In this document: positions 1 through 64,000 of the stretch, in pieces
How the letters are laid out: each line of letters opens with the position of its first letter
How positions within the stretch are numbered: position 1 is the first letter of the stretch
Source of the DNA: a candidate division TM6 bacterium GW2011_GWF2_28_16
GTDB taxonomy: Bacteria; Patescibacteriota; Microgenomatia; UBA1400; PJMF01
Length of the DNA stretch: 64,000 nucleotides
Reading direction: 5' to 3'
Assembly: GCA_001029715.1 (NCBI GenBank)
Contig: CP011212.1
Coordinates: forward strand, 617,715-681,714
Translations under genes and position numbers: made by a program
Notes under the pieces: model-generated
Database searches by the model: none
What the model saw: the letters and a program-made list of their open reading frames with translations, nothing else
What the model was told of the DNA's origin: nothing

Positions 1-1107
1 TACACTCCACTTGGTCTTAAAGTTTTACGCAACATTGAAAATATTGTGCGCAAAGAAATGGACGCCATTGGTGGTCAAGAAATTTTAATGCCGGCTTTAC
101 ATCCAAAAGCCAATTGGTTAACCACTGGCGGTTGGGATAATATCGATGTACTTTTCAAGCTCAAGAGTCGCACTGATAGAGATTACGCCCTTGGCCAAAG
201 TCATGAAGAAATCGTCACTCCACTAGCCAAAGAATTAATCAATTCTTATAAAGATTTGCCATTGGCTCTTTACCAAATCCAGTGGAAATATCGTGATGAA
301 TTGCGTTCAAAATCTGGGATTTTACGCGGTCGTGAATTTTTCATGAAAGACATGTATAGCTTCCATGAAAATCAAGCAGATTTCGAAAAATTCTATGAAA
401 AAGTCAAGGCAGCTTACCTAAAAATCTTTAAAGAAATGGGTTTAACTGCCAAGGTTACTGAAGCTTCAGGTGGCAGTTTTACTGAAAAAATTTCCTATGA
501 ATTTATGGTTTTAACAGATGCTGGTGAAGATGATATTTTTTACTGCGATAGCTGTGATTACTGTGTTAATCAAGAAATTGCCAAAGTCAAAGAAGGTGAT
601 GCTTGTCCAATTTGTGGAGCTCCCCTCAAAGCTGCTCGAGCCGCTGAAGTCGGCAATGTTTTTGATCTTGGTCAAAAATTTGCCAAAGATTTTGAGCTGA
701 CTTTTGCTAATAAAAATGGCGAGAAACAATATCCAATCATGGGCTGTTACGGCATTGGCATTAGTCGCACTATGGGTGTCATCGTCGAAAAATATCACGA
801 TGATAGGGGCATTATTTGGCCAAAAGCAGTTAGTCCTTTTGCTGCTCACGTCGTCGCTCTTAATGGAGCAGAAGAATATGCAATTAAAATCTATGAAACT
901 TTAAAAGAAAATGGGGTCAGCGCTCTTTTAGATGATCGCGCTCAATCTGCCGGTAATAAATTTGCTGCTGCTGATTTACTTGGCATTCCAGTTCGCTTGG
1001 TTATATCACCAAGAAATGAAAAATTAATTGAATGGAAAAAACGCGACCAAGAAGAAATTGAATTAATTGATTTAAATACTGTTTTGACCAAACTCAAAAC
1101 TTCTTAA
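1..1107 (+). CDS. proS: Prolyl-tRNA synthetase (class II), 5'-truncated at window edge. The frame is open from nt 1; the ORF-track start at 46 is an internal GTG.
   Basis: Class II aaRS motifs (…FFMKDMYSFH…, anticodon-binding C-terminus, GCYGIGISR). The reading frame continues upstream to position 1 without a stop. Confidence 0.85.
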   Translation, partial: YTPLGLKVLRNIENIVRKEMDAIGGQEILMPALHPKANWLTTGGWDNIDVLFKLKSRTDRDYALGQSHEEIVTPLAKELINSYKDLPLALYQIQWKYRDELRSKSGILRGREFFMKDMYSFHENQADFEKFYEKVKAAYLKIFKEMGLTAKVTEASGGSFTEKISYEFMVLTDAGEDDIFYCDSCDYCVNQEIAKVKEGDACPICGAPLKAARAAEVGNVFDLGQKFAKDFELTFANKNGEKQYPIMGCYGIGISRTMGVIVEKYHDDRGIIWPKAVSPFAAHVVALNGAEEYAIKIYETLKENGVSALLDDRAQSAGNKFAAADLLGIPVRLVISPRNEKLIEWKKRDQEEIELIDLNTVLTKLKTS

Positions 1108-1110
1108 AAA

Positions 1111-1449
1111 ATGACTAAAATCATTTTAAGTAAACACGCCTTGGAAAGAGCTCGTTCTAGAAAAATGGAGCTTTCTTTGATTGAAAAAGTTGTTGCGAAT
1201 CCAGATAAAAAATTTGATCTTGAAGAAAATAAATCCAAATTTCTAAAAACAATAGATGGCCGTCGTTATCAGGTGGTCGCTACTTACTTACAAAAAGAAA
1301 ATAAATGGCTAGTAATTTCTGTTTGGGTTAGAGGAGAAGAAGACCAGTTGCCTTTTATTTGGATTTTAATCACTTCGCCTTTCCGTTTACTATGGTGGCT
1401 CATCAAGATTATTTGGCAGATTCTTGCAAAAATTGCTGTAAAAAAGTAG
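1111..1449 (+). CDS. Small DUF4258-like protein with a hydrophobic C-terminal tail
   Basis: N-terminal half (SKHALERARSR…IDGRRYQVVATY…LVISVWVRGEE) resembles the DUF4258 family. The C-terminus is strongly hydrophobic. Confidence 0.4.
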   Translation: MTKIILSKHALERARSRKMELSLIEKVVANPDKKFDLEENKSKFLKTIDGRRYQVVATYLQKENKWLVISVWVRGEEDQLPFIWILITSPFRLLWWLIKIIWQILAKIAVKK

Positions 1450-1639
1450 ACCTATATAATAATATCTGATTAGCCAGATATTAAAATTATAGAGCCATTT
1501 ATCAATCTTTTTTTCTTCTATATTTTTCTGTAAACAAATATATATTACTAGATATATCCCGGTGAGGAGTCCTACTAAAACCAAGCAATCTAGCTGGTTT
1601 TGGTAGGCGTTTTGAGTCGTCTAATGTTAGAATAGATTC

Positions 1640-2524
1640 ATGAACTTAATTCCTCGAAAACTCATCGTTACCCATCATGCCCCAGACCTTGACGCAATTG
1701 CTTCCGTTTGGTTGCTGAAGCGCTTCGATGGCCAAAGATATGCAACCGCTAAAGTTGCTTTTGTTAATCCCGGCGATACTATTTCCTTAGAAGAAGCCGA
1801 AAAAGAATTTAATTGCCAACTTCATGAAATCACTCATGTCGATACTGGTCTTGGCGAGTTCGACCATCATCAAGCAGAAAAAGCTGGACTAGAAATTTGC
1901 GCTGCTACTTTGGTTTTTGATTATCTCAAACAAGTTAGACCAGAAATTGCCAATGATCTTGCTTTAATCGAGATCATTAAAGTTATTGTCGATGTTGATC
2001 ATTTTGGAGAAATCTATTGGCCAGAGGCTAAAGAAAGTCGTTTCGTTTTCACTTTGCACGAACTCATTCATGGTCATGAATCCATCGACTCCACTGATGA
2101 CGACTCTCAATTACATTTCGGCATGAAAGCTCTCGACTGTGTTTATGCCGAAATGACCAATCGCATTAAAGCTGAAGAAATTATCTCTACCAAAGGCATT
2201 GAATTTGAAATTGAAGAAGGCAAATGTTTAGCCATGGAAACTCAGAATGATGAAAGCATTAAATTAGCTCAAGTCAAAGGCTATATTATGGCCATTCGCA
2301 AAGACAGCGAATATGGCCACATTAGAATTAAAGTTCGCCCTGATGCAAAATTAAATTTAGATAAGCTTTATAAAGCTATTCAAGAAATTGATCAAAAAGC
2401 TACTTGGTTCTATCACGCCAGTGGCAAAATGTTGCTCAATGGCTCAATTAAGCATCGTAATCAAACCGCTAGCTCACTCAGTCTCAGTGGAATTATTCAT
2501 CTTGTACAAAAGTTATATAATTAA
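1640..2524 (+). CDS. DHH-family phosphoesterase (NrnA/RecJ-like fold)
   Basis: HHAPDLDAIAS and GEFDHHQ motifs typical of DHH phosphoesterases. Confidence 0.6.
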   Translation: MNLIPRKLIVTHHAPDLDAIASVWLLKRFDGQRYATAKVAFVNPGDTISLEEAEKEFNCQLHEITHVDTGLGEFDHHQAEKAGLEICAATLVFDYLKQVRPEIANDLALIEIIKVIVDVDHFGEIYWPEAKESRFVFTLHELIHGHESIDSTDDDSQLHFGMKALDCVYAEMTNRIKAEEIISTKGIEFEIEEGKCLAMETQNDESIKLAQVKGYIMAIRKDSEYGHIRIKVRPDAKLNLDKLYKAIQEIDQKATWFYHASGKMLLNGSIKHRNQTASSLSLSGIIHLVQKLYN

Positions 2525-2527
2525 AAT

Positions 2528-2878
2528 ATGGCAGAAACAATTTTTAGCAAAATTATTAAGAGAGAAATTCCTTCAACCATTCGTTTCGAAGATGAGGACT
2601 TCATTGTCATTAATGACATCTATCCAAAAGCCCCTGTCCACGTCTTAATTATTCCAAAAAAGGCTTATGAGAGTTTGGAAGCAGTTGATCTAAATGATGA
2701 CATTTTTTACGCTAAATTGCTTAAAAAAGCCCGTCAAGTCGCCAAAGAACTAGGTATCTCCGATAACTACAAAATTTTCATGAATATCGGTAAAGACGTT
2801 CAAGATATTCAACATCTCCATTTACATTTGATGGGCGGCTGGAAAAATAAAGAACAGAAGTCGCTTTTTAGCGAATAA
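2528..2878 (+). CDS. HIT-family (histidine triad) nucleotide hydrolase
   Basis: Histidine triad HLHLHLMGG near the C-terminus, ~115 aa, HIT-like N-terminus. Confidence 0.85.
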   Translation: MAETIFSKIIKREIPSTIRFEDEDFIVINDIYPKAPVHVLIIPKKAYESLEAVDLNDDIFYAKLLKKARQVAKELGISDNYKIFMNIGKDVQDIQHLHLHLMGGWKNKEQKSLFSE

Positions 2879-2880
2879 GA

Positions 2881-3534
2881 CTAATTGTTCTTAAAAATGT
2901 ATCCAACGCCTTTGATCGTTTTTATAAAATTTTTACCCAATTTTCGCCTCAAATGAGAAATAGTCATTTCGATGCTATTGCCAAATAAGACTTCCTCTTC
3001 TTGCCAAATTTTTTCTGCCAGGGTGGCTTTGCTTAAAACTTGTTGGCGATGTTTGAGAAATAGTTCTAAAAGTAAAAATTCTTTACGATTAAGCTTAATT
3101 TCTTTGTCATCCATATGAACCTGATGAGCAAAATGGTCTAATTTCAGATTAGCGTTTTTTAGTTTTCGCACTGGTTGCTTGGAATTTTTCTCTAAAAGAT
3201 TGGAGATTTTGGCTTCCAACTCAAGCATGTTAAAAGGCTTAAGTAAATAATCCTCGCCATTTTGTAAACAAGAAACTCTCTTTTTAATATCTAGTTCCGC
3301 CGTCAAAAATAAAATGGGTAAAGTTATTCTGTTTTCCTTCAAATAATCACAAAGCTCATAACTCTTGCCATCTGGAAGAGATAAGTCAGTCAACAAAAGA
3401 TCATAATTTTTAATATCAAGAAAATAGTGTGCTTGCTCTAAATTTTTAGCTAAATCAAAGACGTGAAATTTGCTCAAATGAGTTTTAATTAGGGTGGCTA
3501 AAGAAAGATTGTTTTCTACAAGTAGGATCCGCAC
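2881..3534 (-). CDS. OmpR/PhoB-family two-component response regulator
   Basis: N-terminal receiver domain (MRILLVENN…LLLTDLSLPDG…LTA) plus C-terminal winged-helix trans_reg_C (…KEFLLLELFLKHRQQVLSKATLAEKIW…GYIF). Confidence 0.85.
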   Translation of the reverse strand: MRILLVENNLSLATLIKTHLSKFHVFDLAKNLEQAHYFLDIKNYDLLLTDLSLPDGKSYELCDYLKENRITLPILFLTAELDIKKRVSCLQNGEDYLLKPFNMLELEAKISNLLEKNSKQPVRKLKNANLKLDHFAHQVHMDDKEIKLNRKEFLLLELFLKHRQQVLSKATLAEKIWQEEEVLFGNSIEMTISHLRRKLGKNFIKTIKGVGYIFKNN

Positions 3535-3624
3535 TCGAGTAGTTTAGCAAAAATTGAGCTTCCAATCAAGCCTTTTCTAAGCTATGCACAGCATCTTTCA
3601 TACCAGCTGCTTTTTGCAATGCAA

Positions 3625-3653
3625 TTGCAAAAAGACAGGGTCTGAAATATAAT
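3625..3653 (+). promoter_or_regulatory. Near-consensus sigma70 promoter (TTGCAA-17 nt-TATAAT) upstream of rpsU. The -35 hexamer is embedded in an 11-bp/3-nt/11-bp palindrome (3610-3634).
   Basis: ttgcaa at 3625-3630, 17-nt spacer, tataat at 3648-3653. CTTTTTGCAAT-gca-ATTGCAAAAAG is a perfect inverted repeat. Confidence 0.6.
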
Positions 3654-3698
3654 CAGCTTCTTAATAGTTAATCAAAATGGGAGGGGAGGTGATTCTTT

Positions 3699-3950
3699 CT
3701 GCCAATCGTTATTAGAGCTAAAAAAAACCAGTCGACTTCAGATCTTATTAGACAGTTTAAAAAAGCTGTGGCTGCTACTGGCTTAGTCCAGATAGTGAAA
3801 GATCGTAGATATTTCCAAAAACCTTCCAAGATTAAATCTTTGAAAACTGCTGAAAACAGCCGTTTAAGAAAAAGAGCCCATTCTCTTAGAAAAACTAAAA
3901 ATATTTCCGCCCTTACTATTTCTAAGATCAGAGCAAGACTCGGATCGTAG
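3699..3950 (+). CDS. rpsU: Ribosomal protein S21. The start codon is uncertain: no ATG is available, so a non-ATG start (CTG/ATT region) lies upstream of the GTG the ORF track used.
   Basis: …IRAKKNQSTSDLIRQFKKAVAATGLVQIVKDRRYFQKPSKIKSLK…RKRAHSLRK matches the S21 pattern (…RRFKR…RR.YEKPS..RKR). A GGGAGGGGAGG Shine-Dalgarno at 3678-3688. The in-frame stop upstream is at 3690-3692. Confidence 0.6.
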   Translation: MPIVIRAKKNQSTSDLIRQFKKAVAATGLVQIVKDRRYFQKPSKIKSLKTAENSRLRKRAHSLRKTKNISALTISKIRARLGS

Positions 3951-4013
3951 TTGACTGAGCTCCAGCGAAGGAATGTCCGGAGTGGAGACGGAGAACTAAG
4001 TTGAAATTAAAAT

Positions 4014-4044
4014 TTAAAACCCGCTTGAAAAAGCGGGTTTTTTG
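4014..4044. terminator. Bidirectional Rho-independent terminator between convergent rpsU and the 4151-4648 gene
   Basis: AAAACCCGCTTgaaaaAGCGGGTTTTTT: a GC stem flanked by an A-tract and a T-tract. Confidence 0.7.
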
Positions 4045-4150
4045 ACCGAGCTTTGCGACTGAGTTATACGAAGGAGTGTCTGAAGCGTGGGCGGAAGACG
4101 AGAGGGAATGTCTGGAGTGGAGACGGAGGACGAATCCCTTACGTTAAAAA

Positions 4151-4648
4151 CTATAGCTTCTTCGCCTTAATCTTAGCTCTAATGCTGAAATCCCATTGAT
4201 CACCATCGCTGGTGTCAAAACTCATTGAATTAGTCAAAGCGTGATAATTAACCAAGTGGCTACTTAAAGTCTCTTCTAATTCTTTCTTTTGTTGATTGAG
4301 TTCAGCCACATCGATTTTTAGAGAGGTCGACTGAGGATCATTTTGCAATTGAACTTTGCGTTCTTTCATTGCTTCGTTGTGTTTTTCAACTTCTTCTTTG
4401 GCTTCCATTAATTGGACATCATTGTCGAAAACACTTTTCAAACTTTGTCTCTTTTCCTTGAGTTCACCATCGATACGAGTCAGCTCGCGGGCGTGCTTTT
4501 CGATTAAATTACTTAGAGAAGTGAGGGTCTCAGCCAATTCATTGGACTTGCTAATTTCCTCATCTCCATCAGCCTCCTGACTCGCTTGACTAAGCGCGTC
4601 CAAAGCTAAATCGTCGCTACTAGTGATTTGTTTTTGATCGTCTGCCAT
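4151..4648 (-). CDS. Acidic coiled-coil hypothetical protein
   Basis: Long ORF with charged heptad-like composition (E/K/L/Q rich). No recognisable catalytic motifs. Confidence 0.5.
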   Translation of the reverse strand: MADDQKQITSSDDLALDALSQASQEADGDEEISKSNELAETLTSLSNLIEKHARELTRIDGELKEKRQSLKSVFDNDVQLMEAKEEVEKHNEAMKERKVQLQNDPQSTSLKIDVAELNQQKKELEETLSSHLVNYHALTNSMSFDTSDGDQWDFSIRAKIKAKKL

Positions 4649-4702
4649 ATAATCTTACCTTTCAGATGACAGGTTAGCAAAATTCTGCGATATAATAAAG
4701 AG

Positions 4703-5040
4703 GAAGAACGTGGCACTAGGACAATGGATCTTGGTTCGCCAAGATAGGAAAGTCCGGACAACCGAGTAGAGGGTGCCTGACGAAAGTCAGGGATTGTTTT
4801 GGTTAGAGCAGTAATGCTTACTGCCAAAATAAGCCAGTCTAGAGCAACAGAGACGAACCGAGTAGCGTCGGCTGAAACGACCAAGCTTTTGGGTATTTCA
4901 CGCAAGTGGAATGGCAATCCTCCCCGTTGCGAGCTACGACTTTGACCTAAATGGTACTACTCCTTATCATGGTCATAATGTGAGCGCATAGATAAATCAT
5001 TGTCGAGAAACAGAATCCGGCTTACTAAACCACGTTCTTC
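4703..5040 (+). ncRNA. rnpB: RNase P RNA (bacterial type)
   Basis: The conserved AGGAAAGTCCGGAC (P4 region) and ACAGAATCCGGCTTA 3' element are present. The P1 helix GAAGAACGTGG (4703-4713) pairs with CCACGTTCTTC (5030-5040). A TATAAT at 4691-4696 sits just upstream. Confidence 0.8.
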
Positions 5041-5043
5041 ACT

Positions 5044-6558
5044 TTAAAGAAAAAAATCCCTAAAATTAAAGGCCTCCAGCACATCTTCTTTTTGAATCGT
5101 TTTTTTCTCTGCCAAATCCGCAATCGTTCTGGCTACTTTGAAAAGTTTGAAATAACCACGAGTGGATAATTTTTGGTGACTAGCCATTAGATCAAGAATT
5201 TTCTTGGCTTCTGTGGAAATCTCACAAAAATGTAAGACTGCCTGTGAATCTAAATTTGAATTATTAAGAAAAGCTGTTTTAGCGTAGCGTTGACGCTGTA
5301 GGGCAACTGCTCTCTCAACTCTTTTTTTGATCTGCAAAGAACTTTCCGCTCTATTCTCAACCATTTCCTTAATTTCGATCGCCTCAATCCTCAACATTAA
5401 GTCAATACGATCAAGAATCGGACCAGAAAATCTACTGCGATAGCGTTGCAGATCATATTCGCTACAACGACATTTATGTTTGCTACCAGCAAAACCGCAG
5501 GGACAAGGATTGCTGGCAGCAACCAGAGTAAAATTAGCTGGATAAATACATCTCTGCTTGCCACGATTGATTTCAATCAAGCCAGTTTCCAAAGGTTGAC
5601 GTAACATTTCTATAAGTTGGTGTTTAAATTCGGCAAATTCATCTAAAAATAAAATTCCCCGATGCGCCAAACTAATTTCTCCTGGCGTCTGATAAAAACC
5701 GCCGCCAATTAAAGCGATTTGCGAAATGCTTTGATGAGGCGAACGAAAAGGGCGACTGCTAAGCAAAGAATTTTGTAGTAAACCACAGAGCGAATAGATA
5801 CGATTCACTTCTAGAAATTCCTCTTCGCTTAAATCTGGCAAAATCGATAGTAAAGCCTGAGCTAATAAACTTTTGCCAGAACCAGGCGAGCCAAACATCA
5901 GGAGATTGTGTCCGCCAGCCGCCACAATTTCCAAAGCTTTCTTTGCCTGCGCGTGACCAAAAATATGAGCAAAATCTATTTGCTTAGTTTGCAAGTTAAT
6001 CAGTTTTTGAGAAGGCATAGCTTTGCGCAGACTCAAGCACCCACGCGTAAAAGCCAAAAACTCCTGCAAAGAAACCAGCGGATAAAACTCTAAATTACTA
6101 ATTTTTGGCAACTCACCTACATTTTCACGAGGAAAATAGATCTTTTTAAAACCCATAGTTCGCGCCGCTAAAACAATGGAGACAAAACCTTTGATTTTTC
6201 GCAATCTTCCATCGAGAGCTAACTCACCCAGAAATAAAGAATCTTCGGTATTAAAAGTCACTTCGCCATATAATTTCAGCATCGCCACAGCGATAGCCAA
6301 CTCAACACTGCTAGATTTTTTATCCAAATCTGCTGGTGCTAGATTGACCACTGTTTTCTTCGGTCTAATCCTAATTCCACATTGCGAAAGGGCAGCCGTG
6401 ATGCGTTCTCTAGATTCATCGATCACCCGATTAGCCAAGCCAATAATAATAAAAGAAGGCTTGCCAAAAATAGTTTTAATCTCAACTTCAATCTTAATTG
6501 TCTCAAGACCTTTATTGACTGCACTAAAAATTCTGCCCGACATAAAAATGCTCCTCAA
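5044..6558 (-). CDS. comM: YifB/ComM-family Mg-chelatase-like AAA+ ATPase
   Basis: N-terminal Lon-like/ChlI domain and Walker A GSPGSGKS. The CPCG…C…C zinc motif and a C-terminal Mg-chelatase ChlI region are present. Confidence 0.85.
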   Translation of the reverse strand: MRSIFMSGRIFSAVNKGLETIKIEVEIKTIFGKPSFIIIGLANRVIDESRERITAALSQCGIRIRPKKTVVNLAPADLDKKSSSVELAIAVAMLKLYGEVTFNTEDSLFLGELALDGRLRKIKGFVSIVLAARTMGFKKIYFPRENVGELPKISNLEFYPLVSLQEFLAFTRGCLSLRKAMPSQKLINLQTKQIDFAHIFGHAQAKKALEIVAAGGHNLLMFGSPGSGKSLLAQALLSILPDLSEEEFLEVNRIYSLCGLLQNSLLSSRPFRSPHQSISQIALIGGGFYQTPGEISLAHRGILFLDEFAEFKHQLIEMLRQPLETGLIEINRGKQRCIYPANFTLVAASNPCPCGFAGSKHKCRCSEYDLQRYRSRFSGPILDRIDLMLRIEAIEIKEMVENRAESSLQIKKRVERAVALQRQRYAKTAFLNNSNLDSQAVLHFCEISTEAKKILDLMASHQKLSTRGYFKLFKVARTIADLAEKKTIQKEDVLEAFNFRDFFL

Positions 6559-6637
6559 ACAATATTTTAAAGAAGCAAGGCTACAAGAAGTGTAGGAAGG
6601 GTGAAATTACTGCGAAATCTGCTATCATATTAGAATA

Positions 6638-7894
6638 ATGCCAAGTGAACTTATCTATCGACTCAAGAGACCTTATCATTTCTTCAAAACTGGCCTAATC
6701 AAGGGACTACCGGCCCGCATCAAATATCTTTTCCCAGATAAGAAACTCAAGATTATCGCCATTACTGGCACTGACGGTAAGACCACTTCTTCAACTTTGC
6801 TTTATCATTTACTTCAAGAAAGCGGCAAAAAAGTCGCTTTAATTTCTACTGTTGGCGCCTATATCGGTGATCAAAAAATTGAGACTGGCTTTCACGTCAC
6901 TAGCCCTAGTCCAGATCAGCTTTTTGCTTTCATGAGAAAGATGCTCCAAGAAAAAACTGAATACTTGGTCTTAGAATTCACTTCTCAAGGAGCTTATCAG
7001 TATCGTCTTTTTGGTATCAAGCCTTTGATCGCTGGCATTACCAATGTCGATCAAGATCATTTTGACTATCATCTCAATTACCAAAACTATCTGGAGGCCA
7101 AAGCCAGTGTCATGCAAAAAGCCAAGACAGTCGTCCTCAATGAAGACGATCAGTCATATTATCGCCTCAAAAAGCTTTTCCCTAGCAGTCAATATAATGT
7201 CTTGGAATATAGCCAAGAACAAAAATTAAATGCCAAAATTGAGCGCGCTATCAAAGAACGTTTTCCAGAGGCTTTTAACCAAAATAATGCTCGTTTGGTA
7301 AGCACCATTGCTTTGGAAATTGGTTTAGACGAAAAAGAAATTAGCCAATCATTAATTAGCTTTCAAGGAGTACCAGGCAGAATGCAATTTATCGAGAACA
7401 CCAAAGGTATTAAAATCGTTGTGGATTTCGCCCACACTCCGCAAGGTTTGCGCAGCGCTTTAACTGCTCTTCGTTTCATCATGAAGAAGGACAAGGTGAA
7501 TGGCGAAGCCAGAGAAGGTGCCCTAGGGCACAAGTTGCCAGGCAGACTAGTCGCTGTTTATGGCTGCGCTGGTCTTCGTGATGCCATCAAAAGACCAATG
7601 ATGGGGGAGATCGGTGCAGAGTTAGCTGACTTACTAGTTTTTACCGCTGAAGATCCACGTACTGAGGATATTTGGTCAATCATTCGACAAATGAAAGAGT
7701 CTTTAACTACTGGCCACGATAAAATTTCCTCTATTCCAAATCGCCAAGATGCCATTGATTTCGCTATCCAAAAACTAGCCAAAAGAGGCGATCTTGTCGC
7801 TATTTTTGGCAAAGGCCCAGAGCAAAGTATGTGCTACGGCACAGAGGAAATCGCTTGGAGTGATGAGGCGGCAGTTAAAAAAGCACTTAAATAA
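6638..7894 (+). CDS. murE: Mur-ligase family enzyme, most likely UDP-MurNAc-tripeptide synthetase (MurE-type) lacking the N-terminal domain
   Basis: ITGTDGKTT P-loop of Mur ligases and a central plus C-terminal Mur ligase domain. It lies directly upstream of murC. Confidence 0.65.
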   Translation: MPSELIYRLKRPYHFFKTGLIKGLPARIKYLFPDKKLKIIAITGTDGKTTSSTLLYHLLQESGKKVALISTVGAYIGDQKIETGFHVTSPSPDQLFAFMRKMLQEKTEYLVLEFTSQGAYQYRLFGIKPLIAGITNVDQDHFDYHLNYQNYLEAKASVMQKAKTVVLNEDDQSYYRLKKLFPSSQYNVLEYSQEQKLNAKIERAIKERFPEAFNQNNARLVSTIALEIGLDEKEISQSLISFQGVPGRMQFIENTKGIKIVVDFAHTPQGLRSALTALRFIMKKDKVNGEAREGALGHKLPGRLVAVYGCAGLRDAIKRPMMGEIGAELADLLVFTAEDPRTEDIWSIIRQMKESLTTGHDKISSIPNRQDAIDFAIQKLAKRGDLVAIFGKGPEQSMCYGTEEIAWSDEAAVKKALK

Positions 7895-7895
7895 T

Positions 7896-9278
7896 ATGGC
7901 ATTTCTAGACGCAAATAACTTCTACTTAGTCGGCATCAAAGGGGTTGCCATGACTTCCGTTGCTCAATGTTTGCTGGACGCGGACAAAACAGTGCGCGGT
8001 TCCGACATTGAAGAAGATTTTGTAACTGAAAAAATTCTTACCGAATTAGCAATCGAGATTGATAACATTTCTACCATTCCAAATTTTACTGAATTAAAAA
8101 TCGACGCGCTCATTTACACCGCTGCTCATCAGGGTGTGGATAACCCTCAAGTTAGAACCGCCATTGAAGCTGGCATTTCTGTTTATTCCCAAGCCGAAGC
8201 TTTGGCTGAATTTTTCAACCAAAAACAAGGCATTGCAGTTTGTGGAGTAGGGGGCAAAAGTAGCGTTTCCGCGATGATTAGTTTTGTTTTGGATAAACTA
8301 GCTCCCGAGCAATTATCTTTTTCCGTAGGCGTCGGTGAAATTATTGGCATGCCAAGAACTGGCCAGTGGAAAAATGAAGCTAAATATTTCGTTGCCGAGG
8401 CTGATGAATACGTCATCGATCCTCACGCTATCGAAAAAGGTGAAACACTCAGACCTAGATTTTCCTTCCTCAATCCTTTCATAACTATCTGTACCAATCT
8501 GAAATATGATCATCCAGATGTTTATAAAAACTTTGGCGAAACCAAAGCTACATTCAGCAAATTTTTTAGTCAAATTAAAAGCAATGGCTTTCTAATCATC
8601 AACGGCGACAATCAAGATTTAGTCGATTTAGCTAAACAAAGCGTCGGCTCTGACATTAAAATTCTGACTTTTGGCGAAAAAACTAATTGTGATTTCAGAC
8701 TCCAAGATTTTGACTTTGACCTCCAAGTCCCAGGTAAATTCAATCTCATGAACGCCCTCGCAGCATTAGCCTGTATTGCTCAACTTGGTTTCAGTGATCA
8801 AAAAATTATTAGCGCCCTCAAGGAATTCAAATCAACCAAACGCCGCTTCGAACTGATTGAAAAAACTGCAGAATATTCGCACTTTGACGACTACGCCCAT
8901 CATCCTTCAGAAATTTTAGCGGTCATTGATACTCTCAATGAAAAATTTGGCGACGAGAAAAAACTCATTTCCTTCCAACCTCACACTTTCTCTCGCACTA
9001 GAGAGCTGTTCAGTCAATTCGTTGATTCCTTAGCCATGCATACTAAGCCAAACGACGAAATTCTCCTGATCGACATCTTCCCCTCAGCCCGCGAAGCCTA
9101 CGACCCAGACATGAGCTGCGACAAACTAGCCGCCGCCGTCAAAAACAAATATCCAGAATGTAAAATCCAAAATCTCAAAGATGTCGAAGGCTTAGCCGAC
9201 TACGTCAAAAACCACCCACACAAAATCTTCATCACCATCGGCGCCGGCAACATCTACCACGCCCATGAATTAATCTAA
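7896..9278 (+). CDS. murC: UDP-N-acetylmuramate--L-alanine ligase. The true start is probably the ATG at 7896, which overlaps the murE stop; the ORF-track start at 7794 is an upstream extension.
   Basis: MurC N-terminus (YLVGIKGVAMTSVAQ), the GxGGKSS P-loop and a C-terminal Mur ligase domain. Confidence 0.8.
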   Translation: MAFLDANNFYLVGIKGVAMTSVAQCLLDADKTVRGSDIEEDFVTEKILTELAIEIDNISTIPNFTELKIDALIYTAAHQGVDNPQVRTAIEAGISVYSQAEALAEFFNQKQGIAVCGVGGKSSVSAMISFVLDKLAPEQLSFSVGVGEIIGMPRTGQWKNEAKYFVAEADEYVIDPHAIEKGETLRPRFSFLNPFITICTNLKYDHPDVYKNFGETKATFSKFFSQIKSNGFLIINGDNQDLVDLAKQSVGSDIKILTFGEKTNCDFRLQDFDFDLQVPGKFNLMNALAALACIAQLGFSDQKIISALKEFKSTKRRFELIEKTAEYSHFDDYAHHPSEILAVIDTLNEKFGDEKKLISFQPHTFSRTRELFSQFVDSLAMHTKPNDEILLIDIFPSAREAYDPDMSCDKLAAAVKNKYPECKIQNLKDVEGLADYVKNHPHKIFITIGAGNIYHAHELI

Positions 9279-9336
9279 TTGATCTTAAAATTACTCTCAA
9301 AAGCTTCGCCAAGGAGTGATATAATTTCAACGTTAA

Positions 9337-9420
9337 GCCGCGATGGCGGAATTGGTAGACGCGCGAGACTTAAAATCTCGTACTAGCGATAGTGTAAGGG
9401 TTCGATTCCCTTTCGCGGCA
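9337..9420 (+). tRNA. tRNA-Leu (anticodon UAA), long variable arm
   Basis: Acceptor stem GCCGCGA/TCGCGGC and anticodon loop CTTAAAA. A long extra arm is present and the T-loop is GGTTCGATTCC. An extended -10 (TGATATAAT, 9316-9324) lies upstream. Confidence 0.85.
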
Positions 9421-9469
9421 CGACTCTAGGGGCAAGATCACAAGTCTCGCCCCTAGATCAAATTAAAAA

Positions 9470-9543
9470 CGGAGAGTAGTTCAGATGGCTAGAACGTACG
9501 CTTTGGGAGCGTAAGGTCGCAGGTTCGAGTCCTGTCTCTCCGA
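9470..9543 (+). tRNA. tRNA-Pro (anticodon UGG)
   Basis: Acceptor stem CGGAGAG/CTCTCCG, anticodon loop TTTGGGA and T-loop GGTTCGAGTCC. Confidence 0.85.
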
Positions 9544-9550
9544 CAAATAC

Positions 9551-9580
9551 AAAAAAGCTGGCTATATGCCAGTTTTTTTG
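9551..9580 (+). terminator. Rho-independent terminator after tRNA-Pro
   Basis: AAAAAAGCTGGCtatatGCCAGTTTTTTT. Confidence 0.7.
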
Positions 9581-9727
9581 TATTTATTGGTGGAGGCAAA
9601 GGAGTCGGAACTATTTTAAGGTTCCGACGGAGAGAACGAGTTTTTTGTAAAACGAGTTCCCTCCTAGCACTCGAAGAGTGGAGTCCTACAAAAACCCAAA
9701 TCTCAAATCATAGTATAATTATCACAA

Positions 9728-10519
9728 ATGATTGAAGACAATTCATCTAAACAAGTTAACTCAGAAAAAGGTCATAAACTTAAAAAAATAATTTGGCCAA
9801 TACATAAAGAACAATACGAAGAAATTAACTTTTCTTCGATTACTGGTTTAAAAGAAATAGAAGCAAAACAAAAATCCATAGATGAAATTAATAATTTTTT
9901 AATTGACATTTTGCAATTTGCTCAAACAGTATTAAGCACGCCTGGTCCAAATACCCTACATATTAGTGCAGAACTAGATATTGATGTTGTCGCAACATTT
10001 TCTATTGATGATGAAGGAATTCCGCAGATAGATCTCTCAAAAATCTATTATGATTCCATCATAAATCATATCTCTCTTATTTTAAGCAAAAAATATTCGC
10101 CTGATAAAATAGTTAGTTTTGGAGAAAACGAAGAAATCAAAGAGATTTTTAAAATAGGAGTTGGTTTGGTTGTTTCTCAAGTTGTCTCTTCTTTAGGTCA
10201 TGAAATGTACCACTTGCGACAGGCTCATCAAGATTATGAATCTTATCAAGAAACTGTACAAGAAAACTGGCCACATCGTTTTTGGCGAGAAAGAGCAAAA
10301 GCAACCAATAATGCAGAACTAAAAAATCATGGAATGGATGTCTATAAAAATTCTTTAGGAGAGCGATCTGCAAACGGCTTTGCACTTAGATTTGTTTTGG
10401 AATACAAGAAAAAAATACTTGCCAAAAATGATAAAGATAGGTCTTTAATTGAAAAACTATTTTTATCTGGTGTAGATAAGGCCATTGAGATCTTCAAAAA
10501 AGATTTTATAAAAAATTAA
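9728..10519 (+). CDS. Hypothetical protein with an HExxH (zincin-like) motif. It is the first gene of an AT-rich three-gene block.
   Basis: LGHEMYHLRQAH motif, no signal peptide, and very low GC with AGA/ATA-rich codon usage unlike the flanking murC and ABC genes. Confidence 0.5.
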   Translation: MIEDNSSKQVNSEKGHKLKKIIWPIHKEQYEEINFSSITGLKEIEAKQKSIDEINNFLIDILQFAQTVLSTPGPNTLHISAELDIDVVATFSIDDEGIPQIDLSKIYYDSIINHISLILSKKYSPDKIVSFGENEEIKEIFKIGVGLVVSQVVSSLGHEMYHLRQAHQDYESYQETVQENWPHRFWRERAKATNNAELKNHGMDVYKNSLGERSANGFALRFVLEYKKKILAKNDKDRSLIEKLFLSGVDKAIEIFKKDFIKN

Positions 10520-10640
10520 CTCCTAATTTTTTATAACTTTTAAAAGTCTCCATTAATTGCAGAGTCCTACAATTTCCCTCACACCCTTGAATCACAAGGC
10601 TAAACCATCTACTATATTTGTAGTTACAATAAAGGTACTG

Positions 10641-12416
10641 ATGGCAATAATGGATGAGCTCCAAATAAATCAACAAAAAGAACCTGAAAAAAAAGTTGCT
10701 GGGGAAGATTTTTTTGCTCGTGAAGCCGTACTTATTCAAGATTTTGCCTCAGGTCTACCAGTAACATTCGAGCCTGGAGATGGCTGGCAAATCGATCCAG
10801 ATAAAGGGAAAGCCAACTATGATCCAAAATTTTTTACTGACAAAGGCTATTCACAATCTCAGACACTGTTTGCCACCCTACACGAAGTAGATCATTTTAA
10901 AGAAGCTACTCAGGCTAAAAAATCACCAAAAGATAAAGCTATTTGGGAAGCGCGACAAGAAAAAGAGCAGGCTAATCGTCGCTACCATTCACTGGATAAC
11001 TGCATAGATGATGTTGGCAACAATTATCGTGTTTTACAATTTGCTCCTGCACTAAAAGAAGAAACCAGGCGACTGTATGCTGAACAATTGACTAAGAGCA
11101 CAGACCTAACCAAACATTCTAGACACATGCAGTTGGCCTACGCCATCTTACGTCAAGGGATGTTGCCTCAAGATCAGATTCAAGTTGCAGAGGAAGTTGA
11201 ACAAGCACTCCAAGAACTAAAAAATGTTAAAGGGAAAAAAGGTAGCTACGACATAATTAAAATGGTCACTGATCCTAATTGCAACCCAGCCACCAAAAGG
11301 AAACTAACTGAAAAATATATTGATCCGATTTTTGATAAATTATTCGAACAAGATAAAAATGATAAACAGAAAAACAAAGACAACGATCCCAATCAACAAA
11401 ATAATGATAACCAAAGTAATTCAGAGGAAGATTTCACAGATGAATATGATGAATTTGACGAATCAATGCCGCAGGGATTTGAACAAGAACAAATAGAATC
11501 CGTTTCTAAACCAGAATTTGGTAAAGACATCGCTGCTCGTCAACAATCAGGATACGAGGCTGAACATCAAGTGTCACAAAAAGATATGCTTGATTACAAA
11601 CAAGAATTTCAAAAAGTTATTCAATATATGGAACCTATCAGAGAACAATTTAGAAGAATTGTCGCAGAGCGTTTGATTCCTAAACGTAGACTTATTTCTG
11701 GTCGTGATGAAGGAATTATGATTAATCCCGGTTTAGCGGGGATTGCGCAAGAAGCTTTCAATAGAGGTCAATATGATGGACCATTTTTTAATGATTTTGA
11801 GGGCAGAGTTGTACGAGAAGAACTACCATCAGCATTTGAAATTTCTGGAGTATTTGATCGTAGCGGATCGATGGCATCTGGTAACAGAATTGAAGAACAA
11901 AGAAGGGCGGCTATATTACTAATGGAATCTCTACAAGAATTCATGGATCAACCAGAAGTTAAAGAAAGACTCTTAGACCCAGATCTATATGCTTCATGTG
12001 AAATAAGGTCTTTTGGTGGAACGAAAGAAAATGTGGTTATCAAACCTTTCTCAAAAGAATTAGCTGAGAAACAAAGAATTGAAGTCTTTAAAGTTTTAAA
12101 TGATTGCTCTGGATGGTCTACCGATGACGATGTTTCTCTTGGACAAATATTAGATGAGATGAAAGCCAGAGAGCAGTTTGAGACAGGATATTTAAATAAA
12201 GTAAAAACTAGGAAAATTAAAAAAATAGTGGCTGTTTTTTCTGATGGTGGAAGTTCAAACCAAACAGTTTTCGATCAGAGAATACAAACACTTTCTGAAA
12301 TGGGCGTACAAGTCGTCCAGTATCGAAAAATTGATGGAGTAACTGAATTTGTACCAAAAATGTCAGAAGTTCTTAAACAAGGGTTGGATGAACTCTGCTA
12401 TCATGAAGAAAGGTAA
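10641..12416 (+). CDS. vWA (MIDAS) domain protein with an N-terminal HExxH putative metallopeptidase domain (DUF2201_N/DUF2201-like architecture). The ORF-track start at 10557 probably over-extends the N-terminus.
   Basis: An N-terminal LHEVDHF motif and a low-complexity acidic/N-rich linker. The C-terminal vWA has a MIDAS DRSGSM (DxSxS) motif plus downstream T and D positions. An ATG at 10641 is preceded by AAAGG. Confidence 0.6.
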   Translation: MAIMDELQINQQKEPEKKVAGEDFFAREAVLIQDFASGLPVTFEPGDGWQIDPDKGKANYDPKFFTDKGYSQSQTLFATLHEVDHFKEATQAKKSPKDKAIWEARQEKEQANRRYHSLDNCIDDVGNNYRVLQFAPALKEETRRLYAEQLTKSTDLTKHSRHMQLAYAILRQGMLPQDQIQVAEEVEQALQELKNVKGKKGSYDIIKMVTDPNCNPATKRKLTEKYIDPIFDKLFEQDKNDKQKNKDNDPNQQNNDNQSNSEEDFTDEYDEFDESMPQGFEQEQIESVSKPEFGKDIAARQQSGYEAEHQVSQKDMLDYKQEFQKVIQYMEPIREQFRRIVAERLIPKRRLISGRDEGIMINPGLAGIAQEAFNRGQYDGPFFNDFEGRVVREELPSAFEISGVFDRSGSMASGNRIEEQRRAAILLMESLQEFMDQPEVKERLLDPDLYASCEIRSFGGTKENVVIKPFSKELAEKQRIEVFKVLNDCSGWSTDDDVSLGQILDEMKAREQFETGYLNKVKTRKIKKIVAVFSDGGSSNQTVFDQRIQTLSEMGVQVVQYRKIDGVTEFVPKMSEVLKQGLDELCYHEER

Positions 12417-12421
12417 CTTTT

Positions 12422-14854
12422 ATGCAAGACATTAATGGAGAAATATCTCAACCATTTGCACCAGGTATATATCGAAAACTAGAAACGGCAGCTGGATCAA
12501 TAAAATCATTATTTGAATCAAAAATTAAAACGGAAAGCTCATCTAGCACAGTTGAAGAGCGAGCTAATACTTTACTCCAGTTATTATTAGATAAAGTTGA
12601 GCTACAAGTTGATATTGCTCGTCGAGCAACAACAATTGTGGATGCTTTAGGTCTAGATGGAAGTGCTCGCCAAAGAAAACTACAAGAACTTAAGTCATTA
12701 AATAATCAATCTTCAATAAATGAAAATAAGAACTCTAATGAGAGTCAATTGTCCGCAGCGAATATAAACGAAGCAGATATTGTAAGTGGTAAATTATCGA
12801 TGTCTGACTTAATGAAAAGTATTAAAACAACTCCAAAGACTGAAGGCATCAATTCACAAACAGAGCAAGAAAACCAGCTTTTAGCGGAGAGTAAAAGACA
12901 ATTATCTAAAATAAATGAACAGGCTGAAATACTAATAAACGATACTCAGGTTGTTGAGCATTATCAAAACATGCACCAAGAAAAACTAAAACTATACCGT
13001 AAAGTCAGAGAAGCGGCTTCTGGCAAGAAAGCTATTCGAGATATTGAAATCATGCAAGAGAGATTAGCTAGACAAGTTTTTCTAAATAAACGCACTTTTT
13101 CTCCTGCTGAAGAAGCGGTTACTAAACAAAATCAATTAATTTCAAAGGCGATTGAAAAACGCATTGCCGACCTTATATCAGATCCTGAGGTTTTTGATTT
13201 AATGAGATGGCGACAATTGAGAGAATATCAAATCGGTCTAAAAAAAGACAGATTTGCCGAAACTCCAAGCAGAACAAAAATGTTAGCTGAAATTAGGCAA
13301 ATGTGGTCAGAAGGTAGAAAAGTTTTAGCTACTGGTCCAACTGGAAGTGGTAAAACAGAATTATTTTTTCATGCTTCAAGATCTTTGCTTGGTAGCGAAC
13401 CAGAAAGAGCTACTGGTCATGAACTATTAACTTCATATGAAATATATGGCAAAGCTACTGGTAAAGGGTTTGAGCCAGGACCACTCACAAGAGCTATTGA
13501 TAACAATAAACCTTTTGTGTTGGACGAAATTAATCTAGTACCAAATAAAATTTTAATGCGTTTAAAGACTGATCTTAATGCTAGACCAGGGCAAGAAATA
13601 ACTATTCAAGAAGAAAATGGAGTGCGACATCAAGTCAAAGATAATTTCGTGGTTGGCGCCACAGCCAACGTAAAAAGCGAAAAACATCCAGATCGAGAAA
13701 AACTTGATCCAGCCCTAGTGCGTATGTTTGAACCGCTTCCAGTTGATTACCTACCACCAGAAGAATTGCACGACATGATGCTAGCTCTATTAATGGATAT
13801 AAAAGGTGGTATTCAGCTTTCAAGCAAAGATGATTTAGCTGCCTTAGCTGAACTATGTATGTCCACTACATGGACGCAAAAAGCGTATCAAGGATATGAA
13901 GTTGAATTAAATAACGGTGACAAACTCTATGCTCGCGGTGGGGAATCTACTGGCAAAATAGCCACACTAAGAGAAGCTGTTCTCGATCCAGGCAAAGCAC
14001 TGGATATGGTTAATGGTTGGGATGATTCAAGATTGAAGGGTAAAACACTTAGAGAACATATTAATGCCAAAATTATTCAATTTGTTAAAAACGAAAACTT
14101 TCCTGAAGAAGATCGTTATCACTTAATCCGCATTTTCGCCTTAAATGAATTTTTGAAAGGAGTAGACGTTAATGAGCTAGGAATTAGCGGCCTAGATCAA
14201 GCTACTTTAGATGCTTGGAATGGCTTCACTGGTCGTAAAGTGAAAGCAGGAGATTTATATCTCGATGCCAATAAAGTCGCCAAAATTGATCCTTTCGGAA
14301 CCGTAAGAAGGCCTGATGGGTCAGACGTTGATGATCTACTTGGCGAAGATGAAACAGAAGAAATGGAAGATGAGGACATAGACGAAGAAAACCATCTTGC
14401 GATTGGAATAAAAGCATTTGAGCAAAGAAGAAGAGAGAAAAACCAATCTACACAAATTGATCCAGAGGCAAAAGAAATTCTCGATCAACTAGATAAATCT
14501 GAGCTAAAAAAATTTCTAAAACGTGAAGATAAATATCAAATTTATCCAGACAAACTCAATGATATATATCTTATGTATCCATCTACTTTAGAAGAAATCA
14601 TAAGAAAATATAGAGAAATATTCTTTGACCAAGATACTCAGGAAAATATAGGCAATGTGTTCGATTTATTGAAAAGGTTTATAATACTAGTTAAAGAAAT
14701 AAAACAATCTAATGTTAATTTTCCAAAAGATGTAATGATAATTGCGAAAAAAACAGATAGTATTTTAGAAACATCTAATAGTGCATCTACAATGCCTACC
14801 ACTAGAGAAATGTGTGAAAAACTTGTCAAACAAATTTTTGAGCTAGCTAAGTAG
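12422..14854 (+). CDS. Large AAA+ ATPase of the MoxR/AAA_5 (dynein-related) class, partner of the upstream vWA protein
   Basis: The central AAA module has Walker A GPTGSGKT, Walker B FVLDEIN and sensor/arginine finger-like positions. A ~300-aa N-terminal coiled-coil/low-complexity region and a ~350-aa C-terminal extension with the acidic tract DDLLGEDETEEMEDEDIDEEN flank it. Confidence 0.65.
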   Translation: MQDINGEISQPFAPGIYRKLETAAGSIKSLFESKIKTESSSSTVEERANTLLQLLLDKVELQVDIARRATTIVDALGLDGSARQRKLQELKSLNNQSSINENKNSNESQLSAANINEADIVSGKLSMSDLMKSIKTTPKTEGINSQTEQENQLLAESKRQLSKINEQAEILINDTQVVEHYQNMHQEKLKLYRKVREAASGKKAIRDIEIMQERLARQVFLNKRTFSPAEEAVTKQNQLISKAIEKRIADLISDPEVFDLMRWRQLREYQIGLKKDRFAETPSRTKMLAEIRQMWSEGRKVLATGPTGSGKTELFFHASRSLLGSEPERATGHELLTSYEIYGKATGKGFEPGPLTRAIDNNKPFVLDEINLVPNKILMRLKTDLNARPGQEITIQEENGVRHQVKDNFVVGATANVKSEKHPDREKLDPALVRMFEPLPVDYLPPEELHDMMLALLMDIKGGIQLSSKDDLAALAELCMSTTWTQKAYQGYEVELNNGDKLYARGGESTGKIATLREAVLDPGKALDMVNGWDDSRLKGKTLREHINAKIIQFVKNENFPEEDRYHLIRIFALNEFLKGVDVNELGISGLDQATLDAWNGFTGRKVKAGDLYLDANKVAKIDPFGTVRRPDGSDVDDLLGEDETEEMEDEDIDEENHLAIGIKAFEQRRREKNQSTQIDPEAKEILDQLDKSELKKFLKREDKYQIYPDKLNDIYLMYPSTLEEIIRKYREIFFDQDTQENIGNVFDLLKRFIILVKEIKQSNVNFPKDVMIIAKKTDSILETSNSASTMPTTREMCEKLVKQIFELAK

Positions 14855-14874
14855 TCTTTAAATATAAATCAATT

Positions 14875-16638
14875 ATGTCCATCTTTCTCCGCCTCTACCG
14901 CTTCATCTGGCGACGCAAATGGCTCTTCATCATCGGCACTATCCCCATGATCCTAGCCCTCGTCCTCAGCAACCTCTCTCCATTCTTCGTCAAATGGCTA
15001 ACTCAAGCTGTTCAAGACGGCCAACTCGACCACGCCTTTAACCTCGTTCTCATTTTTGGCCTCGTCCTAGTCGCTAGCAACCTACTTGAAAACATTGGCT
15101 TCTTCATCACTGACAAAAACATGGTCGGCACCTCCACCGACATTTCCCATGCCGTCCTCACTCATATCCACAACCTAGACTTTGCCTATCACACCAACAA
15201 AAGCTCCGGCAGACTCATCAGTCTTATGAAAAGGGGCGACGACGCCTTTTTTACCTACTACGACATTGTTAACCGCCAATTTTTAGGCATTATCATCAGT
15301 TTCGCTGTCATGTTTACTGCTTTCGCACGCCTCCGTTATGACTACTTACTTTTTGCAAGCTGTCTTCTTATCATTACCATTCTCGTCGCCTTTTTTCTGA
15401 TCAAAATCAACATCCGCAAGCGTATTCTTTTCAATAATGCTGACGATGACGTCTCTTCGGCTAGAGTAGACAACTTAGTCAATTTCGACACCGTCAAATA
15501 TTTCGCCAATGAAAAATTCGAGCAAAAACGTTTTTCTAACCTGCTCAACATTTGGAATAAACGCCTCCAAGATTACTTCTTCACTTTCCGTTATTTTGAC
15601 GGCATCGTCGGTAATCTAATTAATATTTCTTTGGTCGGTATTATGTTTCTAGCAGTTCGTGATCTGCGCAGCGGACAAATTGTCCTAGCAGATTTCCTCT
15701 TAGTAACTACTTTTTCGATGACCCTTTTTCCCAAAATGATGCACCTACTTTTTAGTCTCCGTGAATTAGCCAAAAAACACACTGATATCTCTACCTATTT
15801 AAACTTACTCGACGAAGAAGTCTCCGTCAAAGATCCAGTTAATCCGCAAAAAATCGAGTCCGTAAAGGGAGAAATCACTTTCGACCAAGTCGGCTTTGCC
15901 TACGAAAACAAACAGTTAGTTTTGGAAGATTTTTCTCTGAATATTAAAAGTGGCGAAGCCATCGCTCTGGTCGGTTTTTCCGGCGCCGGCAAAACCACTA
16001 TCGCTAAATTACTGATGCGTATGTACGACCCAACCCAAGGTAAAATCTTAATTGACGGTGTAGAAATTAACAACTTACGCAAAGATGATTTACGCAAAAT
16101 GGTCGGTGTCGTTCCTCAAGATCCTTTGCTATTTAATAACACTGTTTATTTCAACATTTCCTACGCTAATCACCAAGCCAGTAAAGAAGAGGTCCTTGCT
16201 GCTTCCAAAGCCGCTCAGGTCGATGTTTTTATCAAAGACCTTCCTAACGGCTATGAAACCATCGTCGGAGAACGTGGCATTAAATTATCTGGTGGTCAAA
16301 GACAACGCCTCGCTATCGCTAGAGTTCTCCTAGAAAAACCAAAAATTATTGTCATGGACGAAGCCACTAGCTCACTCGATAGTGCTTCAGAAAAAATCAT
16401 TCAAGAAGCTTTCTGGGATCTAGTTAAAGATAAGTATAATCCTCGCACCAGTATCATCATTGCTCATCGCCTTTCCACTATCATGCAAGCCGATCGCATC
16501 GTCGTCATGGATGACGGCAAAATCGCCGAAGTCGGCAGCCACCAAGAACTTATCGATAAAGACGGCGGCATCTACCAAAGACTCTGGTCACTGCAGAAGA
16601 ATGGGTTTATAGGCGACGGAGAGGACGAATCTTCATAA
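14875..16638 (+). CDS. ABC transporter, fused permease/ATPase (MsbA/exporter type)
   Basis: Six-TM N-terminal domain and Walker A GFSGAGKTT. The ABC signature LSGGQRQRLAIARVL, Walker B IIVMDEATS and the H-loop are present. This gene is visibly more GC-rich than its neighbours. Confidence 0.9.
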   Translation: MSIFLRLYRFIWRRKWLFIIGTIPMILALVLSNLSPFFVKWLTQAVQDGQLDHAFNLVLIFGLVLVASNLLENIGFFITDKNMVGTSTDISHAVLTHIHNLDFAYHTNKSSGRLISLMKRGDDAFFTYYDIVNRQFLGIIISFAVMFTAFARLRYDYLLFASCLLIITILVAFFLIKINIRKRILFNNADDDVSSARVDNLVNFDTVKYFANEKFEQKRFSNLLNIWNKRLQDYFFTFRYFDGIVGNLINISLVGIMFLAVRDLRSGQIVLADFLLVTTFSMTLFPKMMHLLFSLRELAKKHTDISTYLNLLDEEVSVKDPVNPQKIESVKGEITFDQVGFAYENKQLVLEDFSLNIKSGEAIALVGFSGAGKTTIAKLLMRMYDPTQGKILIDGVEINNLRKDDLRKMVGVVPQDPLLFNNTVYFNISYANHQASKEEVLAASKAAQVDVFIKDLPNGYETIVGERGIKLSGGQRQRLAIARVLLEKPKIIVMDEATSSLDSASEKIIQEAFWDLVKDKYNPRTSIIIAHRLSTIMQADRIVVMDDGKIAEVGSHQELIDKDGGIYQRLWSLQKNGFIGDGEDESS

Positions 16639-16699
16639 GAAGACGAGGCCCCCGCCTAGTGCTCGTAGAGCGGGATGGGGAGGATGAGTAAATCGCCAC

Positions 16700-17848
16700 C
16701 TACCAACCTGTAATCTCTATTTCATCATCAGTTTGTGGTGACTTAATGCCGTTATTTTCTGCTAGTGTCTTTGACACAAATTCCTCACTGCTGTATTCTT
16801 CAATTTTCTTTTTATAAAATAAAACGTCGCTTTCTATTCTTTCCAATAATTGTGCTTTCGCCTCCTCTTTATTATCCAATTTTGCCAAAGCAATGGGCCT
16901 GAGTCTATCAATCATTGCTAATTTTCTTTGATAAGACAAGATGTTATTTTCAATTGCCTCTCTGGTTTTTGGTTTCCAGTCTTCTTCAGAAGCACTACGG
17001 TTAACAATATTAAAAAACATTGGGGTAAAATAATTTTGTATTAAATCACTCTGCGATTTTTCTTGTTTTGCATCTCCGACATAATCAAATGAGTTAATAA
17101 AATCAATAAATCCAAACCCTGATTTTTCATCATACATTATATTTTTACTCTTATTTTCCATTGGTAGACCTCTTTGCCAGGCAATTAATAAACTGTCGAA
17201 ACATTGATTAATCTGTTCATCGCTGATATTCTCTACCACATCTGGGTTTAATTTGTTCAGTTGTTGGCCGGGTATTTTTTCAGCAATTGTGACCCCATCT
17301 TCTACTGAAGCAGCTACAATCTGTTCAAAATGTTCTTCACCATCAATATATAAAGCACCCATCATATAAGCTCCTACATCACCTGGGCTTGGTCGATATC
17401 TCATCACATACTCTTTGCCGCTAATCACAACATTAAAAACATTTTGGGCAATATGAGCCTGATGACCTCTTATATCTTCAAGCTGTTTAATTTGCTGTAA
17501 AAAATCTCTTACCTCAGATTGGTATTGTTTGTAATTATTTAATCGCTGCTCCATATAACGAATAATTCGCTCTTTTTCTTCACCCAACGAATCCAAAAAT
17601 TGCTTATATTCTTCTGCCGATACTACATTGATGATGTCGCCCAACTTCATTTCTCTTCTTTCCCATCCATGATTCTTTATATCGTCTTTATTAACCTCAT
17701 AACTAATCCCCAGAAATGCTGCTCGAACAGCATTGCCCACGATATCGCTATAAATACGCTCTCTGTCACCATATTTAACTTCGTTATGACTGGCAAATCC
17801 CACCAATTTAGCTACATTGTAATTTTGATCTTCATTCATGTATTTCAA
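16700..17848 (-). CDS. Hypothetical protein with a possible degenerate protein-kinase-like (APH-like) fold
   Basis: AT-rich. The segment …NIMYDEKSGFGFIDF… resembles the catalytic-loop/DFG region of the APH/choline-kinase fold, but it lacks the HxD catalytic residues. Confidence 0.3.
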   Translation of the reverse strand: MKYMNEDQNYNVAKLVGFASHNEVKYGDRERIYSDIVGNAVRAAFLGISYEVNKDDIKNHGWERREMKLGDIINVVSAEEYKQFLDSLGEEKERIIRYMEQRLNNYKQYQSEVRDFLQQIKQLEDIRGHQAHIAQNVFNVVISGKEYVMRYRPSPGDVGAYMMGALYIDGEEHFEQIVAASVEDGVTIAEKIPGQQLNKLNPDVVENISDEQINQCFDSLLIAWQRGLPMENKSKNIMYDEKSGFGFIDFINSFDYVGDAKQEKSQSDLIQNYFTPMFFNIVNRSASEEDWKPKTREAIENNILSYQRKLAMIDRLRPIALAKLDNKEEAKAQLLERIESDVLFYKKKIEEYSSEEFVSKTLAENNGIKSPQTDDEIEITGW

Positions 17849-17925
17849 TTATGCCATAGTTTTTAGCAAACTTCAGTTATTTACTTAACCAGCTTTAGCA
17901 TAAAGCCAATGCTATACTAAAATAT

Positions 17926-18705
17926 ATGTCCAAAAATATCCTCATCACCGGAGCCTCCAGCGGAATTGGCAAAGCAGTCGCTTTGGAATTCGCTAAAAAA
18001 GACGGCTCCAAAAATCATTTAATCTTAGTGGCTCGCAATCAAGCTAAACTTGAGTTAGTCGCCGAAGAAGCCAGAGTTCTCGGTGCGACGGTTAGCACCT
18101 TCATTGCTGATCTTGGCAAAACCGCCGACATCGCCAAACTCTTTACTGATCTAGGAGAGAAAGTTGAAACTCTAGATCTGGTTTTCAATAATGCTGGCCT
18201 TGGTTTTGTCAAAGAGGTTCATCTTTTAAGTGATGACGAAATCGAGCAGATCATTGACGTTAACGTCAAAGGTATGATGTTAGTTGCCAAAAAAGCCACT
18301 CAAATGATGATTAAACAAGGTTATGGTCACATCATTTTTACTTCTTCTTTGGCAGGCTACGTTTTGCTCCCAACTTGGTCAGTTTACTGTGCCAGCAAGT
18401 GGGGTATCACTGCTTTTGCCAATGTTTTGCGCCAAGAAGTGGCCAAGCATGGCATCAAGGTCACCACTGTCCATCCTGGGCCAGTTAAGACCGAGTTTTT
18501 CGACCCAAACAAGGCCGATGTTGACCTAAGTAAAAGTGCTAAAACCATGCCGGCTATTCCAGCTAGTGACGTCTCAGCAGCAATTTACAAAATCGCCTAC
18601 ACTGATAAGCAAAGAATTTTCTGCCCACCTTCTTTGGTGGTCGCCGCAGAAGCTTTTAGATTCTTTCCTAATTTCATGCAAAAAATGTTTGCCAAAATGA
18701 CCTAA
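17926..18705 (+). CDS. Short-chain dehydrogenase/reductase (SDR) family oxidoreductase
   Basis: TGASSGIGKA Rossmann motif, NNAG, and the catalytic S…YxASK (YCASKWG). Confidence 0.9.
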   Translation: MSKNILITGASSGIGKAVALEFAKKDGSKNHLILVARNQAKLELVAEEARVLGATVSTFIADLGKTADIAKLFTDLGEKVETLDLVFNNAGLGFVKEVHLLSDDEIEQIIDVNVKGMMLVAKKATQMMIKQGYGHIIFTSSLAGYVLLPTWSVYCASKWGITAFANVLRQEVAKHGIKVTTVHPGPVKTEFFDPNKADVDLSKSAKTMPAIPASDVSAAIYKIAYTDKQRIFCPPSLVVAAEAFRFFPNFMQKMFAKMT

Positions 18706-18753
18706 ATGGTTTTGATGAACTTTCTTGCAAACTAGCTCTGTTATAAAAAAACA

Positions 18754-20232
18754 GTGTCTAGCGATTATGAAGTTCTGGCAATTACCACTTTGCAAAAATA
18801 CTTTGGCTTTAACAATTTTAGGCCAGGTCAATTGGCGATTATCACTGCCATTCTAGAAGGCAAAAACGTCTTGGCAATTTTACCAACTGGCGGTGGCAAA
18901 TCCATTTGTTTCCAAGTGCCGGCTCTCGCTCTGGATGGAACTGCTCTGGTAATTTCACCGCTCATTTCCCTAATGAAAGATCAGGTCGATCACTTGGAAG
19001 AGAAGGGCATTAACGCCAGTTACCTGAGTAGTAATTTAGAAAAAGCAGAAATTACTTTGCGTCTAAAAAAGCTGGCTGAAGGAAAATATAAAATCTTTTA
19101 TTTAGCACCAGAGAGATTGGCTAATCAAAAAATTATCGATATTTGCCAAAAAATAAAAATCTCTCGCCTCATCATCGACGAAGCTCATTGCATTAGTTTG
19201 TGGGGTCATCAGTTCCGTCCGAACTATCAAAAAATTCCCCAATTTGTCGAAAAAATTCAAAAAAAATCAGAAAAAATTGCTTTAGCCGCCTTTACAGCTA
19301 CTGCCACTAGCATGGTCAGTGTAGAAATTAAGAATTTTTTAGAATTAGAAAAAGCGACTGTTTTTAGTGGCGGTTTTTTGCGTAAAAATTTAATTTTTCA
19401 CAATTTAATTTGTGACTGCATTTGGACTAAAAATATCTATTTATTTAAGCTGCTTAAAGTCCACCAAAGTGAAAATATTATTATTTATTGCTGTACGAGA
19501 GTAGAGTGTGAGCGTTTGCTGAGACTCATTAAACATTATGATTTTAGCAATCGCTACCAGATAGATATTTATCATGGCGGATTAGACAAAGACAAAAGGG
19601 AAAACTGTCAAAATGATTTTCTAAGCGGCAAAATTAAAATTATTATTGCCACCAACGCCTTTGGTATGGGCGTCGATAAAAGCGATGTCCGCGTAGTTAT
19701 TCATTATCAAATTTCTGCCAATTTAGAAAATTATTATCAAGAAGCTGGACGTGCCGGTCGCGATGAAAAATTGAGCTATGCCTATTTGCTCTATAGTGAA
19801 AAGGATTTATTAATTCAAGCTGAAATGATTAATAAAAATTATGAAGATTTAGATAATCCAAGAAGAAAAATTGAAATTTCTAAACTTAAAACTATCAAAA
19901 ACTATACCATCAGTCGAAGCTGCTTACAAGAAAAAATTATTAAATATTTTGGACAAAACGAATCAGCTTCACTCTGTCAAAATTGCCATCATTGTCTCCA
20001 AAGAAAAATCGAATTAGACGAAAAAGAACAACAATTTATTCAAAAATTAGAACGAATCAATCAACTCTACCTAGAAAAATGTGATACTGAAAGTCTGCCT
20101 AATCTTTTTACTATTAAACAAATGGAGCTGATGGCGATTTTGGAAGTCAGAACCTTCAGCGAATTAAAAAAGATTCCTGGAGTCGGAAGTGGTATAATAA
20201 GCTTCTATGCAAATCAAAGAATTAGTGGCTAA
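18754..20232 (+). CDS. recQ: ATP-dependent DNA helicase RecQ (short form without the HRDC domain)
   Basis: RecQ N-terminus (…QKYFGFNNFRPGQLAIITAIL…PTGGGKSICFQVPAL), the DEAH box (IDEAHCISLWGH), helicase C and the RQC zinc-binding cysteines. Confidence 0.85.
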   Translation: MSSDYEVLAITTLQKYFGFNNFRPGQLAIITAILEGKNVLAILPTGGGKSICFQVPALALDGTALVISPLISLMKDQVDHLEEKGINASYLSSNLEKAEITLRLKKLAEGKYKIFYLAPERLANQKIIDICQKIKISRLIIDEAHCISLWGHQFRPNYQKIPQFVEKIQKKSEKIALAAFTATATSMVSVEIKNFLELEKATVFSGGFLRKNLIFHNLICDCIWTKNIYLFKLLKVHQSENIIIYCCTRVECERLLRLIKHYDFSNRYQIDIYHGGLDKDKRENCQNDFLSGKIKIIIATNAFGMGVDKSDVRVVIHYQISANLENYYQEAGRAGRDEKLSYAYLLYSEKDLLIQAEMINKNYEDLDNPRRKIEISKLKTIKNYTISRSCLQEKIIKYFGQNESASLCQNCHHCLQRKIELDEKEQQFIQKLERINQLYLEKCDTESLPNLFTIKQMELMAILEVRTFSELKKIPGVGSGIISFYANQRISG

Positions 20233-20563
20233 GTATCAAGAAATTGCTGACTTCTTAAATACCCGCTGGCCTCTCAAAGATCATAATCAAAGAGTCTTCG
20301 CTCGTACCATGAAAATCGTCGAGGAATTAGGTGAATTGGCTGATGAAATTCTAACTAGCATGAACTTGCAACGCAATTCAAAAATCGCTAAATTTTCCAG
20401 AGAGAATTTGGAGGATGAATTTGCCGACGTTTTAGGTTCTTTAATTTTGCTCGGTTGTGAATTAGAAATTGACGTCGAAGCCATCATCCAGAAAAAAATT
20501 GATTTCACCCGCGAACGTTTTGAAATGGATAAAGATAAAAAAGATCAAAGCTCCAAAAACTGA
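20207..20563 (+). CDS. MazG-like nucleoside triphosphate pyrophosphohydrolase
   Basis: EExGExxDE…EDEFADVL motif pattern of the all-alpha NTP-PPase family. Confidence 0.65.
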   Translation: MQIKELVAKYQEIADFLNTRWPLKDHNQRVFARTMKIVEELGELADEILTSMNLQRNSKIAKFSRENLEDEFADVLGSLILLGCELEIDVEAIIQKKIDFTRERFEMDKDKKDQSSKN

Positions 20564-22398
20564 TAAAGCTCGCCGTCGCTAAAACCTCGTTTTCTATAAT
20601 ATTCTTTTGTGCCAATCGCTGAGATGACGGCTAGTTTTTGATAGCCTTCTTTCTTGCTAATCTCTGCTGCTTTGAGAATAAGTTTTTTGCCAAAACCAAA
20701 ATGCTGAGCTTTTTCTTCACCTTTTTGCCCGATAGATAAACTACGACCATAGACGTGAATTTCTCTGATCATCGCGGCACCGTCGAGTTCTTCGATGACC
20801 TCATTCTTTTTTACAGTTGGTAAACTCAAACGCAAGAAGGCTAGAATCTTATCGCCATAAACAAATTGCAAAAACTTTTCTTGGCTGATGCTGGTTTTGT
20901 AATTAGTAATTTTGAGCTTCACTTCCTTAGGATCAAATACGGTTGAACGGATTTCGCGCGAACGAATATCTTGCATTTTTTGCTTAGTTTTATTGACGTA
21001 ATTTTCGGCGATTTGTCTAAAATTGCTCTTAGTATTACCCACCACAATATCTTGAGCAGGAATATCACGGATCATTCTAGTGATGCGACAATAGGCGGGA
21101 GTATGAGTCAAAGTGAAGGCAGTAATTTCTAATAATTCTTCGTGGGTATATGGTTTCCACAAACCTTTTTTGTAATATCTCATTAGCTCAGCAGTCTCGA
21201 TCAGAGAACAAGGATAGATTTTTAATTCATCTGGGCAAAAATCTTGATCGCTAAAAAGTTTTTTAAAATCTCTTTTATCTTTGACGACACTGCCACCATA
21301 AAGATTGGCCATAAAATGAATGTGCAATTTAAAACCAGCCTGACGCAAAAGCGCAAAAGCTTTTCTGATCGCTTGCACACCGTGACCTCTTTTATTTTTT
21401 CTTAAAATTTCATCGTCAAGCGATTGGATACCTAGCTGAACTTTAGTGGCCCCTAAGCGGCGAATATTTTTCACACTTTTTAGCGTAATTTCATCTGGTC
21501 GAGTTTCGATTACTAAACCCACGCAGCGTTGTAGCGCCGTCTCATTTTTAACTTGTTCTTTTTCTAATTCTAGCCAATCAGCTTTTTGATATTCAAGCAC
21601 CCCCAAAGCATTTTCTGGAGCTAAATAATACTTGGTGACCAATTGATTATAAGTATCAGAAATGTTTTCACCAGCAATTTGCAGCTTAGCAAAATTGGCT
21701 TGATTTTCTTTGGCATCAGTACTTAAAAAAGTCTTGGTCTGCCATTTTTTTTCAGTTTCTTTGAATTTTTTTTGAAAATTTTGGTATTTTTTTACAATTT
21801 TTACTGTGTCATTTTTAGTTTGAAAATCATTCATGGCTCTAAAGCATTCTTTCACAAACCAAATCTGATAAGTTTCTGGATAAGCCGTCCAAGTGCCACC
21901 TAAAATAATTAACTCAATTTTATCAACTTTGTGGCCCATGGAAAACAAAGCCTCTAGACGGTTGGTGGTTTGCAAATATGGATCGAAGTAATTTTTTTCA
22001 GCTCGCTGTGCACCTGGCTCACTAGCTAAATAACTTTTAGGCATACGCAAATCATTTGGACAAAAAATACATTTCCCCGGACAAGGATAGGGCTTAGTCA
22101 GAACTGTCACCGGTGCCACACCGGAAATAGTGCGGACTGGTTTTAATAAAATCTTTTCTACTAATTTGGGATTATATTTTTTAAGACCTTGCGTGCCAGC
22201 CAACTTTTTATATTCTTCAATAATCTCAGAATAACTCCAATGAGCGCCATTACTTTTTTGATATTTTTTAATCAAACGCAACAAATCCTCAATTGATTTA
22301 TCTAAGTTTTGCTCTAGTTCTTGTAGAAGAGAAATTATATTGTTTTCCATCTGGTGTTTATTATAACGCAAGTCTGACATAAAATAGGCTTGATGCAA
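20545..22398 (-). CDS. Elongator Elp3-like protein (radical-SAM domain fused to a GNAT acetyltransferase; tRNA wobble-uridine modifying enzyme homolog)
   Basis: A radical-SAM cysteine cluster (CPGKCIFCP) and an Elp3-type central region (…LGIQSLDDEIL…GHG…FKLHIHFM…). The C-terminal GNAT domain ends (…KGYQKLAVISAIGTKEYYRKRGF). Confidence 0.75.
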   Translation of the reverse strand: MHQAYFMSDLRYNKHQMENNIISLLQELEQNLDKSIEDLLRLIKKYQKSNGAHWSYSEIIEEYKKLAGTQGLKKYNPKLVEKILLKPVRTISGVAPVTVLTKPYPCPGKCIFCPNDLRMPKSYLASEPGAQRAEKNYFDPYLQTTNRLEALFSMGHKVDKIELIILGGTWTAYPETYQIWFVKECFRAMNDFQTKNDTVKIVKKYQNFQKKFKETEKKWQTKTFLSTDAKENQANFAKLQIAGENISDTYNQLVTKYYLAPENALGVLEYQKADWLELEKEQVKNETALQRCVGLVIETRPDEITLKSVKNIRRLGATKVQLGIQSLDDEILRKNKRGHGVQAIRKAFALLRQAGFKLHIHFMANLYGGSVVKDKRDFKKLFSDQDFCPDELKIYPCSLIETAELMRYYKKGLWKPYTHEELLEITAFTLTHTPAYCRITRMIRDIPAQDIVVGNTKSNFRQIAENYVNKTKQKMQDIRSREIRSTVFDPKEVKLKITNYKTSISQEKFLQFVYGDKILAFLRLSLPTVKKNEVIEELDGAAMIREIHVYGRSLSIGQKGEEKAQHFGFGKKLILKAAEISKKEGYQKLAVISAIGTKEYYRKRGFSDGELYQFLEL

Positions 22399-23181
22399 AA
22401 AGGCTTAATTAAAGCTCTCAACCAACTCAATCAAGATTTCTACGCACAAATTAGTGAAGATTTTAGTGCCAGCCGCAACTTTTCATGGCAAGGTTGGACA
22501 GAAATTATTAAATATTTACCAAAAAAAGAAAATCTAAAAGTTCTGGATATCGCTTGTGGCAATGGCCGCTTCGTAGAATTCTTAAAGCAAAATCTTCAAA
22601 GTTCTTTTTCCTATTTAGGTTTAGATAATTCCAAAAGCTTATTAAAAATCGCCCAAAATAAATTTAAGGAACAGCAATTTGAATTTTTCGATTTAATCAA
22701 AAATTATTTAACTAAAGAAAAAATTGTTTTTAATACTCAAGAAAAATTTGATTTAATTATTAGTTTTGGACTTAGTCATCATCTGCCTTCCGCCAAAATT
22801 AGAAAAGAATTTTTACAAAGTCTCAAAAGTAAACTAAACAAGAATGGCCTAATCGTCGTTAGCAATTGGCAATTCGCCAAAGAACAAAATCGTTTTCAAA
22901 AAAATACATTAAATTGGCAAAAAATAATTAAAAATCCAAAAATAAATCTTTGGCAAAAAATAAAACTCATTTTCCTTTTATTAAATTTAGAAAAAAATGA
23001 TTTTTTACTGGATTGGCGAAAAGGGGACAAAGCCAATCAAGTCTTTCGCTATTGCCATCACATCAAAGAAAAAGAAATGCTGGGCCTCGTCAAAAAAAGT
23101 GGATTAAAAGTAATCGCCAAATTATCTGCTGATGGTAAATCGCAACATCTCAATCAGTACTTCTTACTTACAGCACTTTGA
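22390..23181 (+). CDS. Class I SAM-dependent methyltransferase
   Basis: VLDIACGNGRF (motif I) and LIISFGLSHHL (motif II). It is divergently transcribed from the Elp3-like gene. Confidence 0.75.
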   Translation: MMQKGLIKALNQLNQDFYAQISEDFSASRNFSWQGWTEIIKYLPKKENLKVLDIACGNGRFVEFLKQNLQSSFSYLGLDNSKSLLKIAQNKFKEQQFEFFDLIKNYLTKEKIVFNTQEKFDLIISFGLSHHLPSAKIRKEFLQSLKSKLNKNGLIVVSNWQFAKEQNRFQKNTLNWQKIIKNPKINLWQKIKLIFLLLNLEKNDFLLDWRKGDKANQVFRYCHHIKEKEMLGLVKKSGLKVIAKLSADGKSQHLNQYFLLTAL

Positions 23182-23319
23182 AAAAAGACCTTGAGAGATT
23201 ATGCACAGCATCTTTCGTACCTGCTACTTTTTGTATGGTACAAAATTCGCTAAAGCATCTTTTGTACCGCAGGGTCCGAAATTCACACAAGGTATCTTTC
23301 GTACCAACTACTTTTTGTT

Positions 23320-23348
23320 TTGCAAAAAGATAGGGTCCGAAATATAAT
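23320..23348 (+). promoter_or_regulatory. Second copy of the near-consensus promoter module (TTGCAA-17 nt-TATAAT) driving tRNA-Gln. The upstream region carries internally duplicated copies of the element seen before rpsU.
   Basis: ttgcaa at 23320-23325 and tataat at 23343-23348. The region 23200-23349 shares TATGCACAGCATCTTTCGTACC…CTTTTTG…AGGGTCCGAAATATAAT with 3583-3653. Confidence 0.6.
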
Positions 23349-23368
23349 AGAACCCTTGCCTTGCATAT

Positions 23369-23439
23369 TGCCTGATCGTCTAATGGCAGGACAGAGGCCT
23401 TTGAAGCCTTCAATCTTGGTTCGAATCCAAGTCGGGCAT
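23369..23439 (+). tRNA. tRNA-Gln (anticodon UUG)
   Basis: Acceptor stem TGCCTGA/TCGGGCA (one G-U pair), anticodon loop CTTTGAA and T-loop GGTTCGAATCC. Confidence 0.8.
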
Positions 23440-23444
23440 CATTT

Positions 23445-23478
23445 TAAAAAATCTCACCAAAGCGTGAGATTTTTTAAA
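23445..23478 (+). terminator. Rho-independent terminator after tRNA-Gln
   Basis: AAAAAATCTCACcaaagcGTGAGATTTTTTAAAA. Confidence 0.75.
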
Positions 23479-23652
23479 ATTATGTGCTGGCAATTGGATA
23501 CGGGCACTTTAGTTCGCGCCACATGGCGAAAGAATTGAGCCAGGTTAGTGCATGCGAGCGATTGCAAAAAGCGAGTCGTAAATCTGAGGTTGAGTATTAG
23601 CTCGGTTACCTCACTTAAACAGTTATATTTATTTTTGCTATAATCCCAATAT

Positions 23653-24523
23653 ATGAACACTCCAATGAAAACTTTAAAAAATGGTTTTTCTATGCCCATG
23701 TTCGGCCTAGGCACTTGGCAAATGGGTGGCAGAGAAACTCGCGATTTTCAAAATAATGATCAAAAAGATATTTCAGCAATTCAGAAAGCAATTGAACTAG
23801 GTATTATGCACATAGACACAGCAGAAAGCTATGCTGACGGTTATGCAGAAACCCTTTTAGGCCAAGCAATCCTTGGATATGATAGGTCAAAACTTTTTTT
23901 AACGACTAAGATACATGCTGAACATCTAAAATATGATGACGTTTTGCGATCGTGTGAAGCCAGTTTAAAAAGAATGAGATACAGATTATTTAGATCTATA
24001 TCTCATTCATTCTCCAAGCATGCAAATCCCTATTCAAGAAACGATGCGTGCTATGGACAAACTAGTTCAAGATGGCTTAGTAAAAAATATTGGTGTTAGC
24101 AATTTTAAAACAGATCGCTTAAAAGATGTTCAAAAACACACAAATAATAAAATTGTTGTCAATCAAGTTTATTACAATCTTTTAATGAGGGAGCCTGAAC
24201 ATGAAGGGCTTTTAACATATTGCCAACAAAACGATATTTTTCTAGAGGCTTATCGACCATTAGAAAAAGGCATGCTTTTAGATAATCAATCAGCACTCAT
24301 TATAGATTTGGCAAAAAAATATAATAAAACCCCATCTCAAATTGCCATCAATTGGTTAATCTCTCAAGAAAACGTGATTACACTTTCCAAAACCTCAACC
24401 ATAGAGCATTTAGAAGAAAACCTCGGAGCAATAGATTGGAAAATGGATCAAGAAGATATTGAAAAACTAAGAAAAGATTTTCCAAATCAAGTGAAAATCC
24501 CTGAAAATCTGCCGTTAAAATAA
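23653..24523 (+). pseudogene. Aldo/keto reductase interrupted by a single frameshift near 23970-23985. It is split into ORFs 23653-24099 and 24020-24523.
   Basis: The N-terminal AKR motifs (LKNGFSMPMFGLGTW, …IDTAESY) are in frame 1. The continuation (…TDYLDLYLIHSPSMQIPIQETMRAMDKLVQDGLVKNIGVSNF…) is in the +1 frame. The switch occurs at the AAAAAGAATGAGATACAG region. Confidence 0.7.
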
Positions 24524-24562
24524 AATATTTAAAAAAGGTTCTAATTTAAGAAAATAAATCAT

Positions 24563-25177
24563 ATGCGACATATTCTTTTTGGCGACAGCATCGGTTTCGG
24601 CGTAGGGGACTATGAAAATGGTGGTTGGGCTACTCAGCTGAGACTTTTCATTGATAGAGATAAAAAATCCAAAGATCACAATTTAATTAATCTAAGCGTT
24701 TCAGGTGACACCACCAGAAATCTCCTCAATCGTATGGAGAGAGAAGCTAAGCTTAGAATTAGAGACAATAAGCCAGAAGAATTTAAATTTTTAATTGCCA
24801 TTGGTACCAACGATGCCAGAATTGATAAAGAAAAATTTAATAATAATATTTCGCTTGAAGAATTTGAGAAAAACATACTTCAAATAATTGAAATTGCTCA
24901 AAATTTATCCAAAGAAGTTATTTTAATCGGTTTAGTTCCGGTTGATGAATCGCTGACTAGACCGTACAAAGAAAACAAGCATTACTTAATAGAGCAATTA
25001 AAAAAATATAACCAAATTTTAAAAAATGTTGCTCTAGAAAAAAACTTAAAATTTATTGACATGTTTGATGAGTGGATGCAAAAAGACTTGCCATCACTTT
25101 TTGCTGATGGGCTACACCCAAACACATTGGGACACCAAATGATTTTTGAAGCTGTAAAAACTAATTTATTTAAATAA
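24563..25177 (+). CDS. SGNH/GDSL-family hydrolase (lipase/esterase-like)
   Basis: N-terminal GDS motif (ILFGDSIGFG) and C-terminal DGLHPN catalytic block. Confidence 0.8.
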   Translation: MRHILFGDSIGFGVGDYENGGWATQLRLFIDRDKKSKDHNLINLSVSGDTTRNLLNRMEREAKLRIRDNKPEEFKFLIAIGTNDARIDKEKFNNNISLEEFEKNILQIIEIAQNLSKEVILIGLVPVDESLTRPYKENKHYLIEQLKKYNQILKNVALEKNLKFIDMFDEWMQKDLPSLFADGLHPNTLGHQMIFEAVKTNLFK

Positions 25178-25180
25178 CTT

Positions 25181-25630
25181 ATGAACTTTTACTTAATAAT
25201 ATTTACTATTTTTGTATCAAGCGTGTTTGCTCTTCTTGAAATTCAGATCGAAGGTGAAAATGGATGGGCTAAAAATTTACCAACTTGGAAACGGCCTAAT
25301 CCTTTCAAAAAAATTATAAACTGGCCATACATTACTGGATATCATTTATTCCTAAACTTATTTCTCTTTTCTGTTTTCCAATTTCCATTCTTTATCGGAC
25401 TTGATCTAAATTTAAATAATGAATTGCTAGTTGCCGAAGTTCTCTTAACCATATTTATATTAGAAGACTTTCTTTGGTTTGCTTTTAATCCTAAATGGGG
25501 TGTGAATCGATTCTTTAAAAAAGAAATTCCGTGGCATGCTAATAAAATTTTATATTTACCAAAAAATTATTGGGTTGGTTTGATTGTTTTAATAGGATTA
25601 GATTTACTGAGAAAATTTCTTTTACACTGA
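25181..25630 (+). CDS. Hypothetical integral membrane protein
   Basis: Three to four predicted hydrophobic helices. No known motif. Confidence 0.4.
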   Translation: MNFYLIIFTIFVSSVFALLEIQIEGENGWAKNLPTWKRPNPFKKIINWPYITGYHLFLNLFLFSVFQFPFFIGLDLNLNNELLVAEVLLTIFILEDFLWFAFNPKWGVNRFFKKEIPWHANKILYLPKNYWVGLIVLIGLDLLRKFLLH

Positions 25631-25652
25631 TTAATAATCATTTGATATTTAT

Positions 25653-25958
25653 GTGGCACATGATAGAATCTCTTTTTACAAAGAAGATATGACAGAAGAT
25701 TTAAATAAAAAACTAAGTGATGAAGAATTAAAAAAATTTATTAACGAGGCCCTAGAAGTCGGAGAAACTTATACTATTATATCTGCACTGGCAGCTCTGC
25801 AAGATATTCAAGATAAATATCAAGAACTAGCTGATTTTTTACAAACTCCTGAAGCTGTGTGTGCTATTATTTGTCTCATTACTAAAACAAATTTTGATTG
25901 GGGTGATAACAGCTATAAAATGGTCTGGAATGGCTTCGTAGCTCCTAAAGAATCTTAG
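25653..25958 (+). CDS. Hypothetical protein
   Basis: ORF only, in a dense coding context. Confidence 0.35.
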   Translation: MAHDRISFYKEDMTEDLNKKLSDEELKKFINEALEVGETYTIISALAALQDIQDKYQELADFLQTPEAVCAIICLITKTNFDWGDNSYKMVWNGFVAPKES

Positions 25959-26562
25959 TCAACTCTTCACTCGCTTTTTCAGGATTTTGGTCATCATATG
26001 TAAATGTCTGCCAACCACGTTTTATAGCCACCTCTGTATTAGAAGACATATTATCAATAAACATAATTTCCTCTGGTTTTAGACCAGTTTTTTGCTCAGC
26101 TAATTCAAAAATCTTTGGATTAGGCTTCTCAAAGCCAACTACGCTTGAATCAATAATCAAATCCCACTTAATATCTTGCATTAGACCAGCTTTTTGGATT
26201 GAACTAAGCATTCTTGGATACATATTAGTTAGCATACCCACTTTTTTGCCAAGTTTCTGAGCTTTTCTAACCACTGGCCAAATATAAGAATTAACTTCAA
26301 ATCGAGAAATAAAATCGTCGAGCATGGAATATTTTTTTGGAAAAACGAGACCAGTTTTTTCATGTAGTTCTGGAATCATATTATCTATGTCGTAATCAAT
26401 CCCTCTTCTATATTGATATTTTTGCCACACTGATTCAAACGCTTCATCGGTTTTTTTCGTCACCCCTAAATCGCTTTTCATTTGCGACCATTTATCAGTA
26501 TTGGAAAAATCCAAAATCAAAACCCCGCCTACATCAAAAAAAATAAATTTAGTTTGGTTCAT
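25945..26562 (-). CDS. HAD-superfamily hydrolase
   Basis: Motif I FFDVGGVL (DxG) and downstream HAD motifs (…GMLTN…, …DD…). Confidence 0.7.
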   Translation of the reverse strand: MNQTKFIFFDVGGVLILDFSNTDKWSQMKSDLGVTKKTDEAFESVWQKYQYRRGIDYDIDNMIPELHEKTGLVFPKKYSMLDDFISRFEVNSYIWPVVRKAQKLGKKVGMLTNMYPRMLSSIQKAGLMQDIKWDLIIDSSVVGFEKPNPKIFELAEQKTGLKPEEIMFIDNMSSNTEVAIKRGWQTFTYDDQNPEKASEELTKIL

Positions 26563-26590
26563 AAACTTTATTATGTGCTATTCTTAAATT

Positions 26591-26866
26591 ATGAGCAATC
26601 TAGAAAATTTGTGTTTCAATGGTCAACGACTTATAAGTAAAGAGCTCACAATAATAGCGACTAGTAGAGTACCAATTACTCCAGAGCAAAAAGCAATGTA
26701 TCTAGAAATGAGAAAAACAAACATACGACTAACCGATCAAGAACTTATGGCTCAGGTTATCGCCAAGACTGCCGATCTCGAAAACGCGAAACAATTTCTC
26801 CTTGCATTTCCAACCGTCGTCTTAGCAAATTGTCTAGCAGATATTCCAGAGTTAGCTATTTCTTAA
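26591..26866 (+). CDS. Hypothetical protein
   Basis: ORF only. Confidence 0.3.
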   Translation: MSNLENLCFNGQRLISKELTIIATSRVPITPEQKAMYLEMRKTNIRLTDQELMAQVIAKTADLENAKQFLLAFPTVVLANCLADIPELAIS

Positions 26867-27328
26867 ACCCTCAATCAGCTTATCTACCTTCTCAACAATC
26901 AGTCTAAATGTCTGTTCTGTTAATTCAATATGATTGATATCTGTTTCAAGACCAGATTGAGTAGAAGGCATAAAACCATCCATTTCATTCAAGTCAGGAA
27001 CATCCCACACTTCAAATTCTCCAGTATAACCCATTCCATTCTGGCAAAAATCTAAATGTTCTTGGCGCATACAAATCAGCAGATCGACTCCGCTCAAAAG
27101 TTCTTTCGTTGTTTGTTGCTGCTGCCATGACATAAATTCAATCAGAGCATTACGTTTCATCAACCTCATTGCATACCAACAAATCGGTCCATTGCCAAAT
27201 TTGTGTAAACTTGCCTCTATTCCACTAGAACTAACTTTTATTTCTTTTGAGCCAAGTTTAGATTTTAAATAAGCCTCTGCCAAACGGCTTCTGTAAGAAT
27301 TTCCAGAACAAACAAAGTGAATATGCAT
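26852..27328 (-). CDS. Low-molecular-weight protein tyrosine phosphatase/arsenate-reductase family
   Basis: P-loop VCSGNSYRS (CX5R) at the N-terminus and a DP motif near the C-terminus. Confidence 0.8.
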   Translation of the reverse strand: MHIHFVCSGNSYRSRLAEAYLKSKLGSKEIKVSSSGIEASLHKFGNGPICWYAMRLMKRNALIEFMSWQQQQTTKELLSGVDLLICMRQEHLDFCQNGMGYTGEFEVWDVPDLNEMDGFMPSTQSGLETDINHIELTEQTFRLIVEKVDKLIEGLRNS

Positions 27329-27331
27329 ATC

Positions 27332-27983
27332 TTATTTCTTCTTCCTCAGGGTAAATCTTCCCTCAGAAAGATACATTTTCATCCTATATAAAAAATGGAG
27401 AATGCAAACTACACCAAAAACTATAGATAGTTCCACATGCAGATAGAGTAGACTGGGCGTCGCAATCTCCATAGCCATCAATATTCCAAAGATAAAAGAT
27501 GGAATCAAACCAAGTAACATTACACTGTTCCAAATAAAATCATGTTTAGGTTTGACCAATAATTTCATGCTCAGGAAATATAAAACAATGGTTATCAGAA
27601 ATGGTAGAAAAACGTTATATTTTTTAACTGTGTTATTGACCGGAACTGAAGTCGGAGAAATATTCGACACAGTACTTAAAGTCCCAATTTTATAATTAAC
27701 CAATAGTTCGTCCGCTTTTGGACTATGATCCTTTCCACGACCAGCTTCAGTATTGTAATCTTCGCTGGCATCCGAGCCACACCATGGTCTGATGTCGAAC
27801 TCGCGATCATGCTCTGATAAATAAGCGCTTACATTATAGACAACTCCATCAATAGCCATCCAACAATCAGTGGAACTGGCATGCATGGCAATTTCTTCCA
27901 AGGTATATGAATTAACTGCTTTGGCAGAACCCATAGAAAGAACTAATAATAAAAAAGCAACAAAAATAGCACTAAAAAATTTC
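27332..27983 (-). CDS. Membrane-anchored cytochrome b5-like heme/steroid-binding domain protein. The ORF extends to 28003; the start is probably MKFF at 27983.
   Basis: A signal/anchor helix precedes the b5-like core YTLEEIAMHASSTDCWMAIDGVVYNVSAYLSEH…KDHS, which carries both candidate axial His. Two C-terminal TM helices follow. Confidence 0.5.
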
Positions 27984-28043
27984 ATAATTAAATGATATAC
28001 CAAAACTTCTGAGAAAACACTGAAAATTTGTTATACTTTTCTT

Positions 28044-28511
28044 ATGAAGAAAATTCTCACCCTCCTCGTCTCGATCATCACTTGTCAGTTGGCTGGCGCC
28101 ATTGGTTCAATTTTTACTTTTTCTGCCATTCCAAACTGGTATAGCACTATTAATAAACCATTTTTTAACCCACCAAATTGGCTTTTTGGACCGGTTTGGA
28201 CTTTGCTTTATTTATTCATGGGCATTGCTCTCTATCTAATTCTCATTACAAAAAAGACTGCCAAAAGAAAAACAGCGTTGATTGTCTTTTTTACTCAACT
28301 AGGATTGAACTCTTTATGGTCAATAATATTTTTTGGTCTGCACTCACCGGGTTTCGCATTTATTGAAATCATTTTCTTGCTAATCTTCATCGTGCTTAGC
28401 ATTTTAAAATTCCTGCCAATTTCTAAAAAAGCAGCCTATCTCTTAGTCCCATACTTGCTTTGGGTAAGTTTTGCTAGTATTCTCAACTTTAGTATTTTCT
28501 TACTCAACTGA
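28044..28511 (+). CDS. tspO: TspO/MBR (translocator protein, tryptophan-rich sensory protein) family
   Basis: Five TM helices with the conserved PxWxFGPVWTLLY, GIALYL, NSLWSIIFFG and LLVPYLLWVSFAS blocks. Confidence 0.85.
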   Translation: MKKILTLLVSIITCQLAGAIGSIFTFSAIPNWYSTINKPFFNPPNWLFGPVWTLLYLFMGIALYLILITKKTAKRKTALIVFFTQLGLNSLWSIIFFGLHSPGFAFIEIIFLLIFIVLSILKFLPISKKAAYLLVPYLLWVSFASILNFSIFLLN

Positions 28512-29578
28512 TGAAAAAACTACAAAGACTTCCAAACGCAGATTTAATCCGAGTTCTAGCCATGATTATGGTGATTTTTCTACATACTATTTTGAATTTC
28601 ACCATTAGACCAGATTTTTTTGCCACTAAACTATATTTTCTATTAGAACCGATTATCGCTATCTCAAAAACCTGTGTTCTTTTATTTTTTATGCTGAGCG
28701 GTTATCTCGTGGTTTCTAAAAATCGTAGCCTCAAAGAAAACACCACTAAAACTATAAATAAAATTATATTGCCACTTGGATTTTTCACTTTGCTTAATAT
28801 TGCCTATGCTTTTACTAAGTTTGAATATAATGGCAACAACATTGATGTTTTTGTAATTGAGCAATTGCGCAGAATGGCAAGTTTTCCAAGTTCACCAATG
28901 TGGTTTTTAGTTGTCTTGGCTTTCCTTTATTTGTTAAATCCAGTTTGGCAATTAATTTTTGCAAAAACTCAAAAGCCAGCGTTAGCAAGATTTATAACGG
29001 CTGCAGCTCTAATATTTTCCTTATTAATAACGATCATCGCATTTCCCATTAATAAAATTGATTTAATGTTCAATAGTTTTACCAGTTGGACCGGATTTGC
29101 TTTTTTCTATTTGTATGGAGCTTTAATTAAAAATAAATGGATTGAAATTAACAAACCAAAAATTAATTTACTAATGATTGGGTTGGGAATTTCTCTAACT
29201 ATTTTTGGAGATTTTATAACTATGTGGCAAAAAGTTAATGCGGTTCCATTTATCTGGAATGATTACACTGGAAATTATCTAAGTATCCCTGTAACTATGA
29301 CCGCTATTGGTCTTTTTAATTTGTTAATCAAAACAGATTTGCATTGGCTTAAATCAAAATTACTAGTTTATCTAGCCAGCATGTCTTTTGGTATTTATTT
29401 GATTCACACTTATGTAATCAGCCTTTTTACCGACATCATCGGCTTTGATTTTAATAAGTTAGGAATTAATGTCTATCTATACAATTTTCTCAATGTTCTA
29501 TTAGTATTTTCGATTAGTATCATAATCGTCACTATCTTAAAAAAGATTCCTAAACTAAAAACTGTTGTCGGAGGCTAA
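28511..29578 (+). CDS. Acyltransferase family 3 (OafA/YrhL-like) membrane protein
   Basis: About 10 TM helices and the N-terminal R…RVLAMIMVIFLHT block typical of acyltransferase_3. Confidence 0.7.
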   Translation: MKKLQRLPNADLIRVLAMIMVIFLHTILNFTIRPDFFATKLYFLLEPIIAISKTCVLLFFMLSGYLVVSKNRSLKENTTKTINKIILPLGFFTLLNIAYAFTKFEYNGNNIDVFVIEQLRRMASFPSSPMWFLVVLAFLYLLNPVWQLIFAKTQKPALARFITAAALIFSLLITIIAFPINKIDLMFNSFTSWTGFAFFYLYGALIKNKWIEINKPKINLLMIGLGISLTIFGDFITMWQKVNAVPFIWNDYTGNYLSIPVTMTAIGLFNLLIKTDLHWLKSKLLVYLASMSFGIYLIHTYVISLFTDIIGFDFNKLGINVYLYNFLNVLLVFSISIIIVTILKKIPKLKTVVGG

Positions 29579-29632
29579 AATCAATCAGGCTTGCCATCTG
29601 AAAAAAAATTGGTATATACTAACTCCTTGTCT

Positions 29633-30319
29633 ATGAAAAAAGAAAATATTTTAGTTGTAGTTCTAGCCGGATTTTTACTTTTTGTTGCTGTCCTCAGCAT
29701 TAAAAAAATGAATAGAAGCCAGGCAAACACTGCCGACAAAAATAACAATAGTATTAAGTACAACAATAATGAGGATAAGAGCATGCCAGCTAGTCTGTCA
29801 GCCAACAAAAAAATGAACAAACCAGAAATGATCGTTGATCAAAATAAAACTTACAACGTCACACTCCACACCAGTGAAGGCAATATCACCATCAGCATGG
29901 ATATTAAAAACACTCCTCTCACCGCTAATAATTTTATTTCTTTAGCTAAAAGCAATTTCTACGACGGAGTTATTTTTCATAGAGCCATTAAAGGCTTTAT
30001 GATCCAAGGCGGTGATCCTCGCGGTGATGGCACTGGTGGGCCAGGATATCAGTTTGACGATGAAGAATTCACTGGCGAATACCTTCGTGGCACCGTAGCC
30101 ATGGCAAATGCTGGTCCAAACACCAATGGTAGCCAATTTTTTATCATGCATCAAGATTACGCACTACAACCCAATTATGTTATTTTTGGTCACGTCATTA
30201 GTGGCATGGAAGTGGTTGATAAAATCGCCGAAGCTGAAGTCAGTACCAGTTTCAGTGGCGAAATGTCTAAGCCAATTAACCCAGTTAGCATAGATTCTGT
30301 CAGCGTTGAAGAAAAATAG
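29633..30319 (+). CDS. Cyclophilin-type peptidyl-prolyl cis-trans isomerase with an N-terminal membrane anchor. The ORF track starts at a TTG at 29591.
   Basis: FHRAIKGFMIQGGDP…GTGGPGYQFDDE…GTVAMANAGPNTNGSQFFI cyclophilin core. Confidence 0.85.
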   Translation: MKKENILVVVLAGFLLFVAVLSIKKMNRSQANTADKNNNSIKYNNNEDKSMPASLSANKKMNKPEMIVDQNKTYNVTLHTSEGNITISMDIKNTPLTANNFISLAKSNFYDGVIFHRAIKGFMIQGGDPRGDGTGGPGYQFDDEEFTGEYLRGTVAMANAGPNTNGSQFFIMHQDYALQPNYVIFGHVISGMEVVDKIAEAEVSTSFSGEMSKPINPVSIDSVSVEEK

Positions 30320-31180
30320 TTAAATAAACTCTTTGATTGCTTTGGTCAGATCAACCTTGTTTGGGAATTGTTCAATAAGAGTCTTCTCATTTAACTGAGG
30401 AATTCCTTTGTGGTAAGCAGAGCGATTATTGTTTTGATATAAAATTCCCAAACTAAGTTTCTGACTGTTTAGTATATCTGTCATTGCTTGAGCTTGATTA
30501 CTAGGATCGTAAGCTTCATCTAAATCAAAAACATTTTCCTGATACCAAGCGTAGTCTTGTTCTTTGTTAAAACTTGGGCAAGGCTGCTGAACATCAATCA
30601 AAGAAAAACCCTCGTAAAGAATACCTGCCTTAATTAGTTCGACCATTTGTTTAAGTTTGCCAGCATAAGCTCTAGCCACGAAGCCAGCTCCATTACCAAT
30701 AGCAATATTCAAAGCTAAGAGAGGAGTTTCAATTAAACCCTGAGGAGTAGATTTACTAACTGTTCCTTGAGCTGAGGTAGGAGAAGACTGACCAGTAGTT
30801 AAGCTATAGCGATGATTATTAAAAACCAAAGTCGTAATATCATGATTCCCACGACAAGCCGCCACTAGATGATTCAAGCCTTCACCATAAATATCACCAT
30901 CGCCACCGATCATAATTACTTTTTGCTTATGATTGGCTAATTTAATACCAATGGCATTTGCCATACCACGGCCATGAAGTCCATGCAAACCATAACACTT
31001 GATGAAATCAGCGGTATTACCACTGCAACCAATGCCAAAAACAATTACTACTTCCTCCATTGACAAGCCCAATTCAACTAAAGCCTGTTTCAAGGCAGTT
31101 AAAATGCTGAAATTACCACAACCAGGGCACCAAGTCGGTTGCATTGGAGACAATAATTTATCTAAAGTAATTTCTGTCAT
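30320..31180 (-). CDS. 2-oxoacid:ferredoxin oxidoreductase, beta (TPP-binding) subunit
   Basis: PTWCPGCGNF motif and the TPP-binding GGDGD block. It overlaps the stop of the alpha subunit gene. Confidence 0.85.
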   Translation of the reverse strand: MTEITLDKLLSPMQPTWCPGCGNFSILTALKQALVELGLSMEEVVIVFGIGCSGNTADFIKCYGLHGLHGRGMANAIGIKLANHKQKVIMIGGDGDIYGEGLNHLVAACRGNHDITTLVFNNHRYSLTTGQSSPTSAQGTVSKSTPQGLIETPLLALNIAIGNGAGFVARAYAGKLKQMVELIKAGILYEGFSLIDVQQPCPSFNKEQDYAWYQENVFDLDEAYDPSNQAQAMTDILNSQKLSLGILYQNNNRSAYHKGIPQLNEKTLIEQFPNKVDLTKAIKEFI

Positions 31181-32946
31181 ATTAATCGATATTGTTCATT
31201 TAGTTTTTGACTTACTAAAAATTCTAAAATGTCCTCACTATAAAAAGGTCGACCATCATAGCGCAAAATTGAACGCAAATTTGTCAAGCTAGTTTCTTTT
31301 TTAATCAAAGCTGCTAATTGTCCAGTTGAATCACCCTCTAAAACAAATAGCTCTGCTTTTTTATTTTTGACTAATTCTTCCAATTCAAGAGTAGGGAAAG
31401 GACAAACGCATGGCAGATGAATAAGAGCAATGTTTTTGGCTGCTTCATCAAGTAAAACTTCTCGCAAAACATTAACCGTCGAACCAAAAGAGATTAAAAT
31501 CTTTTCTGGATTCTCAGAACCCAAATAAAGAGGCTTTGGCAAATCTTTTCGTAAAGCTTCTAATTTAGCCGCTCGCTTATCAACTGCCTCTTTGGTAGTG
31601 ACCGCATCTTCCGTGGCAAAACCATATTCATCATGTTCATAGGAATTAGTTAATTGTAGAGCATTGGTCTGGCCAGGAATCGAACGCAGCGAAATGCCAT
31701 TCTCGCTTGATTTATAACGTAAATATTCGCCATCAACTAAGCCAGTCTCACCTAATTTGCCATCATTTAACATTGAAAAACGAGCATTCTGATTAGATAA
31801 AATCATCTTTGGCATACTCTGATGAGATTCCAAAATATATTTATCTGACATGATCAAAACTGGAAGCTGATATTTTTCGGCTAATTCGACTGCTAATTTA
31901 GCTAACTTATAATGTTCTTCCACATCGCCAGGAGTTAAAACCACTCGCAAAAATTCACCATGACCAGCACTTAGAATAAAATTCAGATCTCCCTGAGAAG
32001 TCCAGGTCGGCAAGCCAGTGGCTGGGCCCTGTCTAACTGCCTCTACTACAACTAAAGGAACCTCTGCCACTCCAACAAAAGATAGCGATTCAACCATAAG
32101 AGCAAAACCACCACCAGAACTGCCGGTCATCGCTCTCACTCCAGCAAAAGCAGCTCCAATAGCATGATTAATGGCTCCGAGCTCATCTTCGGCGTGTTTG
32201 ACTACAATTGGGTAGTCATTCTGTCTAGCAGCTAAATAATGTAAAATACCAGTGGAGGGAGTCATTGGATAAGCAGAATAAAACTGCAAACCAGCTGCCA
32301 AAGCACCAAGACCGATAGCCTCACTGCCAGTCATCAAAAGTTGTTCATCTACACCTGTAGAAATTAATTTACCAAAAGATTGCAGCTCACCCTTTTCAAT
32401 GAATTGTTGAGTGATCTCAAAGGCTGTTTTCAGCACTGCTAAATCTTTGACAGCAGCTTCCTTACTTCTGGCAAATTCATCTATTACCACTCGACCCATT
32501 GTCTCCAAGTCCATGCCAAACAAACAAGCACTTAGACCAAGAGCAGCAATGTTACTGGAAAGAGGATTAGCCCCTTGGTCTCTGGCAATTTTAGTTAAAT
32601 TAATGGCTATAACTTTAGCTTTCAATTCTGGATATTTACTAGCATCAAAAGCATTAGCATTAACAACTACTAAAGAGCGTTCATTTAGTTCTGCCAAATG
32701 ATCAAGAATAAATTTTTCGTGAAAAACAATTAAAAGATCTAGAAAACGACGCTGACAAGTTGCCCCTCTTAAAGCAGCGTGCACTTGACCACTCTGCAAA
32801 CCACCCTTAATTAGGGAAGGATATTCATAATAATTAAAAACGGCGAGACCTTGTTTTTTACAAGCTTTAGCAAAAAGCTTGGCTGATGACATAACCCCTT
32901 CACCAGCTTTAGCAGAAATTTTCCAATTAAGCGATTCCAAGTCCAT
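31177..32946 (-). CDS. 2-oxoacid:ferredoxin oxidoreductase, alpha subunit (fused gamma+alpha domains)
   Basis: An N-terminal POR gamma-like domain, then the pyruvate-flavodoxin/ferredoxin oxidoreductase core (…YPMTPST…, …GGGFALM…). Confidence 0.85.
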   Translation of the reverse strand: MDLESLNWKISAKAGEGVMSSAKLFAKACKKQGLAVFNYYEYPSLIKGGLQSGQVHAALRGATCQRRFLDLLIVFHEKFILDHLAELNERSLVVVNANAFDASKYPELKAKVIAINLTKIARDQGANPLSSNIAALGLSACLFGMDLETMGRVVIDEFARSKEAAVKDLAVLKTAFEITQQFIEKGELQSFGKLISTGVDEQLLMTGSEAIGLGALAAGLQFYSAYPMTPSTGILHYLAARQNDYPIVVKHAEDELGAINHAIGAAFAGVRAMTGSSGGGFALMVESLSFVGVAEVPLVVVEAVRQGPATGLPTWTSQGDLNFILSAGHGEFLRVVLTPGDVEEHYKLAKLAVELAEKYQLPVLIMSDKYILESHQSMPKMILSNQNARFSMLNDGKLGETGLVDGEYLRYKSSENGISLRSIPGQTNALQLTNSYEHDEYGFATEDAVTTKEAVDKRAAKLEALRKDLPKPLYLGSENPEKILISFGSTVNVLREVLLDEAAKNIALIHLPCVCPFPTLELEELVKNKKAELFVLEGDSTGQLAALIKKETSLTNLRSILRYDGRPFYSEDILEFLVSQKLNEQYRLI

Positions 32947-33017
32947 AATATATGGACATTGTACGAGCCTGCCTTTGAATGGTCAATTACTTATCTATTT
33001 GCTACAATGAAAATATT

Positions 33018-33476
33018 ATGGCAAATACTTTACTCATTTACGGAAGCTTAACAGGTAATACTGAGGGTGTCGCTCATAAAATTCAAGAAATGAGCCAAGC
33101 AAGAGGAAAAGAGATTGAAGTCAAAAATGCTCTTGACGCAGACCTAGCAGATTTGACCGGACCTTATAGTAGTTTTATTTTTGCTTCTTCAACTTGGGAT
33201 GATGGTTTACCACAAGCCGATTTTGCCGACTTTATCGAAAGAGTTAGTGCCTCCAAACCAAATTTATCCGGCAAAAAAGTTGCCATCTTAGGTTTGGGAG
33301 ATAGTAATTATGTACACTTCTGCGGAGCTACTGAAACCATTGAACAGCTTTTTATCGGAGAGATGGCTGGTCAGAAAATCATCGAGAACTTACGCATCGA
33401 CGGCTATCCAGAAATGGAAGAAAACCAGACCGCTCTTAAAAATTGGGTAGATAAATTAGTTGAGCTTATTGACTAG
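33018..33476 (+). CDS. Flavodoxin. The ORF-track start at 32979 is likely an N-terminal extension.
   Basis: LLIYGSLTGNTEGVA FMN-binding loop and …FIFASSTWDDG…. Confidence 0.8.
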   Translation: MANTLLIYGSLTGNTEGVAHKIQEMSQARGKEIEVKNALDADLADLTGPYSSFIFASSTWDDGLPQADFADFIERVSASKPNLSGKKVAILGLGDSNYVHFCGATETIEQLFIGEMAGQKIIENLRIDGYPEMEENQTALKNWVDKLVELID

Positions 33477-33763
33477 GCTTTCTTTTTGTTAGAAACAGTT
33501 TTGGCTTTGGCAACAACTTTTTTGCTGATTCTTTTTGCTTCGACGCCGGCTTTTTTAGCCATTCTTCTGGCGAAAGCTTCAGGATTTTTCTTAGCTTCAG
33601 CGGAAAGTTTCTTTAGCTGAGCTTTGCCTTTTTGAACAGTTTTTTCTGCTTTAACACGATTCTTCTTATCAGAAAAGAAAACTGCGGCTGCACCAGCAAC
33701 TGCACCTACTAACATTGGGAAGACGCCACCTCTTTTATTTGACATATACATTAAGCATAGCAA
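33473..33763 (-). CDS. YtxH-like small lysine-rich membrane protein
   Basis: A glycine-zipper helix (GAVAGAAAVFF) is followed by a K/A-rich amphipathic tail. Confidence 0.45.
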   Translation of the reverse strand: MLCLMYMSNKRGGVFPMLVGAVAGAAAVFFSDKKNRVKAEKTVQKGKAQLKKLSAEAKKNPEAFARRMAKKAGVEAKRISKKVVAKAKTVSNKKKA

Positions 33764-33768
33764 ATAAA

Positions 33769-35172
33769 TTACTTGACGTCTACTAAAAGCAAACTATCGG
33801 TTTTACGAGCGGCAGTTTTTTCACCCATGCCAGCAATGATTAAAACTTTTTGACCAGATTTGACGACTTTATTATCTTTGAGATTATCAATAATGCTTTT
33901 CTCACTAGAGTAGTCAAAGCTTTTATCGCTTGTCAAAATTGGATCAACTCCATAAACAAGAGCTAATTTGTTGTAAACAGTTTTATCGCAAGTAACGGCT
34001 TTTATCTGTACATCTGGTCTGAAACGAGAAAGCTGACGAGCAGTTCTACCACTTGCAGTTAAACAAACTACTAAATCAACTTGCTCTTTGCTCGAATCAA
34101 GTAAGGAGAAAGCAGCGTGAGTAATGGCAGAAACATCGCCGTCATCAGCCCAATCCCAGAGATAGTTCTCAGTAAATGGCTCATTGTAAGCAGCAATTTT
34201 GGCTTGGGTTTCAACACACTGAACCGGATATTTCCCAATAGTAGTTTCTTCAGAAAGCATAACTGCATCAGTACCATCATAGATAGCGTTAGCGACATCA
34301 CTAACCTCAGCTCTGGTTGGACGAGGTTCAAAAGTCATGCTCTTTAACATTTGAGTAGCAGTAATGACTGGTTTACCAGCATTACGGCATTTCTCAATAA
34401 TCATTTTTTGGTAGTAAGCCAGTCTCTCAAAAGGAACTTCAACTGCTAGATCACCACGAGCCACCATGACTGCATCTGAAGCAGCAATAATTTCATCTAA
34501 ATTATCGATAGCAGATTGGTTTTCAATCTTAGCCACCACATCGGTATGAAGACCTCTTTTCTTGAGTTCATCACGCAAAATAGCGATGTCTTTGGTATCA
34601 CGTACAAAAGACAAACCAACAAAATCAATGTCATCATCGGTCATATTGTCTAATTGCACTAGATCATTTGGAATTAAAGAAGGCATATCAATTGAAATAC
34701 CTGGAGTATTCATGGTCTTACGATGTTTGACGGTGATATTAGTAGGAGACTCAACGGTCACGCTAGTTTTATCTTTTTTAATAACTTTATATTCACAAGC
34801 ACCATCATCAGTAGAAACAGTATCACCAACTTGCAAAGCTTCAATAACGTTGGCTGGAATACTCATTTCCTTATCACCTGGCTCTGTGGATACAAATTTA
34901 GCTGTTTCACCAGCTTTAAGTTCAAAAGAACCACCATCCTTAACATTAATGCGAATTTCTGGTCCTTGGAGATCAAGTAAAACACCGACTGATTTGCCCA
35001 TTTTCTTAGCAACGTCTTTAACGCGGTGAATACGCTCCAAATGCCATTCTGGAGTACCATGTTTAGTATTAAAGCGAGCAATGTTCATACCGGCTTTAAT
35101 CAAGTCCTCCATAACTTCTGCTGTTTCTGTGGCTGGACCTAATGTTGCGACGATTTTGGTGAGTTTGGACAT
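33769..35172 (-). CDS. pyk: Pyruvate kinase
   Basis: MSKLTKIVATLGPAT…, NIARFNTKHG, and MVARGDLAVE active-site blocks. Confidence 0.9.
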   Translation of the reverse strand: MSKLTKIVATLGPATETAEVMEDLIKAGMNIARFNTKHGTPEWHLERIHRVKDVAKKMGKSVGVLLDLQGPEIRINVKDGGSFELKAGETAKFVSTEPGDKEMSIPANVIEALQVGDTVSTDDGACEYKVIKKDKTSVTVESPTNITVKHRKTMNTPGISIDMPSLIPNDLVQLDNMTDDDIDFVGLSFVRDTKDIAILRDELKKRGLHTDVVAKIENQSAIDNLDEIIAASDAVMVARGDLAVEVPFERLAYYQKMIIEKCRNAGKPVITATQMLKSMTFEPRPTRAEVSDVANAIYDGTDAVMLSEETTIGKYPVQCVETQAKIAAYNEPFTENYLWDWADDGDVSAITHAAFSLLDSSKEQVDLVVCLTASGRTARQLSRFRPDVQIKAVTCDKTVYNKLALVYGVDPILTSDKSFDYSSEKSIIDNLKDNKVVKSGQKVLIIAGMGEKTAARKTDSLLLVDVK

Positions 35173-35254
35173 TTTTTCTTTCTATATATCTACTATTTAA
35201 TTTTTAACTGAAGCATTCATTATCCCCCAAGGATAGTTTATAATCAAGAAGCTT

Positions 35255-35887
35255 ATGAAAAAAATCTATTTTGTTAGACACGGAGAAAGTGAGGGAAATG
35301 TTACTAAGAGTCATCAAAGTGCTAAAACCCCTCTTTCAGAAATAGGTCAATCACAAGCTAAAATAGTTGCCCTGCGCTTCACTAAGATTCAAGCATCGCT
35401 CATTATTGCTAGTCCTTATTTGAGAGCTCAACAAACAGCTCAGACAATAGCCGAAAAAAATAATTTAAAGATTGAAACAAGTGAGCTTTTCAGAGAAAAA
35501 AGTGGCCCAAGTGAATTGTTTGATCTTTCCCATGAAAACTTAAAATCTGTAGAAACTAGAAAAATAATTGCCAGCCATCTTTTTGATCAAAATGGTAACT
35601 GGCGATATTCTGACGAAGAAACTGCTCGTGAGTTTATTGATAGAGTTGAAAAAGCCCTAGACTTCTTACGTCAAAGATCAGAAGAAAATTTAATTGTCGT
35701 TTGCCATTCTTTGATTTTGCATATGATTTTTACCAAAATCTTAAGTCCAAAGAGTGACTTGAAAGAGCTCTACGCTATTCAAAATAATTTTAAAATTAAT
35801 AACACTAGCATTAGTGTTGCTTCATATGATGAATTGAAACAAAAATGGAGTGTTGATTGTCTCAATGATTATTCACACCTTGGCTAG
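35255..35887 (+). CDS. Histidine phosphatase (phosphoglycerate mutase-like) family protein
   Basis: N-terminal RHGESEGN catalytic motif. Confidence 0.8.
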   Translation: MKKIYFVRHGESEGNVTKSHQSAKTPLSEIGQSQAKIVALRFTKIQASLIIASPYLRAQQTAQTIAEKNNLKIETSELFREKSGPSELFDLSHENLKSVETRKIIASHLFDQNGNWRYSDEETAREFIDRVEKALDFLRQRSEENLIVVCHSLILHMIFTKILSPKSDLKELYAIQNNFKINNTSISVASYDELKQKWSVDCLNDYSHLG

Positions 35888-35920
35888 TAATTAGTTGTAT
35901 ATAATAGTTATAATAAAATC

Positions 35921-37168
35921 ATGAAAAACCCAACCTTTATCGTTTTAGCTGGAGGGATTGGTAAAAATTTTGCTCCTTTAGTAACCAATAAAAGTATTTT
36001 TCCTTTCTTTGGTAAACCTTTTATTGCTCATGTTCTAGAAATGATTCAGGTTGCTGGAGCAAAACAGGCCATTGTTGTTTGTAATAGTAGAAACCAAGAA
36101 ACCATTCAAAAGTTATCTAGTAAGAATCTTAGCGTTAAAACCGTCATTCAAGATGAAGCCATTGGTCAAGCAGATGCAATTTTACTTGCCTCTAAATTAA
36201 TTGTCAGCGATCAGCCAATTATTATCATCAATGCCGTTGATTTGATTGAGCCAATGTTCCTAAAAAATTTTCGCAAAAGAGCAGCTGGCAATTATGCTCA
36301 AATCGTCGGTATGAAAGTAAAAGAATACTTTCTAGGTGGCTATCTGAAAGTTGAACAAGATAAAGTAGTCAGTATTGTAGAAAAACCAGTTAAAGGTCAA
36401 GAACCCAGTGATATCGCTAATTTATTCTTTCATTATTTTTCCAAGCCACAAGATCTTTTTGCCCTACTTAGTAAGCAAAATGGAGTAGACGACGCTTACG
36501 AAAGAGCCCTAGACGAGATCATGAAAAATAAAGAAATTAAATTTATGATTTACGAGGATTACTGGCAGAAACTGAAGCAAGCTCACCACGTTTTGGACAT
36601 AGCTCAGTTATTCCTTAAATATAAGCTAAAAAATAAAATCGCTAAAACAGCCCAAATAGATAAAAGTGCCAAAATTATCGGTCCCGTGCAAATTGAAGCT
36701 GGCGTTAAAATTTTAGCTGGTGCAATTATCAAAGGACCAGCCTACATTGGCAACAATGTCATTGTTGGCAATCACTCTCTAATTAGAGATTCAATTGTTG
36801 AATCAGGTAGCGTCATTGGCTTTGGTTCAGAAATTGCTCGTAGCTACATTGGACCAAACTGTAAACTCCACCATAATTTTATTGGTGATAGCGTTCTGGA
36901 AGCAGAAGTTAATCCAAGCTATGGCACCTGCACCGCTAATTTACGTTTTGATCAAGCTAAAGTTAAAATGCGTTTGTCCAATGGAAATGCTGAAGATTTA
37001 TTAATCGAAACCAATAAAGACAAACTCGGTGCCATTATGGCCAAAGGAGTCTTTCTCGGTGTAAATTGTTCAATTCTCCCAGGAATTACCATTGGTACCA
37101 AAGCCAACGCTATGCCTGGATCAGTAATTAAACGAGCCATTAAAAATGGAGAAATGTTCAAAGAATAA
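35921..37168 (+). CDS. Sugar-1-phosphate nucleotidyltransferase with a C-terminal left-handed beta-helix (hexapeptide) domain
   Basis: N-terminal LAGGIGKNFAPL nucleotidyltransferase motif. The C-terminus has repeated [LIV]-G-x-x-x-x hexapeptides (IGNNVIVGNHSLI…). Confidence 0.7.
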   Translation: MKNPTFIVLAGGIGKNFAPLVTNKSIFPFFGKPFIAHVLEMIQVAGAKQAIVVCNSRNQETIQKLSSKNLSVKTVIQDEAIGQADAILLASKLIVSDQPIIIINAVDLIEPMFLKNFRKRAAGNYAQIVGMKVKEYFLGGYLKVEQDKVVSIVEKPVKGQEPSDIANLFFHYFSKPQDLFALLSKQNGVDDAYERALDEIMKNKEIKFMIYEDYWQKLKQAHHVLDIAQLFLKYKLKNKIAKTAQIDKSAKIIGPVQIEAGVKILAGAIIKGPAYIGNNVIVGNHSLIRDSIVESGSVIGFGSEIARSYIGPNCKLHHNFIGDSVLEAEVNPSYGTCTANLRFDQAKVKMRLSNGNAEDLLIETNKDKLGAIMAKGVFLGVNCSILPGITIGTKANAMPGSVIKRAIKNGEMFKE

Positions 37169-37173
37169 AGGTT

Positions 37174-37485
37174 ATGTCAGAAAACTTAGCTAATAATCCA
37201 GAAAATAAACCAACAGTTGGTTCGCCAGAATGGAATATTAATTACATTCTCAATGACTTAAACGATCAAGCTAAAAGTGGAGGTAAAGATCAAGCAAACG
37301 TAGAAAATCGTTTTTCTACAGCTGGTCCATATTGGCCAAAAGAGATTTGGTTTCGCTACTGCGGAAGAGTTAAAGAACAACTAATTAGCAATGGTTATTC
37401 TGAAAAAAAAGCTGACGAGGCAATTGCTAAAGCCACAGAAAAAGCCAAGCTAGTTGAATATAAACTGGTTTCTTCAGATAAATAA
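37174..37485 (+). CDS. Hypothetical protein
   Basis: ORF only. Confidence 0.35.
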   Translation: MSENLANNPENKPTVGSPEWNINYILNDLNDQAKSGGKDQANVENRFSTAGPYWPKEIWFRYCGRVKEQLISNGYSEKKADEAIAKATEKAKLVEYKLVSSDK

Positions 37486-37544
37486 GTTTTATAATTATTT
37501 AATCGCATTGATTTATCTATTATGATCTACTAAGATATATAGAT

Positions 37545-37964
37545 ATGCCTCAGCTAGTTGAGCAATTAGATCACTTGCTAATAAACACAGAATTGTCGTC
37601 ATGTGCTAGCTGTCCTTTTTTGGCTCAGGCAAACGAAACTACTTCCAACAATTATCTGCAACTATCTTGGGTTTTAGCTTTCATGGTTAAACACTTAGCT
37701 ATGAGTTCTGAAGAGCGGCAACAAATTGCGAACACTGCTGACCATATTAAACAAGCTATGATCTATCCTGGAGTAGGCGCTGATAAAGAATTGTTTCTTT
37801 GCGAGCTTACCGATTCAGTACAACGAGCTCAGCAACGAGGTCAAGATCTGATTGCCGCTGGACACAAAATTAACGAAATCAATTTTGTAGAATCTTTTTC
37901 TAGAGGAAAACAAATAAATACTGATTGTCCTAAAAATTACCCTGCAAAACTTAAAAAGGTTTAA
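37545..37964 (+). CDS. Hypothetical protein
   Basis: ORF only. Confidence 0.35.
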   Translation: MPQLVEQLDHLLINTELSSCASCPFLAQANETTSNNYLQLSWVLAFMVKHLAMSSEERQQIANTADHIKQAMIYPGVGADKELFLCELTDSVQRAQQRGQDLIAAGHKINEINFVESFSRGKQINTDCPKNYPAKLKKV

Positions 37965-37971
37965 ACAACTT

Positions 37972-38280
37972 ATGCCAGAAAAATTAGATCAAATACTAAA
38001 TCGTGCCATTATTCAGGCAAATCGTTTAATAATTACTGATGGAAAGTATGAGCACATTGATGGAAGTGAAATGCTTGTTTTATACAATGTTGTGTTTGAC
38101 ACTATGCTGCAATCTATTCCAAAATTTTTACCAGATTGTGAATCAACAAAGAATATAACTGGTGACTACAGCGAGATATCAGACGCCGACATGGAAAAGT
38201 TTATAAAACTAGCCAACAGCGTAGCTATATCTGTTTTATCAGAACATTGTGCCAAAAAAATTGATGGTTTTAAATTTTAA
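37972..38280 (+). CDS. Hypothetical protein
   Basis: ORF only. Confidence 0.35.
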   Translation: MPEKLDQILNRAIIQANRLIITDGKYEHIDGSEMLVLYNVVFDTMLQSIPKFLPDCESTKNITGDYSEISDADMEKFIKLANSVAISVLSEHCAKKIDGFKF

Positions 38281-38282
38281 TT

Positions 38283-38360
38283 TGGGTGGCTGACGAGACT
38301 TGAACCCGCGACCTCCGCTTTCACAGAGCGGCACTCTAAACCAACTGAGCTACAGCCACC
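38283..38360 (-). tRNA. tRNA-His (anticodon GUG) with G-1, encoded CCA
   Basis: Reverse complement GGTGGCTGTAGCTCAGTTGG…CTGTGAA…GGTTCAAGTC…CAGCCACCCA. An extra 5' G pairs with the discriminator C. Confidence 0.8.
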
Positions 38361-38392
38361 GTTTAATGTTAAAGATTTCAATCAAACAAAAG

Positions 38393-38466
38393 TATGCTGG
38401 GTGGGATTCGGACCCACGACCTACTGCTTAGAAGGCAGTTGCTCTATCCAGCTGAGCTACCAGCAC
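38393..38466 (-). tRNA. tRNA-Arg (anticodon UCU)
   Basis: Reverse complement GTGCTGGTAGCTCAGCTGGATAGAGCAACTGCCTTCTAAGCAGT…GGGTCCGAATCCCACCCAGCAT. The anticodon loop is CTTCTAA. Confidence 0.8.
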
Positions 38467-38577
38467 TTTTTATGATAAAACCTCAGGGGAATTATAAGTA
38501 AAATAGGGCAAAAAGTCTATACTTCAGCAAAAGAGCGCTAAAGCAATATTTATTGATATATAATAGGTAGTTCTAAA

Positions 38578-40698
38578 ATGAAATTTAAGCTCCACTCACC
38601 ATACCAAGCCACTGGCGATCAACCTCAAGCAATTGAGGCTTTAGTTGATGGAATAAAGAACAAAGTTGATGACCAAGTTTTACTCGGTGTGACTGGTTCT
38701 GGCAAGACTTTTACCATTGCCAATGTTATTGAAAAAACTCAAAAAGCCACTTTAGTAATTGCTCATAACAAAACTTTGGCTGCTCAACTTTATCAGGAAT
38801 TACGTGATTTCTTTCCAGAAAATGCGGTTTCTTACTTCGTTTCTTATTACGATTATTACCAACCAGAGGCTTATCTACCTAGCAGTGACACCTATATTGA
38901 AAAAGAAGCCACCATTAACGAAGAAATCGACAAGTTGCGCCTCGCTGCCACTACTTATCTGATGACTAGACCAGACGTCATTATCGTTGCTTCTGTCTCC
39001 TGTATTTATGGTCTTGGATCCCCAGCTGACTACAGTAATTTTGTTTTAGAAATCGTTGAAGGCGAATTGATTGATCGCCAAACTTTACTTTTACAACTTA
39101 GCAATCTCCAGTATGAACGTAGCAACACTGATTTACTCAGAGGTAGCTATCGTTTGCGTGGCGATGTTATTCAACTTTGGCCAGCCTATCAAGATACTGC
39201 CATCAGAATTGAAACTCTTGGTAATGAGATCATTAGTATTAAAGATATTGATCCTATTTCTGGCGCAATTGTCGAAAAAGAGGCTAATCCATTTTATAAA
39301 AACAAAATGGCTATCATCTATCCAGCCAAACACTATATGGTGGAAAGCAAAGGTCAAAAAGAAACTATCGCTCAAATTCGCAAAGACATGGAGGCTAGAG
39401 TAGAAGAGCTCAAACAAGAAGGTAAAAGCATCGAAGCTTATCGCCTCGAACACAAAGTTAATTATGATCTAGAAATGATTGAAGAATTTGGTTCCGTCAA
39501 TGGCATCGAAAACTATTCACGCTATTTCGATGGTCGCCAAACTGGCGAAGCCCCTTACACTTTACTTGATTACTTCAAATATAACCAAGAAAAATTTGGC
39601 CAAGATTCATTTTTGACCGTCATCGACGAAAGCCACATTAGTCTGCCTCAAATCAAAGGCATGTATTTTGGCGATCGCTCCCGCAAAGAGACTTTAATTA
39701 ATTATGGTTTCCGTTTACCCAGTGCCATCGATAATCGTCCGCTACAACTCAATGAATTTTTACAAAGAAAACAACAGGCTATTTACGTTTCCGCCACTCC
39801 TAATGAATGGGAGCTACAAAGAAGTAAAAACAGAGTCGTTGAGCAATTAGTTCGTCCAACTGGTCTTCTTGATCCAAAAATAGATATTCGTCCAACCGGC
39901 AATCAAGTTGAAGATTTGACTCTAGAAATTATTAAAAGAAAAAAACTTGGTCAGCGTGTTTTAGTCACCACCTTGACCAAAAAAATGGCAGAAGCTCTCA
40001 GTGATTATCTCAACGATCATGAAAAAATTAGCAAATTAGTCAAAAAAAATCTTGGCTATGATGGCCAAGAAATTGATTATCCAGAAGTAGCTTACCTGCA
40101 TTCTGATGTCAAAACTCTCGATCGCAGCGACATCTTAGACGATTTGCGTAATGGTAAATATGACGTTTTAGTTGGCATCAACTTATTGCGTGAAGGTCTA
40201 GACCTTCCAGAAGTTAGTTTGGTCGCAATTCTCGATGCCGACAAAGAAGGTTTTTTGCGTTCTAGCACTGCTCTCATCCAAACTATGGGTAGGGCGGCGC
40301 GCCACGTCGAAGGCTTAGCCATTCTTTACGCCGACAAGATTACTAAATCAATGGATTTTGCCATCAAAGAAACTACGCGCCGCCGAGAAGTGCAAGAAAA
40401 ATATAACTTAAACAATAAAATTACTCCAATTGGCATCAGTAAGCCAGTTAGAGAGAAATTAATGCAAAGAAAAAGCAAGGAAGAAACTTCCGAAGAAAAT
40501 AAGAAAAGTATTTTGCTAAAAATTTCTAGTAAAGAAAAAATAAATCTTTCAGCCATTAATTCAGAAGAGCTAACTCCTGGAGAAAGACAAGGTTTAGTTA
40601 AAAAATTGCGCACCCAAATGAAGAGGGCAGCTAGTGATCAAGATTTTGAACTAGCAGCCATTATCAGAGATAAAATTAGCGAAGTTGAGTCTTCTTAA
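38578..40698 (+). CDS. uvrB: Excinuclease ABC subunit B
   Basis: UvrB N-terminus, Walker A GVTGSGKTFT, helicase motifs and a C-terminal UVR domain (…RDKISEVESS). Confidence 0.95.
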   Translation: MKFKLHSPYQATGDQPQAIEALVDGIKNKVDDQVLLGVTGSGKTFTIANVIEKTQKATLVIAHNKTLAAQLYQELRDFFPENAVSYFVSYYDYYQPEAYLPSSDTYIEKEATINEEIDKLRLAATTYLMTRPDVIIVASVSCIYGLGSPADYSNFVLEIVEGELIDRQTLLLQLSNLQYERSNTDLLRGSYRLRGDVIQLWPAYQDTAIRIETLGNEIISIKDIDPISGAIVEKEANPFYKNKMAIIYPAKHYMVESKGQKETIAQIRKDMEARVEELKQEGKSIEAYRLEHKVNYDLEMIEEFGSVNGIENYSRYFDGRQTGEAPYTLLDYFKYNQEKFGQDSFLTVIDESHISLPQIKGMYFGDRSRKETLINYGFRLPSAIDNRPLQLNEFLQRKQQAIYVSATPNEWELQRSKNRVVEQLVRPTGLLDPKIDIRPTGNQVEDLTLEIIKRKKLGQRVLVTTLTKKMAEALSDYLNDHEKISKLVKKNLGYDGQEIDYPEVAYLHSDVKTLDRSDILDDLRNGKYDVLVGINLLREGLDLPEVSLVAILDADKEGFLRSSTALIQTMGRAARHVEGLAILYADKITKSMDFAIKETTRRREVQEKYNLNNKITPIGISKPVREKLMQRKSKEETSEENKKSILLKISSKEKINLSAINSEELTPGERQGLVKKLRTQMKRAASDQDFELAAIIRDKISEVESS

Positions 40699-40755
40699 AT
40701 ATTAACTCCATAGCTCTTGCCCATCTATCAGATTTAGTGATTAAATAGATAGAGC

Positions 40756-41520
40756 ATGAAGAAATTGCGTAAACAAGCTAAATTCAAAAGCAGAAATAGA
40801 AATAAATTCTTAGCTGGGATAGCTATGGTCATACTTCTATTCCTTGGGTTTGTTAGTTCCATTATTTTAATTAATCAGAGGCACGATGATCGCAGTCAAG
40901 CTTCTTTTACTGGTGGAGCATTAATTAATTTCAAAAAAGTTGGACCATTTCCAAAGAACACTCTCGTTTCTGTGCCAGTTTATTTAGACACTCAAAACAT
41001 AGACCTTAATCTCTTAAATCTTAAAATCAATATCGTAGGTGAAGTTGAAAGCCTAGGAATAAAAATTAATTCAAAGTTACCAATTAAAAAGGTAGATGAA
41101 AAGATTGAAGACAAAAGCGTTTTTATCTCTCTCACTGAGCTAGAACCAGATCAAGGTTGGAATACAAACCAAGATACAGAACTTTTAAAACTAAATTTCA
41201 TTTATGATGGAGATGGAGAAATTGGATTGAGTTTTGATCAAAAAGAAACTATAGCTAAATCAGCTGCTAGCGATGAAAACATCATTACTCTCGGTGAAAA
41301 TACTAATATTAGAATTGGCAACATAACTCCAGCAGAAGTAGCTCCAGTTCAAACAGAAGTAATTTCAAAAACAACTGATAAAAAAAATAACGATATAAAT
41401 AACAACCTATTAATTGGCATAATTACTAGCTCATTTTTAGCCTTCTTTATGACCACGCTCTATATTTCAAGAAATCAAAAAAGAGAAAAACAGAGTCAAA
41501 CAATGAGAGTTGCTGCTTAA
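40756..41520 (+). CDS. Hypothetical bitopic surface protein (N-terminal and C-terminal TM helices)
   Basis: KR-rich N-terminus followed by a TM helix, and a C-terminal TM helix followed by RNQKREKQ. Confidence 0.4.
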   Translation: MKKLRKQAKFKSRNRNKFLAGIAMVILLFLGFVSSIILINQRHDDRSQASFTGGALINFKKVGPFPKNTLVSVPVYLDTQNIDLNLLNLKINIVGEVESLGIKINSKLPIKKVDEKIEDKSVFISLTELEPDQGWNTNQDTELLKLNFIYDGDGEIGLSFDQKETIAKSAASDENIITLGENTNIRIGNITPAEVAPVQTEVISKTTDKKNNDINNNLLIGIITSSFLAFFMTTLYISRNQKREKQSQTMRVAA

Positions 41521-41559
41521 CTAGAAATTTACCTATTTTTCCGCTATAATACCCGCCCT

Positions 41560-44514
41560 ATGGCTTTGAGAAATACTATTAAGATTACCGGAGCTCGTGA
41601 GCATAATCTCAAAAATATTAACTTGGAATTTGAAAAAAATCAGTTAATTGTTTTTACTGGTCTTTCAGGTAGTGGTAAAAGCTCTTTGGCTTTTGATACC
41701 CTGTACGCTGAAGGTCAACGTCGTTACGTTGAATCACTCAGCTCTTATGCTCGTCAATTTTTGGGCGTAATGAATAAGCCAGATGTTGACCAAATTGATG
41801 GTTTGTCTCCAGCAATTTCAATTGACCAAAAAACCACCTCTCACAATCCTCGCTCAACCGTTGGTACCATTACTGAAATTTATGATTATTGTCGTTTACT
41901 TTTTGCTAGAGTAGGGCATCCTCATTGCCATAACTGTGGTAAAGAAATTAGCACTCAGAGTATTGATCAAATCATTACTCAAATTTTTAATCAGATTGAA
42001 GAAAAATTTGCGAAAGCAAAAAACACTCCGCAAAAAATTATGATTTTGTCGCCAGTCATTAAAGAGAGAAAAGGCGAATTTGATAAGTTGCTCCAAAACC
42101 TAATTAAAAAAGGCTATAACAAGGCTAGAATTGATGGGCAAATTTATAACTTAGATCAAGAATTAAACCTTATTAAAACTAATAAACACAGCATTGATGC
42201 CTTGATTGATCGCTTGGTAATCAGTAAGGTTCAGTTAAATGACAAAAAAGAATCAACTATCTTAAAAAGTAGACTCAATCAATCAATTGAAGAAGCTCTT
42301 AAACTTGCTGGAGGCTTAGTTATTGTTAGCTGGGTTAACGATTCTAGCTTTACTTTTCCAGAGAATCCTCAGGATACTAAAGATTTTCTTTTTAGTGAAA
42401 ATCTCGCTTGTAGTGATTGTGGTATTTCTCTTAAAGAGCTGGAGCCACGTTCTTTCTCTTTTAATTCGCCTGAAGGAGCCTGTCCGAAATGTAATGGTCT
42501 AGGCTCGATTTTAAAAATTAATCCTGACAGAATTATTGCTCCAAGTTTAACCATGAGCGAAGGGGCAGTTATTCCTTTTGCGCGCATGATGGGCAACGAA
42601 GGTTGGTTTGCTCGTTTAGTCAGAATTGTTTTGGAAGATTTTTCTGCCGATTTTCGTATGACTAAATGGGAAGATATGTCCAAAGAATTGCAAGATATTT
42701 TGCTTTACGGTAGCGAGAAAATTTATGATGTGGTTGGCGAGAACCGTTTCGGCAATATGACTAGTTATCAAAGTAAATTTGAAGGTTTTATTAAAAATCT
42801 CGAACGTCGCTACACTGAAACTGATAGTGAATTTATTCGTCGAGAAATTAATCAGTTTATGCATAAGGAAGTTTGCCCAGATTGTAAGGGTGCTCGTCTC
42901 AAAGAAGAAGTGCTTTCTGTCACCATTGATGAAATCAATATTTCTCAATTTAGCCAACTAACTATTGATCGCAGTTTGAAATGGATTGAAAAAGTCAGTA
43001 ATCCAAAAGAAAAAATCCTATCCGCTAAAGAACTACAGATTGCCACTTCGATTCTCAAAGAGATTAAAACTCGTTTGCACTTTCTTTCTGCTGTTGGTTT
43101 AAACTATCTAACTATTTCTAGAGAAGCAGCTAGCTTGGCTGGTGGTGAGGCTCAAAGAATTAGACTAGCTTCACAGATTGGCACAGGCCTCACAGGCGTT
43201 CTCTATATTCTTGATGAACCAACTATTGGCCTTCATCAAAGAGATAATCGCCGTTTAATCGAAACTCTCCAAGAATTAAAAAATAAAGGCAATACTATTG
43301 TCGTCGTTGAGCATGATCGCGACATCATGATGGCGGCTGATCACATTATTGATTTTGGACCTAAGGCTGGCAGTGAGGGTGGAGAAATAGTTTTTGATGG
43401 TAGCTATGAAGAAATTTTGAAAGCCAAAGATTCTCTCACTGGCAAATATTTATCTAGAAAAAAAGAAATTAAAAGAGAAAAAACTGCTAATAAAAAAGAT
43501 GTTCATAAAAAGGCTAAAATTGCTATTCATGGTGCAAAATATAATAACCTAAAAAACATCGACGTAGAGATACCACTCAATGCTCTTACCTGTATCACTG
43601 GTATTTCTGGTTCTGGCAAATCTACCTTATTGCATAATGTCTTACATAATCATTTAGCAAAAAATCTTGGCTATACTTATTCTGGAAAATTAGCGGAAGT
43701 AGAAAAAATTTCTATTCCACCACAAGTTAAAAGACTAAGCATGATTGACCAAAGTCCAATTGGTAAAACTCCAAGATCTAATCCGGCCACCTACACCAAA
43801 GCTTTCGATTATATTCGCCAGATTTTTGCTCGCACTAAAGATGCGGCCATGCGTGGCTATAAAATAGGTCGCTTTAGTTTTAACGTTAAGGGCGGCCGCT
43901 GTGAAGCTTGCCAGGGTGAGGGCCAAATCAAAATTGAAATGCAGTTTTTACCAGATGTTTATGTAGAGTGTGATGTCTGCCATGGTCAACGTTACAACGA
44001 AGAAACTCTGCAAGTTTTATATCAAGATAAAAACATTGCTCAAGTCTTAGATCTCAGCATTGATGAAGCTTTTGATTTTTTCAAAAATCACAGCAACATC
44101 CGTCAGCGCATGCAAACTCTTAAAGAAGTTGGCTTGGGTTATTTGAAACTGGGTCAACCAGCTCCAACCTTAAGTGGTGGTGAAGCACAAAGAGTTAAAT
44201 TAGCCAAAGAGTTAAGTACTAGGTCTCATGATCATTTAATTTATCTTTTAGATGAACCAACTACTGGACTCCATTTTGCTGATATTCAAAAACTACTCAA
44301 CGTCTTACATCAATTAGTTGAACAAGATAACACTGTGATTTTAATTGAACATAACTTAGACGTCATTAAAAATGCTGACTGGCTAATCGATCTCGGACCA
44401 GAGGGTGGAGAATACGGTGGCGAAGTGGTTGCTTTTGGCACTCCAGCTGAAGTGGCAGAAAACGAGAAATCCTTTACCGGTCATTATTTGAAAGAAGAAT
44501 TAAGCAGAAATTAA
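41560..44514 (+). CDS. uvrA: Excinuclease ABC subunit A
   Basis: Two ABC ATPase modules (GLSGSGKSSLAF, GISGSGKSTLL). Zinc-finger cysteines and LSGGEAQR signatures are present. Confidence 0.95.
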   Translation: MALRNTIKITGAREHNLKNINLEFEKNQLIVFTGLSGSGKSSLAFDTLYAEGQRRYVESLSSYARQFLGVMNKPDVDQIDGLSPAISIDQKTTSHNPRSTVGTITEIYDYCRLLFARVGHPHCHNCGKEISTQSIDQIITQIFNQIEEKFAKAKNTPQKIMILSPVIKERKGEFDKLLQNLIKKGYNKARIDGQIYNLDQELNLIKTNKHSIDALIDRLVISKVQLNDKKESTILKSRLNQSIEEALKLAGGLVIVSWVNDSSFTFPENPQDTKDFLFSENLACSDCGISLKELEPRSFSFNSPEGACPKCNGLGSILKINPDRIIAPSLTMSEGAVIPFARMMGNEGWFARLVRIVLEDFSADFRMTKWEDMSKELQDILLYGSEKIYDVVGENRFGNMTSYQSKFEGFIKNLERRYTETDSEFIRREINQFMHKEVCPDCKGARLKEEVLSVTIDEINISQFSQLTIDRSLKWIEKVSNPKEKILSAKELQIATSILKEIKTRLHFLSAVGLNYLTISREAASLAGGEAQRIRLASQIGTGLTGVLYILDEPTIGLHQRDNRRLIETLQELKNKGNTIVVVEHDRDIMMAADHIIDFGPKAGSEGGEIVFDGSYEEILKAKDSLTGKYLSRKKEIKREKTANKKDVHKKAKIAIHGAKYNNLKNIDVEIPLNALTCITGISGSGKSTLLHNVLHNHLAKNLGYTYSGKLAEVEKISIPPQVKRLSMIDQSPIGKTPRSNPATYTKAFDYIRQIFARTKDAAMRGYKIGRFSFNVKGGRCEACQGEGQIKIEMQFLPDVYVECDVCHGQRYNEETLQVLYQDKNIAQVLDLSIDEAFDFFKNHSNIRQRMQTLKEVGLGYLKLGQPAPTLSGGEAQRVKLAKELSTRSHDHLIYLLDEPTTGLHFADIQKLLNVLHQLVEQDNTVILIEHNLDVIKNADWLIDLGPEGGEYGGEVVAFGTPAEVAENEKSFTGHYLKEELSRN

Positions 44515-44527
44515 TGTAAAATAAAGT

Positions 44528-46558
44528 TTGATGCTTATTCGTTTTATCAAGAAGATTATCTTTTCTTTTTTCCTTATTGTTGTTTTTTCAACTCAAATTG
44601 CTTCTGCCCAAACGAGTGAAGCCCTTGATGAAATTCCTGCTGATGGTTCTGAAAATTTCACCATTACTCTACACAGCACTTACACCGTTACCGCCACTGG
44701 TAAAACCATTGTTGAGCAAAAATTTCAGATCAAAAATAAAAACCCAGAATTATTCGTCAGTAAATATGGGATCGTCGTTAGCTCCACAAATTTAAACAAT
44801 GTTAAAGTCAGCCACAATGGTAAAGAGCTAGAACCTTTGACTACTAGTCAAAAAGGTCAAACCAGCATTGGGGTAACTTTTGAAGATAAAGTTGTCGGCG
44901 AAGGCAAAAACAACGAGCTGGTGATTAGCTACACCGATCAAGATATTGCTCTAATTAGTGGCAAAATTTTGGAAGTTAATATTCCCAAGCTTTCTGACCA
45001 TTATCAGTATCAGAGCTATCAATTAGAGCTACGCGTGCCAAGCATTTTTGATACTCCTAGTCGCATTAGCCCAAGTACTTTTACTCTTAAACAAGATGGC
45101 GACTATAATGTTATTAGCTATAGCGATCTTAAAGATCAGTCTGTTTCAGCAATCTTTGGCAACAAGCAAATTTTTGATTTAAAATTAAATTATTATTTAG
45201 ACAACCCAAGTAGTCAAAATGCCCTAACTCAGATCACTCTTCCCCCAGAAACTCCCTACCAAAAAGTTTATTATCTAAATCTTGATCCTATGCCTAATAA
45301 TATAAAAGAGGATCAAGATGGCAATTTCATTGCTACCTATGAAATTCCTGCTAATAATTCTTTTAATGTTGAGCTTTTTGCCCAAATTACATTAACTCTT
45401 CGTGAAAATCCACTCATTCCTTTTAGTCCTGTTTTGCCTGCTCATCTCACTGAACAAAAATTTTGGGAAATAAATAGCCAAGAAATAATCAGTGCTACTC
45501 AAAATCTTGATGGTGTTAAAAGTATTTATGACTTCACTGTCGAAAAGCTAAATTACACCTCAAAAAATCTTGACCAAAATTTTGAAAGACTGGGTGCAGT
45601 GACCGCACTCAATAAGGCAAATGAAAATGATGCCACCTGTCAAGAGTTTACCGATTTATTTATTACTTTGGCCAGACAGGAAGGTATTCCTGCACGCAGG
45701 GTGGTTGGCATTGCTTATTCAAATAATGAAGAGTTGCGCCCTAGCAATTTAGCTAGCGATATTTTGCACACCTGGCCAGAATATTATAATCAAGAACAAA
45801 AAGCTTGGTTAAGGTCAGATCCTACCTGGGAAGATACTACTGGTGGCATAGATTACTTTAATAATTTCGATCTTAATCACATCGCCCTAGCAATTAATGG
45901 CTCATCTAGTACTTTGCCTTACCCTGCAGGTTCATATTTGGGGAATAATGATGAAAAAAACAAAAAAATATATTTAGATTTTTCTAAAGAAGAGCTAGCC
46001 GAAATTAATCCTGATTTAGAAATAAACTTACTTAATAAAAAAGTCTCTGGTCTTAATATTCCAGGGAATTACGACATACAAATATTTAATAAAACTGGCA
46101 AAGTTTGGTATTTCTCAGATGTAAAAATTAGTGGCAATGATTTGGAAATTGTCATCAATCAAGATCATGAAGTGCAAAAAATTCTGCCTTTTTCCAAAAT
46201 AGTTTTGCCAATCACAGTTTATAATAAGGATAATAACATTACTCAAAAGTATAAAATCGAGGTAGTGGTCATTTTAAAAGAAGGCCAATTCGCTAAAAAT
46301 GAATTCGAAGTCAAAGCAAGTCCTCAACTCAAAATTGAAGATCCCAAAAAAATCATTTTCTTGGGAGCTGGATTTATTATCTCTACCCTCATCACCGGGA
46401 GTTTATTCTTTCTTGGACGCAGATGGGCAAATTCTTTACGTAGGAAAGGCCAAAAACTTGAAGAAGAGGGTCACAAGCTACAAGAGATCTCAACTGCTCT
46501 CAAAGAAAATCAAGAAAATGACGGAGTTAGCAAGGAGAGTGGAACACCAAGTTCTTGA
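44528..46558 (+). CDS. Secreted/surface protein with a transglutaminase-like (papain-fold) core and a C-terminal TM anchor
   Basis: Signal peptide. The motif …TCQEFTDLFITLARQEGIPARRVVG… matches the G/TCxxFA…R..GIPAR.V.G Cys motif. A downstream HTWPEYY supplies His and D-containing blocks follow. The C-terminal TM helix IIFLGAGFIISTLITGSLFFLG is followed by RRW. Confidence 0.6.
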   Translation: MMLIRFIKKIIFSFFLIVVFSTQIASAQTSEALDEIPADGSENFTITLHSTYTVTATGKTIVEQKFQIKNKNPELFVSKYGIVVSSTNLNNVKVSHNGKELEPLTTSQKGQTSIGVTFEDKVVGEGKNNELVISYTDQDIALISGKILEVNIPKLSDHYQYQSYQLELRVPSIFDTPSRISPSTFTLKQDGDYNVISYSDLKDQSVSAIFGNKQIFDLKLNYYLDNPSSQNALTQITLPPETPYQKVYYLNLDPMPNNIKEDQDGNFIATYEIPANNSFNVELFAQITLTLRENPLIPFSPVLPAHLTEQKFWEINSQEIISATQNLDGVKSIYDFTVEKLNYTSKNLDQNFERLGAVTALNKANENDATCQEFTDLFITLARQEGIPARRVVGIAYSNNEELRPSNLASDILHTWPEYYNQEQKAWLRSDPTWEDTTGGIDYFNNFDLNHIALAINGSSSTLPYPAGSYLGNNDEKNKKIYLDFSKEELAEINPDLEINLLNKKVSGLNIPGNYDIQIFNKTGKVWYFSDVKISGNDLEIVINQDHEVQKILPFSKIVLPITVYNKDNNITQKYKIEVVVILKEGQFAKNEFEVKASPQLKIEDPKKIIFLGAGFIISTLITGSLFFLGRRWANSLRRKGQKLEEEGHKLQEISTALKENQENDGVSKESGTPSS

Positions 46559-47669
46559 TAGTGAAATTGAAGCCTTACTAATTGAGGCAGAACTCATCAA
46601 AGCTCACCAACCATACTTCAATAGCCGATTAAAAGATGATAAGTCCAATATTTATCTTTTGATTAGCAAAGAAAAATTTCCAAAAATTTTAAGAGTTCGT
46701 AAAACTGATTTAAGTAAAAAAAAGTACCAAGAAAAACTGGCTCTTTTTGGCCCCTTCGCCAGTAGCTATCGTTTAAATGAATTATTAAAAATCATTCGTC
46801 CTATTTTTAGATGGTGTAATCAAGCCAATCAAAAACAAAATAAAGCCTGTCTCTATCATCACATCGATCTTTGCTCTGGAGCCTGTTGCCAAAAAATTAG
46901 CGAAGAAGAATATCAAAAAGACATTCAACAATTAATAATTTTTCTAAAAGGACAAAAAAAAGATCTGCTTAAAGAATTAGAAAAAGAGATGCTGGCCCTT
47001 GCCAAAGAAGAGGCTTTTGAAAAAGCTCAGCTCAATAAAAACAAGCTCGCATTAATTAAAGAAATTACCAGTAATAAATATAAGTTGAAGTCAGACCTTA
47101 TTTTGCCAAATTTCTCTCAAGAAGAAAACAAAGAAGCTCTGATTCACCTAAGAAAAATTCTTCATCAGGATGGTGTAGTTGGTCAAAACCAAGAATTCAA
47201 GCGTATTGAAGGTTATGATGTCAGCAATACCATGGGACAAAACGCCACAGTTTCTATGGTTGTTTTAACAAATGGAGAAGCAGACCAGAGCCAATATAAA
47301 TTTTTCAAGATTCGCACATTAAATACTCCCAATGACTATCAAATGTTACAAGAGGCATTAAAAAGAAGACAAAATCATCCAGAATGGGGAGAACCAGACC
47401 TAGTTATGATGGACGGTGGCAAGGGCCAAGTCAGAGCAGTTGCCAAAATTTGGCAAAGTCAGACCCCAGTTATTGGTTTGGTAAAAAATCCAGATCGTCT
47501 AGTAATTTGTTTTAAAAATAAAGAAAAAAAAGATGCTTTAGAAACAAAAATTATTCAACTACAAGAAAACCATCCAACTCTTAAAATGTTGCAACGACTA
47601 CGCGATGAAGCTCATCGCTTCGCCAAAAAACAGCATACTCGACTTAGAGAGAAAAATCTTCTAAAATGA
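46299..47669 (+). CDS. uvrC: Excinuclease ABC subunit C, short form lacking the C-terminal (HhH)2 domain. The start is uncertain, and the gene overlaps the 3' end of the upstream gene in another frame.
   Basis: GIY-YIG motif [33 protein letters not shown], a UvrB-interacting UVR-like region and an RNase-H-like endonuclease domain ([11 protein letters not shown]…[11 protein letters not shown]). The protein ends ~150 aa earlier than canonical UvrC. Confidence 0.8.
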   Translation: [456 protein letters not shown]

Positions 47670-47673
47670 AACT

Positions 47674-48036
47674 ATGAAATTTATTAAAGCGATCATTTCC
47701 TCAATTCTAACCATTGCTCTTTTAGCCTGGTTTTTCCCAAATATTAATTACAGTGGCTCACTTACTTTAATTATTGCTGCTGTTGTTTTGACTTTGCTAG
47801 AAAAACTCGTCAGGCCAATTCTTAAAATTTTGTTTCTGCCAATTAACGTAGTAACTCTAGGGCTTTTCTCTCTGGTTATTAATGTTTTTATTCTTTACTT
47901 AGCTACTTATCTTGTCCCGGGTTTTGTAATCAGTAACGTGGTTATATTTGGAATTCACTTCAATCAATTCTTTTCATTGCTTCTGGTCTCATCCTTGATT
48001 GGTTTTCTGCAAGGGGCTTTCGCCATGATCTTGTAA
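47674..48036 (+). CDS. DUF360/phage-holin-4_2 family small 4-TM membrane protein
   Basis: LPINVVTLGLFSLVINVFILYLATYLVPGF block characteristic of PF04020. Confidence 0.6.
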   Translation: MKFIKAIISSILTIALLAWFFPNINYSGSLTLIIAAVVLTLLEKLVRPILKILFLPINVVTLGLFSLVINVFILYLATYLVPGFVISNVVIFGIHFNQFFSLLLVSSLIGFLQGAFAMIL

Positions 48037-48055
48037 AATGTTATAATAAAAGATA

Positions 48056-49087
48056 ATGAAAATTACTCAAATTGCCCTAATCTCCTTTGTTTTATTTCAG
48101 TTCCTAATCAGTTCCTTGATTAGTCCAAGGTTTGCTTTAGCTCAAACCAGCACTGCTAAAACAATTAATGTCTCAACCACTGATACTTTATTAGAAAATC
48201 CCGAGGCCACTCTTGCTGGAGAGGCAGCCGAATCCACTGATAGTGGCAAGCTTTCTTCACCTTCAGCTGAGGTAGTAGAGAAGTTGCAACAGAAAACCGA
48301 CCAAGATATTACAGAAACTAGTGGTCAGAAAAAAAGTGTTTTAGCTGCTTATTTAGACGAACATCCAGTCGGAAAATTGAGCTGGAATAACCTTATTCAG
48401 AAAGCCATTCGTAAAGCTATTTCTAGTGGTATGCCTGCCAATATTATTGTTATTTTGCTTATTTTCCCAATTATTGCCTCCTTAGTTGCTTTTTCTAGAC
48501 ACGTCATTGGTTTAAAAGGCTTTGGCATCTATATCCCAGCTGTTTTATCAGTAGCTTTTGTGTCTACTGGTATTTTAACTGGAGTAACCGTTTTTGTAGC
48601 TGTTTTATTAGCTGCTCTTTTCACCAGACCAATTCTTAAAAAATTGAAGCTACCAATGCTCCCAAGAACCGCCATGCTACTTATGAGCGTCTCGATTACA
48701 GTTCTGGCATTGATGTTAGTTGGTTCAATTTATAACATTGATTTAGTTATTGATATCAGTATCTTTCCTCTGTTAATCATAATACTTTTGACCGAAAACT
48801 TCATGGAGACCCAGCTTTTTAATAGTCAAAAAGAAGCTCTGCAAATAACTTTTGAGACTTTACTTATTGCTGTTCTATGTTCACTAATTCTTGGTTCAGA
48901 AACTATCCAAAAATTTGTTATTTTAAGACCAGAACTCACCTTAATCGGAGTCGCTCTAATCAACTTCGCAATTGGTAAATACACTGGCTTACGCTTCCTT
49001 GAATATCTAAGGTTTAGAGATCTGCTAAATCAAAATAATAAGTTTAAAGACACTTCTTCAGATAATAATTCTCAAGAAGAGGAATAA
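48056..49087 (+). CDS. Seven-TM membrane protein with an N-terminal secreted region, resembling the 7TM module that partners RimK-like ATP-grasp/transglutaminase systems
   Basis: A signal peptide and ~110-aa extracytoplasmic segment precede seven predicted TM helices. It sits immediately upstream of the ATP-grasp gene. Confidence 0.5.
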   Translation: MKITQIALISFVLFQFLISSLISPRFALAQTSTAKTINVSTTDTLLENPEATLAGEAAESTDSGKLSSPSAEVVEKLQQKTDQDITETSGQKKSVLAAYLDEHPVGKLSWNNLIQKAIRKAISSGMPANIIVILLIFPIIASLVAFSRHVIGLKGFGIYIPAVLSVAFVSTGILTGVTVFVAVLLAALFTRPILKKLKLPMLPRTAMLLMSVSITVLALMLVGSIYNIDLVIDISIFPLLIIILLTENFMETQLFNSQKEALQITFETLLIAVLCSLILGSETIQKFVILRPELTLIGVALINFAIGKYTGLRFLEYLRFRDLLNQNNKFKDTSSDNNSQEEE

Positions 49088-49092
49088 GTCTA

Positions 49093-50382
49093 ATGTTTGT
49101 TAATAAAGCCAAAGATCTCTTGGGAATTAATGCTCGTAATTCTTTGTACCTGAGCCGTAGTTCTGGTAAAGCCAAGGCTATTGTTCATTCCAAATACGCT
49201 ACTAAAATTCTTTTACGAGACAATGACATAGCCACTGCAGAAATTTATGGCATCCTTGGTACAGGAGAAGATGTTAATGATTTTGATTGGCAAAATTTAG
49301 ATAAGAATTTCGTGATCAAACCAACCAACGGCTATGCTGGCACTGGAGTAGTAGCTTTTCGTGAAAAAACTGCCGATGGTGTTTGGATTGACATGCTCGG
49401 TAAAAAATGGGATTTAGCCGACTTAAAATTGCATTGCGATGATATTCTCTCTGGTCAATATAGCATTCATGGATTAAATCATAACGTTATTATTGAAGAA
49501 AGAATTCCAATTCATCCAAAATTACTTAAATATTCATATAAGGGAACCCCTGATATTAGAGTCATTGTTTTTAACAGTGTTCCAGTCATGGCTATGTTGC
49601 GCTTACCAACTGAAGAATCTGGTGGCCGCGCTAATGTTACCCAAGGAGCAATTGCTGTTGGTATAGATATCGCCACCGGAATTACTACTTATGCCGTGGC
49701 TCATAAAAGTAATGCCATCCGTTATTTGCCAGGTACCAAAAAGAAACTTAATGGAATTATTATTCCAGAGTGGGACAGAATGCTCGAGACTGCAGTTACT
49801 GCTAGTAATGCGGCTGAGCTAAATTTTGCTGGCGTAGATCTTTTCATACACAAAGAAAAAGGACCCATGGTCGTGGAGCTCAATGCAGCACCTGGACTAA
49901 CTATCCAAGCTGCTAATCGAGCAGGTTTGCGTAGACGCTTGGAAAGAGTCGAAGACCTTAGTATCCAAAATCCAAAACATGGAGTAAAAGTTGCTCAGGC
50001 ACTTTTTGCCAGCGATTTTGCATCTAAAATTAAAAATAGGGCAGATTTCCCAGTTGTTTCTCTCCAAGAAGAAGTTATTGTTTGGGGAGATGATAAACAA
50101 AAGATTGAAACCACTGCCTTTTTAAACACTGGTCGTTTCAGTAGTGCTATCTCTAAAAAATTAGCTCAAGAACTTGGCTTAATTGATGTTGATGACTTAC
50201 TCTGGTTCCAGTCAGAACAAGAAGAGGGAAAAGTTCCAGTAGTTGAAGTCAAATTTAAGATTAAGGAACAAGTTGTTAAAACAACTATGATCGTCAGTAA
50301 TAAATTAAATAGCAAAAAAAATAAAATTGAAATTGGCCGTCAGGATTTAAAAAACTTTATCATTCGTTTTGATGAAGAATAA
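49093..50382 (+). CDS. RimK-like ATP-grasp ligase (alpha-L-glutamate-ligase-related) fused to a C-terminal retropepsin-like (RimB/PF05618-like) domain
   Basis: ATP-grasp blocks FVIKPTNGYAGTGV and AGVDLFIHKEKGPMVVELNAAPGL. The C-terminal ~120 aa has FLNTGRFSSA in place of the DTG(A) retropepsin catalytic motif. Confidence 0.65.
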   Translation: MFVNKAKDLLGINARNSLYLSRSSGKAKAIVHSKYATKILLRDNDIATAEIYGILGTGEDVNDFDWQNLDKNFVIKPTNGYAGTGVVAFREKTADGVWIDMLGKKWDLADLKLHCDDILSGQYSIHGLNHNVIIEERIPIHPKLLKYSYKGTPDIRVIVFNSVPVMAMLRLPTEESGGRANVTQGAIAVGIDIATGITTYAVAHKSNAIRYLPGTKKKLNGIIIPEWDRMLETAVTASNAAELNFAGVDLFIHKEKGPMVVELNAAPGLTIQAANRAGLRRRLERVEDLSIQNPKHGVKVAQALFASDFASKIKNRADFPVVSLQEEVIVWGDDKQKIETTAFLNTGRFSSAISKKLAQELGLIDVDDLLWFQSEQEEGKVPVVEVKFKIKEQVVKTTMIVSNKLNSKKNKIEIGRQDLKNFIIRFDEE

Positions 50383-51352
50383 AAACATGCCTAAACTAAA
50401 TGACTTAGTTCCAACTAATTTAGAGAGTGAAAAAGAAAAATTTTTTGCTTCTGGTTTTCGTTATAATCCGCAATTCATTTATCAAAAGAATATCTCCGAA
50501 AAAGAACTAATCAGATATGGCAAACCAAAATTATGGTACTTATTTTTGGCCAAAAGAATTCTCAGAAAATATTTGAAACAGAATGATCTTGTAAGTCAAA
50601 AAATAAATAATAAGATTTTTCTTGACCAAGATGGAGTAGAGGACTTAATTGAAGAAAGATTGGGCAACTATGGTTTAGCTAGTCGCTATAAAATTATTTT
50701 TTCTAAAGATTTTATCAGTCGGATTGCAGTCAATAATAACAATGAAGTTATTAAAGTGCGCCTGCCAATAATGATCGATAAAAACGAGATTGAAGCCATC
50801 CTAAATCATGAGATAGATACCCATATAATTAGACAGTTAAATTATGAAAGGCAACCTTGGTTTAAAAAGAAAAAAAGCAACGCTTTTAAGCCATATCTGC
50901 GCACCGAGGAGGGTCTCGCTGCTGTCAATGAGTTGATTGTAAGCGAATCTAAACTAGCTTATAAATCAGCAGCTAATTATTTGGCAGTTGATCTGGCTCT
51001 TAAAAAAGATTTTGTGACGGTTTTTAATTTCTTCTATAAAATCTGGCAAGATTCGGAGAGAGCTTGGACTTGGACTTTGAAGAAAAAAAGAGGAATAAGA
51101 GACACTAACAAAAAAGGAGCTTTTACCAAAGACTTAGTTTATTTTGAAGGTTTCATGCAGGTTCTACGTTATCTCAAAAAAAATGATTGCAATCCAACTG
51201 AGCTTTACTATGGAAAGATAAATTATAAAGACGTAAAAAAAGCCAAAAAAAACTGCTCTCAAGAAGAATTAATTTTGCCAAAATTTTTCACAAAAGACAA
51301 AGAAGCTTACAAACAAGCCGTAACTGAAATTATTAAGAATAATTTATTTTAA
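50369..51352 (+). CDS. DUF1704/MATCAP-family putative metallocarboxypeptidase (QEGLA-motif protein)
   Basis: Atypical zinc motif HEIDTH (HExxxH) followed ~30 aa later by TEEGLAAVNE (QEGLA-like). Confidence 0.6.
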   Translation: MMKNKNMPKLNDLVPTNLESEKEKFFASGFRYNPQFIYQKNISEKELIRYGKPKLWYLFLAKRILRKYLKQNDLVSQKINNKIFLDQDGVEDLIEERLGNYGLASRYKIIFSKDFISRIAVNNNNEVIKVRLPIMIDKNEIEAILNHEIDTHIIRQLNYERQPWFKKKKSNAFKPYLRTEEGLAAVNELIVSESKLAYKSAANYLAVDLALKKDFVTVFNFFYKIWQDSERAWTWTLKKKRGIRDTNKKGAFTKDLVYFEGFMQVLRYLKKNDCNPTELYYGKINYKDVKKAKKNCSQEELILPKFFTKDKEAYKQAVTEIIKNNLF

Positions 51353-52592
51353 TAGCTTCTTTCACCTGTTTAAACAACTGAATAGCTAGATTTTTACTCT
51401 TTAAACAATCATTAGCCTCTACATAAAAACTCACAATAGTTTTTCCACCAAACTTAGCTTGCTCCGCTAAATCACCAATTTTATCTCTTATTTTTATGTT
51501 GCTGACAGCTGGATTTTTATACAAAAAATCTAAATCTATTTTTTTAATCAAGCCTTTCTTATCAGCAAAATATTCCACTACTGAAATGGCTCTTTGTGGC
51601 TGATCTATTTCTTCAATATCAAGACCAGCGGCAGTTTGAAACACTGCAAGACTATAATCAAATCCAGTGGTCAAAATTGTCATTTCAGCACGATTGCCAC
51701 CACCCCTAGGGGTAGATTCAATTACTGAGTACTGATTGTTTTTCTCATCAAAAAATACTTCAGTGTGGCAAACACAGTTTCTAGCAGAAAGAGCATTGAG
51801 GGCTTTTGTCACCGTTTGATAAACTAGCTTTTCTTGGCGCTTCGTAAGCACGGTCGGCATAGTTCTAATTGGTAAATAAGTATCATCTAACCCCAACTCA
51901 TGAGCCATAACGTATTCACAAATAGGAGTATGAATGAGACGATTCCCTGAAACAAAGGTGTCAACTGTCAACTCTCTACCATAAAGCATTTCTTCCAATA
52001 AAAACTGACAATCCTCTGATTTATGTTTATAACCCTCAACTGGTTTGGAAGTGACATAACCGCTAACTTGGCTTTTCAAAAAAGCTAATTTTTCAAACAG
52101 ATCTTCTTTAGATTTAACTTTAACCACATAATTCGAATGAGCAGCTGAAGTTTTTTTAAGGATTAAAGGAAAAGAATGTCTTTCCAAAAATTCATCTAGA
52201 TGATTTAAATTGTCTAGACAAATCCCATCGGCACAGGGAACCTGTGCTGCTAGCCATTTTTGCTTCATTAAATATTTATTACAAAAATTTCTAGAGGTTG
52301 CATAGTCAATACCATCTAAACCAAGATATTGGTTAATCGCTCCAACTATAGTTACATAGTTCTCATGCCTTGTTAAAACAACATCAATTTTTTCGCCCTG
52401 ATCTATGGCATTTCTTAATTGCTTCCAATTGTAAATATCTTCAACCACTAAGACTTGGTTAAAAAGTTTTTCATATTCATTTTTGTACTTATCACGATTA
52501 ATTAGTAAACTAATTTTAGCGTCAGTTTTTAAAGCTGATTCTAAATAAATTTTCTTTCCACCAAAGCCAATCATGAGAAAATGAAGTTGCAT
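51333..52592 (-). CDS. ATP-grasp domain enzyme (carboxylate-amine/peptide ligase type), convergent with the DUF1704 gene
   Basis: PLILKKTSAAHSNYVVKV, EEMLYGRELTVDTF and C-terminal ATP-grasp blocks. An N-terminal pre-ATP-grasp domain is present. Confidence 0.6.
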   Translation of the reverse strand: MQLHFLMIGFGGKKIYLESALKTDAKISLLINRDKYKNEYEKLFNQVLVVEDIYNWKQLRNAIDQGEKIDVVLTRHENYVTIVGAINQYLGLDGIDYATSRNFCNKYLMKQKWLAAQVPCADGICLDNLNHLDEFLERHSFPLILKKTSAAHSNYVVKVKSKEDLFEKLAFLKSQVSGYVTSKPVEGYKHKSEDCQFLLEEMLYGRELTVDTFVSGNRLIHTPICEYVMAHELGLDDTYLPIRTMPTVLTKRQEKLVYQTVTKALNALSARNCVCHTEVFFDEKNNQYSVIESTPRGGGNRAEMTILTTGFDYSLAVFQTAAGLDIEEIDQPQRAISVVEYFADKKGLIKKIDLDFLYKNPAVSNIKIRDKIGDLAEQAKFGGKTIVSFYVEANDCLKSKNLAIQLFKQVKEAIKINYS

Positions 52593-52655
52593 ATTTTTAT
52601 CTTTTTATGATTTCAAAGAAGGTATTTTAGTACAATATGTCTGTTACGCAATATG

Positions 52656-54698
52656 TCAAATTTTTTTGATTTCTAGGGGAATCTCTTCTTCTTTTTTCTC
52701 GAGGGAAAACAATTGGCTGGCTGAGATCAGGCCATCTTTTTCTAAAGCATAGTTTTTAGCAAAAGCAGAGATGAAAACTTTGTCAAAAGAATGCTTAATA
52801 ACTTTAGATTTTGAAAATTCAAAAGGCATAACCAATGATTGAGCTTTTTCACTGCCTTCTTCAAATAACGACATAATCAGGTTGTTGGAAAATTGATTAC
52901 CACTAGATAATTTTACTAATAAATTTAAAGATTTTTGCTTTTTAAGTAAGTAGAACAATTTATAAATAAGGATAAACAAATAGACTAATAAAATTGCACT
53001 ATTAAACATACTTTGATAACGCAAAGCAAAAAGCAAAGCAAATAATAAAGAAATAATCAAAAACCAAAATGGATAATCTAATAAATACAAAACAAAAATA
53101 CGCAATCTCTCAAAAAATGGCAACTTTTCTTGACCGGTAGCCCGCAAGGTAGGAATTAAGATCGGCTGACCATGATAATTCTCATCATCAAACATTTGAT
53201 TTTGATAGAACTGCCAAAAATCTAGTTGATTTGGCTTCTCATCGCCAATTGGATAATAGAAGTTACCATCTTTGACCTGCAATCTCCAAGAGCTACTGAT
53301 TGGAAAATTTAAATCGTTGAAATTACCCTGCAAATTAGTAATAGTAAAATCAAGCAACTGCTCATTTTGATCAAACAGCTCCACTTTCACTAGGGGACTG
53401 GCTAAAGTTTCCTTATATTCAAAAACCAAATGCTTATTAGCTTTAAATATAAACGGGAAAAGGAGCATTGAAACTTTTTTTAACAAGGAAATGGAAATAT
53501 CTTTCATAAACTTGCTTAGTAAAAGCAAAAAGGCTGAGAAATAAAATAAAAGCAAAAATAAAGAAGTGAGAAATAAGGATAAGTTTAGCCAAGTTTTCGA
53601 CTTTAAAAAAGTTCTTAGATAATCTCCAGTTGTCTCTGGCAAAAGTTCTATCAATTCGTCCCCAACTTCATGGATAATTTCTTTTGGCGGAACAATTGGA
53701 ATAATTCCAGTCGGTGCTGGTGATTGGGTTGAAGTCAAAGTTGGACTAATGCTTGGTTTAGAACTTGGCTCAACACTCGTGCTAACACTAGGGCTTAGCG
53801 TTGGAGTTGCAGTTGGAGTTGTCGTTATAGTTGTCGGCGTGGCTGTTGGCCAGTATTGTAGACTGATGCGAAAATAAACTTTTTCCAAAACACTAACCTG
53901 ACCAGCCTGATCAGTAATAATAAAATCAAGCCTAATATCAACATCGCGAGGTAGAATTCCCAGTTTTAATTCATAATAACCACTACTATCAATAGTAGTA
54001 TTAAAAATCTGAGTAGGATCGTCTGGGATAATAACAGTCAACTGAACGTTACTATTAGCTTCGCCACCAGCTATAAGGATTGGCTCATTAGCAGTAGCAT
54101 CATTTTGAAAAATAAGGATTGGGCTACTTGGCACAGTTCCCACATCTGCGGCTGAAATACTTACAACAGTATCTCCAATTTTTGTAAGTATAAAGCTTGG
54201 CGCCTGAGTATCAATTCTAAAGTCCCAGGTATCCGATGATGCACTCAGCCCTGCATAATCAACTGCCACTATTTTCCAGGTGGCAGAACCGTCTGAAAGA
54301 GCGTTTTTTGGAGTTAGAGTGTAAGTCCCATCTATTCCATCATAATCTAACAAATAATGGCTATTATCAGTGTCTACCAAGGGAACATTGCTATAAAAAA
54401 CATTATTATTTAAATAAAAAACGTAATGTGACAAAGCAAGATTGTCAGTTGATTCATACCATTTAAAAGAAGGGGTGCTGTCACTTAAAATCGCTCCATC
54501 ACTAGGTTCTATTAGAATTGGTGCTGATGGTGCTTCTAAATCTGGTATGTTTGCACTTATATTTATATCTTCAGCTAAAACCACAGATTTAGCAGAAAAA
54601 AGCAAAAAAAGAGTCAAAAAAGATAAGAAGAAATTAGTTTTCTTGCTGTGGATTTTTAGGTTCTTCATTATTTGTTTCCAAATCAGTGGTGGAAGCAA
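52656..54698 (-). CDS. Large surface/membrane protein: signal peptide, Ig/FN3-like repeats, Thr/Pro-rich linker and a C-terminal multi-TM domain
   Basis: Signal peptide, beta-rich repeats, the linker TATPTTITTTPTATPTLSPSVSTSVEPSSKPSISPTLTSTQSPAPTG and at least 5 hydrophobic helices at the C-terminus. Confidence 0.5.
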   Translation of the reverse strand: MLPPLIWKQIMKNLKIHSKKTNFFLSFLTLFLLFSAKSVVLAEDINISANIPDLEAPSAPILIEPSDGAILSDSTPSFKWYESTDNLALSHYVFYLNNNVFYSNVPLVDTDNSHYLLDYDGIDGTYTLTPKNALSDGSATWKIVAVDYAGLSASSDTWDFRIDTQAPSFILTKIGDTVVSISAADVGTVPSSPILIFQNDATANEPILIAGGEANSNVQLTVIIPDDPTQIFNTTIDSSGYYELKLGILPRDVDIRLDFIITDQAGQVSVLEKVYFRISLQYWPTATPTTITTTPTATPTLSPSVSTSVEPSSKPSISPTLTSTQSPAPTGIIPIVPPKEIIHEVGDELIELLPETTGDYLRTFLKSKTWLNLSLFLTSLFLLLFYFSAFLLLLSKFMKDISISLLKKVSMLLFPFIFKANKHLVFEYKETLASPLVKVELFDQNEQLLDFTITNLQGNFNDLNFPISSSWRLQVKDGNFYYPIGDEKPNQLDFWQFYQNQMFDDENYHGQPILIPTLRATGQEKLPFFERLRIFVLYLLDYPFWFLIISLLFALLFALRYQSMFNSAILLVYLFILIYKLFYLLKKQKSLNLLVKLSSGNQFSNNLIMSLFEEGSEKAQSLVMPFEFSKSKVIKHSFDKVFISAFAKNYALEKDGLISASQLFSLEKKEEEIPLEIKKI

Positions 54699-55641
54699 CT
54701 GGATTAATTTCCTTACTAGCTTCTTTACGCTTCTTTACTGAAATGAACAAAATAATGCCTATCAAAATTACAACTAAAGTTAATAAAATTATTTTGACAG
54801 GAATCAAATATAAACCAGCGCTTGCCACCATCACGCCACCTTGACTACCATAGGCTGACTCGACAATTGCTTTATAGTAACCAAGACCCCAAACTTTATT
54901 CCAAGTTCCAGAAAAACTTCTATTACTTTTTGGGAAAATGTTTTTAGCCTCAAGCTCAATACTTTCAATTTCTTTGCCAAATAAATTATAAATTTTTAAA
55001 ATTGGCTTCGTATTAATATGGACATCTGACTCATTATTTATATCCAAAGAAAAATCAACTGGACCGTTTTCTAAAAACTTTGGCCAATTAAAACTGGTTA
55101 TATAAGCTTCTTCATTAATTGGACCTGTTACTATCACATAGAGTAAAGTTCCCACCCTTTGTGAAATACCAGCTCCAGAATCTACAACTGGATTTGAATT
55201 TATTGGGCGATGATAAATCATTGCATAGTGACCACCAGGAAGAGCGTCTTTTGGAACTTCAATTAAAACATTCACTATCGCAACTTCTTCATTGGCCAAG
55301 GTATGTTCTGCTGGAGCCAAAGTTAACCAAGTAGCTAGACTCCAACGTAAATCTGCTTCTTCTGCACTAATTACTATGGGAGTAGAACCATCTTCAGCCA
55401 CTACAAAATCGGCAACCTGACTTTCTAATACAACTTGGTCAGTAGAACCATTGCGCACTTTGATTTGAACTTGTTTTTTCTCTCCAGGAGCAAGACTAAT
55501 GCTGAAATCGTCCCCTAACCGAACTGGTGTTGCTGTTAAAGACATTGAAGAAGAAGCTTGGGCTTGATTGAAGAAGGAAAAAAGAAAAAATAAACTTAAA
55601 ATAAGAGTATTAATTATTGAAGATGGGCAGATCTTTTTCAT
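54634..55641 (-). CDS. Membrane-anchored cell-surface protein, DUF916/DUF3324-like (PapD-like beta-sandwich N-domain), paralog 1
   Basis: Signal peptide, then LTATPVRL…GEKKQVQIKVRNGSTDQVVLESQVADF. A C-terminal TM helix is followed by KKRK. It is similar to ORF 57160-58218. Confidence 0.45.
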   Translation of the reverse strand: MKKICPSSIINTLILSLFFLFSFFNQAQASSSMSLTATPVRLGDDFSISLAPGEKKQVQIKVRNGSTDQVVLESQVADFVVAEDGSTPIVISAEEADLRWSLATWLTLAPAEHTLANEEVAIVNVLIEVPKDALPGGHYAMIYHRPINSNPVVDSGAGISQRVGTLLYVIVTGPINEEAYITSFNWPKFLENGPVDFSLDINNESDVHINTKPILKIYNLFGKEIESIELEAKNIFPKSNRSFSGTWNKVWGLGYYKAIVESAYGSQGGVMVASAGLYLIPVKIILLTLVVILIGIILFISVKKRKEASKEINPVASTTDLETNNEEPKNPQQEN

Positions 55642-55656
55642 ATTTTTGTTTTTAAT

Positions 55657-57111
55657 TTAAAAAGTAGCAGAGGCCGTATAAACAAGATAATTTTCATAAC
55701 CTCCAGCCGCATTGGTAGCAGCAGGAGTAATACGATAACAAACGTCGACTATGTCGCTAGATGCTACGGTTGCTTTATTAAAAATGGTTTGTGCCACTTC
55801 AGAATCTGCCAAATCAGCAAATTGCTTAGCTGAAAAAGTTCTACTAGATTCATTATAAGTAAAAACCAAAGTCGGAGTACCTGCAGCCGCAACTAAACTA
55901 TAACCAAAACCAGGATCTCCAGAGGCATCTGTCCAATCAGCTGAGGCAGTGTGAGAAGCTCCAGTAACACTAGCGTCACTTATACAGCTAATGCTCGCTG
56001 AACCATCTCCAGCACAAGCAGCGGCATCGCGACCAAGCTGATCATTTTCAGCAGCAGTAACCGAATAGCCTCCAATGGCATTAGTCGTGACAGTCAATCT
56101 TTGGGCAGCATCTGTAAAAGAAGCAACGGTTAGATCACCGAAAGGAACAGTTAGGGCAGTGGTAGTTACATCAGTACTAATTCCGCAAGCAGAGCTACCA
56201 GAATTTAAACCAGCAATTGTAAAAGTTAGCTGTGGAGCAATGGTGGCAGAAACCTTGACTGCATCAATTACGCCTATTTTAGTAACAGTTTGATCAATTA
56301 CAGAATCAGCCGAATCTCTTTGCTGAATAATAACCGCATAAGTGTCTGCCTGGCCAAGCACGTGATCAGTAGAACCTGATTTTGGAGCTGGATTAATCAA
56401 GTCAGAAATAATAAAAGCCTCTTCAGTTGTCCCATCAAAAGGAGTTCCAACAGCACCCAAGCCGTCATAAGCACAAATAAAAGAGTGATAGTTTATTCCA
56501 TCGAGTGTTACTGGAACAGCCTCGGCATTATTTGAAGTAGCAGTGAAAGTACCATAACTAGCAGTAACTGGACAGGCAATCGAAGCTGGAGTTCCATCAG
56601 TATTACCAAACTCAAAACCACCTTCATCTGGATAGCCATCGTGAGAAGTACTGGTGGCTGAAACTGCAGGAACTAAGATTCGAAAAGAACCAGCATTTAA
56701 AGCACTGATGGTAGTTAAGCGCACTGTTAAAGTAGCAGATTGAGAAGCATAGACACCAAAATCATCTGTTATATCACTTGCATCTAAACCAGCAGTTAAA
56801 TTAAAAGTATTGTCGCTAGCGTCATCAATAGTTGTCGCTACAGTATATTCAGAATCATTAATCAAAACAGTGTCACGGTTTTGTAGTTGTAAAACTGATT
56901 CAGATGGGTAATTGGTAACATCAATAGTTACCAAAGAGGAACCGGTTATCTGAGCTCCTTCCAAAGCACCTTTAAAAGAAAGCCTTGCATTACTAAGGGT
57001 GGCTGAAGTACTAGTAAATTCTCCAGAGAAAACTACAAACTTTTTAGCTACAAAAAAGACAATAAAAACTGATGACAGTAAAAATAAACACTTCTTAATA
57101 TTTAAGTTCAT
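55657..57111 (-). CDS. Secreted T/S/A-rich surface protein sharing a conserved C-terminal domain with ORF 58230-59000
   Basis: A signal peptide and repetitive beta-rich sequence. The C-terminal block …ADWTDASGDPGFGYSL…AKQFADLADSEVAQTI…GGYENYLVYTASATF is shared with …TSWTDPAQAGFGFNASG…FRQFADNEASEAMQQI…GNYQTSIVFVAVPGY. Confidence 0.5.
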   Translation of the reverse strand: MNLNIKKCLFLLSSVFIVFFVAKKFVVFSGEFTSTSATLSNARLSFKGALEGAQITGSSLVTIDVTNYPSESVLQLQNRDTVLINDSEYTVATTIDDASDNTFNLTAGLDASDITDDFGVYASQSATLTVRLTTISALNAGSFRILVPAVSATSTSHDGYPDEGGFEFGNTDGTPASIACPVTASYGTFTATSNNAEAVPVTLDGINYHSFICAYDGLGAVGTPFDGTTEEAFIISDLINPAPKSGSTDHVLGQADTYAVIIQQRDSADSVIDQTVTKIGVIDAVKVSATIAPQLTFTIAGLNSGSSACGISTDVTTTALTVPFGDLTVASFTDAAQRLTVTTNAIGGYSVTAAENDQLGRDAAACAGDGSASISCISDASVTGASHTASADWTDASGDPGFGYSLVAAAGTPTLVFTYNESSRTFSAKQFADLADSEVAQTIFNKATVASSDIVDVCYRITPAATNAAGGYENYLVYTASATF

Positions 57112-57159
57112 AGTTCGTATTGTTTTGATTTAAATTTTACTATTTTAATATAAACCACT

Positions 57160-58218
57160 TTAATTATTCAAGTCAACAGGTTTTTTAAAAGATTTAACAA
57201 GCAAATTAAAAGTCCAATATATGAGCGGTAATAAAATAGCGATTAATAAAACAGAAAAAGGTAAAACAATCACTCTTTTTTGTAAAATATCATCACCAAC
57301 TTTTAGTTCTAAATCATAAGCTCCAATAAGGAAACTTTTTTTGTAAAATTGTTTTGTTTTTAATTTTTCATTAATAAATTTTGCTTTCTTTGCTTCGTAG
57401 TCTTCGCCAGCGGCTATTTTAATATCTTTGCTTTCCTCCATTTTTGCTAAAGTTTCAAGATCTTCCTGCAACATTGACCTTACTAATCTTTTTCCTCCAG
57501 CTAAAACCATGTCTGGATAAAGCTCATATATTTCTACATTCTGATCTGGCCAATGACTAATTTTAATATACCCATCGACTGAAGTAGCATTAATTCCTAT
57601 GTTTTTAACTAAAGCCGAAAAATTAAAACCAATAAAACTATCAGCCATTTTTGGCAAAAAGAATTGTTCAATGGTCAACTCTCCGCGATTTTGATCATCA
57701 GCACTAACTAACAAAATCACATTACTAACTACGACTGCAGAAAGAGAAGTGTCTTTACTAGAATCATTAGTGTAAAGAAGTTGCTTAGCTTGAAAAAGAA
57801 TAGATAAGTAATGTTCCTTATATTCAGCATCAGAGGGTAGAGCAATTACAAAATTAAGAGTTTGCTCTTCACCTGGCTTAATAATAAAGCTCTTACTCCA
57901 TTTATTTTCATCACCATCAAGATTGAGATACTTAAAATCACTTTTCTGCTCCAAAATTACTTGACCCACTTGATCGTCGCTATGAAAATTAACCAAAGCA
58001 GGAGTAATTTCTAAAGTATAGAGCCCATCATTTTTTAATTTAATTTGATGATTAACACCAGCTCCTGGTTTAACCGACAAATACGAAGTAGGAGGAAAAA
58101 CTTTTAAATCCAAAGCTGAAGCAGCTTTGATAAGATTGGAATTGATGGCTAAAAAAAATAATGCAAAAAAGCAATAACGCATGCAAACAGTGACTTGATT
58201 TAAAAATTTTAAAAACAT
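57160..58218 (-). CDS. Membrane-anchored cell-surface protein, DUF916/DUF3324-like, paralog 2
   Basis: Signal peptide, then LKVFPPTSYLSVKPGAGVNHQIKLKNDGLYTLEITPALVNF. A C-terminal TM helix is followed by a KSFKK tail. Confidence 0.45.
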   Translation of the reverse strand: MFLKFLNQVTVCMRYCFFALFFLAINSNLIKAASALDLKVFPPTSYLSVKPGAGVNHQIKLKNDGLYTLEITPALVNFHSDDQVGQVILEQKSDFKYLNLDGDENKWSKSFIIKPGEEQTLNFVIALPSDAEYKEHYLSILFQAKQLLYTNDSSKDTSLSAVVVSNVILLVSADDQNRGELTIEQFFLPKMADSFIGFNFSALVKNIGINATSVDGYIKISHWPDQNVEIYELYPDMVLAGGKRLVRSMLQEDLETLAKMEESKDIKIAAGEDYEAKKAKFINEKLKTKQFYKKSFLIGAYDLELKVGDDILQKRVIVLPFSVLLIAILLPLIYWTFNLLVKSFKKPVDLNN

Positions 58219-58229
58219 ATTAACTTAAT

Positions 58230-59000
58230 CTAATACCCTGGTACCGCTACAAAAACTATACTGGTCTGATAATTGCCAGCCGTTTGATTGCCAGGCATTG
58301 AAGCCTTGTAACTAATGGTGGCAGTGCGATCCAAGGCAACATTACTCGAACCCATAATCTGTTGCATCGCTTCGCTCGCTTCATTATCAGCAAACTGACG
58401 GAAATAATTAGTGTTTACAAAATCACTAGATACATCGTCACCGCTGGCATTAAAACCAAAACCAGCCTGAGCTGGATCGGTCCAAGACGTAGCAATTGTT
58501 TCATCACAATCATTTGCATCACAAGTTGTGTCAATAATAGTATCCGAACCAGCAACCATTCTTAAAGGATGGTTTTCAAAAGCATAAACTCCATAACCAC
58601 CAGCTCCATTAGTGGTAATATTAATTGTATGGGAATCAGTTTTAAAACTGTTTGCAAAAAGCTCTCCTAATTCAATACTCAACTTAGAAATACTAAAAGC
58701 AAAATAATCTATTTGATAAACGTATTGAAAACCACTCCCAATAAAATAATTGCTACTACCATATTGTCCATAAGGTCCAACTGCTAAACCACCCATGGTG
58801 TCAGATAAAATATAAGTATCTCCAGATCTTTTTCCAGAAGCCATATTGAAATTACCAAACTGAATTTTGTAAGAGTCAGACTCCATGTTGTCAGCAAAAA
58901 CCTGGCTTTTTTGTCCGGCAAAAAAATAAAACAGAATAAAAAATAAGAAAACCGGTTGAAAAAGTTTAGCTTTCATCATTTTTTTGAGCCGAGAGCTCAA
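58230..59000 (-). CDS. Secreted surface protein sharing a conserved C-terminal domain with ORF 55657-57111
   Basis: Signal peptide and shared WTD…GFG…QFAD…Y…VxxA C-terminal block. Confidence 0.5.
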   Translation of the reverse strand: MSSRLKKMMKAKLFQPVFLFFILFYFFAGQKSQVFADNMESDSYKIQFGNFNMASGKRSGDTYILSDTMGGLAVGPYGQYGSSNYFIGSGFQYVYQIDYFAFSISKLSIELGELFANSFKTDSHTINITTNGAGGYGVYAFENHPLRMVAGSDTIIDTTCDANDCDETIATSWTDPAQAGFGFNASGDDVSSDFVNTNYFRQFADNEASEAMQQIMGSSNVALDRTATISYKASMPGNQTAGNYQTSIVFVAVPGY

Positions 59001-59742
59001 TTTCTACCTCTTCTATTAAAGCCTCCATTTTTTCATCATTCAGCTTGTTTTTTTCAGCAATTTGTTTTGTTAGCAGATTCAAATCTCTTTTAAGCACCTT
59101 AACTTCCGATTCTATTGTTGACTTATTTTTTTCAGGAAAGCTGAGAAGGAATTCCAACATTGGCAACCGTCTATCTAGAAGAGAAGAAACGAATTCAGCA
59201 ACTGCTCGATCGTCGCTCTGAGCCCTATTTAACTCTCTCGCCTCAGCGTCAACTAACAAAGAGCTATGGTAAGCCTTCTCATATTGATCCTTAGCAAAAA
59301 GATAAAAAATCATCACCACTGGCAAAGCCAATAAATTAGATAATTCTGAAACTGACAAAACAAAATTACTACTTGTGGCAATACTCAGGCTGAAATGAAA
59401 AACCATGATTTCTAAAGCCATTAAAATTGCGACTTTATTAAGAGTCGCTAAAGCAATAAAAAACAATTCAATAAAAGTCAAAGCAAAAAATGGAGAAGAG
59501 AGCGAACCGCTGGCTCCTATTAATAGTAAAAAAGCAAAATTAATTAAAGCTAAATTAGCTGAAGAATTTTCAGGTAAAATCAAATAAACACGCCCTCTTT
59601 GTTTTTTTTGCAAAATTAGATATATAGCGGTAATTAAGGCAAAAACTTGTAGTGAATAATGTCTCAAAAAAGGCACTTGTAAATACAAATAAGCACCAAG
59701 AACACTCATCGTTAACAAAATAGCATGTTTAATGGCAGGCAT
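58966..59742 (-). CDS. Polytopic membrane protein with a cytoplasmic coiled-coil tail; first gene of the surface-protein operon
   Basis: About 5 hydrophobic helices followed by a charged coiled-coil C-terminus. It overlaps the next gene by 35 nt. Confidence 0.45.
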   Translation of the reverse strand: MPAIKHAILLTMSVLGAYLYLQVPFLRHYSLQVFALITAIYLILQKKQRGRVYLILPENSSANLALINFAFLLLIGASGSLSSPFFALTFIELFFIALATLNKVAILMALEIMVFHFSLSIATSSNFVLSVSELSNLLALPVVMIFYLFAKDQYEKAYHSSLLVDAEARELNRAQSDDRAVAEFVSSLLDRRLPMLEFLLSFPEKNKSTIESEVKVLKRDLNLLTKQIAEKNKLNDEKMEALIEEVEIELSAQKNDES

Positions 59743-60069
59743 ATTAAAAAGTATAAAGTAAATAAGCCATATTGACTATTGTCTTTTAACAAACTTGCCC
59801 TTAAAATAACTCCCACTTAACAGTTTTGTTCTCAGTAGGGATAAAATTCCTCAGCGTTTAAGAGATTAGGGAAAGCTAATAAAAGTTTTCTTTCCTTTTT
59901 TTGCCTTTTGCGCTTAGCTTAGTTGAGTAAAAGATCTTTAAAAAGTAAACAGCCAAATAATTGGAAATAAATATAGTGATAGAAAGTGTGCAAGGATTTT
60001 TCTCCAAAAGAGAAAGATCCGTCAATTTTTTAAGTAAATCAAATTAGTTTTTATAGAGCTAATCAAACT

Positions 60070-61557
<1,488 letters not shown>

Positions 61558-61710
61558 TAAGGAGAATGGGTAGGGGTTTTTTCACGACCTCCTTCTCCCA
61601 TCTAGGGTGACCTAGATGAAACAACAACAAAATCCTATGACCAAGTGTCTAGGTCTCACTTTCTGTCACTGTATTTGTATCTAAATTGGCTTTTTACTTT
61701 TGCTTTTGAT

Positions 61711-61737
61711 GAACCGCTTTTTATGGCGGTTTTTTTG
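61711..61737 (+). terminator. Rho-independent terminator ~150 nt after the 16S 3' end
   Basis: AACCGCtttttatgGCGGTTTTTTTG. Confidence 0.65.
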
Positions 61738-61803
61738 TGCCAATTTCACAAATTTAGATCGATAGGTTACAATCGGATTAAATTTAGTTAAAAGAAAGAA
61801 ATT

Positions 61804-62025
61804 ATGACAGAACAAAAGTATAGAGATCACAGTCAAGAAACTATGAGAAAAGGAATTCCTCCCGATCCAGAAATAATGAAAAGATTTGAACAAAATAGAA
61901 CAGAAGTTGTTAGAGCATTCAAAAATCCCGACCTATCTTACAAAGAAGCAATGGCTTTAGCGATTGATTTACTTGGAGAAGAAGAAGCAAGAGCAATAGG
62001 AGAGGGGCTGACTAAAGAAAATTAA
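61804..62025 (+). CDS. Small hypothetical protein (73 aa) in the 16S/tRNA-Ile spacer
   Basis: ORF with a plausible promoter (TTCACA-17-TACAAT, 61751-61779). It shares an A(M)ALA..LLG.EEA motif with the next ORF. Confidence 0.4.
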   Translation: MTEQKYRDHSQETMRKGIPPDPEIMKRFEQNRTEVVRAFKNPDLSYKEAMALAIDLLGEEEARAIGEGLTKEN

Positions 62026-62033
62026 GGAAAAAC

Positions 62034-62234
62034 ATGACTACCTATCGTGAGGAAGAAAATAACAAATTGATAAGCGATTTTCAAGAATTAAGAAAAGAGC
62101 ACGATAGTAAAATGGAAAAAGCCAGAGAAATACTAAAGCAAGACCTTCCTCCGTTTTTAGCATTAGCAATGGCATCTAGAATTATTGGCAGAGAAGAGGC
62201 CAAAAAACTGCAAAAAACTATTTCTAAAAAGTAG
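62034..62234 (+). CDS. Small hypothetical protein (66 aa), weak paralog of the preceding ORF
   Basis: The two are tandem with an 8-nt gap. The shared motif is LALAMASRIIGREEAKKL vs AMALAIDLLGEEEARAI. Confidence 0.4.
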   Translation: MTTYREEENNKLISDFQELRKEHDSKMEKAREILKQDLPPFLALAMASRIIGREEAKKLQKTISKK

Positions 62235-62461
62235 TCTAAAAATAATTACTTCTGTTTTTAATAAATATATCGAAATGTATCAAAATATATACTGATATAT
62301 CAATTCTTCTGCCTGAGAGAGCAAATTGGCAGAGTCATCTAATGATTGCTAATTAGCCGATGTAGTGCTAAAATTTTTAAACAAGATAATTATTCAAATC
62401 CTTGAGGAAAAATTTGATGGTAAAAAATCCATCATGTGTTAAAATATAACTCTGTTTAAAT

Positions 62462-62535
62462 GGGTGTGTAGCTCAGATGGTTAGAGCGCAGTCCTGATAA
62501 GACTGAGGTCCTTGGTTCGATTCCAAGCACACCCA
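62462..62535 (+). tRNA. tRNA-Ile (anticodon GAU)
   Basis: GGGTGTGTAGCTCAGATGGTTAGAGC…CCTGATAAG…GGTTCGATTCC…CACACCCA. Confidence 0.85.
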
Positions 62536-62605
62536 CTATAGAGCGAGAATGGCGCCTGTCTAGTACTCTAAAAGTACTCTATCTTTCCTCAAAGGTGCTT
62601 GAAAT

Positions 62606-64000
62606 ATGTTGAAACAAAAATCTCTACCAGCTAGCCAACTCACCTTACCAGTTATTCCTATTCGTGAGGGCGTTTTATTTCCATCGACTGAATCGGTTTT
62701 AACTTTTGGTAGAAAATTATCACTGCAAGCTATTAAACAGGGAGAAGGAAACGGTAAATACGTTGTTTTGTTAACTCAAAAAAAAGCCAGCTTAGAAAAA
62801 CCTAAGAGTTCAGACTTATATCAAATTGGTACTTTAGGCATTGTTGAAAAAACATTAACCACTGGCGACAGCGTCAGTGCTCTTGTGAGAGGCGTCGGTC
62901 GTGTCAGAGTCCAAAATTTTATCCAAGATCGTCCTTTTATCATTGCTAGCGTTGAAAAACTTTATGATTTGTTCGAAAGAGATGAAGAGCTAACAGCTCT
63001 TAATAATCAGCTTCAAAAACTTTTTAAAAAAACTGTCCAAATGGGCAAACAAATTGAATTCTTAAACTTCATTAAGTTGTTGAGTGGTGTCAACGAAGGG
63101 GAAATGGCTGACCAAATTGCCAGCACCCTTAGTTTGTCCACCAAAGAAAAACAAGAAATTTTAGAAATTTCTGAGGTTAAAAGTAGAATTAAAAAAATTA
63201 TTTTTCATTTATCCAAAGAAGTTAAAGTTTTGGAAATTGAAAAAGACGTCTCCAAAAAAACTCAAGCTAAATTTGACCAGCACATGCGCGAAAGCATTTT
63301 GCGCGAACGCATGCACACCATTCAAAAAGAATTGGGCGAAATCGATGATGAAGAAGAAATAATCAGTGATTACTCTAAAAAACTTAAGAAAATTAAGCTT
63401 CCTAAAGAAATAGCAGAGCGCGTTCAAAAAGAAATTAAAAAGCTAGAACAAATGTCGCCTAACAATCCTGAAGGATCTTATATTCGTAGTTGGCTAGACT
63501 TAGTTTTGGAATTGCCTTTTGGCAAATTCAAAAATAAGCAAATTGACATTAAAAAAGCATCCGAAATGCTAGACAAAGATCATTATGGCTTAGAAGACGT
63601 CAAAGATCGTGTCCTTGAATACATGTCAGTTTTACAGCTTAAACAAAAACAAAAGAGCAAAAAAAGTAAAAATATTCCTACCATTCTATGTTTTGTTGGC
63701 CCTCCTGGAGTTGGTAAAACTAGTATTGGTCGTTCTATTGCTAACGCACTTGGTCGCGATTTCACTAAGATTTCTCTAGGTGGAGTGAAGGATGAGGCAG
63801 AAATTCGTGGTCACAGACGTACCTATGTTGGCGCTATGCCAGGTAGAATCATCAAAGCTATTTCCAACGCCAAAAGCATTAATCCTGTTTTTATGCTTGA
63901 TGAAGTCGATAAACTTGGTAACGATTTTCGTGGTGATCCTAGCTCAGCTCTCTTGGAAGTACTTGATCCAGAACAGAATCACGCCTTTGAAGATCACTAT
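62606..64000 (+). CDS. lon: ATP-dependent Lon protease, 3'-truncated at window edge
   Basis: Lon N-terminal substrate-binding domain (…LPVIPIREGVLFP…), a coiled-coil region and the AAA+ module with Walker A GPPGVGKTS and Walker B FMLDEVDK. The ORF is open to the window end. Confidence 0.9.
   Translation, partial: MLKQKSLPASQLTLPVIPIREGVLFPSTESVLTFGRKLSLQAIKQGEGNGKYVVLLTQKKASLEKPKSSDLYQIGTLGIVEKTLTTGDSVSALVRGVGRVRVQNFIQDRPFIIASVEKLYDLFERDEELTALNNQLQKLFKKTVQMGKQIEFLNFIKLLSGVNEGEMADQIASTLSLSTKEKQEILEISEVKSRIKKIIFHLSKEVKVLEIEKDVSKKTQAKFDQHMRESILRERMHTIQKELGEIDDEEEIISDYSKKLKKIKLPKEIAERVQKEIKKLEQMSPNNPEGSYIRSWLDLVLELPFGKFKNKQIDIKKASEMLDKDHYGLEDVKDRVLEYMSVLQLKQKQKSKKSKNIPTILCFVGPPGVGKTSIGRSIANALGRDFTKISLGGVKDEAEIRGHRRTYVGAMPGRIIKAISNAKSINPVFMLDEVDKLGNDFRGDPSSALLEVLDPEQNHAFEDHY

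Follow-up and report, generated by a model that had tools for sequence, protein, structure and literature searches.

A divergent Elp3 and Trm9-like methyltransferase gene pair as a probable two-step wobble-uridine modification module in a candidate division TM6 bacterium

In the genome of the candidate division TM6 bacterium GW2011_GWF2_28_16, a full-length Elp3 gene lies head to head with the gene of a class-I SAM methyltransferase, and the closest characterised relative of this methyltransferase by sequence is Trm9. Judged from the two sequences, the pair probably constitutes an Elongator-type two-gene module in a CPR bacterium, in which Elp3 would make cm5U34 and the methyltransferase would esterify it to mcm5U34. 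Wobble modification of the mcm5U type is usually regarded as a eukaryotic and archaeal trait, and bacteria are said to use MnmE/MnmG. The pair described here is a bacterial version of a known pathway and was already hinted at by automated annotation. The identity of both enzymes by sequence, the conservation of their residues and their synteny are established by the present analysis, which covers a stretch of 64,000 nucleotides (GCA_001029715.1, CP011212.1:617715-681714; hereafter the window) and related loci in other bacteria. The original prediction for this DNA had proposed a two-step xcm5U pathway; the proposal has gained a Trm9 relationship, conserved active-site residues and a synteny seen from both genes, and has lost the overlap of the two genes on which it also drew.

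The Elp3 gene and the divergent start region

Both maximal open reading frames, 20545..22398 on the minus strand (617 amino acids) for Elp3 and 22390..23181 on the plus strand (263 amino acids) for the methyltransferase, lie exactly where the original prediction had placed them. The features of the pair are as follows.

20545..22380, minus strand: Elp3 gene, 611 amino acids from the ATG at 22380; full-length radical-SAM/acetyltransferase and predicted tRNA U34 enzyme; alternative starts are the ATG at 22350 (601 amino acids) and the TTG at 22398 (617 amino acids)
22057..22083, minus strand: radical-SAM [4Fe-4S] motif CPGKCIFCP (Cx3Cx2C), from the translation
21568..21825, minus strand: lysine-rich insertion of about 86 amino acids in the radical-SAM domain of Elp3, from structure alignments
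20965..20997, minus strand: position of the CxCxxC zinc motif in Elp3, which reads KQKMQDI(RSRE), the cysteines being lost in comparison with 5l7j and 6ia8
20689..20706, minus strand: acetyl-CoA-binding motif QHFGFG in the KAT/GNAT half of Elp3, from structure alignment and translation
22381..22392, no strand: spacer between the divergent ATG starts, 12 nt, widening to 42 nt with the Elp3 start at 22350
22393..23181, plus strand: Trm9-like class-I SAM methyltransferase, 262 amino acids from the ATG at 22393, an exact match to AKM81603.1

The Elp3 reading frame scores 483.8 bits against the NCBIfam model TIGR01211 ELP3 (cut-off 350 bits), with residues 40-611 aligned to model positions 18-516, and the N-terminal region covered by the model is present. 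Alignments to the PDB reach 1e-102 (348 bits) for the archaeal 6ia8, the best match, and 4e-93 for 5l7j, and the radical-SAM and acetyltransferase halves both align to Elp3 structures from archaea, bacteria and eukaryotes. With Pfam, only Radical_SAM and Radical_SAM_C were matched and no GNAT model; the GNAT/KAT half is nevertheless accepted because the alignments to 6ia8 and 5l7j extend over their KAT domains and QHFGFG is conserved. In the alignment of Elp3 homologues, the cluster cysteines C100, C104 and C107 are invariant, as are Q559, H560, G562 and G564 of the acetyl-CoA-binding motif, and CPGxC[IV][FY]C is found in 48/48 full-length paired bacterial Elp3 reading frames. A full-length Elp3-like gene with CPGKCIFCP and a C-terminal GNAT domain, as originally predicted, is therefore borne out by the ELP3 score above cut-off and the conserved QHFGFG. 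A fold prediction from the single sequence (pLDDT 34.9) was too poor to use. The NCBI record names the product 'hypothetical protein'.

No solved Elp3 structure, whether bacterial (Dmc), archaeal (Min), yeast or mouse/human, contains the insertion, and alignments to the PDB chains split into two stretches around query residues 189/271. At the zinc site, MQDIRS stands in place of CxCIRC in the window Elp3. Across loci, the loss of the zinc cysteines co-occurs with an insertion of at least 64 amino acids in most paired bacterial Elp3 proteins. The zinc site is not required for membership in the Elp3 family as a whole, because eukaryotic Elp3 also lacks it (PMC6367351).

In public annotation, the methyltransferase begins at the ATG at 22393 and Elp3 at the ATG at either 22380 or 22350. 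The 9-nt overlap in the original prediction exists only when the first TTG start is used for both genes, whereas the ATG starts leave the gap of 12 or 42 nt. Since the spacer is so short, the promoters of Elp3 and of the methyltransferase would each lie inside the neighbouring gene; a promoter and terminator scan of the divergent region revealed nothing above the shuffled background.

The methyltransferase and its relationship to Trm9

Matches to the Pfam families Methyltransf_31, 12, 23, 25 and 11 identify the divergent partner as a class-I SAM enzyme, in line with what had been predicted, and its AlphaFold model has a pLDDT of 94.7. The best PDB match of the single sequence is Yarrowia Trm9 (5cm2_Z, 2.6e-7). 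The same chain tops the PDB search with the methyltransferase family profile (3e-12) and is the only top match aligned through the C-terminal lid, although its lead over generic methyltransferases in that search is small (49.6 versus 45.6 bits). For the reverse comparison, the Yarrowia Trm9 sequence was rebuilt from PDB alignments and used as query to fetch fungal Trm9 sequences; the comparison thus covers fungal Trm9. Aligned by hhalign to 22 fungal Trm9 sequences, the methyltransferase family gives a probability of 99.46% and an E-value of 3.4e-22 over 198 columns (residues 16-250). Searched with the fungal Trm9 profile, the window methyltransferase reaches 56.1 bits; across the entire PDB, no chain other than Trm9 exceeds 41.4 bits, and the median member of the methyltransferase family stands at only 39 bits. 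By sequence, Trm9 is the closest characterised relative in both search directions, with modest margins. A family-profile search of a large protein database returned only family members among the 120 matches listed, and several homologues carry the IMG label 'tRNA (uracil-5-)-methyltransferase TRM9'.

The residues corresponding to functional positions in yeast Trm9 (ScTrm9) are located as follows, all on the plus strand.

22441..22476: N-terminal Trm9 signature Y17...F24-S-x-S-R28, in which Y17 corresponds to ScTrm9 Y18 and R28 to R29 (hhalign)
22546..22569: SAM-binding motif I, D52-IACGNGR (hhalign, homologue alignment and translation)
22624-22626: acidic SAM-ribose ligand D78, ScTrm9 D72 (hhalign)
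22777..22782: H129-H130, ScTrm9 H115/H116, of which H116 is essential (134/134 homologues)
22867..22869: W159, the essential ScTrm9 W145 (134/134 homologues)
23014..23016: W208, the essential ScTrm9 W168 (W in 119/134, F in 15/134)
23047..23058: R219-Y-C221-H, ScTrm9 R241-Y242-Y243-H244 (hhalign; R219 in 134/134)
23152..23154: N254, ScTrm9 N271 (127/134 homologues)

Alanine mutants of ScTrm9 are inactive at eight residues: R29, D72, H116, W145, W168, R241, Y243 and N271 (PMC4678810). Seven of the eight are kept in the window enzyme as R28, D78, H130, W159, W208, R219 and N254, and they are near-invariant among 134 bacterial homologues. Y17 is found in 134/134 and R28 in 133/134 of these homologues, and D52-x-GCGNG and D78 are conserved in the family. 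In ScTrm9, R29 has been proposed to position the cm5U carboxylate, W145 to stack on U34 and N271 to read O2/N3 of the uridine (PMC4678810). The exception is position 221, the essential Tyr243 of ScTrm9, which is Cys in 117/134 homologues, Val in 7, Ala in 7 and Ser or Phe in the rest, and never Tyr.

This substitution is one reason to weigh another reading, in which the methyltransferase is tied to Elp3 and its methylation differs from that of Trm9: it might be directed to another atom of the Elp3 product or to a neighbouring anticodon-loop nucleotide in the same tRNAs, or might yield a bacterial-specific cm5U derivative in place of the methyl ester. A 27-amino-acid insertion near residues 170-200, present in the window enzyme and its closest relatives and missing from distant family members, points the same way, as do the lack of a Trm112 gene linked to the pair and fold searches, which do not single out Trm9 and in which other methyltransferases come out as near or nearer. 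We regard this reading as unlikely, because a different substrate group is hard to reconcile with the near-invariance of all residues modelled to hold cm5U, namely R28, H129/H130, R219, N254 and W159 at the carboxylate and uracil.

Conservation and genomic context of the pair

With the methyltransferase as bait, Elp3 was found divergently upstream on the opposite strand in 56/80 genome loci, and in 43 of these 56 fewer than 350 nt separate the two starts. With Elp3 as bait, the methyltransferase occurred in the same arrangement in 61/68 informative metagenome loci. The paired genome loci from the methyltransferase search belong to Patescibacteria, Chloroflexota, Myxococcota and Acidobacteriota, and the pair is conserved in about 2,000 sequence clusters across these four phyla. 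With more than 100 independent loci showing it, the divergent arrangement of nearly abutting genes goes far beyond what chance would give, and it is not confined to reduced genomes, because it is also found in Myxococcota, Chloroflexota and Acidobacteriota with large genomes. A partner was absent within the flanks of about 10% of the Elp3 loci and of a set of Anaerolineae methyltransferase loci.

Elp3 is the sole widely conserved neighbour of the methyltransferase, and no third gene is conserved; neither a Trm112-like nor another conserved small reading frame was found near the pair in 160 loci. RecQ and a MazG-like gene were considered as further module members and rejected, as they are neighbours only in Patescibacteria. 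In some Chloroflexota, a TrmB-type tRNA methyltransferase domain follows the methyltransferase or is fused to it.

Downstream of the pair, two further features were noted in the window.

23369..23440, plus strand: tRNA-Gln(UUG), 188 nt downstream of the methyltransferase
23441-23480: terminator-like hairpin of tRNA-Gln(UUG)

tRNA-Gln(UUG) has U34 and belongs to a class modified by Elongator in eukaryotes; it is a possible substrate of the pair. The same tRNA gene lies within 0.1-4 kb of the pair in seven Patescibacteria relatives, and this adjacency was not seen in the other phyla among the compared loci. A functional link between the pair and the tRNA gene was therefore not adopted, and the adjacency, restricted to close Patescibacteria relatives, is treated as lineage synteny.

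Predicted pathway and comparison with known systems

From family membership, the stand-alone Elp3 would bind tRNA and cleave SAM at its [4Fe-4S] cluster to produce a 5'-deoxyadenosyl radical, which would take a hydrogen from the acetyl group of acetyl-CoA held in the acetyltransferase half. The acetyl-derived radical would then add to C5 of U34 and yield 5-carboxymethyluridine (cm5U34). In the second step, suggested by the active-site residues and the gene linkage, the Trm9-like methyltransferase would use SAM to methyl-esterify the carboxylate to mcm5U34, probably acting without a genetically linked Trm112 partner. Both genes are held together by a divergent control region of near-zero length and are probably co-regulated. 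We infer the chemistry, the tRNA substrates and the independence from Trm112 from the relationships described above.

A role of the pair away from tRNA U34, for instance with Elp3 acetylating a protein or small molecule, or working on one by radical-SAM chemistry, and the methyltransferase finishing a metabolite, would recall the historical proposal of Elp3 as a protein acetyltransferase and would fit both the NCBI names of the two products, UbiE and 'hypothetical protein', and the fact that bacterial xcm5U is unobserved (PMC7663514). It appears very improbable, since only tRNA triggers acetyl-CoA hydrolysis by bacterial, archaeal and eukaryotic Elp3 (PMC6367351), the window Elp3 is complete and retains the N-terminal region of the ELP3 model, and the closest relative of the methyltransferase is a tRNA enzyme. 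The least credible reading is a chance placement beside Elp3 of an unrelated methyltransferase, of the UbiE/menaquinone type or acting on another small molecule, as the GenBank name and weak generic matches to UbiE, UbiG and BioC models might suggest; it is effectively refuted by the synteny kept in four phyla, by UbiE scores far below cut-off and by N- and C-terminal motifs specific to Trm9 that fall outside the common Rossmann core.

GenBank lists the methyltransferase as 'Menaquinone biosynthesis methyltransferase UbiE'. A UbiE/MenG identity was rejected with 45.8 bits against a cut-off of 216 (NF001244) and 37.1 against 158 (TIGR01934), and the label is probably wrong. Clustering with small-molecule enzymes, which the original prediction had named, together with the presence of mnmE/mnmG, as evidence against itself, was accordingly not observed. 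CmoB was rejected as well (25.2 bits against a cut-off of 209), and CmoA (4gek) is matched by the family profile at a generic level (3.4e-5).

Both window enzymes are homologous to components of eukaryotic Elongator and Trm9-Trm112 (ALKBH8 in animals). Elp3 agrees with its eukaryotic counterpart in two-domain architecture and motifs, and the methyltransferase shares with Trm9 the seven of eight essential residues and an alignment over nearly the whole length. In contrast to the eukaryotic system, the window genes are physically paired, no Trm112 is linked to them, Tyr243 is replaced by Cys, and the Elongator subunits Elp1, 2, 4, 5 and 6 are missing, as expected in prokaryotes; the window Elp3 also carries Cx3Cx2C instead of Cx4Cx2C and the insertion of about 86 amino acids. 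Eukaryotic Trm9 needs Trm112. Archaeal Trm9 likewise works with Trm112 (Haloferax HVO_1032-Trm112; PMC6144793), and in Sulfolobus (S. solfataricus; PMC2584109; PMC6144793) the genes for Elp3 and Trm9 lie in a cluster. The archaeal Elp3 proteins of M. infernus and M. jannaschii are stand-alone enzymes with a full N-terminal region, as is the window Elp3, which differs in having lost the zinc-binding CxCxxC and, from MinElp3, in having Cx3Cx2C rather than Cx4Cx2C.

To our knowledge, the enzyme of Dehalococcoides mccartyi (DmcElp3, 5l7j) is the only biochemically studied bacterial Elp3. It shares Cx3Cx2C with the window Elp3, and the alignment of their N-terminal radical-SAM parts contains no gaps, but DmcElp3 lacks the first ~79 residues and the 86-amino-acid insertion of the window protein and keeps the zinc cysteines. 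A 2020 review describes bacterial Elp3 as a Dehalococcoides rarity without evidence for xcm5U products and states that nucleoside data are lacking for any Elp3-carrying bacterium (PMC7663514). In the searchable literature, no mention of a partner methyltransferase for DmcElp3 was found (PMC6367351, PMC7663514), and a search for Elp3 or MnmE/MnmG in CPR/Patescibacteria, or for bacterial Trm9, gave nothing relevant.

The canonical bacterial enzymes, MnmE/MnmG(-MnmC) for (c)mnm5U and CmoA/CmoB/CmoM for the conversion of cmo5U to mcmo5U, act on the same target, C5 of the wobble uridine, but are unrelated to the Elp3/Trm9-like pair. CmoM, like Trm9, methyl-esterifies a carboxyl side chain. MnmE, MnmG and MnmA were not found within the 64-kb window of the ~853-kb genome. 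That the pair may compensate for absent MnmE/MnmG-type enzymes was a possibility raised by the original prediction.

The distribution of the pair suggests that many bacteria probably make mcm5U by this route, and leads to the prediction, open to test, that mcm5U is used in decoding by many uncultured bacteria. A further-reaching version is doubtful: at least four phyla, including CPR, might make mcm5(s2)U34 by a Trm112-independent combination of Elp3 and a Cys-variant Trm9, which would replace MnmE/MnmG in CPR and would involve an Elp3 subtype without the zinc site and with an insertion of ~64-143 amino acids. Biochemical work would profit from a compact Trm9-like enzyme that may need no Trm112, and the pair offers a handle on the spread of Elongator chemistry between the domains of life. 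The Trm9-like assignment would also correct a widespread "UbiE" mis-annotation. Finally, a 2-oxoacid:ferredoxin oxidoreductase and a flavodoxin are encoded in the window, and acetyl-CoA and reductant could plausibly come from them.

Organization of the divergent gene pair and features of Elp3

The window derives from a CPR bacterium. The two genes are present in 21 contigs from independent assemblies, and their maximal open reading frames (ORFs) are located exactly as originally predicted:

20545..22398, minus strand: Elp3, maximal ORF (ORF scan)
22390..23181, plus strand: methyltransferase, maximal ORF (ORF scan)
22057-22083, minus strand: radical-SAM cysteines CPGKCIFC (translation)
21568-21825, minus strand: lysine-rich insertion of approx. 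86 aa (residues 186-271) in the radical-SAM domain of Elp3 (structure alignments)
20965-20997, minus strand: zinc-motif position of Elp3, CxCIRC changed to MQDIRS, three cysteines lost (alignment)
20689-20706, minus strand: acetyl-CoA motif QHFGFG (translation)

The 9-nt overlap initially proposed for the two genes arises only if TTG starts are assumed for both. All public gene calls start the methyltransferase at the ATG at position 22393, one codon into the ORF, and Elp3 at the ATG at 22380 (611 aa) or 22350 (601 aa). Because these calls use ATG starts, the realistic arrangement is a divergent pair with a gap of 12 or 42 nt. A consensus promoter scan of the divergent region revealed nothing above background. 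At its other end, Elp3 overlaps convergently by its last 19 nt (20545-20563) with a small MazG-like gene (20207-20563, plus strand), which also overlaps the 3' end of RecQ (20207-20232).

Elp3 matches the NCBIfam model TIGR01211 with 483.8 bits (cut-off 350) over residues 40 to 611 and contains both motifs, which confirms the predicted full-length protein with the CPGKCIFCP cluster. Neither the radical-SAM cysteines nor the acetyl-CoA motif varies among 16 diverse bacterial homologues. E-values were 1e-102 for the archaeal MinElp3 (PDB 6ia8), 4e-93 for the bacterial DmcElp3 (PDB 5l7j) and approx. 1e-75 for the yeast and mammalian proteins. Every solved Elp3 aligns in two blocks, and none contains the insertion; in contrast to DmcElp3, the window Elp3 has the full N-terminal region. 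The three zinc-binding cysteines have been described as strictly conserved in prokaryotic Elp3 (PMC6367351). Among 48 Elp3 proteins paired with the methyltransferase, cysteine loss and insertion co-occur in nearly all: in eleven, the cysteines are retained and the linker is short (13-50 aa), and the others, bar one or two, have lost the cysteines and carry 64-143 extra residues. The paired bacterial Elp3 proteins fall into two subtypes, and the window Elp3 belongs to the cysteine-less, insertion-bearing one.

Conservation of the gene pair in bacteria

The methyltransferase profile, searched against a single genome from each GTDB species, identified 80 loci. Elp3 is encoded upstream on the opposite strand in 56 of these, with the starts less than 350 nt apart in 43 pairs and 0.4-2.5 kb in between in the other 13. 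One locus contains Elp3 at a distance of 6.7 kb on the same strand, and 23 have no Elp3 in the flank, including six with too little upstream sequence to judge. Conversely, metagenome contigs were searched with an Elp3 alignment. Upstream sequence was sufficient at 68 loci, and in 61 of them the methyltransferase occupied the same divergent position (within 400 nt in 57).

By their record labels, the 80 genome loci belong to Patescibacteria (Pacebacteria, Dojkabacteria, Woesebacteria and others), Chloroflexota (Anaerolineae, Caldilineaceae, Aggregatilineales), Myxococcota and Acidobacteriota (Thermoanaerobaculia, including Ca. Multivorans). Because the pair also occurs in large-genome phyla, it is not restricted to reduced genomes. 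The methyltransferase family comprises 1,968 clusters at 50% identity (E ≤ 1e-30).

Clustering of all ORFs of at least 40 aa from 160 loci revealed neither a further widely conserved neighbour nor a Trm112-like gene; the other recurrent clusters were shadow ORFs inside both genes or lineage-specific neighbours. RecQ and the MazG-like gene are found with the pair in Patescibacteria relatives only. Some Chloroflexota carry a TrmB-type tRNA methyltransferase domain, either behind the methyltransferase or fused to it. A TrmB-like gene follows the methyltransferase at about six Chloroflexota loci, and one Aggregatilineales locus (L028, 10001-11725, plus strand) encodes Trm9-like and TrmB-type domains (Methyltransf_4, tRNA m7G methyltransferase) in a single 574-aa ORF.

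The Trm9-like methyltransferase and a putative wobble-uridine pathway

Pfam and NCBIfam recognise the methyltransferase merely as a generic class-I SAM methyltransferase. We compared it with a profile built from genuine fungal Trm9 sequences. The profile-profile alignment gave a probability of 99.46% (E 3.4e-22, 198 columns, residues 16-250). The Trm9 profile scores 56.1 bits on the window protein, matches 135/135 family ORFs in the loci, and reaches 41.4 bits for its best non-Trm9 match in the whole PDB. These in silico data support a specific relationship to Trm9; IMG/KEGG and PGAP already attach the labels TRM9 and Elp3 to some homologues.

Yeast Trm9 is inactivated by alanine at R29, D72, H116, W145, W168, R241, Y243 or N271, and R29, H115/H116, R241 and N271 were modelled around the cm5U carboxylate and the uracil ring (Létoquart et al., PMC4678810). 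The eight inactivating positions align to R28, D78, H130, W159, W208, R219, C221 and N254. In 134 bacterial homologues from four phyla, H129, H130, W159, R219 and Y17 (the counterpart of Trm9 Y18) are invariant (each 134/134), R28 (133/134), D78 (131/134) and N254 (127/134) are nearly so, and W208 is Trp in 119 and Phe in 15. In contrast, Trm9 Tyr243 is replaced by Cys in 117 and is Tyr in none.

Together, the Trm9 profiles, the residues and the linkage support the core of the predicted two-step pathway in silico. Elp3 would generate cm5U34 by radical-SAM/acetyl-CoA chemistry, as established for archaeal and eukaryotic Elp3, and the Trm9-like partner would methyl-esterify it to mcm5U34; judged from sequence, we consider this reading probable. 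Acetyl-CoA and a low-potential reductant for Elp3 are plausibly available, because a 2-oxoacid:ferredoxin oxidoreductase (alpha and beta subunits) is encoded in the window, adjoining a flavodoxin gene (30320-33476). The original prediction also raised a possible compensation for absent MnmE/MnmG-type enzymes. MnmE, MnmG and MnmA were not found among the window ORFs of at least 330 aa (64 kb of approx. 853 kb).

The main alternative, to which we assign only a small chance, is a related but different methylation of Elp3-dependent tRNAs; the replacement of Tyr by Cys would allow for it, as would the lack of a linked Trm112. A non-tRNA role of the pair is unlikely. So is a coincidental UbiE-type enzyme, as the scores of the UbiE models (37-46 bits) stay below the cut-offs (158-216). 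GenBank records name the methyltransferase, which is 100% identical to AKM81603.1 ("Candidatus Pacebacteria bacterium GW2011_..."), 'Menaquinone biosynthesis methyltransferase UbiE' and Elp3 'hypothetical protein'; the UbiE name, unsupported by these cut-offs, has probably spread to homologues.

Elp3 and Trm9 genes also cluster in Sulfolobus (PMC2584109; PMC6144793). Bacterial Elp3 has been called "a rare example" or confined to Dehalococcoides (PMC6367351; PMC7663514); for bacterial xcm5U, there is stated to be "no direct evidence" (PMC7663514), and a 2026 paper reports Elp3 alone in "numerous bacteria". In the literature covered, which is incomplete, we found no paper on a bacterial Trm9 partner or on Elp3 in CPR. 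The pair represents a bacterial addition to a known pathway and deviates in some features.

Surroundings of the pair in the window

Further features of the window are:

188 nt downstream of the methyltransferase: tRNA-Gln(UUG)
10557-14854 (plus strand) and 16700-17848 (minus strand): three large ORFs (619, 810 and 382 aa)
60069-61556, plus strand: full-length bacterial 16S rRNA gene (model positions 1-1533, no large insertion)
62462-62536, plus strand: tRNA-Ile(GAU), approx. 900 nt after the 16S rRNA gene

The three large ORFs have no NCBIfam match, and the 382-aa ORF also has no Pfam match. Beside the 16S rRNA gene, five consecutive ORFs of 256-484 aa (54634-59742, minus strand) are likewise without Pfam match.

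The tRNA-Gln(UUG) gene is kept near the pair only in Patescibacteria relatives. In the region 23181-23480, the 188-nt spacer preceding the tRNA contains three copies of GCATCTTT(C/T)GTACC, two copies of a 35-nt repeat and two of AGGGTCCGAAAT, and a perfect, terminator-like 17-nt inverted repeat follows the tRNA. Further downstream, an aldo/keto reductase is broken into two overlapping ORFs (23653-24099 and 24020-24523, plus strand). Because the same split recurs in four independent assemblies of the organism, it is a real frameshift (pseudogene or recoding) rather than an error of sequencing.

Follow-up and report, generated by a model that had tools for sequence, protein, structure and literature searches.

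Described systems with related ligases and peptidases

The rloABC operon occurs in Pseudomonas aeruginosa and other Gammaproteobacteria, and that of P. aeruginosa has been characterized both genetically and structurally (mBio 2025; PMC12239564). In this system, a 7TM_transglut gene, rloB, lies immediately upstream of a gene for a cytoplasmic ATP-grasp ligase of the TIGR02291/ATPgrasp_ST type, and the retropepsin RloA is a separate, secreted and active protease. RloA and RimB bind and cleave poly-Glu, and the D48N variant of RloA is inactive (PMC12239564). Nearly all matches to RloB (96%) are found in Proteobacteria (PMC12239564). Other ATP-grasp ligases work on similar ends: RimK and ArgX/LysX act on the C-terminal Glu of a protein, and cyanophycin synthetase extends the C-terminus of a peptide. 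In eukaryotes, TTL/TTLL ligases write on the acidic C-terminal tails of tubulin and MATCAP1/2 (also called TMCP1/2) are the erasers, taking C-terminal Tyr and Glu off these tails (PMC10499314).

The locus and its conserved core

The window analyzed here is a stretch of 64,000 nucleotides of contig CP011212.1 from a very small, uncultured bacterium of a Patescibacteria lineage. An initial annotation had grouped five of its genes into one system, describing the neighborhood of ligase, 7TM protein and retropepsin as functionally uncharacterized, which the rloABC work of 2025 has made outdated (PMC12239564). All five proteins are encoded where the annotation had placed them, and in profile searches their domain calls lie above curated thresholds. 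However, they do not form one contiguous cluster, since a UvrC gene (46299-47669) and a gene for a small 4TM protein of the Phage_holin_4_2 type (47674-48036) separate the transglutaminase gene from the 7TM gene. These two genes did not figure in the earlier account of the interval.

The conserved core spans 47674-51352 and encodes the holin-like 4TM protein, a 7TM_transglut protein, an ATP-grasp ligase that carries a retropepsin-fold domain at its C-terminus, and a zinc carboxypeptidase of the MATCAP family. The putative system is narrower and more specific than first proposed. The arrangement recalls rloABC in that a 7TM_transglut gene immediately precedes a gene for a cytoplasmic TIGR02291/ATPgrasp_ST-type ligase and a retropepsin-fold module goes with the pair. 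The MATCAP-family enzyme and the holin-like protein are additions here. Our tentative reading, to which we give somewhat less than an even chance, is that the core is the Patescibacteria form of an Rlo/RimK-type system, in which amino acids are put onto a protein C-terminus and taken off again in a cycle at the membrane. The tightly linked genes resemble a bacterial machinery for lengthening and shortening protein tails, and they include a candidate target that can be tested.

The ligase and its fused retropepsin-fold domain

The RloC/RimK-like (ATPgrasp_ST) ligase domain (49093-49977, + strand) is part of the fusion gene 49093-50382. It matches ATPgrasp_ST (PF14397; E=7e-59), TIGR02291 (E=3e-71) and RimK (E=1.8e-10). 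The TIGR02291 score is 240 bits, under the cutoff of 314, and the RimK equivalog models give only 23-46 bits against cutoffs of 143-331. A profile search found no match to PF03133 (TTL family) at E<=0.01, which places the ligase outside the family of the tubulin writers. Its Mg/ATP residues K76, D249, E262 and N264 do not vary across 81 orthologues. The nearest solved structures to the full-length model (pLDDT 84.6) are those of RimK, cyanophycin synthetase and ArgX/LysX. The protein is cytoplasmic and has no signal peptide. By analogy with these relatives, the ligase probably adds amino acids, likely Glu, to protein ends.

The C-terminal domain (50050-50382, + strand) was recognized by its AF2 model, with a core pLDDT of about 90, and by Foldseek. 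Each of the top 50 Foldseek matches in the PDB is a retropepsin, with RloA (9g58) in first place. A retropepsin-fold partner is also what RimK has in RimB. A sequence search with the C-terminal ~110 residues of the ligase did not match PF05618, and the hhalign alignment with Legionella RloA was weak (E=0.063), so that homology to RloA/RimB is not significant at the sequence level. The retropepsin fold of the proposed RimB/PF05618-like fusion is seen in the AlphaFold model, but the PF05618 match and the catalytic Asp are missing. N-T-G-R replaces D-T/S-G, with the codon of Asn345 at 50125-50127, and an I-G-R-x-D-L motif is conserved. Among 121 homologues, the catalytic Asp position holds Asn in 112 and Asp in 2; among 81 genome-locus sequences it holds Asn in 67, Asp in 7 and Lys in 6.

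Since 112/121 homologues carry Asn at this position, the domain is probably a pseudo-protease, its Asn corresponding to the inactivating D25N/D48N substitutions. In rloABC, by contrast, the retropepsin is separate, secreted and active, and in RimK-RimB the partner is not degenerate. Instead of cutting, the fused domain is predicted by analogy to bind the acidic tail or to mediate dimerization of the enzyme; poly-Glu binding is extrapolated from the fold alone because the sequence homology to RloA/RimB is not significant. Trimming is here assigned to an unrelated zinc exopeptidase family.

The 7TM protein and its terminal glutamate

The 7TM_transglut membrane protein (48056-49087, + strand; PF14402, E=2.3e-28) corresponds to the 7TM part of RloB only. 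The NF052267 RloB model covers just its C-terminal 7TM half, and a domain search found no N-terminal transglutaminase domain, whereas RloB carries an inactive transglutaminase ectodomain (PF14400). What had been called a 7TM-transglutaminase thus belongs to the 7TM_transglut family but lacks a transglutaminase domain of its own. The protein consists of a signal peptide, an extracellular low-complexity region of ~100 aa, seven TM helices, and a K/R-rich C-terminal tail for which hydropathy and the positive-inside rule predict a cytoplasmic location. As annotated, its gene is immediately 5' of the ligase gene, ending 5 nt before the ligase start, and this order is found at 64 of 65 loci.

The protein ends in ...SQEEE, with the terminal Glu codons at 49076-49084. 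Glu is the last residue in all 75 of 75 orthologues (56/56 distinct tails), usually within EE to EEEE. On average, 3.07 of the last five residues are acidic in the 7TM tails, compared with 1.73 in the ligase and 0.03-0.64 in the other neighboring families. The window has 46 ORFs of >=150 aa, and a terminal -EE is found in just two of their products, the 7TM protein and the ligase. The ligase C-terminus is in fact often acidic as well, with E at the end of 30 of 71 distinct tails. In contrast, none of 120 Legionellales RloB sequences ends in EE, nor does Aeromonas RloB, in a sample made up of Legionellales and one Aeromonas; canonical rloABC loci are found in Legionella (L091) and Aeromonas (L092). 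Because the terminal Glu is invariant, is predicted to be cytoplasmic and is not shared by the sampled proteobacterial RloB, the 7TM tail is a candidate acceptor or docking site for the ligase.

In the cycle that we propose, the cytoplasmic ligase would dock onto its 7TM partner and lengthen the cytoplasmic tail (-EE to -EEEE), most likely with alpha-linked glutamates. Such extension would parallel the action of RimK on ribosomal protein S6, which ends in Glu-Glu. RimK-RimB shares this extend-and-trim logic at a C-terminal Glu-Glu, but the candidate acceptor here, which also ends in Glu, is a neighboring membrane protein instead of S6. The conserved acidic tail could also be a docking or regulatory motif and not an acceptor.

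Alternatively, the terminal Glu might be a covalent carrier, as in LysW/LysX/ArgX. The ligase would attach an amino acid via the side-chain carboxyl of this residue, and the MATCAP-like hydrolase would later free the processed product. The invariance of the Glu fits this scheme, as does the presence among the closest solved structures of ArgX and LysX, which ligate onto the C-terminal Glu of LysW. We nevertheless regard it as very improbable: no kinase, reductase or aminotransferase is conserved in the neighborhood, and MATCAP enzymes are alpha-peptide carboxypeptidases. The LysW tail motif is EDWGE, and the runs of 2-4 Glu seen here are closer to RimK acceptors.

The MATCAP-family carboxypeptidase

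The zinc carboxypeptidase gene (50369-51352, + strand) starts 14 nt before the end of the ligase stop codon, so that the two genes overlap. The product matches MATCAP (PF08014, formerly DUF1704; E=1e-30) and carries HEIDTH (50807-50824) and TEEGLA (50903-50920). In a phmmer search it aligned over its full length (residues 13-325) with the human MATCAP catalytic domain (7z5g; E=1e-34). The zinc site of the DUF1704/MATCAP family that had been read from the sequence is thereby borne out, and its residues H147, E148, H152 and E181 are the same in all of 82 orthologues. The protein is cytoplasmic.

The eraser is thus a true homologue of human MATCAP, with the same HExxxH and TEEGLA motifs, and shares with the animal enzymes a short Y38-G51 linker and a long C-terminal extension. 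In both settings it goes with an ATP-grasp as the writer on acidic C-terminal tails, a role that is predicted for the bacterial ligase. The bacteria here, however, have no tubulin, and their two enzymes are operon-encoded or fused, unlike those of eukaryotes. Proteobacterial DUF1704 proteins (TIGR02421, 'flavohemoglobin expression-modulating QEGLA motif protein') are also similar in their PF08014 domain and zinc motifs, and they too have ATP-grasp neighbors, GshB-like on Aminobacter and Sinorhizobium plasmids and RimK-like in L008. Nevertheless, the window protein reaches 100.8 bits against the TIGR02421 cutoff of 338.65 bits. It is also without the ~46 residues that are inserted after the YNPQF-Y motif, its C-terminal extension is longer, and it is paired with a ligase of another family.

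By analogy with its animal relatives, the translationally coupled enzyme is predicted to trim the C-terminal tail, taking residues one by one and so setting tail length. Tail length may in turn tune the envelope role of the 7TM protein, and probably that of the holin-like protein.

The predicted trimming enzyme also bears on a different, rather unlikely scheme in which the product of the ligase is free, be it poly-alpha-glutamate or some other short peptide or polymer. The product would be exported or sensed by the 7TM and holin-like proteins, the Glu tail would do no more than dock the pseudo-retropepsin or mimic a primer for it, and the MATCAP-like enzyme would break down the free product in the cytoplasm or limit its length. 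Free poly-alpha-Glu is indeed formed by RimK in vitro (cited in PMC12239564), the closest structures include cyanophycin synthetase, and the fusion loci described below include some with no adjacent 7TM gene. In Pseudomonas, deletion of rloB or rloC suppresses the loss of the periplasmic RloA proteases, implying that the periplasm receives a product dependent on RloBC (PMC12239564). A cytoplasmic exopeptidase, however, fits an exported product poorly; in proteobacterial Rlo the protease is a secreted endopeptidase, and the operon contains no MATCAP gene. Furthermore, RloB lacks the Glu tail in this proteobacterial system, which apparently does export its product, and an acceptor needs a terminal Glu, whereas a docking motif needs no Glu at the very last position.

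Gene linkage and fusion

The ligase gene lies directly upstream of the MATCAP gene in 67/67 testable species-level genomes, so that co-occurrence of the core genes extends beyond this genome. The spacing is mostly -4 to +12 nt, for the most part as overlaps of 1-4 nt. The split-gene examples all come from one broad lineage, and part of these adjacency statistics reflects shared ancestry. In Peribacteria-like lineages (L085, L087 and L088), the two genes form a single ORF of ~790-806 aa, confirmed by Pfam (ATPgrasp_ST, 1e-62; MATCAP, 3e-50), in a different context with LeuA/LeuD, UvrD and YkuD. PF08014 genes adjoin GshB-like and RimK-like ATP-grasps in other bacteria as well. Adjacency, fusion and the pairing with two further ATP-grasp families give strong comparative support to the idea of an ATP-grasp writer and a MATCAP-type eraser that act together on a C-terminal tail at the membrane.

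Conserved synteny in streamlined Patescibacteria genomes could in principle keep genes adjacent that have no common function, and it can be strong here: uvrA, uvrC and mnmA also keep a fixed order across most loci. This explanation is effectively refuted by the ligase-MATCAP fusions, which occur in a distant lineage and in another genomic context. The core also occurs without Uvr genes in L032 and L033, and in Pseudomonas genetic work has shown the homologous 7TM-ligase pair to function as a unit (PMC12239564).

At the Peribacteria locus L087, a 7TM gene is again found upstream, with a different (PKD) ectodomain. No 7TM gene adjoins the ligase-MATCAP fusion in L085, L086 and L088, of which L086 is cut at the contig start and so offers no upstream region to read, and the 7TM protein may therefore not be the sole or obligatory target of the ligase. 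The two enzymes might instead modify another cytoplasmic C-terminus, such as that of ribosomal protein S6 or a Glu-terminated protein, with the 7TM protein as a membrane sensor or regulator and its acidic tail as a pseudo-substrate inhibitor. The variable 7TM ectodomains (low-complexity, PKD, inactive TGase) are sensor-like, and RimB binds and regulates RimK, whose target S6 has its gene at another place in the genome (PMC12239564). We judge this improbable, since the conserved neighborhood encodes no candidate target of this kind and the near-constant, overlapping or nearly abutting arrangement of the 7TM and ligase genes suggests a stoichiometric partnership.

Genes flanking and accompanying the core pair

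The holin-like gene (47674-48036, + strand; PF04020, E=2.3e-21) immediately precedes the 7TM gene at 60 of 64 loci, L032 and L033 included, and was not found at Peribacteria-type loci. Its product is a probable accessory membrane component.

The transglutaminase-core protein (44528-46558, + strand; PF01841, E=2e-14) is predicted to be secreted, with a signal peptide and a C-terminal TM helix as membrane anchor. The Cys-His core first noted in it belongs to an intact triad, Cys371, His414 and Asp431, invariant in 61 orthologues. The gene is separable from the rest: it is absent from L032 and L033, which keep the core without Uvr and TGase genes, and from the Peribacteria-type loci L085-L088. 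Wherever the gene occurs, uvrA and uvrC flank it. Its place in the system, assumed earlier, is thus uncertain, and its linkage could be plain synteny with these two genes.

The second ATP-grasp gene (51333-52592, - strand; ATP-grasp_4, PF13535, E=1.2e-13) is real and convergent with the MATCAP gene, their 3' ends overlapping by 20 nt. It encodes a protein of the dipeptide-ligase type that resembles ligases of free L-amino acids, with RizA (4wd3), BacD and BL00235 as best PDB relatives (E~1e-6). A role in the module does not follow, and the gene probably lies outside it: orthologues (50-68% identity) adjoin the locus in its closest relatives alone (L009-L013, L018 and L020), and at other loci the same position is occupied by MnmA or TruB.

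A conserved four-gene module

The core of the locus is formed by four forward-strand genes (window 47674-51352). They encode a small Phage_holin_4_2-type protein with four TM helices (47674-48036), a 7TM_transglut protein (48056-49087), an ATP-grasp ligase of the ATPgrasp_ST/TIGR02291 type with a C-terminal extension (49093-50382; PF14397, E=7e-59), and a MATCAP/PF08014 protein (50369-51352). On the same strand upstream are the genes for UvrB (38578-40698), which is followed by one hypothetical protein, UvrA (41560-44514), a Transglut_core protein (44528-46558), and UvrC (46299-47669). A convergent gene on the reverse strand (51333-52592) encodes an ATP-grasp_4 protein (PF13535, E=1.2e-13), and a bacterial 16S gene is present in the window. 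The ligase has a 98% identical counterpart annotated in a Patescibacteria-group genome. ORF listing and profile searches showed that the five domain assignments of the initial annotation, which had proposed a peptide-tagging and trimming system, are all real. The five genes do lie at 44528-52592 as proposed, but not as one group, as uvrC and the holin-like gene, which went unmentioned, split the transglutaminase gene off from the others.

Genomes were scanned with a 19-sequence MATCAP alignment, using one genome per species, and the best 80 of 283 species hits were analyzed along with homologue lookups. Among these best 80, the ligase gene is directly upstream of the MATCAP gene at all 67 loci with enough sequence, with a spacing of mostly -4 to +12 nt. 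The 7TM gene lies directly upstream of the ligase gene at 64 of 65 loci and is itself immediately preceded by the holin-like gene at 60 of 64. The initial placement of the 7TM gene immediately 5' of the ligase gene, with a 5-nt gap in the window, thus holds, and the genes co-occur outside this genome. Most loci retain uvrA, the transglutaminase gene, and uvrC upstream of the module, while two loci (L032 and L033) have only the four module genes. The module is real and conserved.

The ligase and MATCAP genes are also found as one ORF of approximately 790-806 amino acids in the four most distant loci, from Peribacteria-like MAGs (L085:6636-9005; L087:6630-9011; L088 from nt 5161, 806 amino acids; L086, cut at the contig start). 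Pfam recognizes both domains in the fusion ORFs (ATPgrasp_ST, 1e-62; MATCAP, 3e-50), and the MATCAP sequences are 29-32% identical. The middle retropepsin-like segment is shortened and carries DAT or DLS versus NTG, and the MATCAP part has an insertion of approximately 46 residues, as in TIGR02421-type proteins. The genomic contexts of these loci are unrelated. In L087, a 7TM_transglut gene with a PKD ectodomain lies upstream of the fusion. Such Rosetta-stone fusions exclude mere synteny as the explanation for the ligase-MATCAP pair.

Pairing of MATCAP-family genes with ligases takes other forms as well. On Aminobacter and Sinorhizobium plasmids, a gene for FGase (N-formylglutamate amidohydrolase) is followed by one for a 622-amino-acid MATCAP-family protein and then by one for a GshB-like ATP-grasp. 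This conserved trio is seen on alphaproteobacterial megaplasmids, at L094:3532-7276 (Aminobacter plasmid) and at L095 (Sinorhizobium medicae pMl3). The 622-amino-acid protein has an N-terminal extension of approximately 270 amino acids without a Pfam match. MATCAP-family tblastn matches occur on 116 plasmid records, mostly from Sinorhizobium, Rhizobium, and Ensifer. At another locus (L008), a MATCAP-family gene has a RimK-like neighbor. A universal rule of MATCAP-ligase pairing was ruled out by three TIGR02421-type homologues, some of them in archaeal-looking contexts, which have no ligase neighbor.

Many records with this Patescibacteria-type syntenic block, including L011, L015, L017, L019, L020, L042, L069, L073, and L079, bear the title "uncultured Pseudomonadales bacterium", "Methylococcaceae bacterium", or "Flavobacteriaceae bacterium". 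These taxonomic labels seem to be wrong in view of the gene content and the identity to Pacebacteria loci.

The MATCAP-like protein

The MATCAP-like protein scores above the PF08014 gathering score in Pfam (107.4 bits versus 27, E=1e-30). With phmmer, its residues 13-325 align nearly without gaps to residues 7-322 of 7z5g, the crystallized catalytic domain of human MATCAP (E=1e-34). The zinc site proposed initially for this DUF1704 protein is present as HEIDTH (residues 147-152) and TEEGLA (residues 179-184), corresponding to the atypical HExxxH and the downstream glutamate of (Q/E)EGLA. His147, Glu148, His152, and Glu181 are invariant in 82 orthologues. The protein has no signal peptide. It falls far short of the TIGR02421 QEGLA equivalog cutoff of NCBIfam (100.8 bits versus a trusted 338.65), and its linker and C-terminal architecture differ from those of the TIGR02421 type.

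The ligase and its retropepsin-fold domain

The ATP/Mg-binding residues of the ligase, Lys76, Asp249, Glu262, and Asn264, are invariant. The protein lacks a signal peptide and misses the trusted cutoff of TIGR02291, the alpha-L-glutamate-ligase-like family (240 bits versus 314.2). The full-length model (pLDDT 84.6) has RimK, cyanophycin synthetase, and ArgX/LysX as its nearest structures. RimK and ArgX/LysX use a protein C-terminal glutamate as the substrate, and cyanophycin synthetase lengthens a peptide C-terminus.

An additional C-terminal region of approximately 130 amino acids is absent from the RloC proteins of Legionella and Aeromonas (314 and 321 amino acids). The initial annotation described it as a RimB/PF05618-like retropepsin domain. 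The fold stands, but a PF05618 relationship is not supported at the sequence level: the isolated domain gave no match to PF05618 even at E<=10, and its best Pfam match was gag-asp_proteas (E=0.063). Alignment with Legionella RloA by hhalign was marginal (E=0.063). Since these sequence matches are weak, the assignment depends on the predicted structure. A separate AF2 model of the domain has a core pLDDT of approximately 90, and the top 50 Foldseek matches in the PDB are all retropepsins. RloA (9g58) heads the list at E=1.2e-5, ahead of Ddi1, DUF785, and the HIV/HTLV proteases. By this model, the domain has a retropepsin fold.

The position of the D-T/S-G motif reads N-T-G-R in this domain. The catalytic Asp is replaced by Asn (Asn345 in the window protein) in 112 of 121 homologues and kept in only two; in the genome loci (n=81), this position is Asn in 67, Asp in seven, and Lys in six. 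An I-G-R-x-D-L strand near the C-terminus is conserved. In RloA, the D48N variant is used as a catalytically dead control, and the enzyme binds and cuts poly-Glu of eight or more residues via conserved Arg/Lys (PMC12239564). The fused domain is therefore most likely non-catalytic and serves in binding or dimerization.

The C-terminus of the ligase is itself acidic (...RFDEE), and 30 of 71 distinct orthologue tails end in Glu. This could mean that the ligase modifies itself, or that its retropepsin-fold domain binds the enzyme's own tail.

The glutamate tail of the 7TM protein

The 7TM_transglut domain is recognized (PF14402, E=2.3e-28). Residues 1-152 gave no domain match at all, even at E<=10, and so lack the PF14400 inactive transglutaminase ectodomain. 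Glu is the last residue in all 75 orthologues, which have 56 distinct 14-residue tails. Most of them finish in -EE, -EEE, or -EEEE and the others in -QSE, -QAE, -GLEE, or -TPEE, and the preceding sequence is very varied. The window protein has the tail ...DNNSQEEE, and ...RFRSIIEEEE is a common one. The PKD-type 7TM protein of Peribacteria ends in -QEE. On average, the last five positions hold 3.07 acidic residues in the 7TM family and 1.73 in the ligases; in the transglutaminase, UvrC, holin-like, MATCAP, and UvrA families, the averages are 0.03-0.64. An -EE ending is confined to the 7TM protein and the ligase among the 46 window ORFs that reach 150 amino acids. By hydropathy and the positive-inside rule, the tail is predicted to lie in the cytoplasm, the compartment of the ligase and the MATCAP-like enzyme.

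Such a tail is not seen in canonical RloB. The Legionella and Aeromonas proteins end in ...AKARS and ...PGKDK, respectively, and a set of 120 RloB sequences from Legionellales has a terminal E in 14 cases and a terminal EE in none (mean acidic count 0.45). In this comparison, Proteobacteria are represented by the Legionellales sequences and one Aeromonas sequence. The Glu tail thus appears to go with the cytoplasmic-exopeptidase variant and not with the secreted-endopeptidase variant.

From the observed anatomy and conservation of the module, we infer its chemistry, acceptor, and physiological output. By analogy with RimK/S6 and TTL(L)/MATCAP, the most likely scheme has three steps. The ligase would extend the C-terminal Glu tail of the 7TM protein, the dead retropepsin domain would hold the acidic tail, and the MATCAP-like carboxypeptidase would trim it. 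There are three main rivals. The ligase may synthesize free poly-Glu or a free peptide, the 7TM tail then acting as a docking motif. Alternatively, another protein may be the target and the 7TM protein a regulator. Less probably, the 7TM tail may function as a LysW-like carrier.

Relation to the Rlo system

The 7TM and ligase pair belongs with RloB and RloC of the P. aeruginosa rloABC system. On the other hand, the 7TM protein reaches only 64.8 bits against a cutoff of 900 for NF052267 (RloB), matching profile positions 314-507 only, and the TIGR02291 cutoff is missed as well. The signal peptide and the catalytic Asp of RloA are absent, the retropepsin-fold domain here being the C-terminus of a cytoplasmic ligase. 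Because of these differences and the missed TIGR02421 cutoff, the module is a variant of the Rlo/RimK kind and not a member. An association of 7TM, transglutaminase, and retropepsin proteins was reportedly predicted in the amidoligase paper of Iyer et al. in 2009.

In Pseudomonas, the Rlo system affects biofilm formation and the tolerance of antibiotics and osmotic stress. Deletion of rloB or rloC suppresses the loss of the secreted RloA proteases (PMC12239564). The variant offers this field a concrete candidate acceptor from its own operon, namely the 7TM protein with an invariable Glu at the predicted cytoplasmic end, together with a natural dead-protease domain, which makes the mechanism directly testable. 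Retention of the four-gene module in Patescibacteria with genomes of approximately 0.75 Mb implies an important envelope function.

A canonical rloABC is found on plasmid 5 of Legionella adelaidensis (L091:6906-9202). It is followed by two convergent genes for C1-family (papain-like) peptidases, which are possibly further system-linked proteases.

Relation to eukaryotic MATCAPs

At E<=1e-3, an exhaustive HMMER search yielded 1739 representatives of the MATCAP family. Full-length matches of 125-140 bits include the MATCAP1/KIAA0895(L) proteins of animals. They are among the matches of 450-1000 amino acids (P0295, P0302, P0307, and others), with sequences from Holothuria, Acanthaster, and marsupials, and their similarity to the window protein equals that of most prokaryotic members of the family.

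Two discrete indel characters were used for grouping in place of an NJ tree. The linker after YNPQF-Y is 12 residues long in the eukaryotic and the short stand-alone bacterial enzymes versus approximately 58 in the TIGR02421 and fusion types. A longer C-terminal extension is likewise common to the first two and not found in the latter. The NJ tree of 162 MATCAP domains agrees with this grouping, although it is crude and its internal branches are too short for firm conclusions. These characters hint that eukaryotic MATCAPs are specifically related to the stand-alone bacterial type, with no direction of transfer implied.

Bacterial homologues are not discussed in the MATCAP/TMCP paper (PMC10499314), and no paper mentioning both MATCAP and ATP-grasp was found in the searchable literature, in which the connection of bacterial MATCAP homologues with ATP-grasp ligases is previously unremarked. 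The module places the MATCAP/DUF1704 family in a functional setting in bacteria, next to ATP-grasp ligases or joined to them in one protein. This arrangement is a parallel to the tubulin tyrosination/glutamylation cycle and is relevant to the origin of the eukaryotic enzymes. A further-reaching idea, which we consider rather unlikely, is that no other prokaryotic enzyme is as closely related to MATCAP, the eukaryotic tubulin detyrosinase/deglutamylase, as the stand-alone type of Patescibacteria, and that this type already erased a C-terminal Glu tail which an ATP-grasp enzyme had written on a membrane protein. If so, the write/erase logic of the tubulin code would have a bacterial antecedent, and the module would provide the first example of a bacterial membrane protein that is reversibly polyglutamylated at its C-terminus, this acceptor being encoded in the same operon.

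Genes flanking the module

The transglutaminase-like protein was initially assigned a Cys-His core and a place in the system. The PF01841 match (54.2 bits versus a cutoff of 23) confirms the former, and Cys371, His414, and Asp431 are invariant in 61 of 61 orthologues. Signal peptide and TM prediction indicate a secreted, C-terminally anchored protein. Given the invariant triad, it is predicted to be active, in contrast to RloB with its "inactive transglutaminase". The place of the protein in the system is less secure. The gene lies between uvrA and uvrC, beside the module, in approximately 60 loci, but is missing from L032, L033, and L085-L088. It was downgraded as a core component on this basis, and its linkage is not separable from uvrA/uvrC synteny.

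The transglutaminase and UvrC ORFs overlap in different frames (46299-46558). The GIY-YIG domain of UvrC starts at approximately residue 33 (near nt 46395) and the transglutaminase reaches 46558, so that at least approximately 160 nt overlap with the UvrC N-terminus. This stretch encodes the TM anchor and cytoplasmic tail of the transglutaminase. The overlap is shorter in relatives, at 29-68 nt between called genes.

The second ATP-grasp was confirmed as an independent convergent gene but is not co-conserved with the module. Its nearest solved enzymes are the free L-amino-acid ligases RizA (4wd3, 1.4e-6), BacD (2e-6), and BL00235, and it misses all NCBIfam equivalog cutoffs. Orthologues adjoin the module only in L009-L013, L018, and L020; elsewhere MnmA or TruB takes this position, and unrelated ATP-grasp genes are nearby in some loci. 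With adjacency limited to the closest relatives, it was dropped as a core component.

Promoter and terminator scans of 44000-53000 gave counts at chance level, which do not inform operon boundaries. The sole extended -10 (TG) promoter-like site of this region (48020-48047), weak evidence given these counts, is just 5' of the 7TM start codon, within the 3' end of the holin-like gene.

A conserved reverse-strand run of large secreted or membrane proteins lies 3' of the module (52656-59742) and is also seen in L001 and L009-L024. It encodes a Big_13 Ig-like protein of 680 amino acids, followed by proteins of 335, 484, 352, 256, and 258 amino acids, mostly without a Pfam match, and may be a cell-surface structure locus. 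The Big_13 gene, the only gene of the run tracked in relatives, recurs 3' of the module in the closer ones.

What the first reader, a model, noticed from the sequence alone, without database searches (positions are those of the whole stretch)
49093..50382. ATP-grasp fused to a retropepsin-like domain whose catalytic Asp is replaced (NTG instead of DTG)
In RimK-associated PF05618 proteins the catalytic aspartate sits in a D-T-G-A motif. The fused domain here reads AFLNTGRFSSA. The fusion itself is unusual, since RimK and RimB are normally separate genes. The D-to-N change suggests the domain has been retained as a non-catalytic substrate or peptide-binding module, possibly homodimerising like retropepsins.
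Basis: partly seen in the sequence, partly recalled or inferred. Interest (0 to 1): 0.5.

Follow-up and report, generated by a model that had tools for sequence, protein, structure and literature searches.

The report
Ligase fused to a dead retropepsin
A peptide-ligase gene of an ultra-small (Patescibacteria) bacterium carries at its end a retroviral-protease-like domain whose catalytic aspartate is replaced, so it cannot cut but is still strongly conserved; this naturally separates the cutting role of these bacterial proteases from their non-cutting role.

Summary

The change is a lineage trait. In 56 species genomes the column reads N 40, K 8, H 4, S 1, D 3. Thr, Gly, a new Arg (NTGR) and the GRxD motif stay fixed. 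dN/dS is about 0.03-0.07, like the ligase domain. Deeper-branching fused homologues keep DTGA.

The gene sits in a conserved operon: 7TM_transglut protein, this gene, then an intact MATCAP-like zinc carboxypeptidase. In two genomes MATCAP is replaced by a stand-alone DTGA retropepsin.

Best reading: a pseudo-protease kept for a RimB-like non-proteolytic role (binding or stimulating the ligase, dimerising, or holding a tail), with hydrolysis delegated to the neighbouring peptidase.

The fusion itself is not unique; RimBK hybrids and DTGA-fused forms exist. This is a new variant of the Rlo/Rim systems. The 7TM protein's C-terminus ends in Glu in 41 of 55 genomes, which suggests a candidate substrate.

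The parts
48056..49087 (+). 7TM_transglut membrane protein (RloB-like, but without the transglutaminase domain). It has an N-terminal signal/TM segment, an extracytoplasmic low-complexity region, and 7 TM helices. Its C-terminal tail ends in ...NNSQEEE.
   Evidence: PF14402 E 2.3e-28, aa 130-323. NF052267 RloB scores only 64.8 bits against a cut-off of 900. The stop lies 5 nt before the next gene. An orthologue is present immediately upstream of the fused gene in 54 of the 56 loci; the other two contigs are cut short. The tail ends in Glu in 41 of 55.
49093..50382 (+). The finding: a 429-aa cytoplasmic protein made of an ATP-grasp ligase, a linker and a retropepsin-like pseudo-protease domain.
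   Evidence: Full-length AF2 model: pLDDT 91.2, pTM 0.73. No TM segments.
49093..49977 (+). ATP-grasp ligase domain (aa 1-295), of the ATPgrasp_ST / RloC / TIGR02291-like subfamily. The catalytic residues appear intact.
   Evidence: PF14397 199.8 bits; TIGR02291 240 bits. Invariant K76, R156, R170, N181, D249 and E262, and near-invariant N264, across 58 homologues. Closest solved folds are RimK 5zct, ArgX/LysX and cyanophycin synthetase.
49978..50043 (+). Conserved helix (HGVKxAQALFA) followed by a flexible linker (aa 296-317).
   Evidence: aa 296-305 are invariant or nearly so. pLDDT is below 50 for aa 313-317.
50044..50379 (+). Retropepsin-like (PF05618 / RimB-RloA type) domain, aa 318-429, catalytically degenerate.
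50125..50136 (+). NTGR motif (aa 345-348) in place of DTGA. N345 (AAC, 50125-50127) occupies the catalytic Asp position, and R348 replaces the Ala.
   Evidence: T346 is invariant, G347 is present in 115 of 121 and R348 in 120 of 121.
50176..50235 (+). Flap-equivalent segment (aa 362-381, GLIDVDDLLWFQSEQEEGKV). It is highly conserved and acidic.
   Evidence: L369, L370, W371, F372, Q373, E378 and G379 are invariant or nearly so. Mean net charge is -4.0, against +1.1 in DTGA relatives.
50335..50346 (+). GRQD (aa 415-418). This is the conserved C-terminal G-R-x-D motif of retropepsin-like domains.
   Evidence: G415 is invariant, R416 is present in 119 of 121 and D418 in 120 of 121. It aligns with IIGRRDL of the DTGA relatives.
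50369..51352 (+). MATCAP/DUF1704 (QEGLA) zinc carboxypeptidase-like protein. Its start overlaps the stop of the fused gene. It carries HEIDTH (aa 147-152, nt 50807-50824) and EEG (aa 180-182, nt 50906-50914).
   Evidence: PF08014 107.4 bits, cut-off 27; TIGR02421 100.8 bits. HExxxH plus EEG are the metal ligands of the TMCP/MATCAP family (PMC10499314). It lies downstream of the fused gene in 47 of 56 loci, directly adjacent in nearly all.

Best explanation
The gene encodes a cytoplasmic ATP-grasp peptide ligase of the RloC type. The enzymes closest to it in fold (RimK, LysX/ArgX) add amino acids to a C-terminal carboxylate.

A flexible linker joins it to a RimB/RloA-type retropepsin-like domain that has lost its catalytic aspartate (N345, motif NTGR). 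That domain is a pseudo-protease. It cannot hydrolyse peptide bonds, but it keeps the fold, the Thr-Gly of the 'fireman's grip' and the GRxD motif, and it is under strong purifying selection.

Most likely it keeps the non-proteolytic half of what RimB does for RimK. It would sit on the ligase, probably as a dimer that also pairs two ligase chains, and tune ligase activity or substrate handling. Hydrolysis of the product is delegated to the intact MATCAP-like zinc carboxypeptidase encoded immediately downstream.

The three co-translated genes (7TM protein, ligase with pseudo-protease, carboxypeptidase) would form a writer/eraser module acting at the cytoplasmic face of the membrane.

Shown: the fold, the position of N345, its conservation, selection on the domain, the operon, and intact ligase and MATCAP motifs.
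Inferred: loss of proteolysis (by analogy with the RloA D48N and RimB D31E mutants), the stimulatory or dimerising role, glutamate as the added residue, and the identity of the substrate.
For: Fold and homology.

Loss of catalysis:
- RloA D48N is the catalytically dead control, and RimB D31E abolishes cleavage (PMC12239564; PMC11957791).
- The catalytic column varies among N 40, K 8, H 4 and S 1 across 56 species.
- K and H each form a subclade in the tree. That pattern does not fit a conserved alternative nucleophile.

A retained function:
- T346, R348, G415, R416, D418 and the LLWFQ flap are near-invariant.
- Domain identity is 58%, against 70% for the ligase domain.
- dN/dS is 0.03-0.07 for the closest pairs, equal to the ligase domain; dS is saturated, so this is an upper-bound style estimate.

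Precedent for a non-proteolytic role: the RimB dimer binds RimK and raises its ATPase activity about 4-fold, and detectable poly-Glu was made in vitro only when RimB was present with RimK (PMC11957791).

Hydrolysis delegated:
- 49 of 50 informative loci with a non-Asp residue have a separate hydrolase downstream, directly adjacent in nearly all. It is MATCAP in 47, and a stand-alone PF05618 protein with DTGA plus a RimK-like ligase in L049 and L054.
- The DTGR loci (L067, L068; L065 is nearly truncated) have none.
- The window's MATCAP-like protein has HExxxH plus EEG.

Functional linkage of the parts is shown by other fusions: ATP-grasp + PF05618 + MATCAP in one 800-aa protein (P0215), and PF05618 + 7TM proteins (P0197, P0216, P0220).

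The ligase appears active: ATP-grasp residues are invariant and the fold is closest to RimK and ArgX/LysX.
Against: - No biochemical data exist for any member of this clade.
- I could not model a dimer or the domain-domain interface. The linker is disordered and pTM is only 0.73, so the docking of the dead domain on the ligase is not predicted.
- RimB's stimulation of RimK has not, in the text I read, been shown to be independent of its catalytic Asp.
- Two of the three conserved poly-Glu-binding basic residues of RloA are gone (K46 to F343, R114 to V381; R137 becomes K404), and the flap is acidic. The ligand or partner surface has therefore changed, and the analogy with RimB may be incomplete.
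- DTGA-fused systems also carry MATCAP (L008, L011). Presence of MATCAP does not by itself explain loss of the Asp.
- The hydrolase correlation rests on very few independent events: the loci lacking a hydrolase form one small clade.
- A stand-alone active retropepsin elsewhere in this genome cannot be excluded from a 64-kb window.
Confidence: 0.6

Rival explanations
1. Pure oligomerisation scaffold. The dead retropepsin domain is kept only because its homodimer holds two ligase chains together. It has no ligand-binding or regulatory role.
For: The residues most conserved relative to active relatives are those known to build the retropepsin dimer and core: Thr-Gly of the fireman's grip and GRxD. 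RloA and RimB are obligate dimers. The substrate-binding arginines of RloA are partly lost.
Against: The flap-equivalent segment (DDLLWFQ..EEGK.P) and the new R348 are as invariant as the core. A mere dimerisation handle would not require that. The flap's charge reversal to -4 looks like a remodelled interaction surface.
Confidence: 0.18
2. Built-in pseudo-substrate or gate. The acidic flap and pocket of the dead domain mimic an acidic tail. They occupy the ligase or MATCAP active site, or the cytoplasmic face of the 7TM protein, and so act as an autoinhibitory or competitive regulator.
For: Flap net charge is -4.0, against +1.1 in active relatives, with an invariant EEG/EGK stretch. The flexible linker allows the domain to swing. 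Ligases and carboxypeptidases of this kind recognise acidic tails.
Against: No direct evidence. The flap is an internal loop and not a free C-terminus, which is what RimK-like ligases and carboxypeptidases act on.
Confidence: 0.1
3. Still a protease. Activity would be rescued by other chemistry (another acidic residue, or Asn-based cleavage), or by heterodimerising with a stand-alone DTGA retropepsin encoded elsewhere.
For: Several acidic residues are near-invariant in the domain: E326, D368, E378, E385 and D418. Two related genomes do encode a stand-alone DTGA protein next door. Rare members of the clade read DTGR.
Against: The catalytic column is N, K, H or S in different subclades. D-to-N and D-to-E mutants of RloA and RimB are dead, and RimB wild-type/D31E heterodimers are inactive. 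There is no second retropepsin-like domain in the window. The A-to-R change puts an Arg next to the former active site.
Confidence: 0.07
4. Evolutionary relic. The domain is a decaying remnant of an ancestral active fusion and has no present function.
For: It is somewhat less conserved than the ligase domain (58% against 70% pairwise identity). The catalytic residue has been lost.
Against: dN/dS is about 0.03-0.07. No frameshifts or truncations appear in 56 species. Many columns are invariant. These organisms have strongly reduced genomes, in which useless domains are usually lost (general knowledge).
Confidence: 0.03

Closest known systems
rloABC operon of Pseudomonas and other Gammaproteobacteria (RloA retropepsin-like peptidase, RloB inactive transglutaminase-7TM, RloC ATP-grasp; PMC12239564)
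   Same: - The same three protein families are linked in one operon: an ATPgrasp_ST/TIGR02291-like ligase, a 7TM_transglut membrane protein and a PF05618-type retropepsin fold.
- RloA and RloA2 are among the closest solved structures to the C-terminal domain.
   Different: - Here the retropepsin fold is fused to the C-terminus of the ligase. It is cytoplasmic (no signal peptide) and lacks the catalytic Asp.
- The 7TM protein has no transglutaminase domain (RloB model 64.8 bits against a cut-off of 900).
- A MATCAP-like peptidase is added.
- The poly-Glu-binding residues K46 and R114 are not conserved, and the flap is acidic rather than basic.
RimB-RimK and the RimBK hybrid (PMC11957791)
   Same: - A retropepsin-like domain is physically coupled to an ATP-grasp ligase.
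- RimB is cytoplasmic and dimeric. Besides cleaving poly-Glu it stimulates RimK, which is the best precedent for a non-proteolytic role.
- RimBK shows that such fusions exist.
   Different: - In RimBK the protease domain is N-terminal, keeps DTG and is proteolytically active.
- The ligase there is RimK proper (PF08443). Here it is ATPgrasp_ST, about 20% identical to RimK in structural alignment.
- There is no 7TM or MATCAP partner in rim loci.
Fused ATPgrasp_ST + PF05618 proteins with intact DTGA (e.g. P0140, P0148, P0165, P0170, P0258; triple fusion P0215)
   Same: Same domain order, same linker position and the same 7TM gene immediately upstream. They branch below the NTGR clade in the tree.
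   Different: They keep AKIDTGA and reach the Pfam PF05618 threshold. The window's clade has xTGR, is invisible to the Pfam model and has an acidic flap.
Engineered D25N HIV-1 protease, RloA D48N and other inactive retropepsin mutants; natural pseudo-proteases in general
   Same: The same substitution at the same structural position abolishes catalysis while the fold is kept. RloA D48N serves as the dead control. 'Inactive HIV-1 protease' substrate complexes are among the fold matches.
   Different: Those are laboratory mutants. Here the change is natural, is fixed in a lineage and comes with further remodelling (A to R, flap).
Eukaryotic tubulin tail cycle: TTL/TTLL ATP-grasp ligases against MATCAP/TMCP carboxypeptidases (PMC10499314)
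   Same: An ATP-grasp ligase is paired with a MATCAP-family HExxxH/EEG metallocarboxypeptidase. TMCPs remove C-terminal Tyr/Glu and polyglutamylation.
   Different: The bacterial substrate is unknown. The ligase belongs to a different ATP-grasp subfamily. The resemblance is analogy plus homology of the peptidase only.

Membership tests
PF05618 (Zn_protease / RimB-like; RimB-RloA retropepsin-like peptidases) | Retropepsin-like beta-barrel fold, closest to solved family members | tested here: met
PF05618 (Zn_protease / RimB-like; RimB-RloA retropepsin-like peptidases) | Match to the Pfam model above the gathering score (27 bits) | tested here: not met
   No PF05618 hit even at E up to 10. None of the 120 close homologues carries a precomputed PF05618 hit. 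Homology is reached only through an intermediate profile.
PF05618 (Zn_protease / RimB-like; RimB-RloA retropepsin-like peptidases) | Catalytic D-T-G-A motif | tested here: not met
   The motif is N-T-G-R at aa 345-348. N aligns with the D of AKIDTGA. In 56 species the column reads N 40, K 8, H 4, S 1, D 3.
PF05618 (Zn_protease / RimB-like; RimB-RloA retropepsin-like peptidases) | C-terminal G-R-x-D/L motif | tested here: met
   IGRQDL at aa 414-419. G415 is invariant, and R416 and D418 are present in at least 119 of 121. It aligns with IIGRRDL.
PF05618 (Zn_protease / RimB-like; RimB-RloA retropepsin-like peptidases) | Basic residues that coordinate poly-Glu (RloA K46, R114, R137) | tested here: not met
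   The equivalents are F343 (L/F in the family), V381 (V 68, R 24, L 14 of 121) and K404 (K/R). Only one of the three is kept.
PF05618 (Zn_protease / RimB-like; RimB-RloA retropepsin-like peptidases) | Homodimer with the active site at the interface | not testable with these tools
   Only single-chain prediction is available, and no coordinates are returned.
ATPgrasp_ST (PF14397) / RloC-like alpha-L-glutamate ligase-like proteins (TIGR02291) | Match to PF14397 above the gathering score | tested here: met
   199.8 bits against a cut-off of 31.4, aa 21-287.
ATPgrasp_ST (PF14397) / RloC-like alpha-L-glutamate ligase-like proteins (TIGR02291) | Match to TIGR02291 above NCBI's cut-off (314 bits) | tested here: not met
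   240 bits, covering 288 of 317 positions. It is a related subfamily and not the gammaproteobacterial equivalog.
ATPgrasp_ST (PF14397) / RloC-like alpha-L-glutamate ligase-like proteins (TIGR02291) | Intact ATP-grasp nucleotide- and Mg-binding residues | tested here: met
   K76, R156, R170, N181, D249 and E262 are invariant and N264 is near-invariant in 58 homologues. The RimK-model match covers aa 232-271. Assigning these residues to ATP/Mg binding rests on general knowledge of RimK-type enzymes.
ATPgrasp_ST (PF14397) / RloC-like alpha-L-glutamate ligase-like proteins (TIGR02291) | Adjacent 7TM_transglut gene | tested here: met
   The 7TM gene ends 5 nt upstream. The same arrangement is seen in 54 of the 56 loci, and in L005, L008 and L011.
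rloABC system (PMC12239564) | Separate, secreted RloA peptidase with signal peptide and DTG | tested here: not met
   The only retropepsin-like domain in the window is the fused, signal-less, Asn-bearing one.
rloABC system (PMC12239564) | RloB: inactive transglutaminase domain fused to 7 TM helices | tested here: not met
   Only the 7TM part matches (aa 130-323). NF052267 scores 64.8 bits against a cut-off of 900. A separate Transglut_core protein lies 3.5 kb upstream.
RimBK hybrid (PMC11957791) | N-terminal active RimB domain fused to RimK proper | tested here: not met
   Here the domain is C-terminal and Asp-less, and the ligase is ATPgrasp_ST. P0229 is an example of the true RimBK architecture.
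MATCAP / TMCP (PF08014, DUF1704, QEGLA) for the downstream gene | Pfam match plus HExxxH and EEG metal ligands | tested here: met
   107.4 bits against a cut-off of 27. HEIDTH at aa 147 and EEG at aa 180. The motif definition is from PMC10499314.

The most novel reading that the evidence does not exclude
The three genes form a bacterial 'tail code'. The ATP-grasp extends the Glu-ended cytoplasmic C-terminal tail of its own 7TM partner (...SQEEE) with amino acids. The MATCAP-like carboxypeptidase trims that tail. The dead retropepsin domain has been converted from eraser to reader or clamp: it holds the tail, or the ligase dimer, without cutting.

This would identify a membrane-protein tail as the long-sought kind of substrate for RloC/RloA-type systems. 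It would also give a prokaryotic counterpart to the tubulin TTL(L)/MATCAP cycle.
Probability: 0.2. Interest if true: 0.8.

Novelty: new variant of a known kind. Interest (0 to 1): 0.55.

Why it matters
Bacterial retropepsin-like peptidases (RimB, RloA) were characterised only in 2025. The substrates of the Rlo system, which controls osmotic tolerance, antibiotic sensitivity and biofilm in Pseudomonas, are still unknown (PMC12239564).

RimB both cuts poly-Glu and activates its ligase, and these two activities are hard to separate experimentally. A lineage in which nature has fixed the 'D-to-N' dead mutant, fused it to the ligase and handed hydrolysis to a different peptidase is a ready-made separation-of-function case. 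It predicts that the non-proteolytic role is the one that cannot be lost.

The conserved Glu-ended tail of the partner 7TM protein gives a concrete substrate hypothesis that can be tested by mass spectrometry. The case also shows that Pfam misses this whole clade, so such domains go unannotated in Patescibacteria genomes.

Tried and rejected
- hmmscan of the isolated C-terminal domain against Pfam found no PF05618 hit. The only hits were gag-asp_proteas (E 0.075) and a spurious VD10_N.
- A profile of the NTGR clade against PDB sequences gave only insignificant homeodomain matches, caused by 'LWFQ' resembling 'IWFQN'. I treated these as chance. The link to RloA/2pma needed the intermediate DTGA profile or structure comparison.
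The taxonomic spread of the DTGA-fused forms therefore remains poorly known. The listing of cluster members gave almost no names.
- The idea that MATCAP presence explains loss of the Asp was tested and weakened. DTGA-fused genes also occur with MATCAP (L008, L011).
- dN/dS is limited by saturated dS (above 1.3 in every pair), so the values are rough.
- The paper that first described these ATP-grasp/7TM associations (Iyer et al. 2009) is not held. I did not use it beyond the Pfam family descriptions.
- Promoter and terminator scans were uninformative; the counts were not above the shuffled controls.
Full report
**1. What is at the coordinates**

The ORF 49093..50382 (+) exists as described. It has an ATG start and encodes 429 aa. 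The motif AFLNTGRFSSA is aa 342-352. N345 is the codon AAC at 50125-50127, one transition from Asp.

Pfam and NCBIfam place aa 1-290 in the ATPgrasp_ST family (PF14397, 199.8 bits) and close to TIGR02291 'alpha-L-glutamate ligase-like'. The TIGR02291 score is 240 bits, below the equivalog cut-off of 314. Only a short stretch matches RimK proper.

The window is from a Patescibacteria (CPR) genome. The nearest protein (98% identity) is labelled 'Patescibacteria group bacterium', and the others Pacebacteria, Woesebacteria or Paceibacterota. A 16S rRNA gene lies at 60069-61556.

**2. Is the C-terminal part a retropepsin-like domain?**

Pfam says nothing. There is no PF05618 hit even at E = 10, only gag-asp_proteas at E 0.075. 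None of 120 close homologues has a precomputed PF05618 hit. It is not, on three independent lines.

- Profile search. A profile of the domain searched against 1.84 billion representative proteins finds 196 relatives. When these are aligned back, 131 of 157 domains carry Asp in the N345 column, 116 of them as DTGA and typically as AKIDTGA. Many of these pass the Pfam PF05618 threshold.
- Profile-profile comparison. hhalign of the window's clade (A1) against 40 DTGA relatives (A2) gives 99.9% probability and E 1.8e-31 over 112 columns. It aligns 'AliNTGRfRSAI' on 'AKIDTGAyRSSID' and 'EIGRkDL' on 'IIGRRDL'. The A2 profile in turn hits RloA2 (E 8e-10), RloA and 2pma, with their DTGA aligned.

N345 therefore sits at the catalytic Asp position. 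No other DTG or DSG lies in the domain, and the domain is the only retropepsin-like sequence in all six frames of the window.

**3. Is the replacement a property of the lineage?**

Among 120 close homologues plus the query, the column is N 112, K 4, S 3, D 2. T346 is invariant. G347 is present in 115 of 121 and R348 in 120 of 121.

A scan of one genome per GTDB species found 56 loci. All are labelled, or appear to be, Patescibacteria MAGs, apart from some mislabelled records. In these loci the column is N 40, K 8, H 4, S 1, D 3.

In a rough neighbour-joining tree the DTGA-fused proteins branch at the base. The clade defined by the A-to-R change (xTGR) sits inside them. K and H each mark one subclade, and the few DTGR forms make one small deep branch.

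The Asp was therefore lost in this lineage, and the position then drifted among polar residues. That is what one expects of a site that no longer performs catalysis.

In the closest characterised enzymes the same change is used as the dead control. These are RloA D48N/D48A (PMC12239564) and RimB D31E, which also poisons wild-type subunits in heterodimers (PMC11957791).

**4. Is the domain still doing something?**

Yes.
- Mean pairwise identity is 58%, against 70% for the ligase domain.
- Against the closest relatives, dN is 0.05-0.13 with dS at or above 1.4. That gives omega of about 0.03-0.07, the same as the ligase domain. dS is saturated, so these values are approximate.
- None of the 56 loci shows a truncation.
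- Invariant or near-invariant positions include the Thr-Gly of the fireman's grip, the new Arg after it, GRxD, and the whole flap-equivalent segment IDxDDLLWFQ...EEGKxPVVEV.

The surface has been remodelled relative to active relatives. Of the RloA residues shown to bind poly-Glu (K46, R114, R137), the equivalents are F343, V381 and K404. The flap carries a mean net charge of -4.0, against +1.1 in DTGA relatives. Binding of a poly-Glu chain in the RloA manner is thus not supported.

**5. Context**

The gene is the middle one of three tightly packed genes.
- Upstream: a 7TM_transglut protein at 48056..49087. Its stop is 5 nt before the start of the fused gene. It is RloB-like but lacks the transglutaminase domain.
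- Downstream: a MATCAP/DUF1704 protein at 50369..51352. Its start overlaps the stop of the fused gene.

The MATCAP-like protein has HEIDTH and EEG. These are the metal-binding motifs of the eukaryotic TMCP/MATCAP tubulin carboxypeptidases, which remove C-terminal Tyr/Glu and polyglutamylation (PMC10499314). Neither the ligase nor the peptidase has a TM segment.

The order 7TM, fused gene, MATCAP recurs in 47 of the 56 loci. Four further contigs end too early to tell.

In two genomes (L049, L054) MATCAP is replaced by a stand-alone PF05618 protein with intact AKxDTGA (37.9 and 44.6 bits) plus a RimK-like ligase. In the small DTGR branch (L067, L068) there is no separate hydrolase; the next gene is rmuC.

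Overall, 49 of 50 informative loci with a non-Asp residue have another hydrolase downstream, directly adjacent in nearly all, and the loci that keep Asp have none. This is suggestive but rests on very few independent events. DTGA-fused genes also occur together with MATCAP (L008, L011).

Other natural fusions tie the parts together:
- ATP-grasp + PF05618 + MATCAP in one 800-aa protein (P0215).
- One or two retropepsin domains fused to the 7TM module (P0197, P0216, P0220).
- PF05618 + RimK (P0229, the published RimBK type).

**6. The ligase**

The full-length model has pLDDT 91.2 and pTM 0.73, with a disordered linker at aa 313-317. This means two well-folded domains whose mutual orientation is not predicted.

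The ATP-grasp part is closest to RimK (5zct, 7qys), ArgX/LysX and cyanophycin synthetase. All of these extend a C-terminal or side-chain carboxylate of a peptide or protein. The ATP-grasp signature residues are invariant.

**7. Mechanism proposed**

Shown:
- The domain is a RimB/RloA-type fold without the catalytic Asp.
- It is fixed and selected in this lineage.
- It is fused to an apparently active ligase.
- It is co-encoded with an intact carboxypeptidase and a 7TM protein.

Inferred: it is a pseudo-protease that keeps the non-proteolytic role documented for RimB. The RimB dimer binds RimK, raises its ATPase activity about four-fold, and was needed for detectable poly-Glu synthesis in vitro (PMC11957791). 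Removal of the product would be left to MATCAP.

Alternatives I cannot exclude are a pure dimerisation handle, an acidic pseudo-substrate or gate, or, much less likely, residual proteolysis or a relic.

**8. A lead seen on the way**

The 7TM protein ends in ...NNSQEEE. Its orthologues end in Glu in 41 of 55 genomes (SQEEE, GLEE, IIEEE, DDQ[SA]E, TPEE and others), although the tails differ in length and sequence. Only 3 of 41 long ORFs in the window end in Glu.

7TM proteins of the DTGA-type systems do not have such tails. With an extracytoplasmic N-terminus and seven helices, the tail should be cytoplasmic. This is an inference from topology.

RimK, LysX/ArgX and TTL(L) all act on Glu-ended C-terminal tails. 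The 7TM tail is therefore a candidate acceptor for the ligase and a candidate substrate for MATCAP. This is a hypothesis only.

**9. Comparison with what is known, and novelty**

The closest system is rloABC (PMC12239564). The closest precedent for a fusion is RimBK.

The window's protein is not a member of either. It fails the DTG, Pfam-threshold and poly-Glu-residue tests for PF05618. It has no secreted RloA and no transglutaminase on the 7TM protein. Its domain order and ligase subfamily differ from RimBK.

It is best described as a new variant of the Rlo/Rim kind. It is a cytoplasmic, C-terminally fused, catalytically degenerate retropepsin domain within a 7TM / ATP-grasp / MATCAP operon of Patescibacteria. 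No held paper among those my searches listed links retropepsins with Patescibacteria or describes this fused Asn form. The searchable library is limited.

**Verdict**

Interest is moderate, rising if the tail-substrate idea proves true.

Noticed in passing
window 49067-49084 (C-terminus of the 7TM protein, 48056..49087); loci L013-L064: The 7TM_transglut protein ends in ...NNSQEEE. Its orthologues end in Glu in 41 of 55 genomes, despite divergent tail lengths and sequences, against 3 of 41 long ORFs in the window. 7TM proteins of the DTGA-type systems lack acidic tails. This tail may be the acceptor for the adjacent ATP-grasp and a substrate of MATCAP. Tail type tracks the catalytic-column residue by subclade: N with EEE/LEE, K with DDQ[SA]E, H with ER/KR.
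   Followed up: partly
window 44528..46558 (+): A 676-aa Transglut_core protein with an N-terminal signal/TM segment and a C-terminal TM segment. It has candidate Cys-His-Asp motifs (ATCQEF, HTWPE, RSDPT). It lies 3.5 kb upstream, separated by uvrC and a PF04020 membrane protein, and this synteny is kept in about 50 of 56 loci. It may be the unfused counterpart of RloB's transglutaminase domain, here apparently with catalytic residues.
   Followed up: partly
L049:5314-5757 and L054:5291-5731, plus the next ORFs: In two related genomes the MATCAP gene is replaced by a stand-alone PF05618 protein with intact DTGA, followed by a RimK-like ATP-grasp. This suggests the two kinds of hydrolase are interchangeable in this operon.
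   Followed up: yes
proteins P0215, P0220, P0197/P0216, P0214, P0229 (from; scanned); loci L008, L009: Unusual architectures among relatives:
- ATPgrasp_ST + PF05618 + MATCAP in one 800-aa protein.
- Two tandem retropepsin domains (a pepsin-like pseudo-dimer) fused to the 7TM module.
- A single retropepsin domain + 7TM.
- Class I lysyl-tRNA synthetase + PF05618.
- PF05618 + RimK.

L008 also has three further ATP-grasp genes and a second MATCAP in a row.
   Followed up: partly
window 51333..52592 (-): A second ATP-grasp gene (ATP-grasp_4, 419 aa) is convergent with the MATCAP gene, and the two 3' ends overlap by 20 nt. It is syntenic only in the closest relatives (L013-L022), so it is probably not part of the system.
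   Followed up: partly
window 50176-50235 (aa 362-381): The flap segment 'LAQELGL...DDLLWFQ' gives weak, insignificant hits to homeodomain helix 3 ('IWFQN'; E 0.07-0.3). I judged these to be chance resemblance.
   Followed up: yes
window 60069-61556 and 62462-62535: The G+C spike at 60-62 kb is a complete bacterial 16S rRNA gene, followed by a tRNA. It could be used to place the organism taxonomically.
   Followed up: partly
locus titles: Many of the 56 MAG records carrying this Patescibacteria-type operon are titled 'uncultured Pseudomonadales bacterium', and one is titled 'Vitreimonas sp.'. These are probably placeholder or wrong organism names in the deposited records.
   Followed up: no
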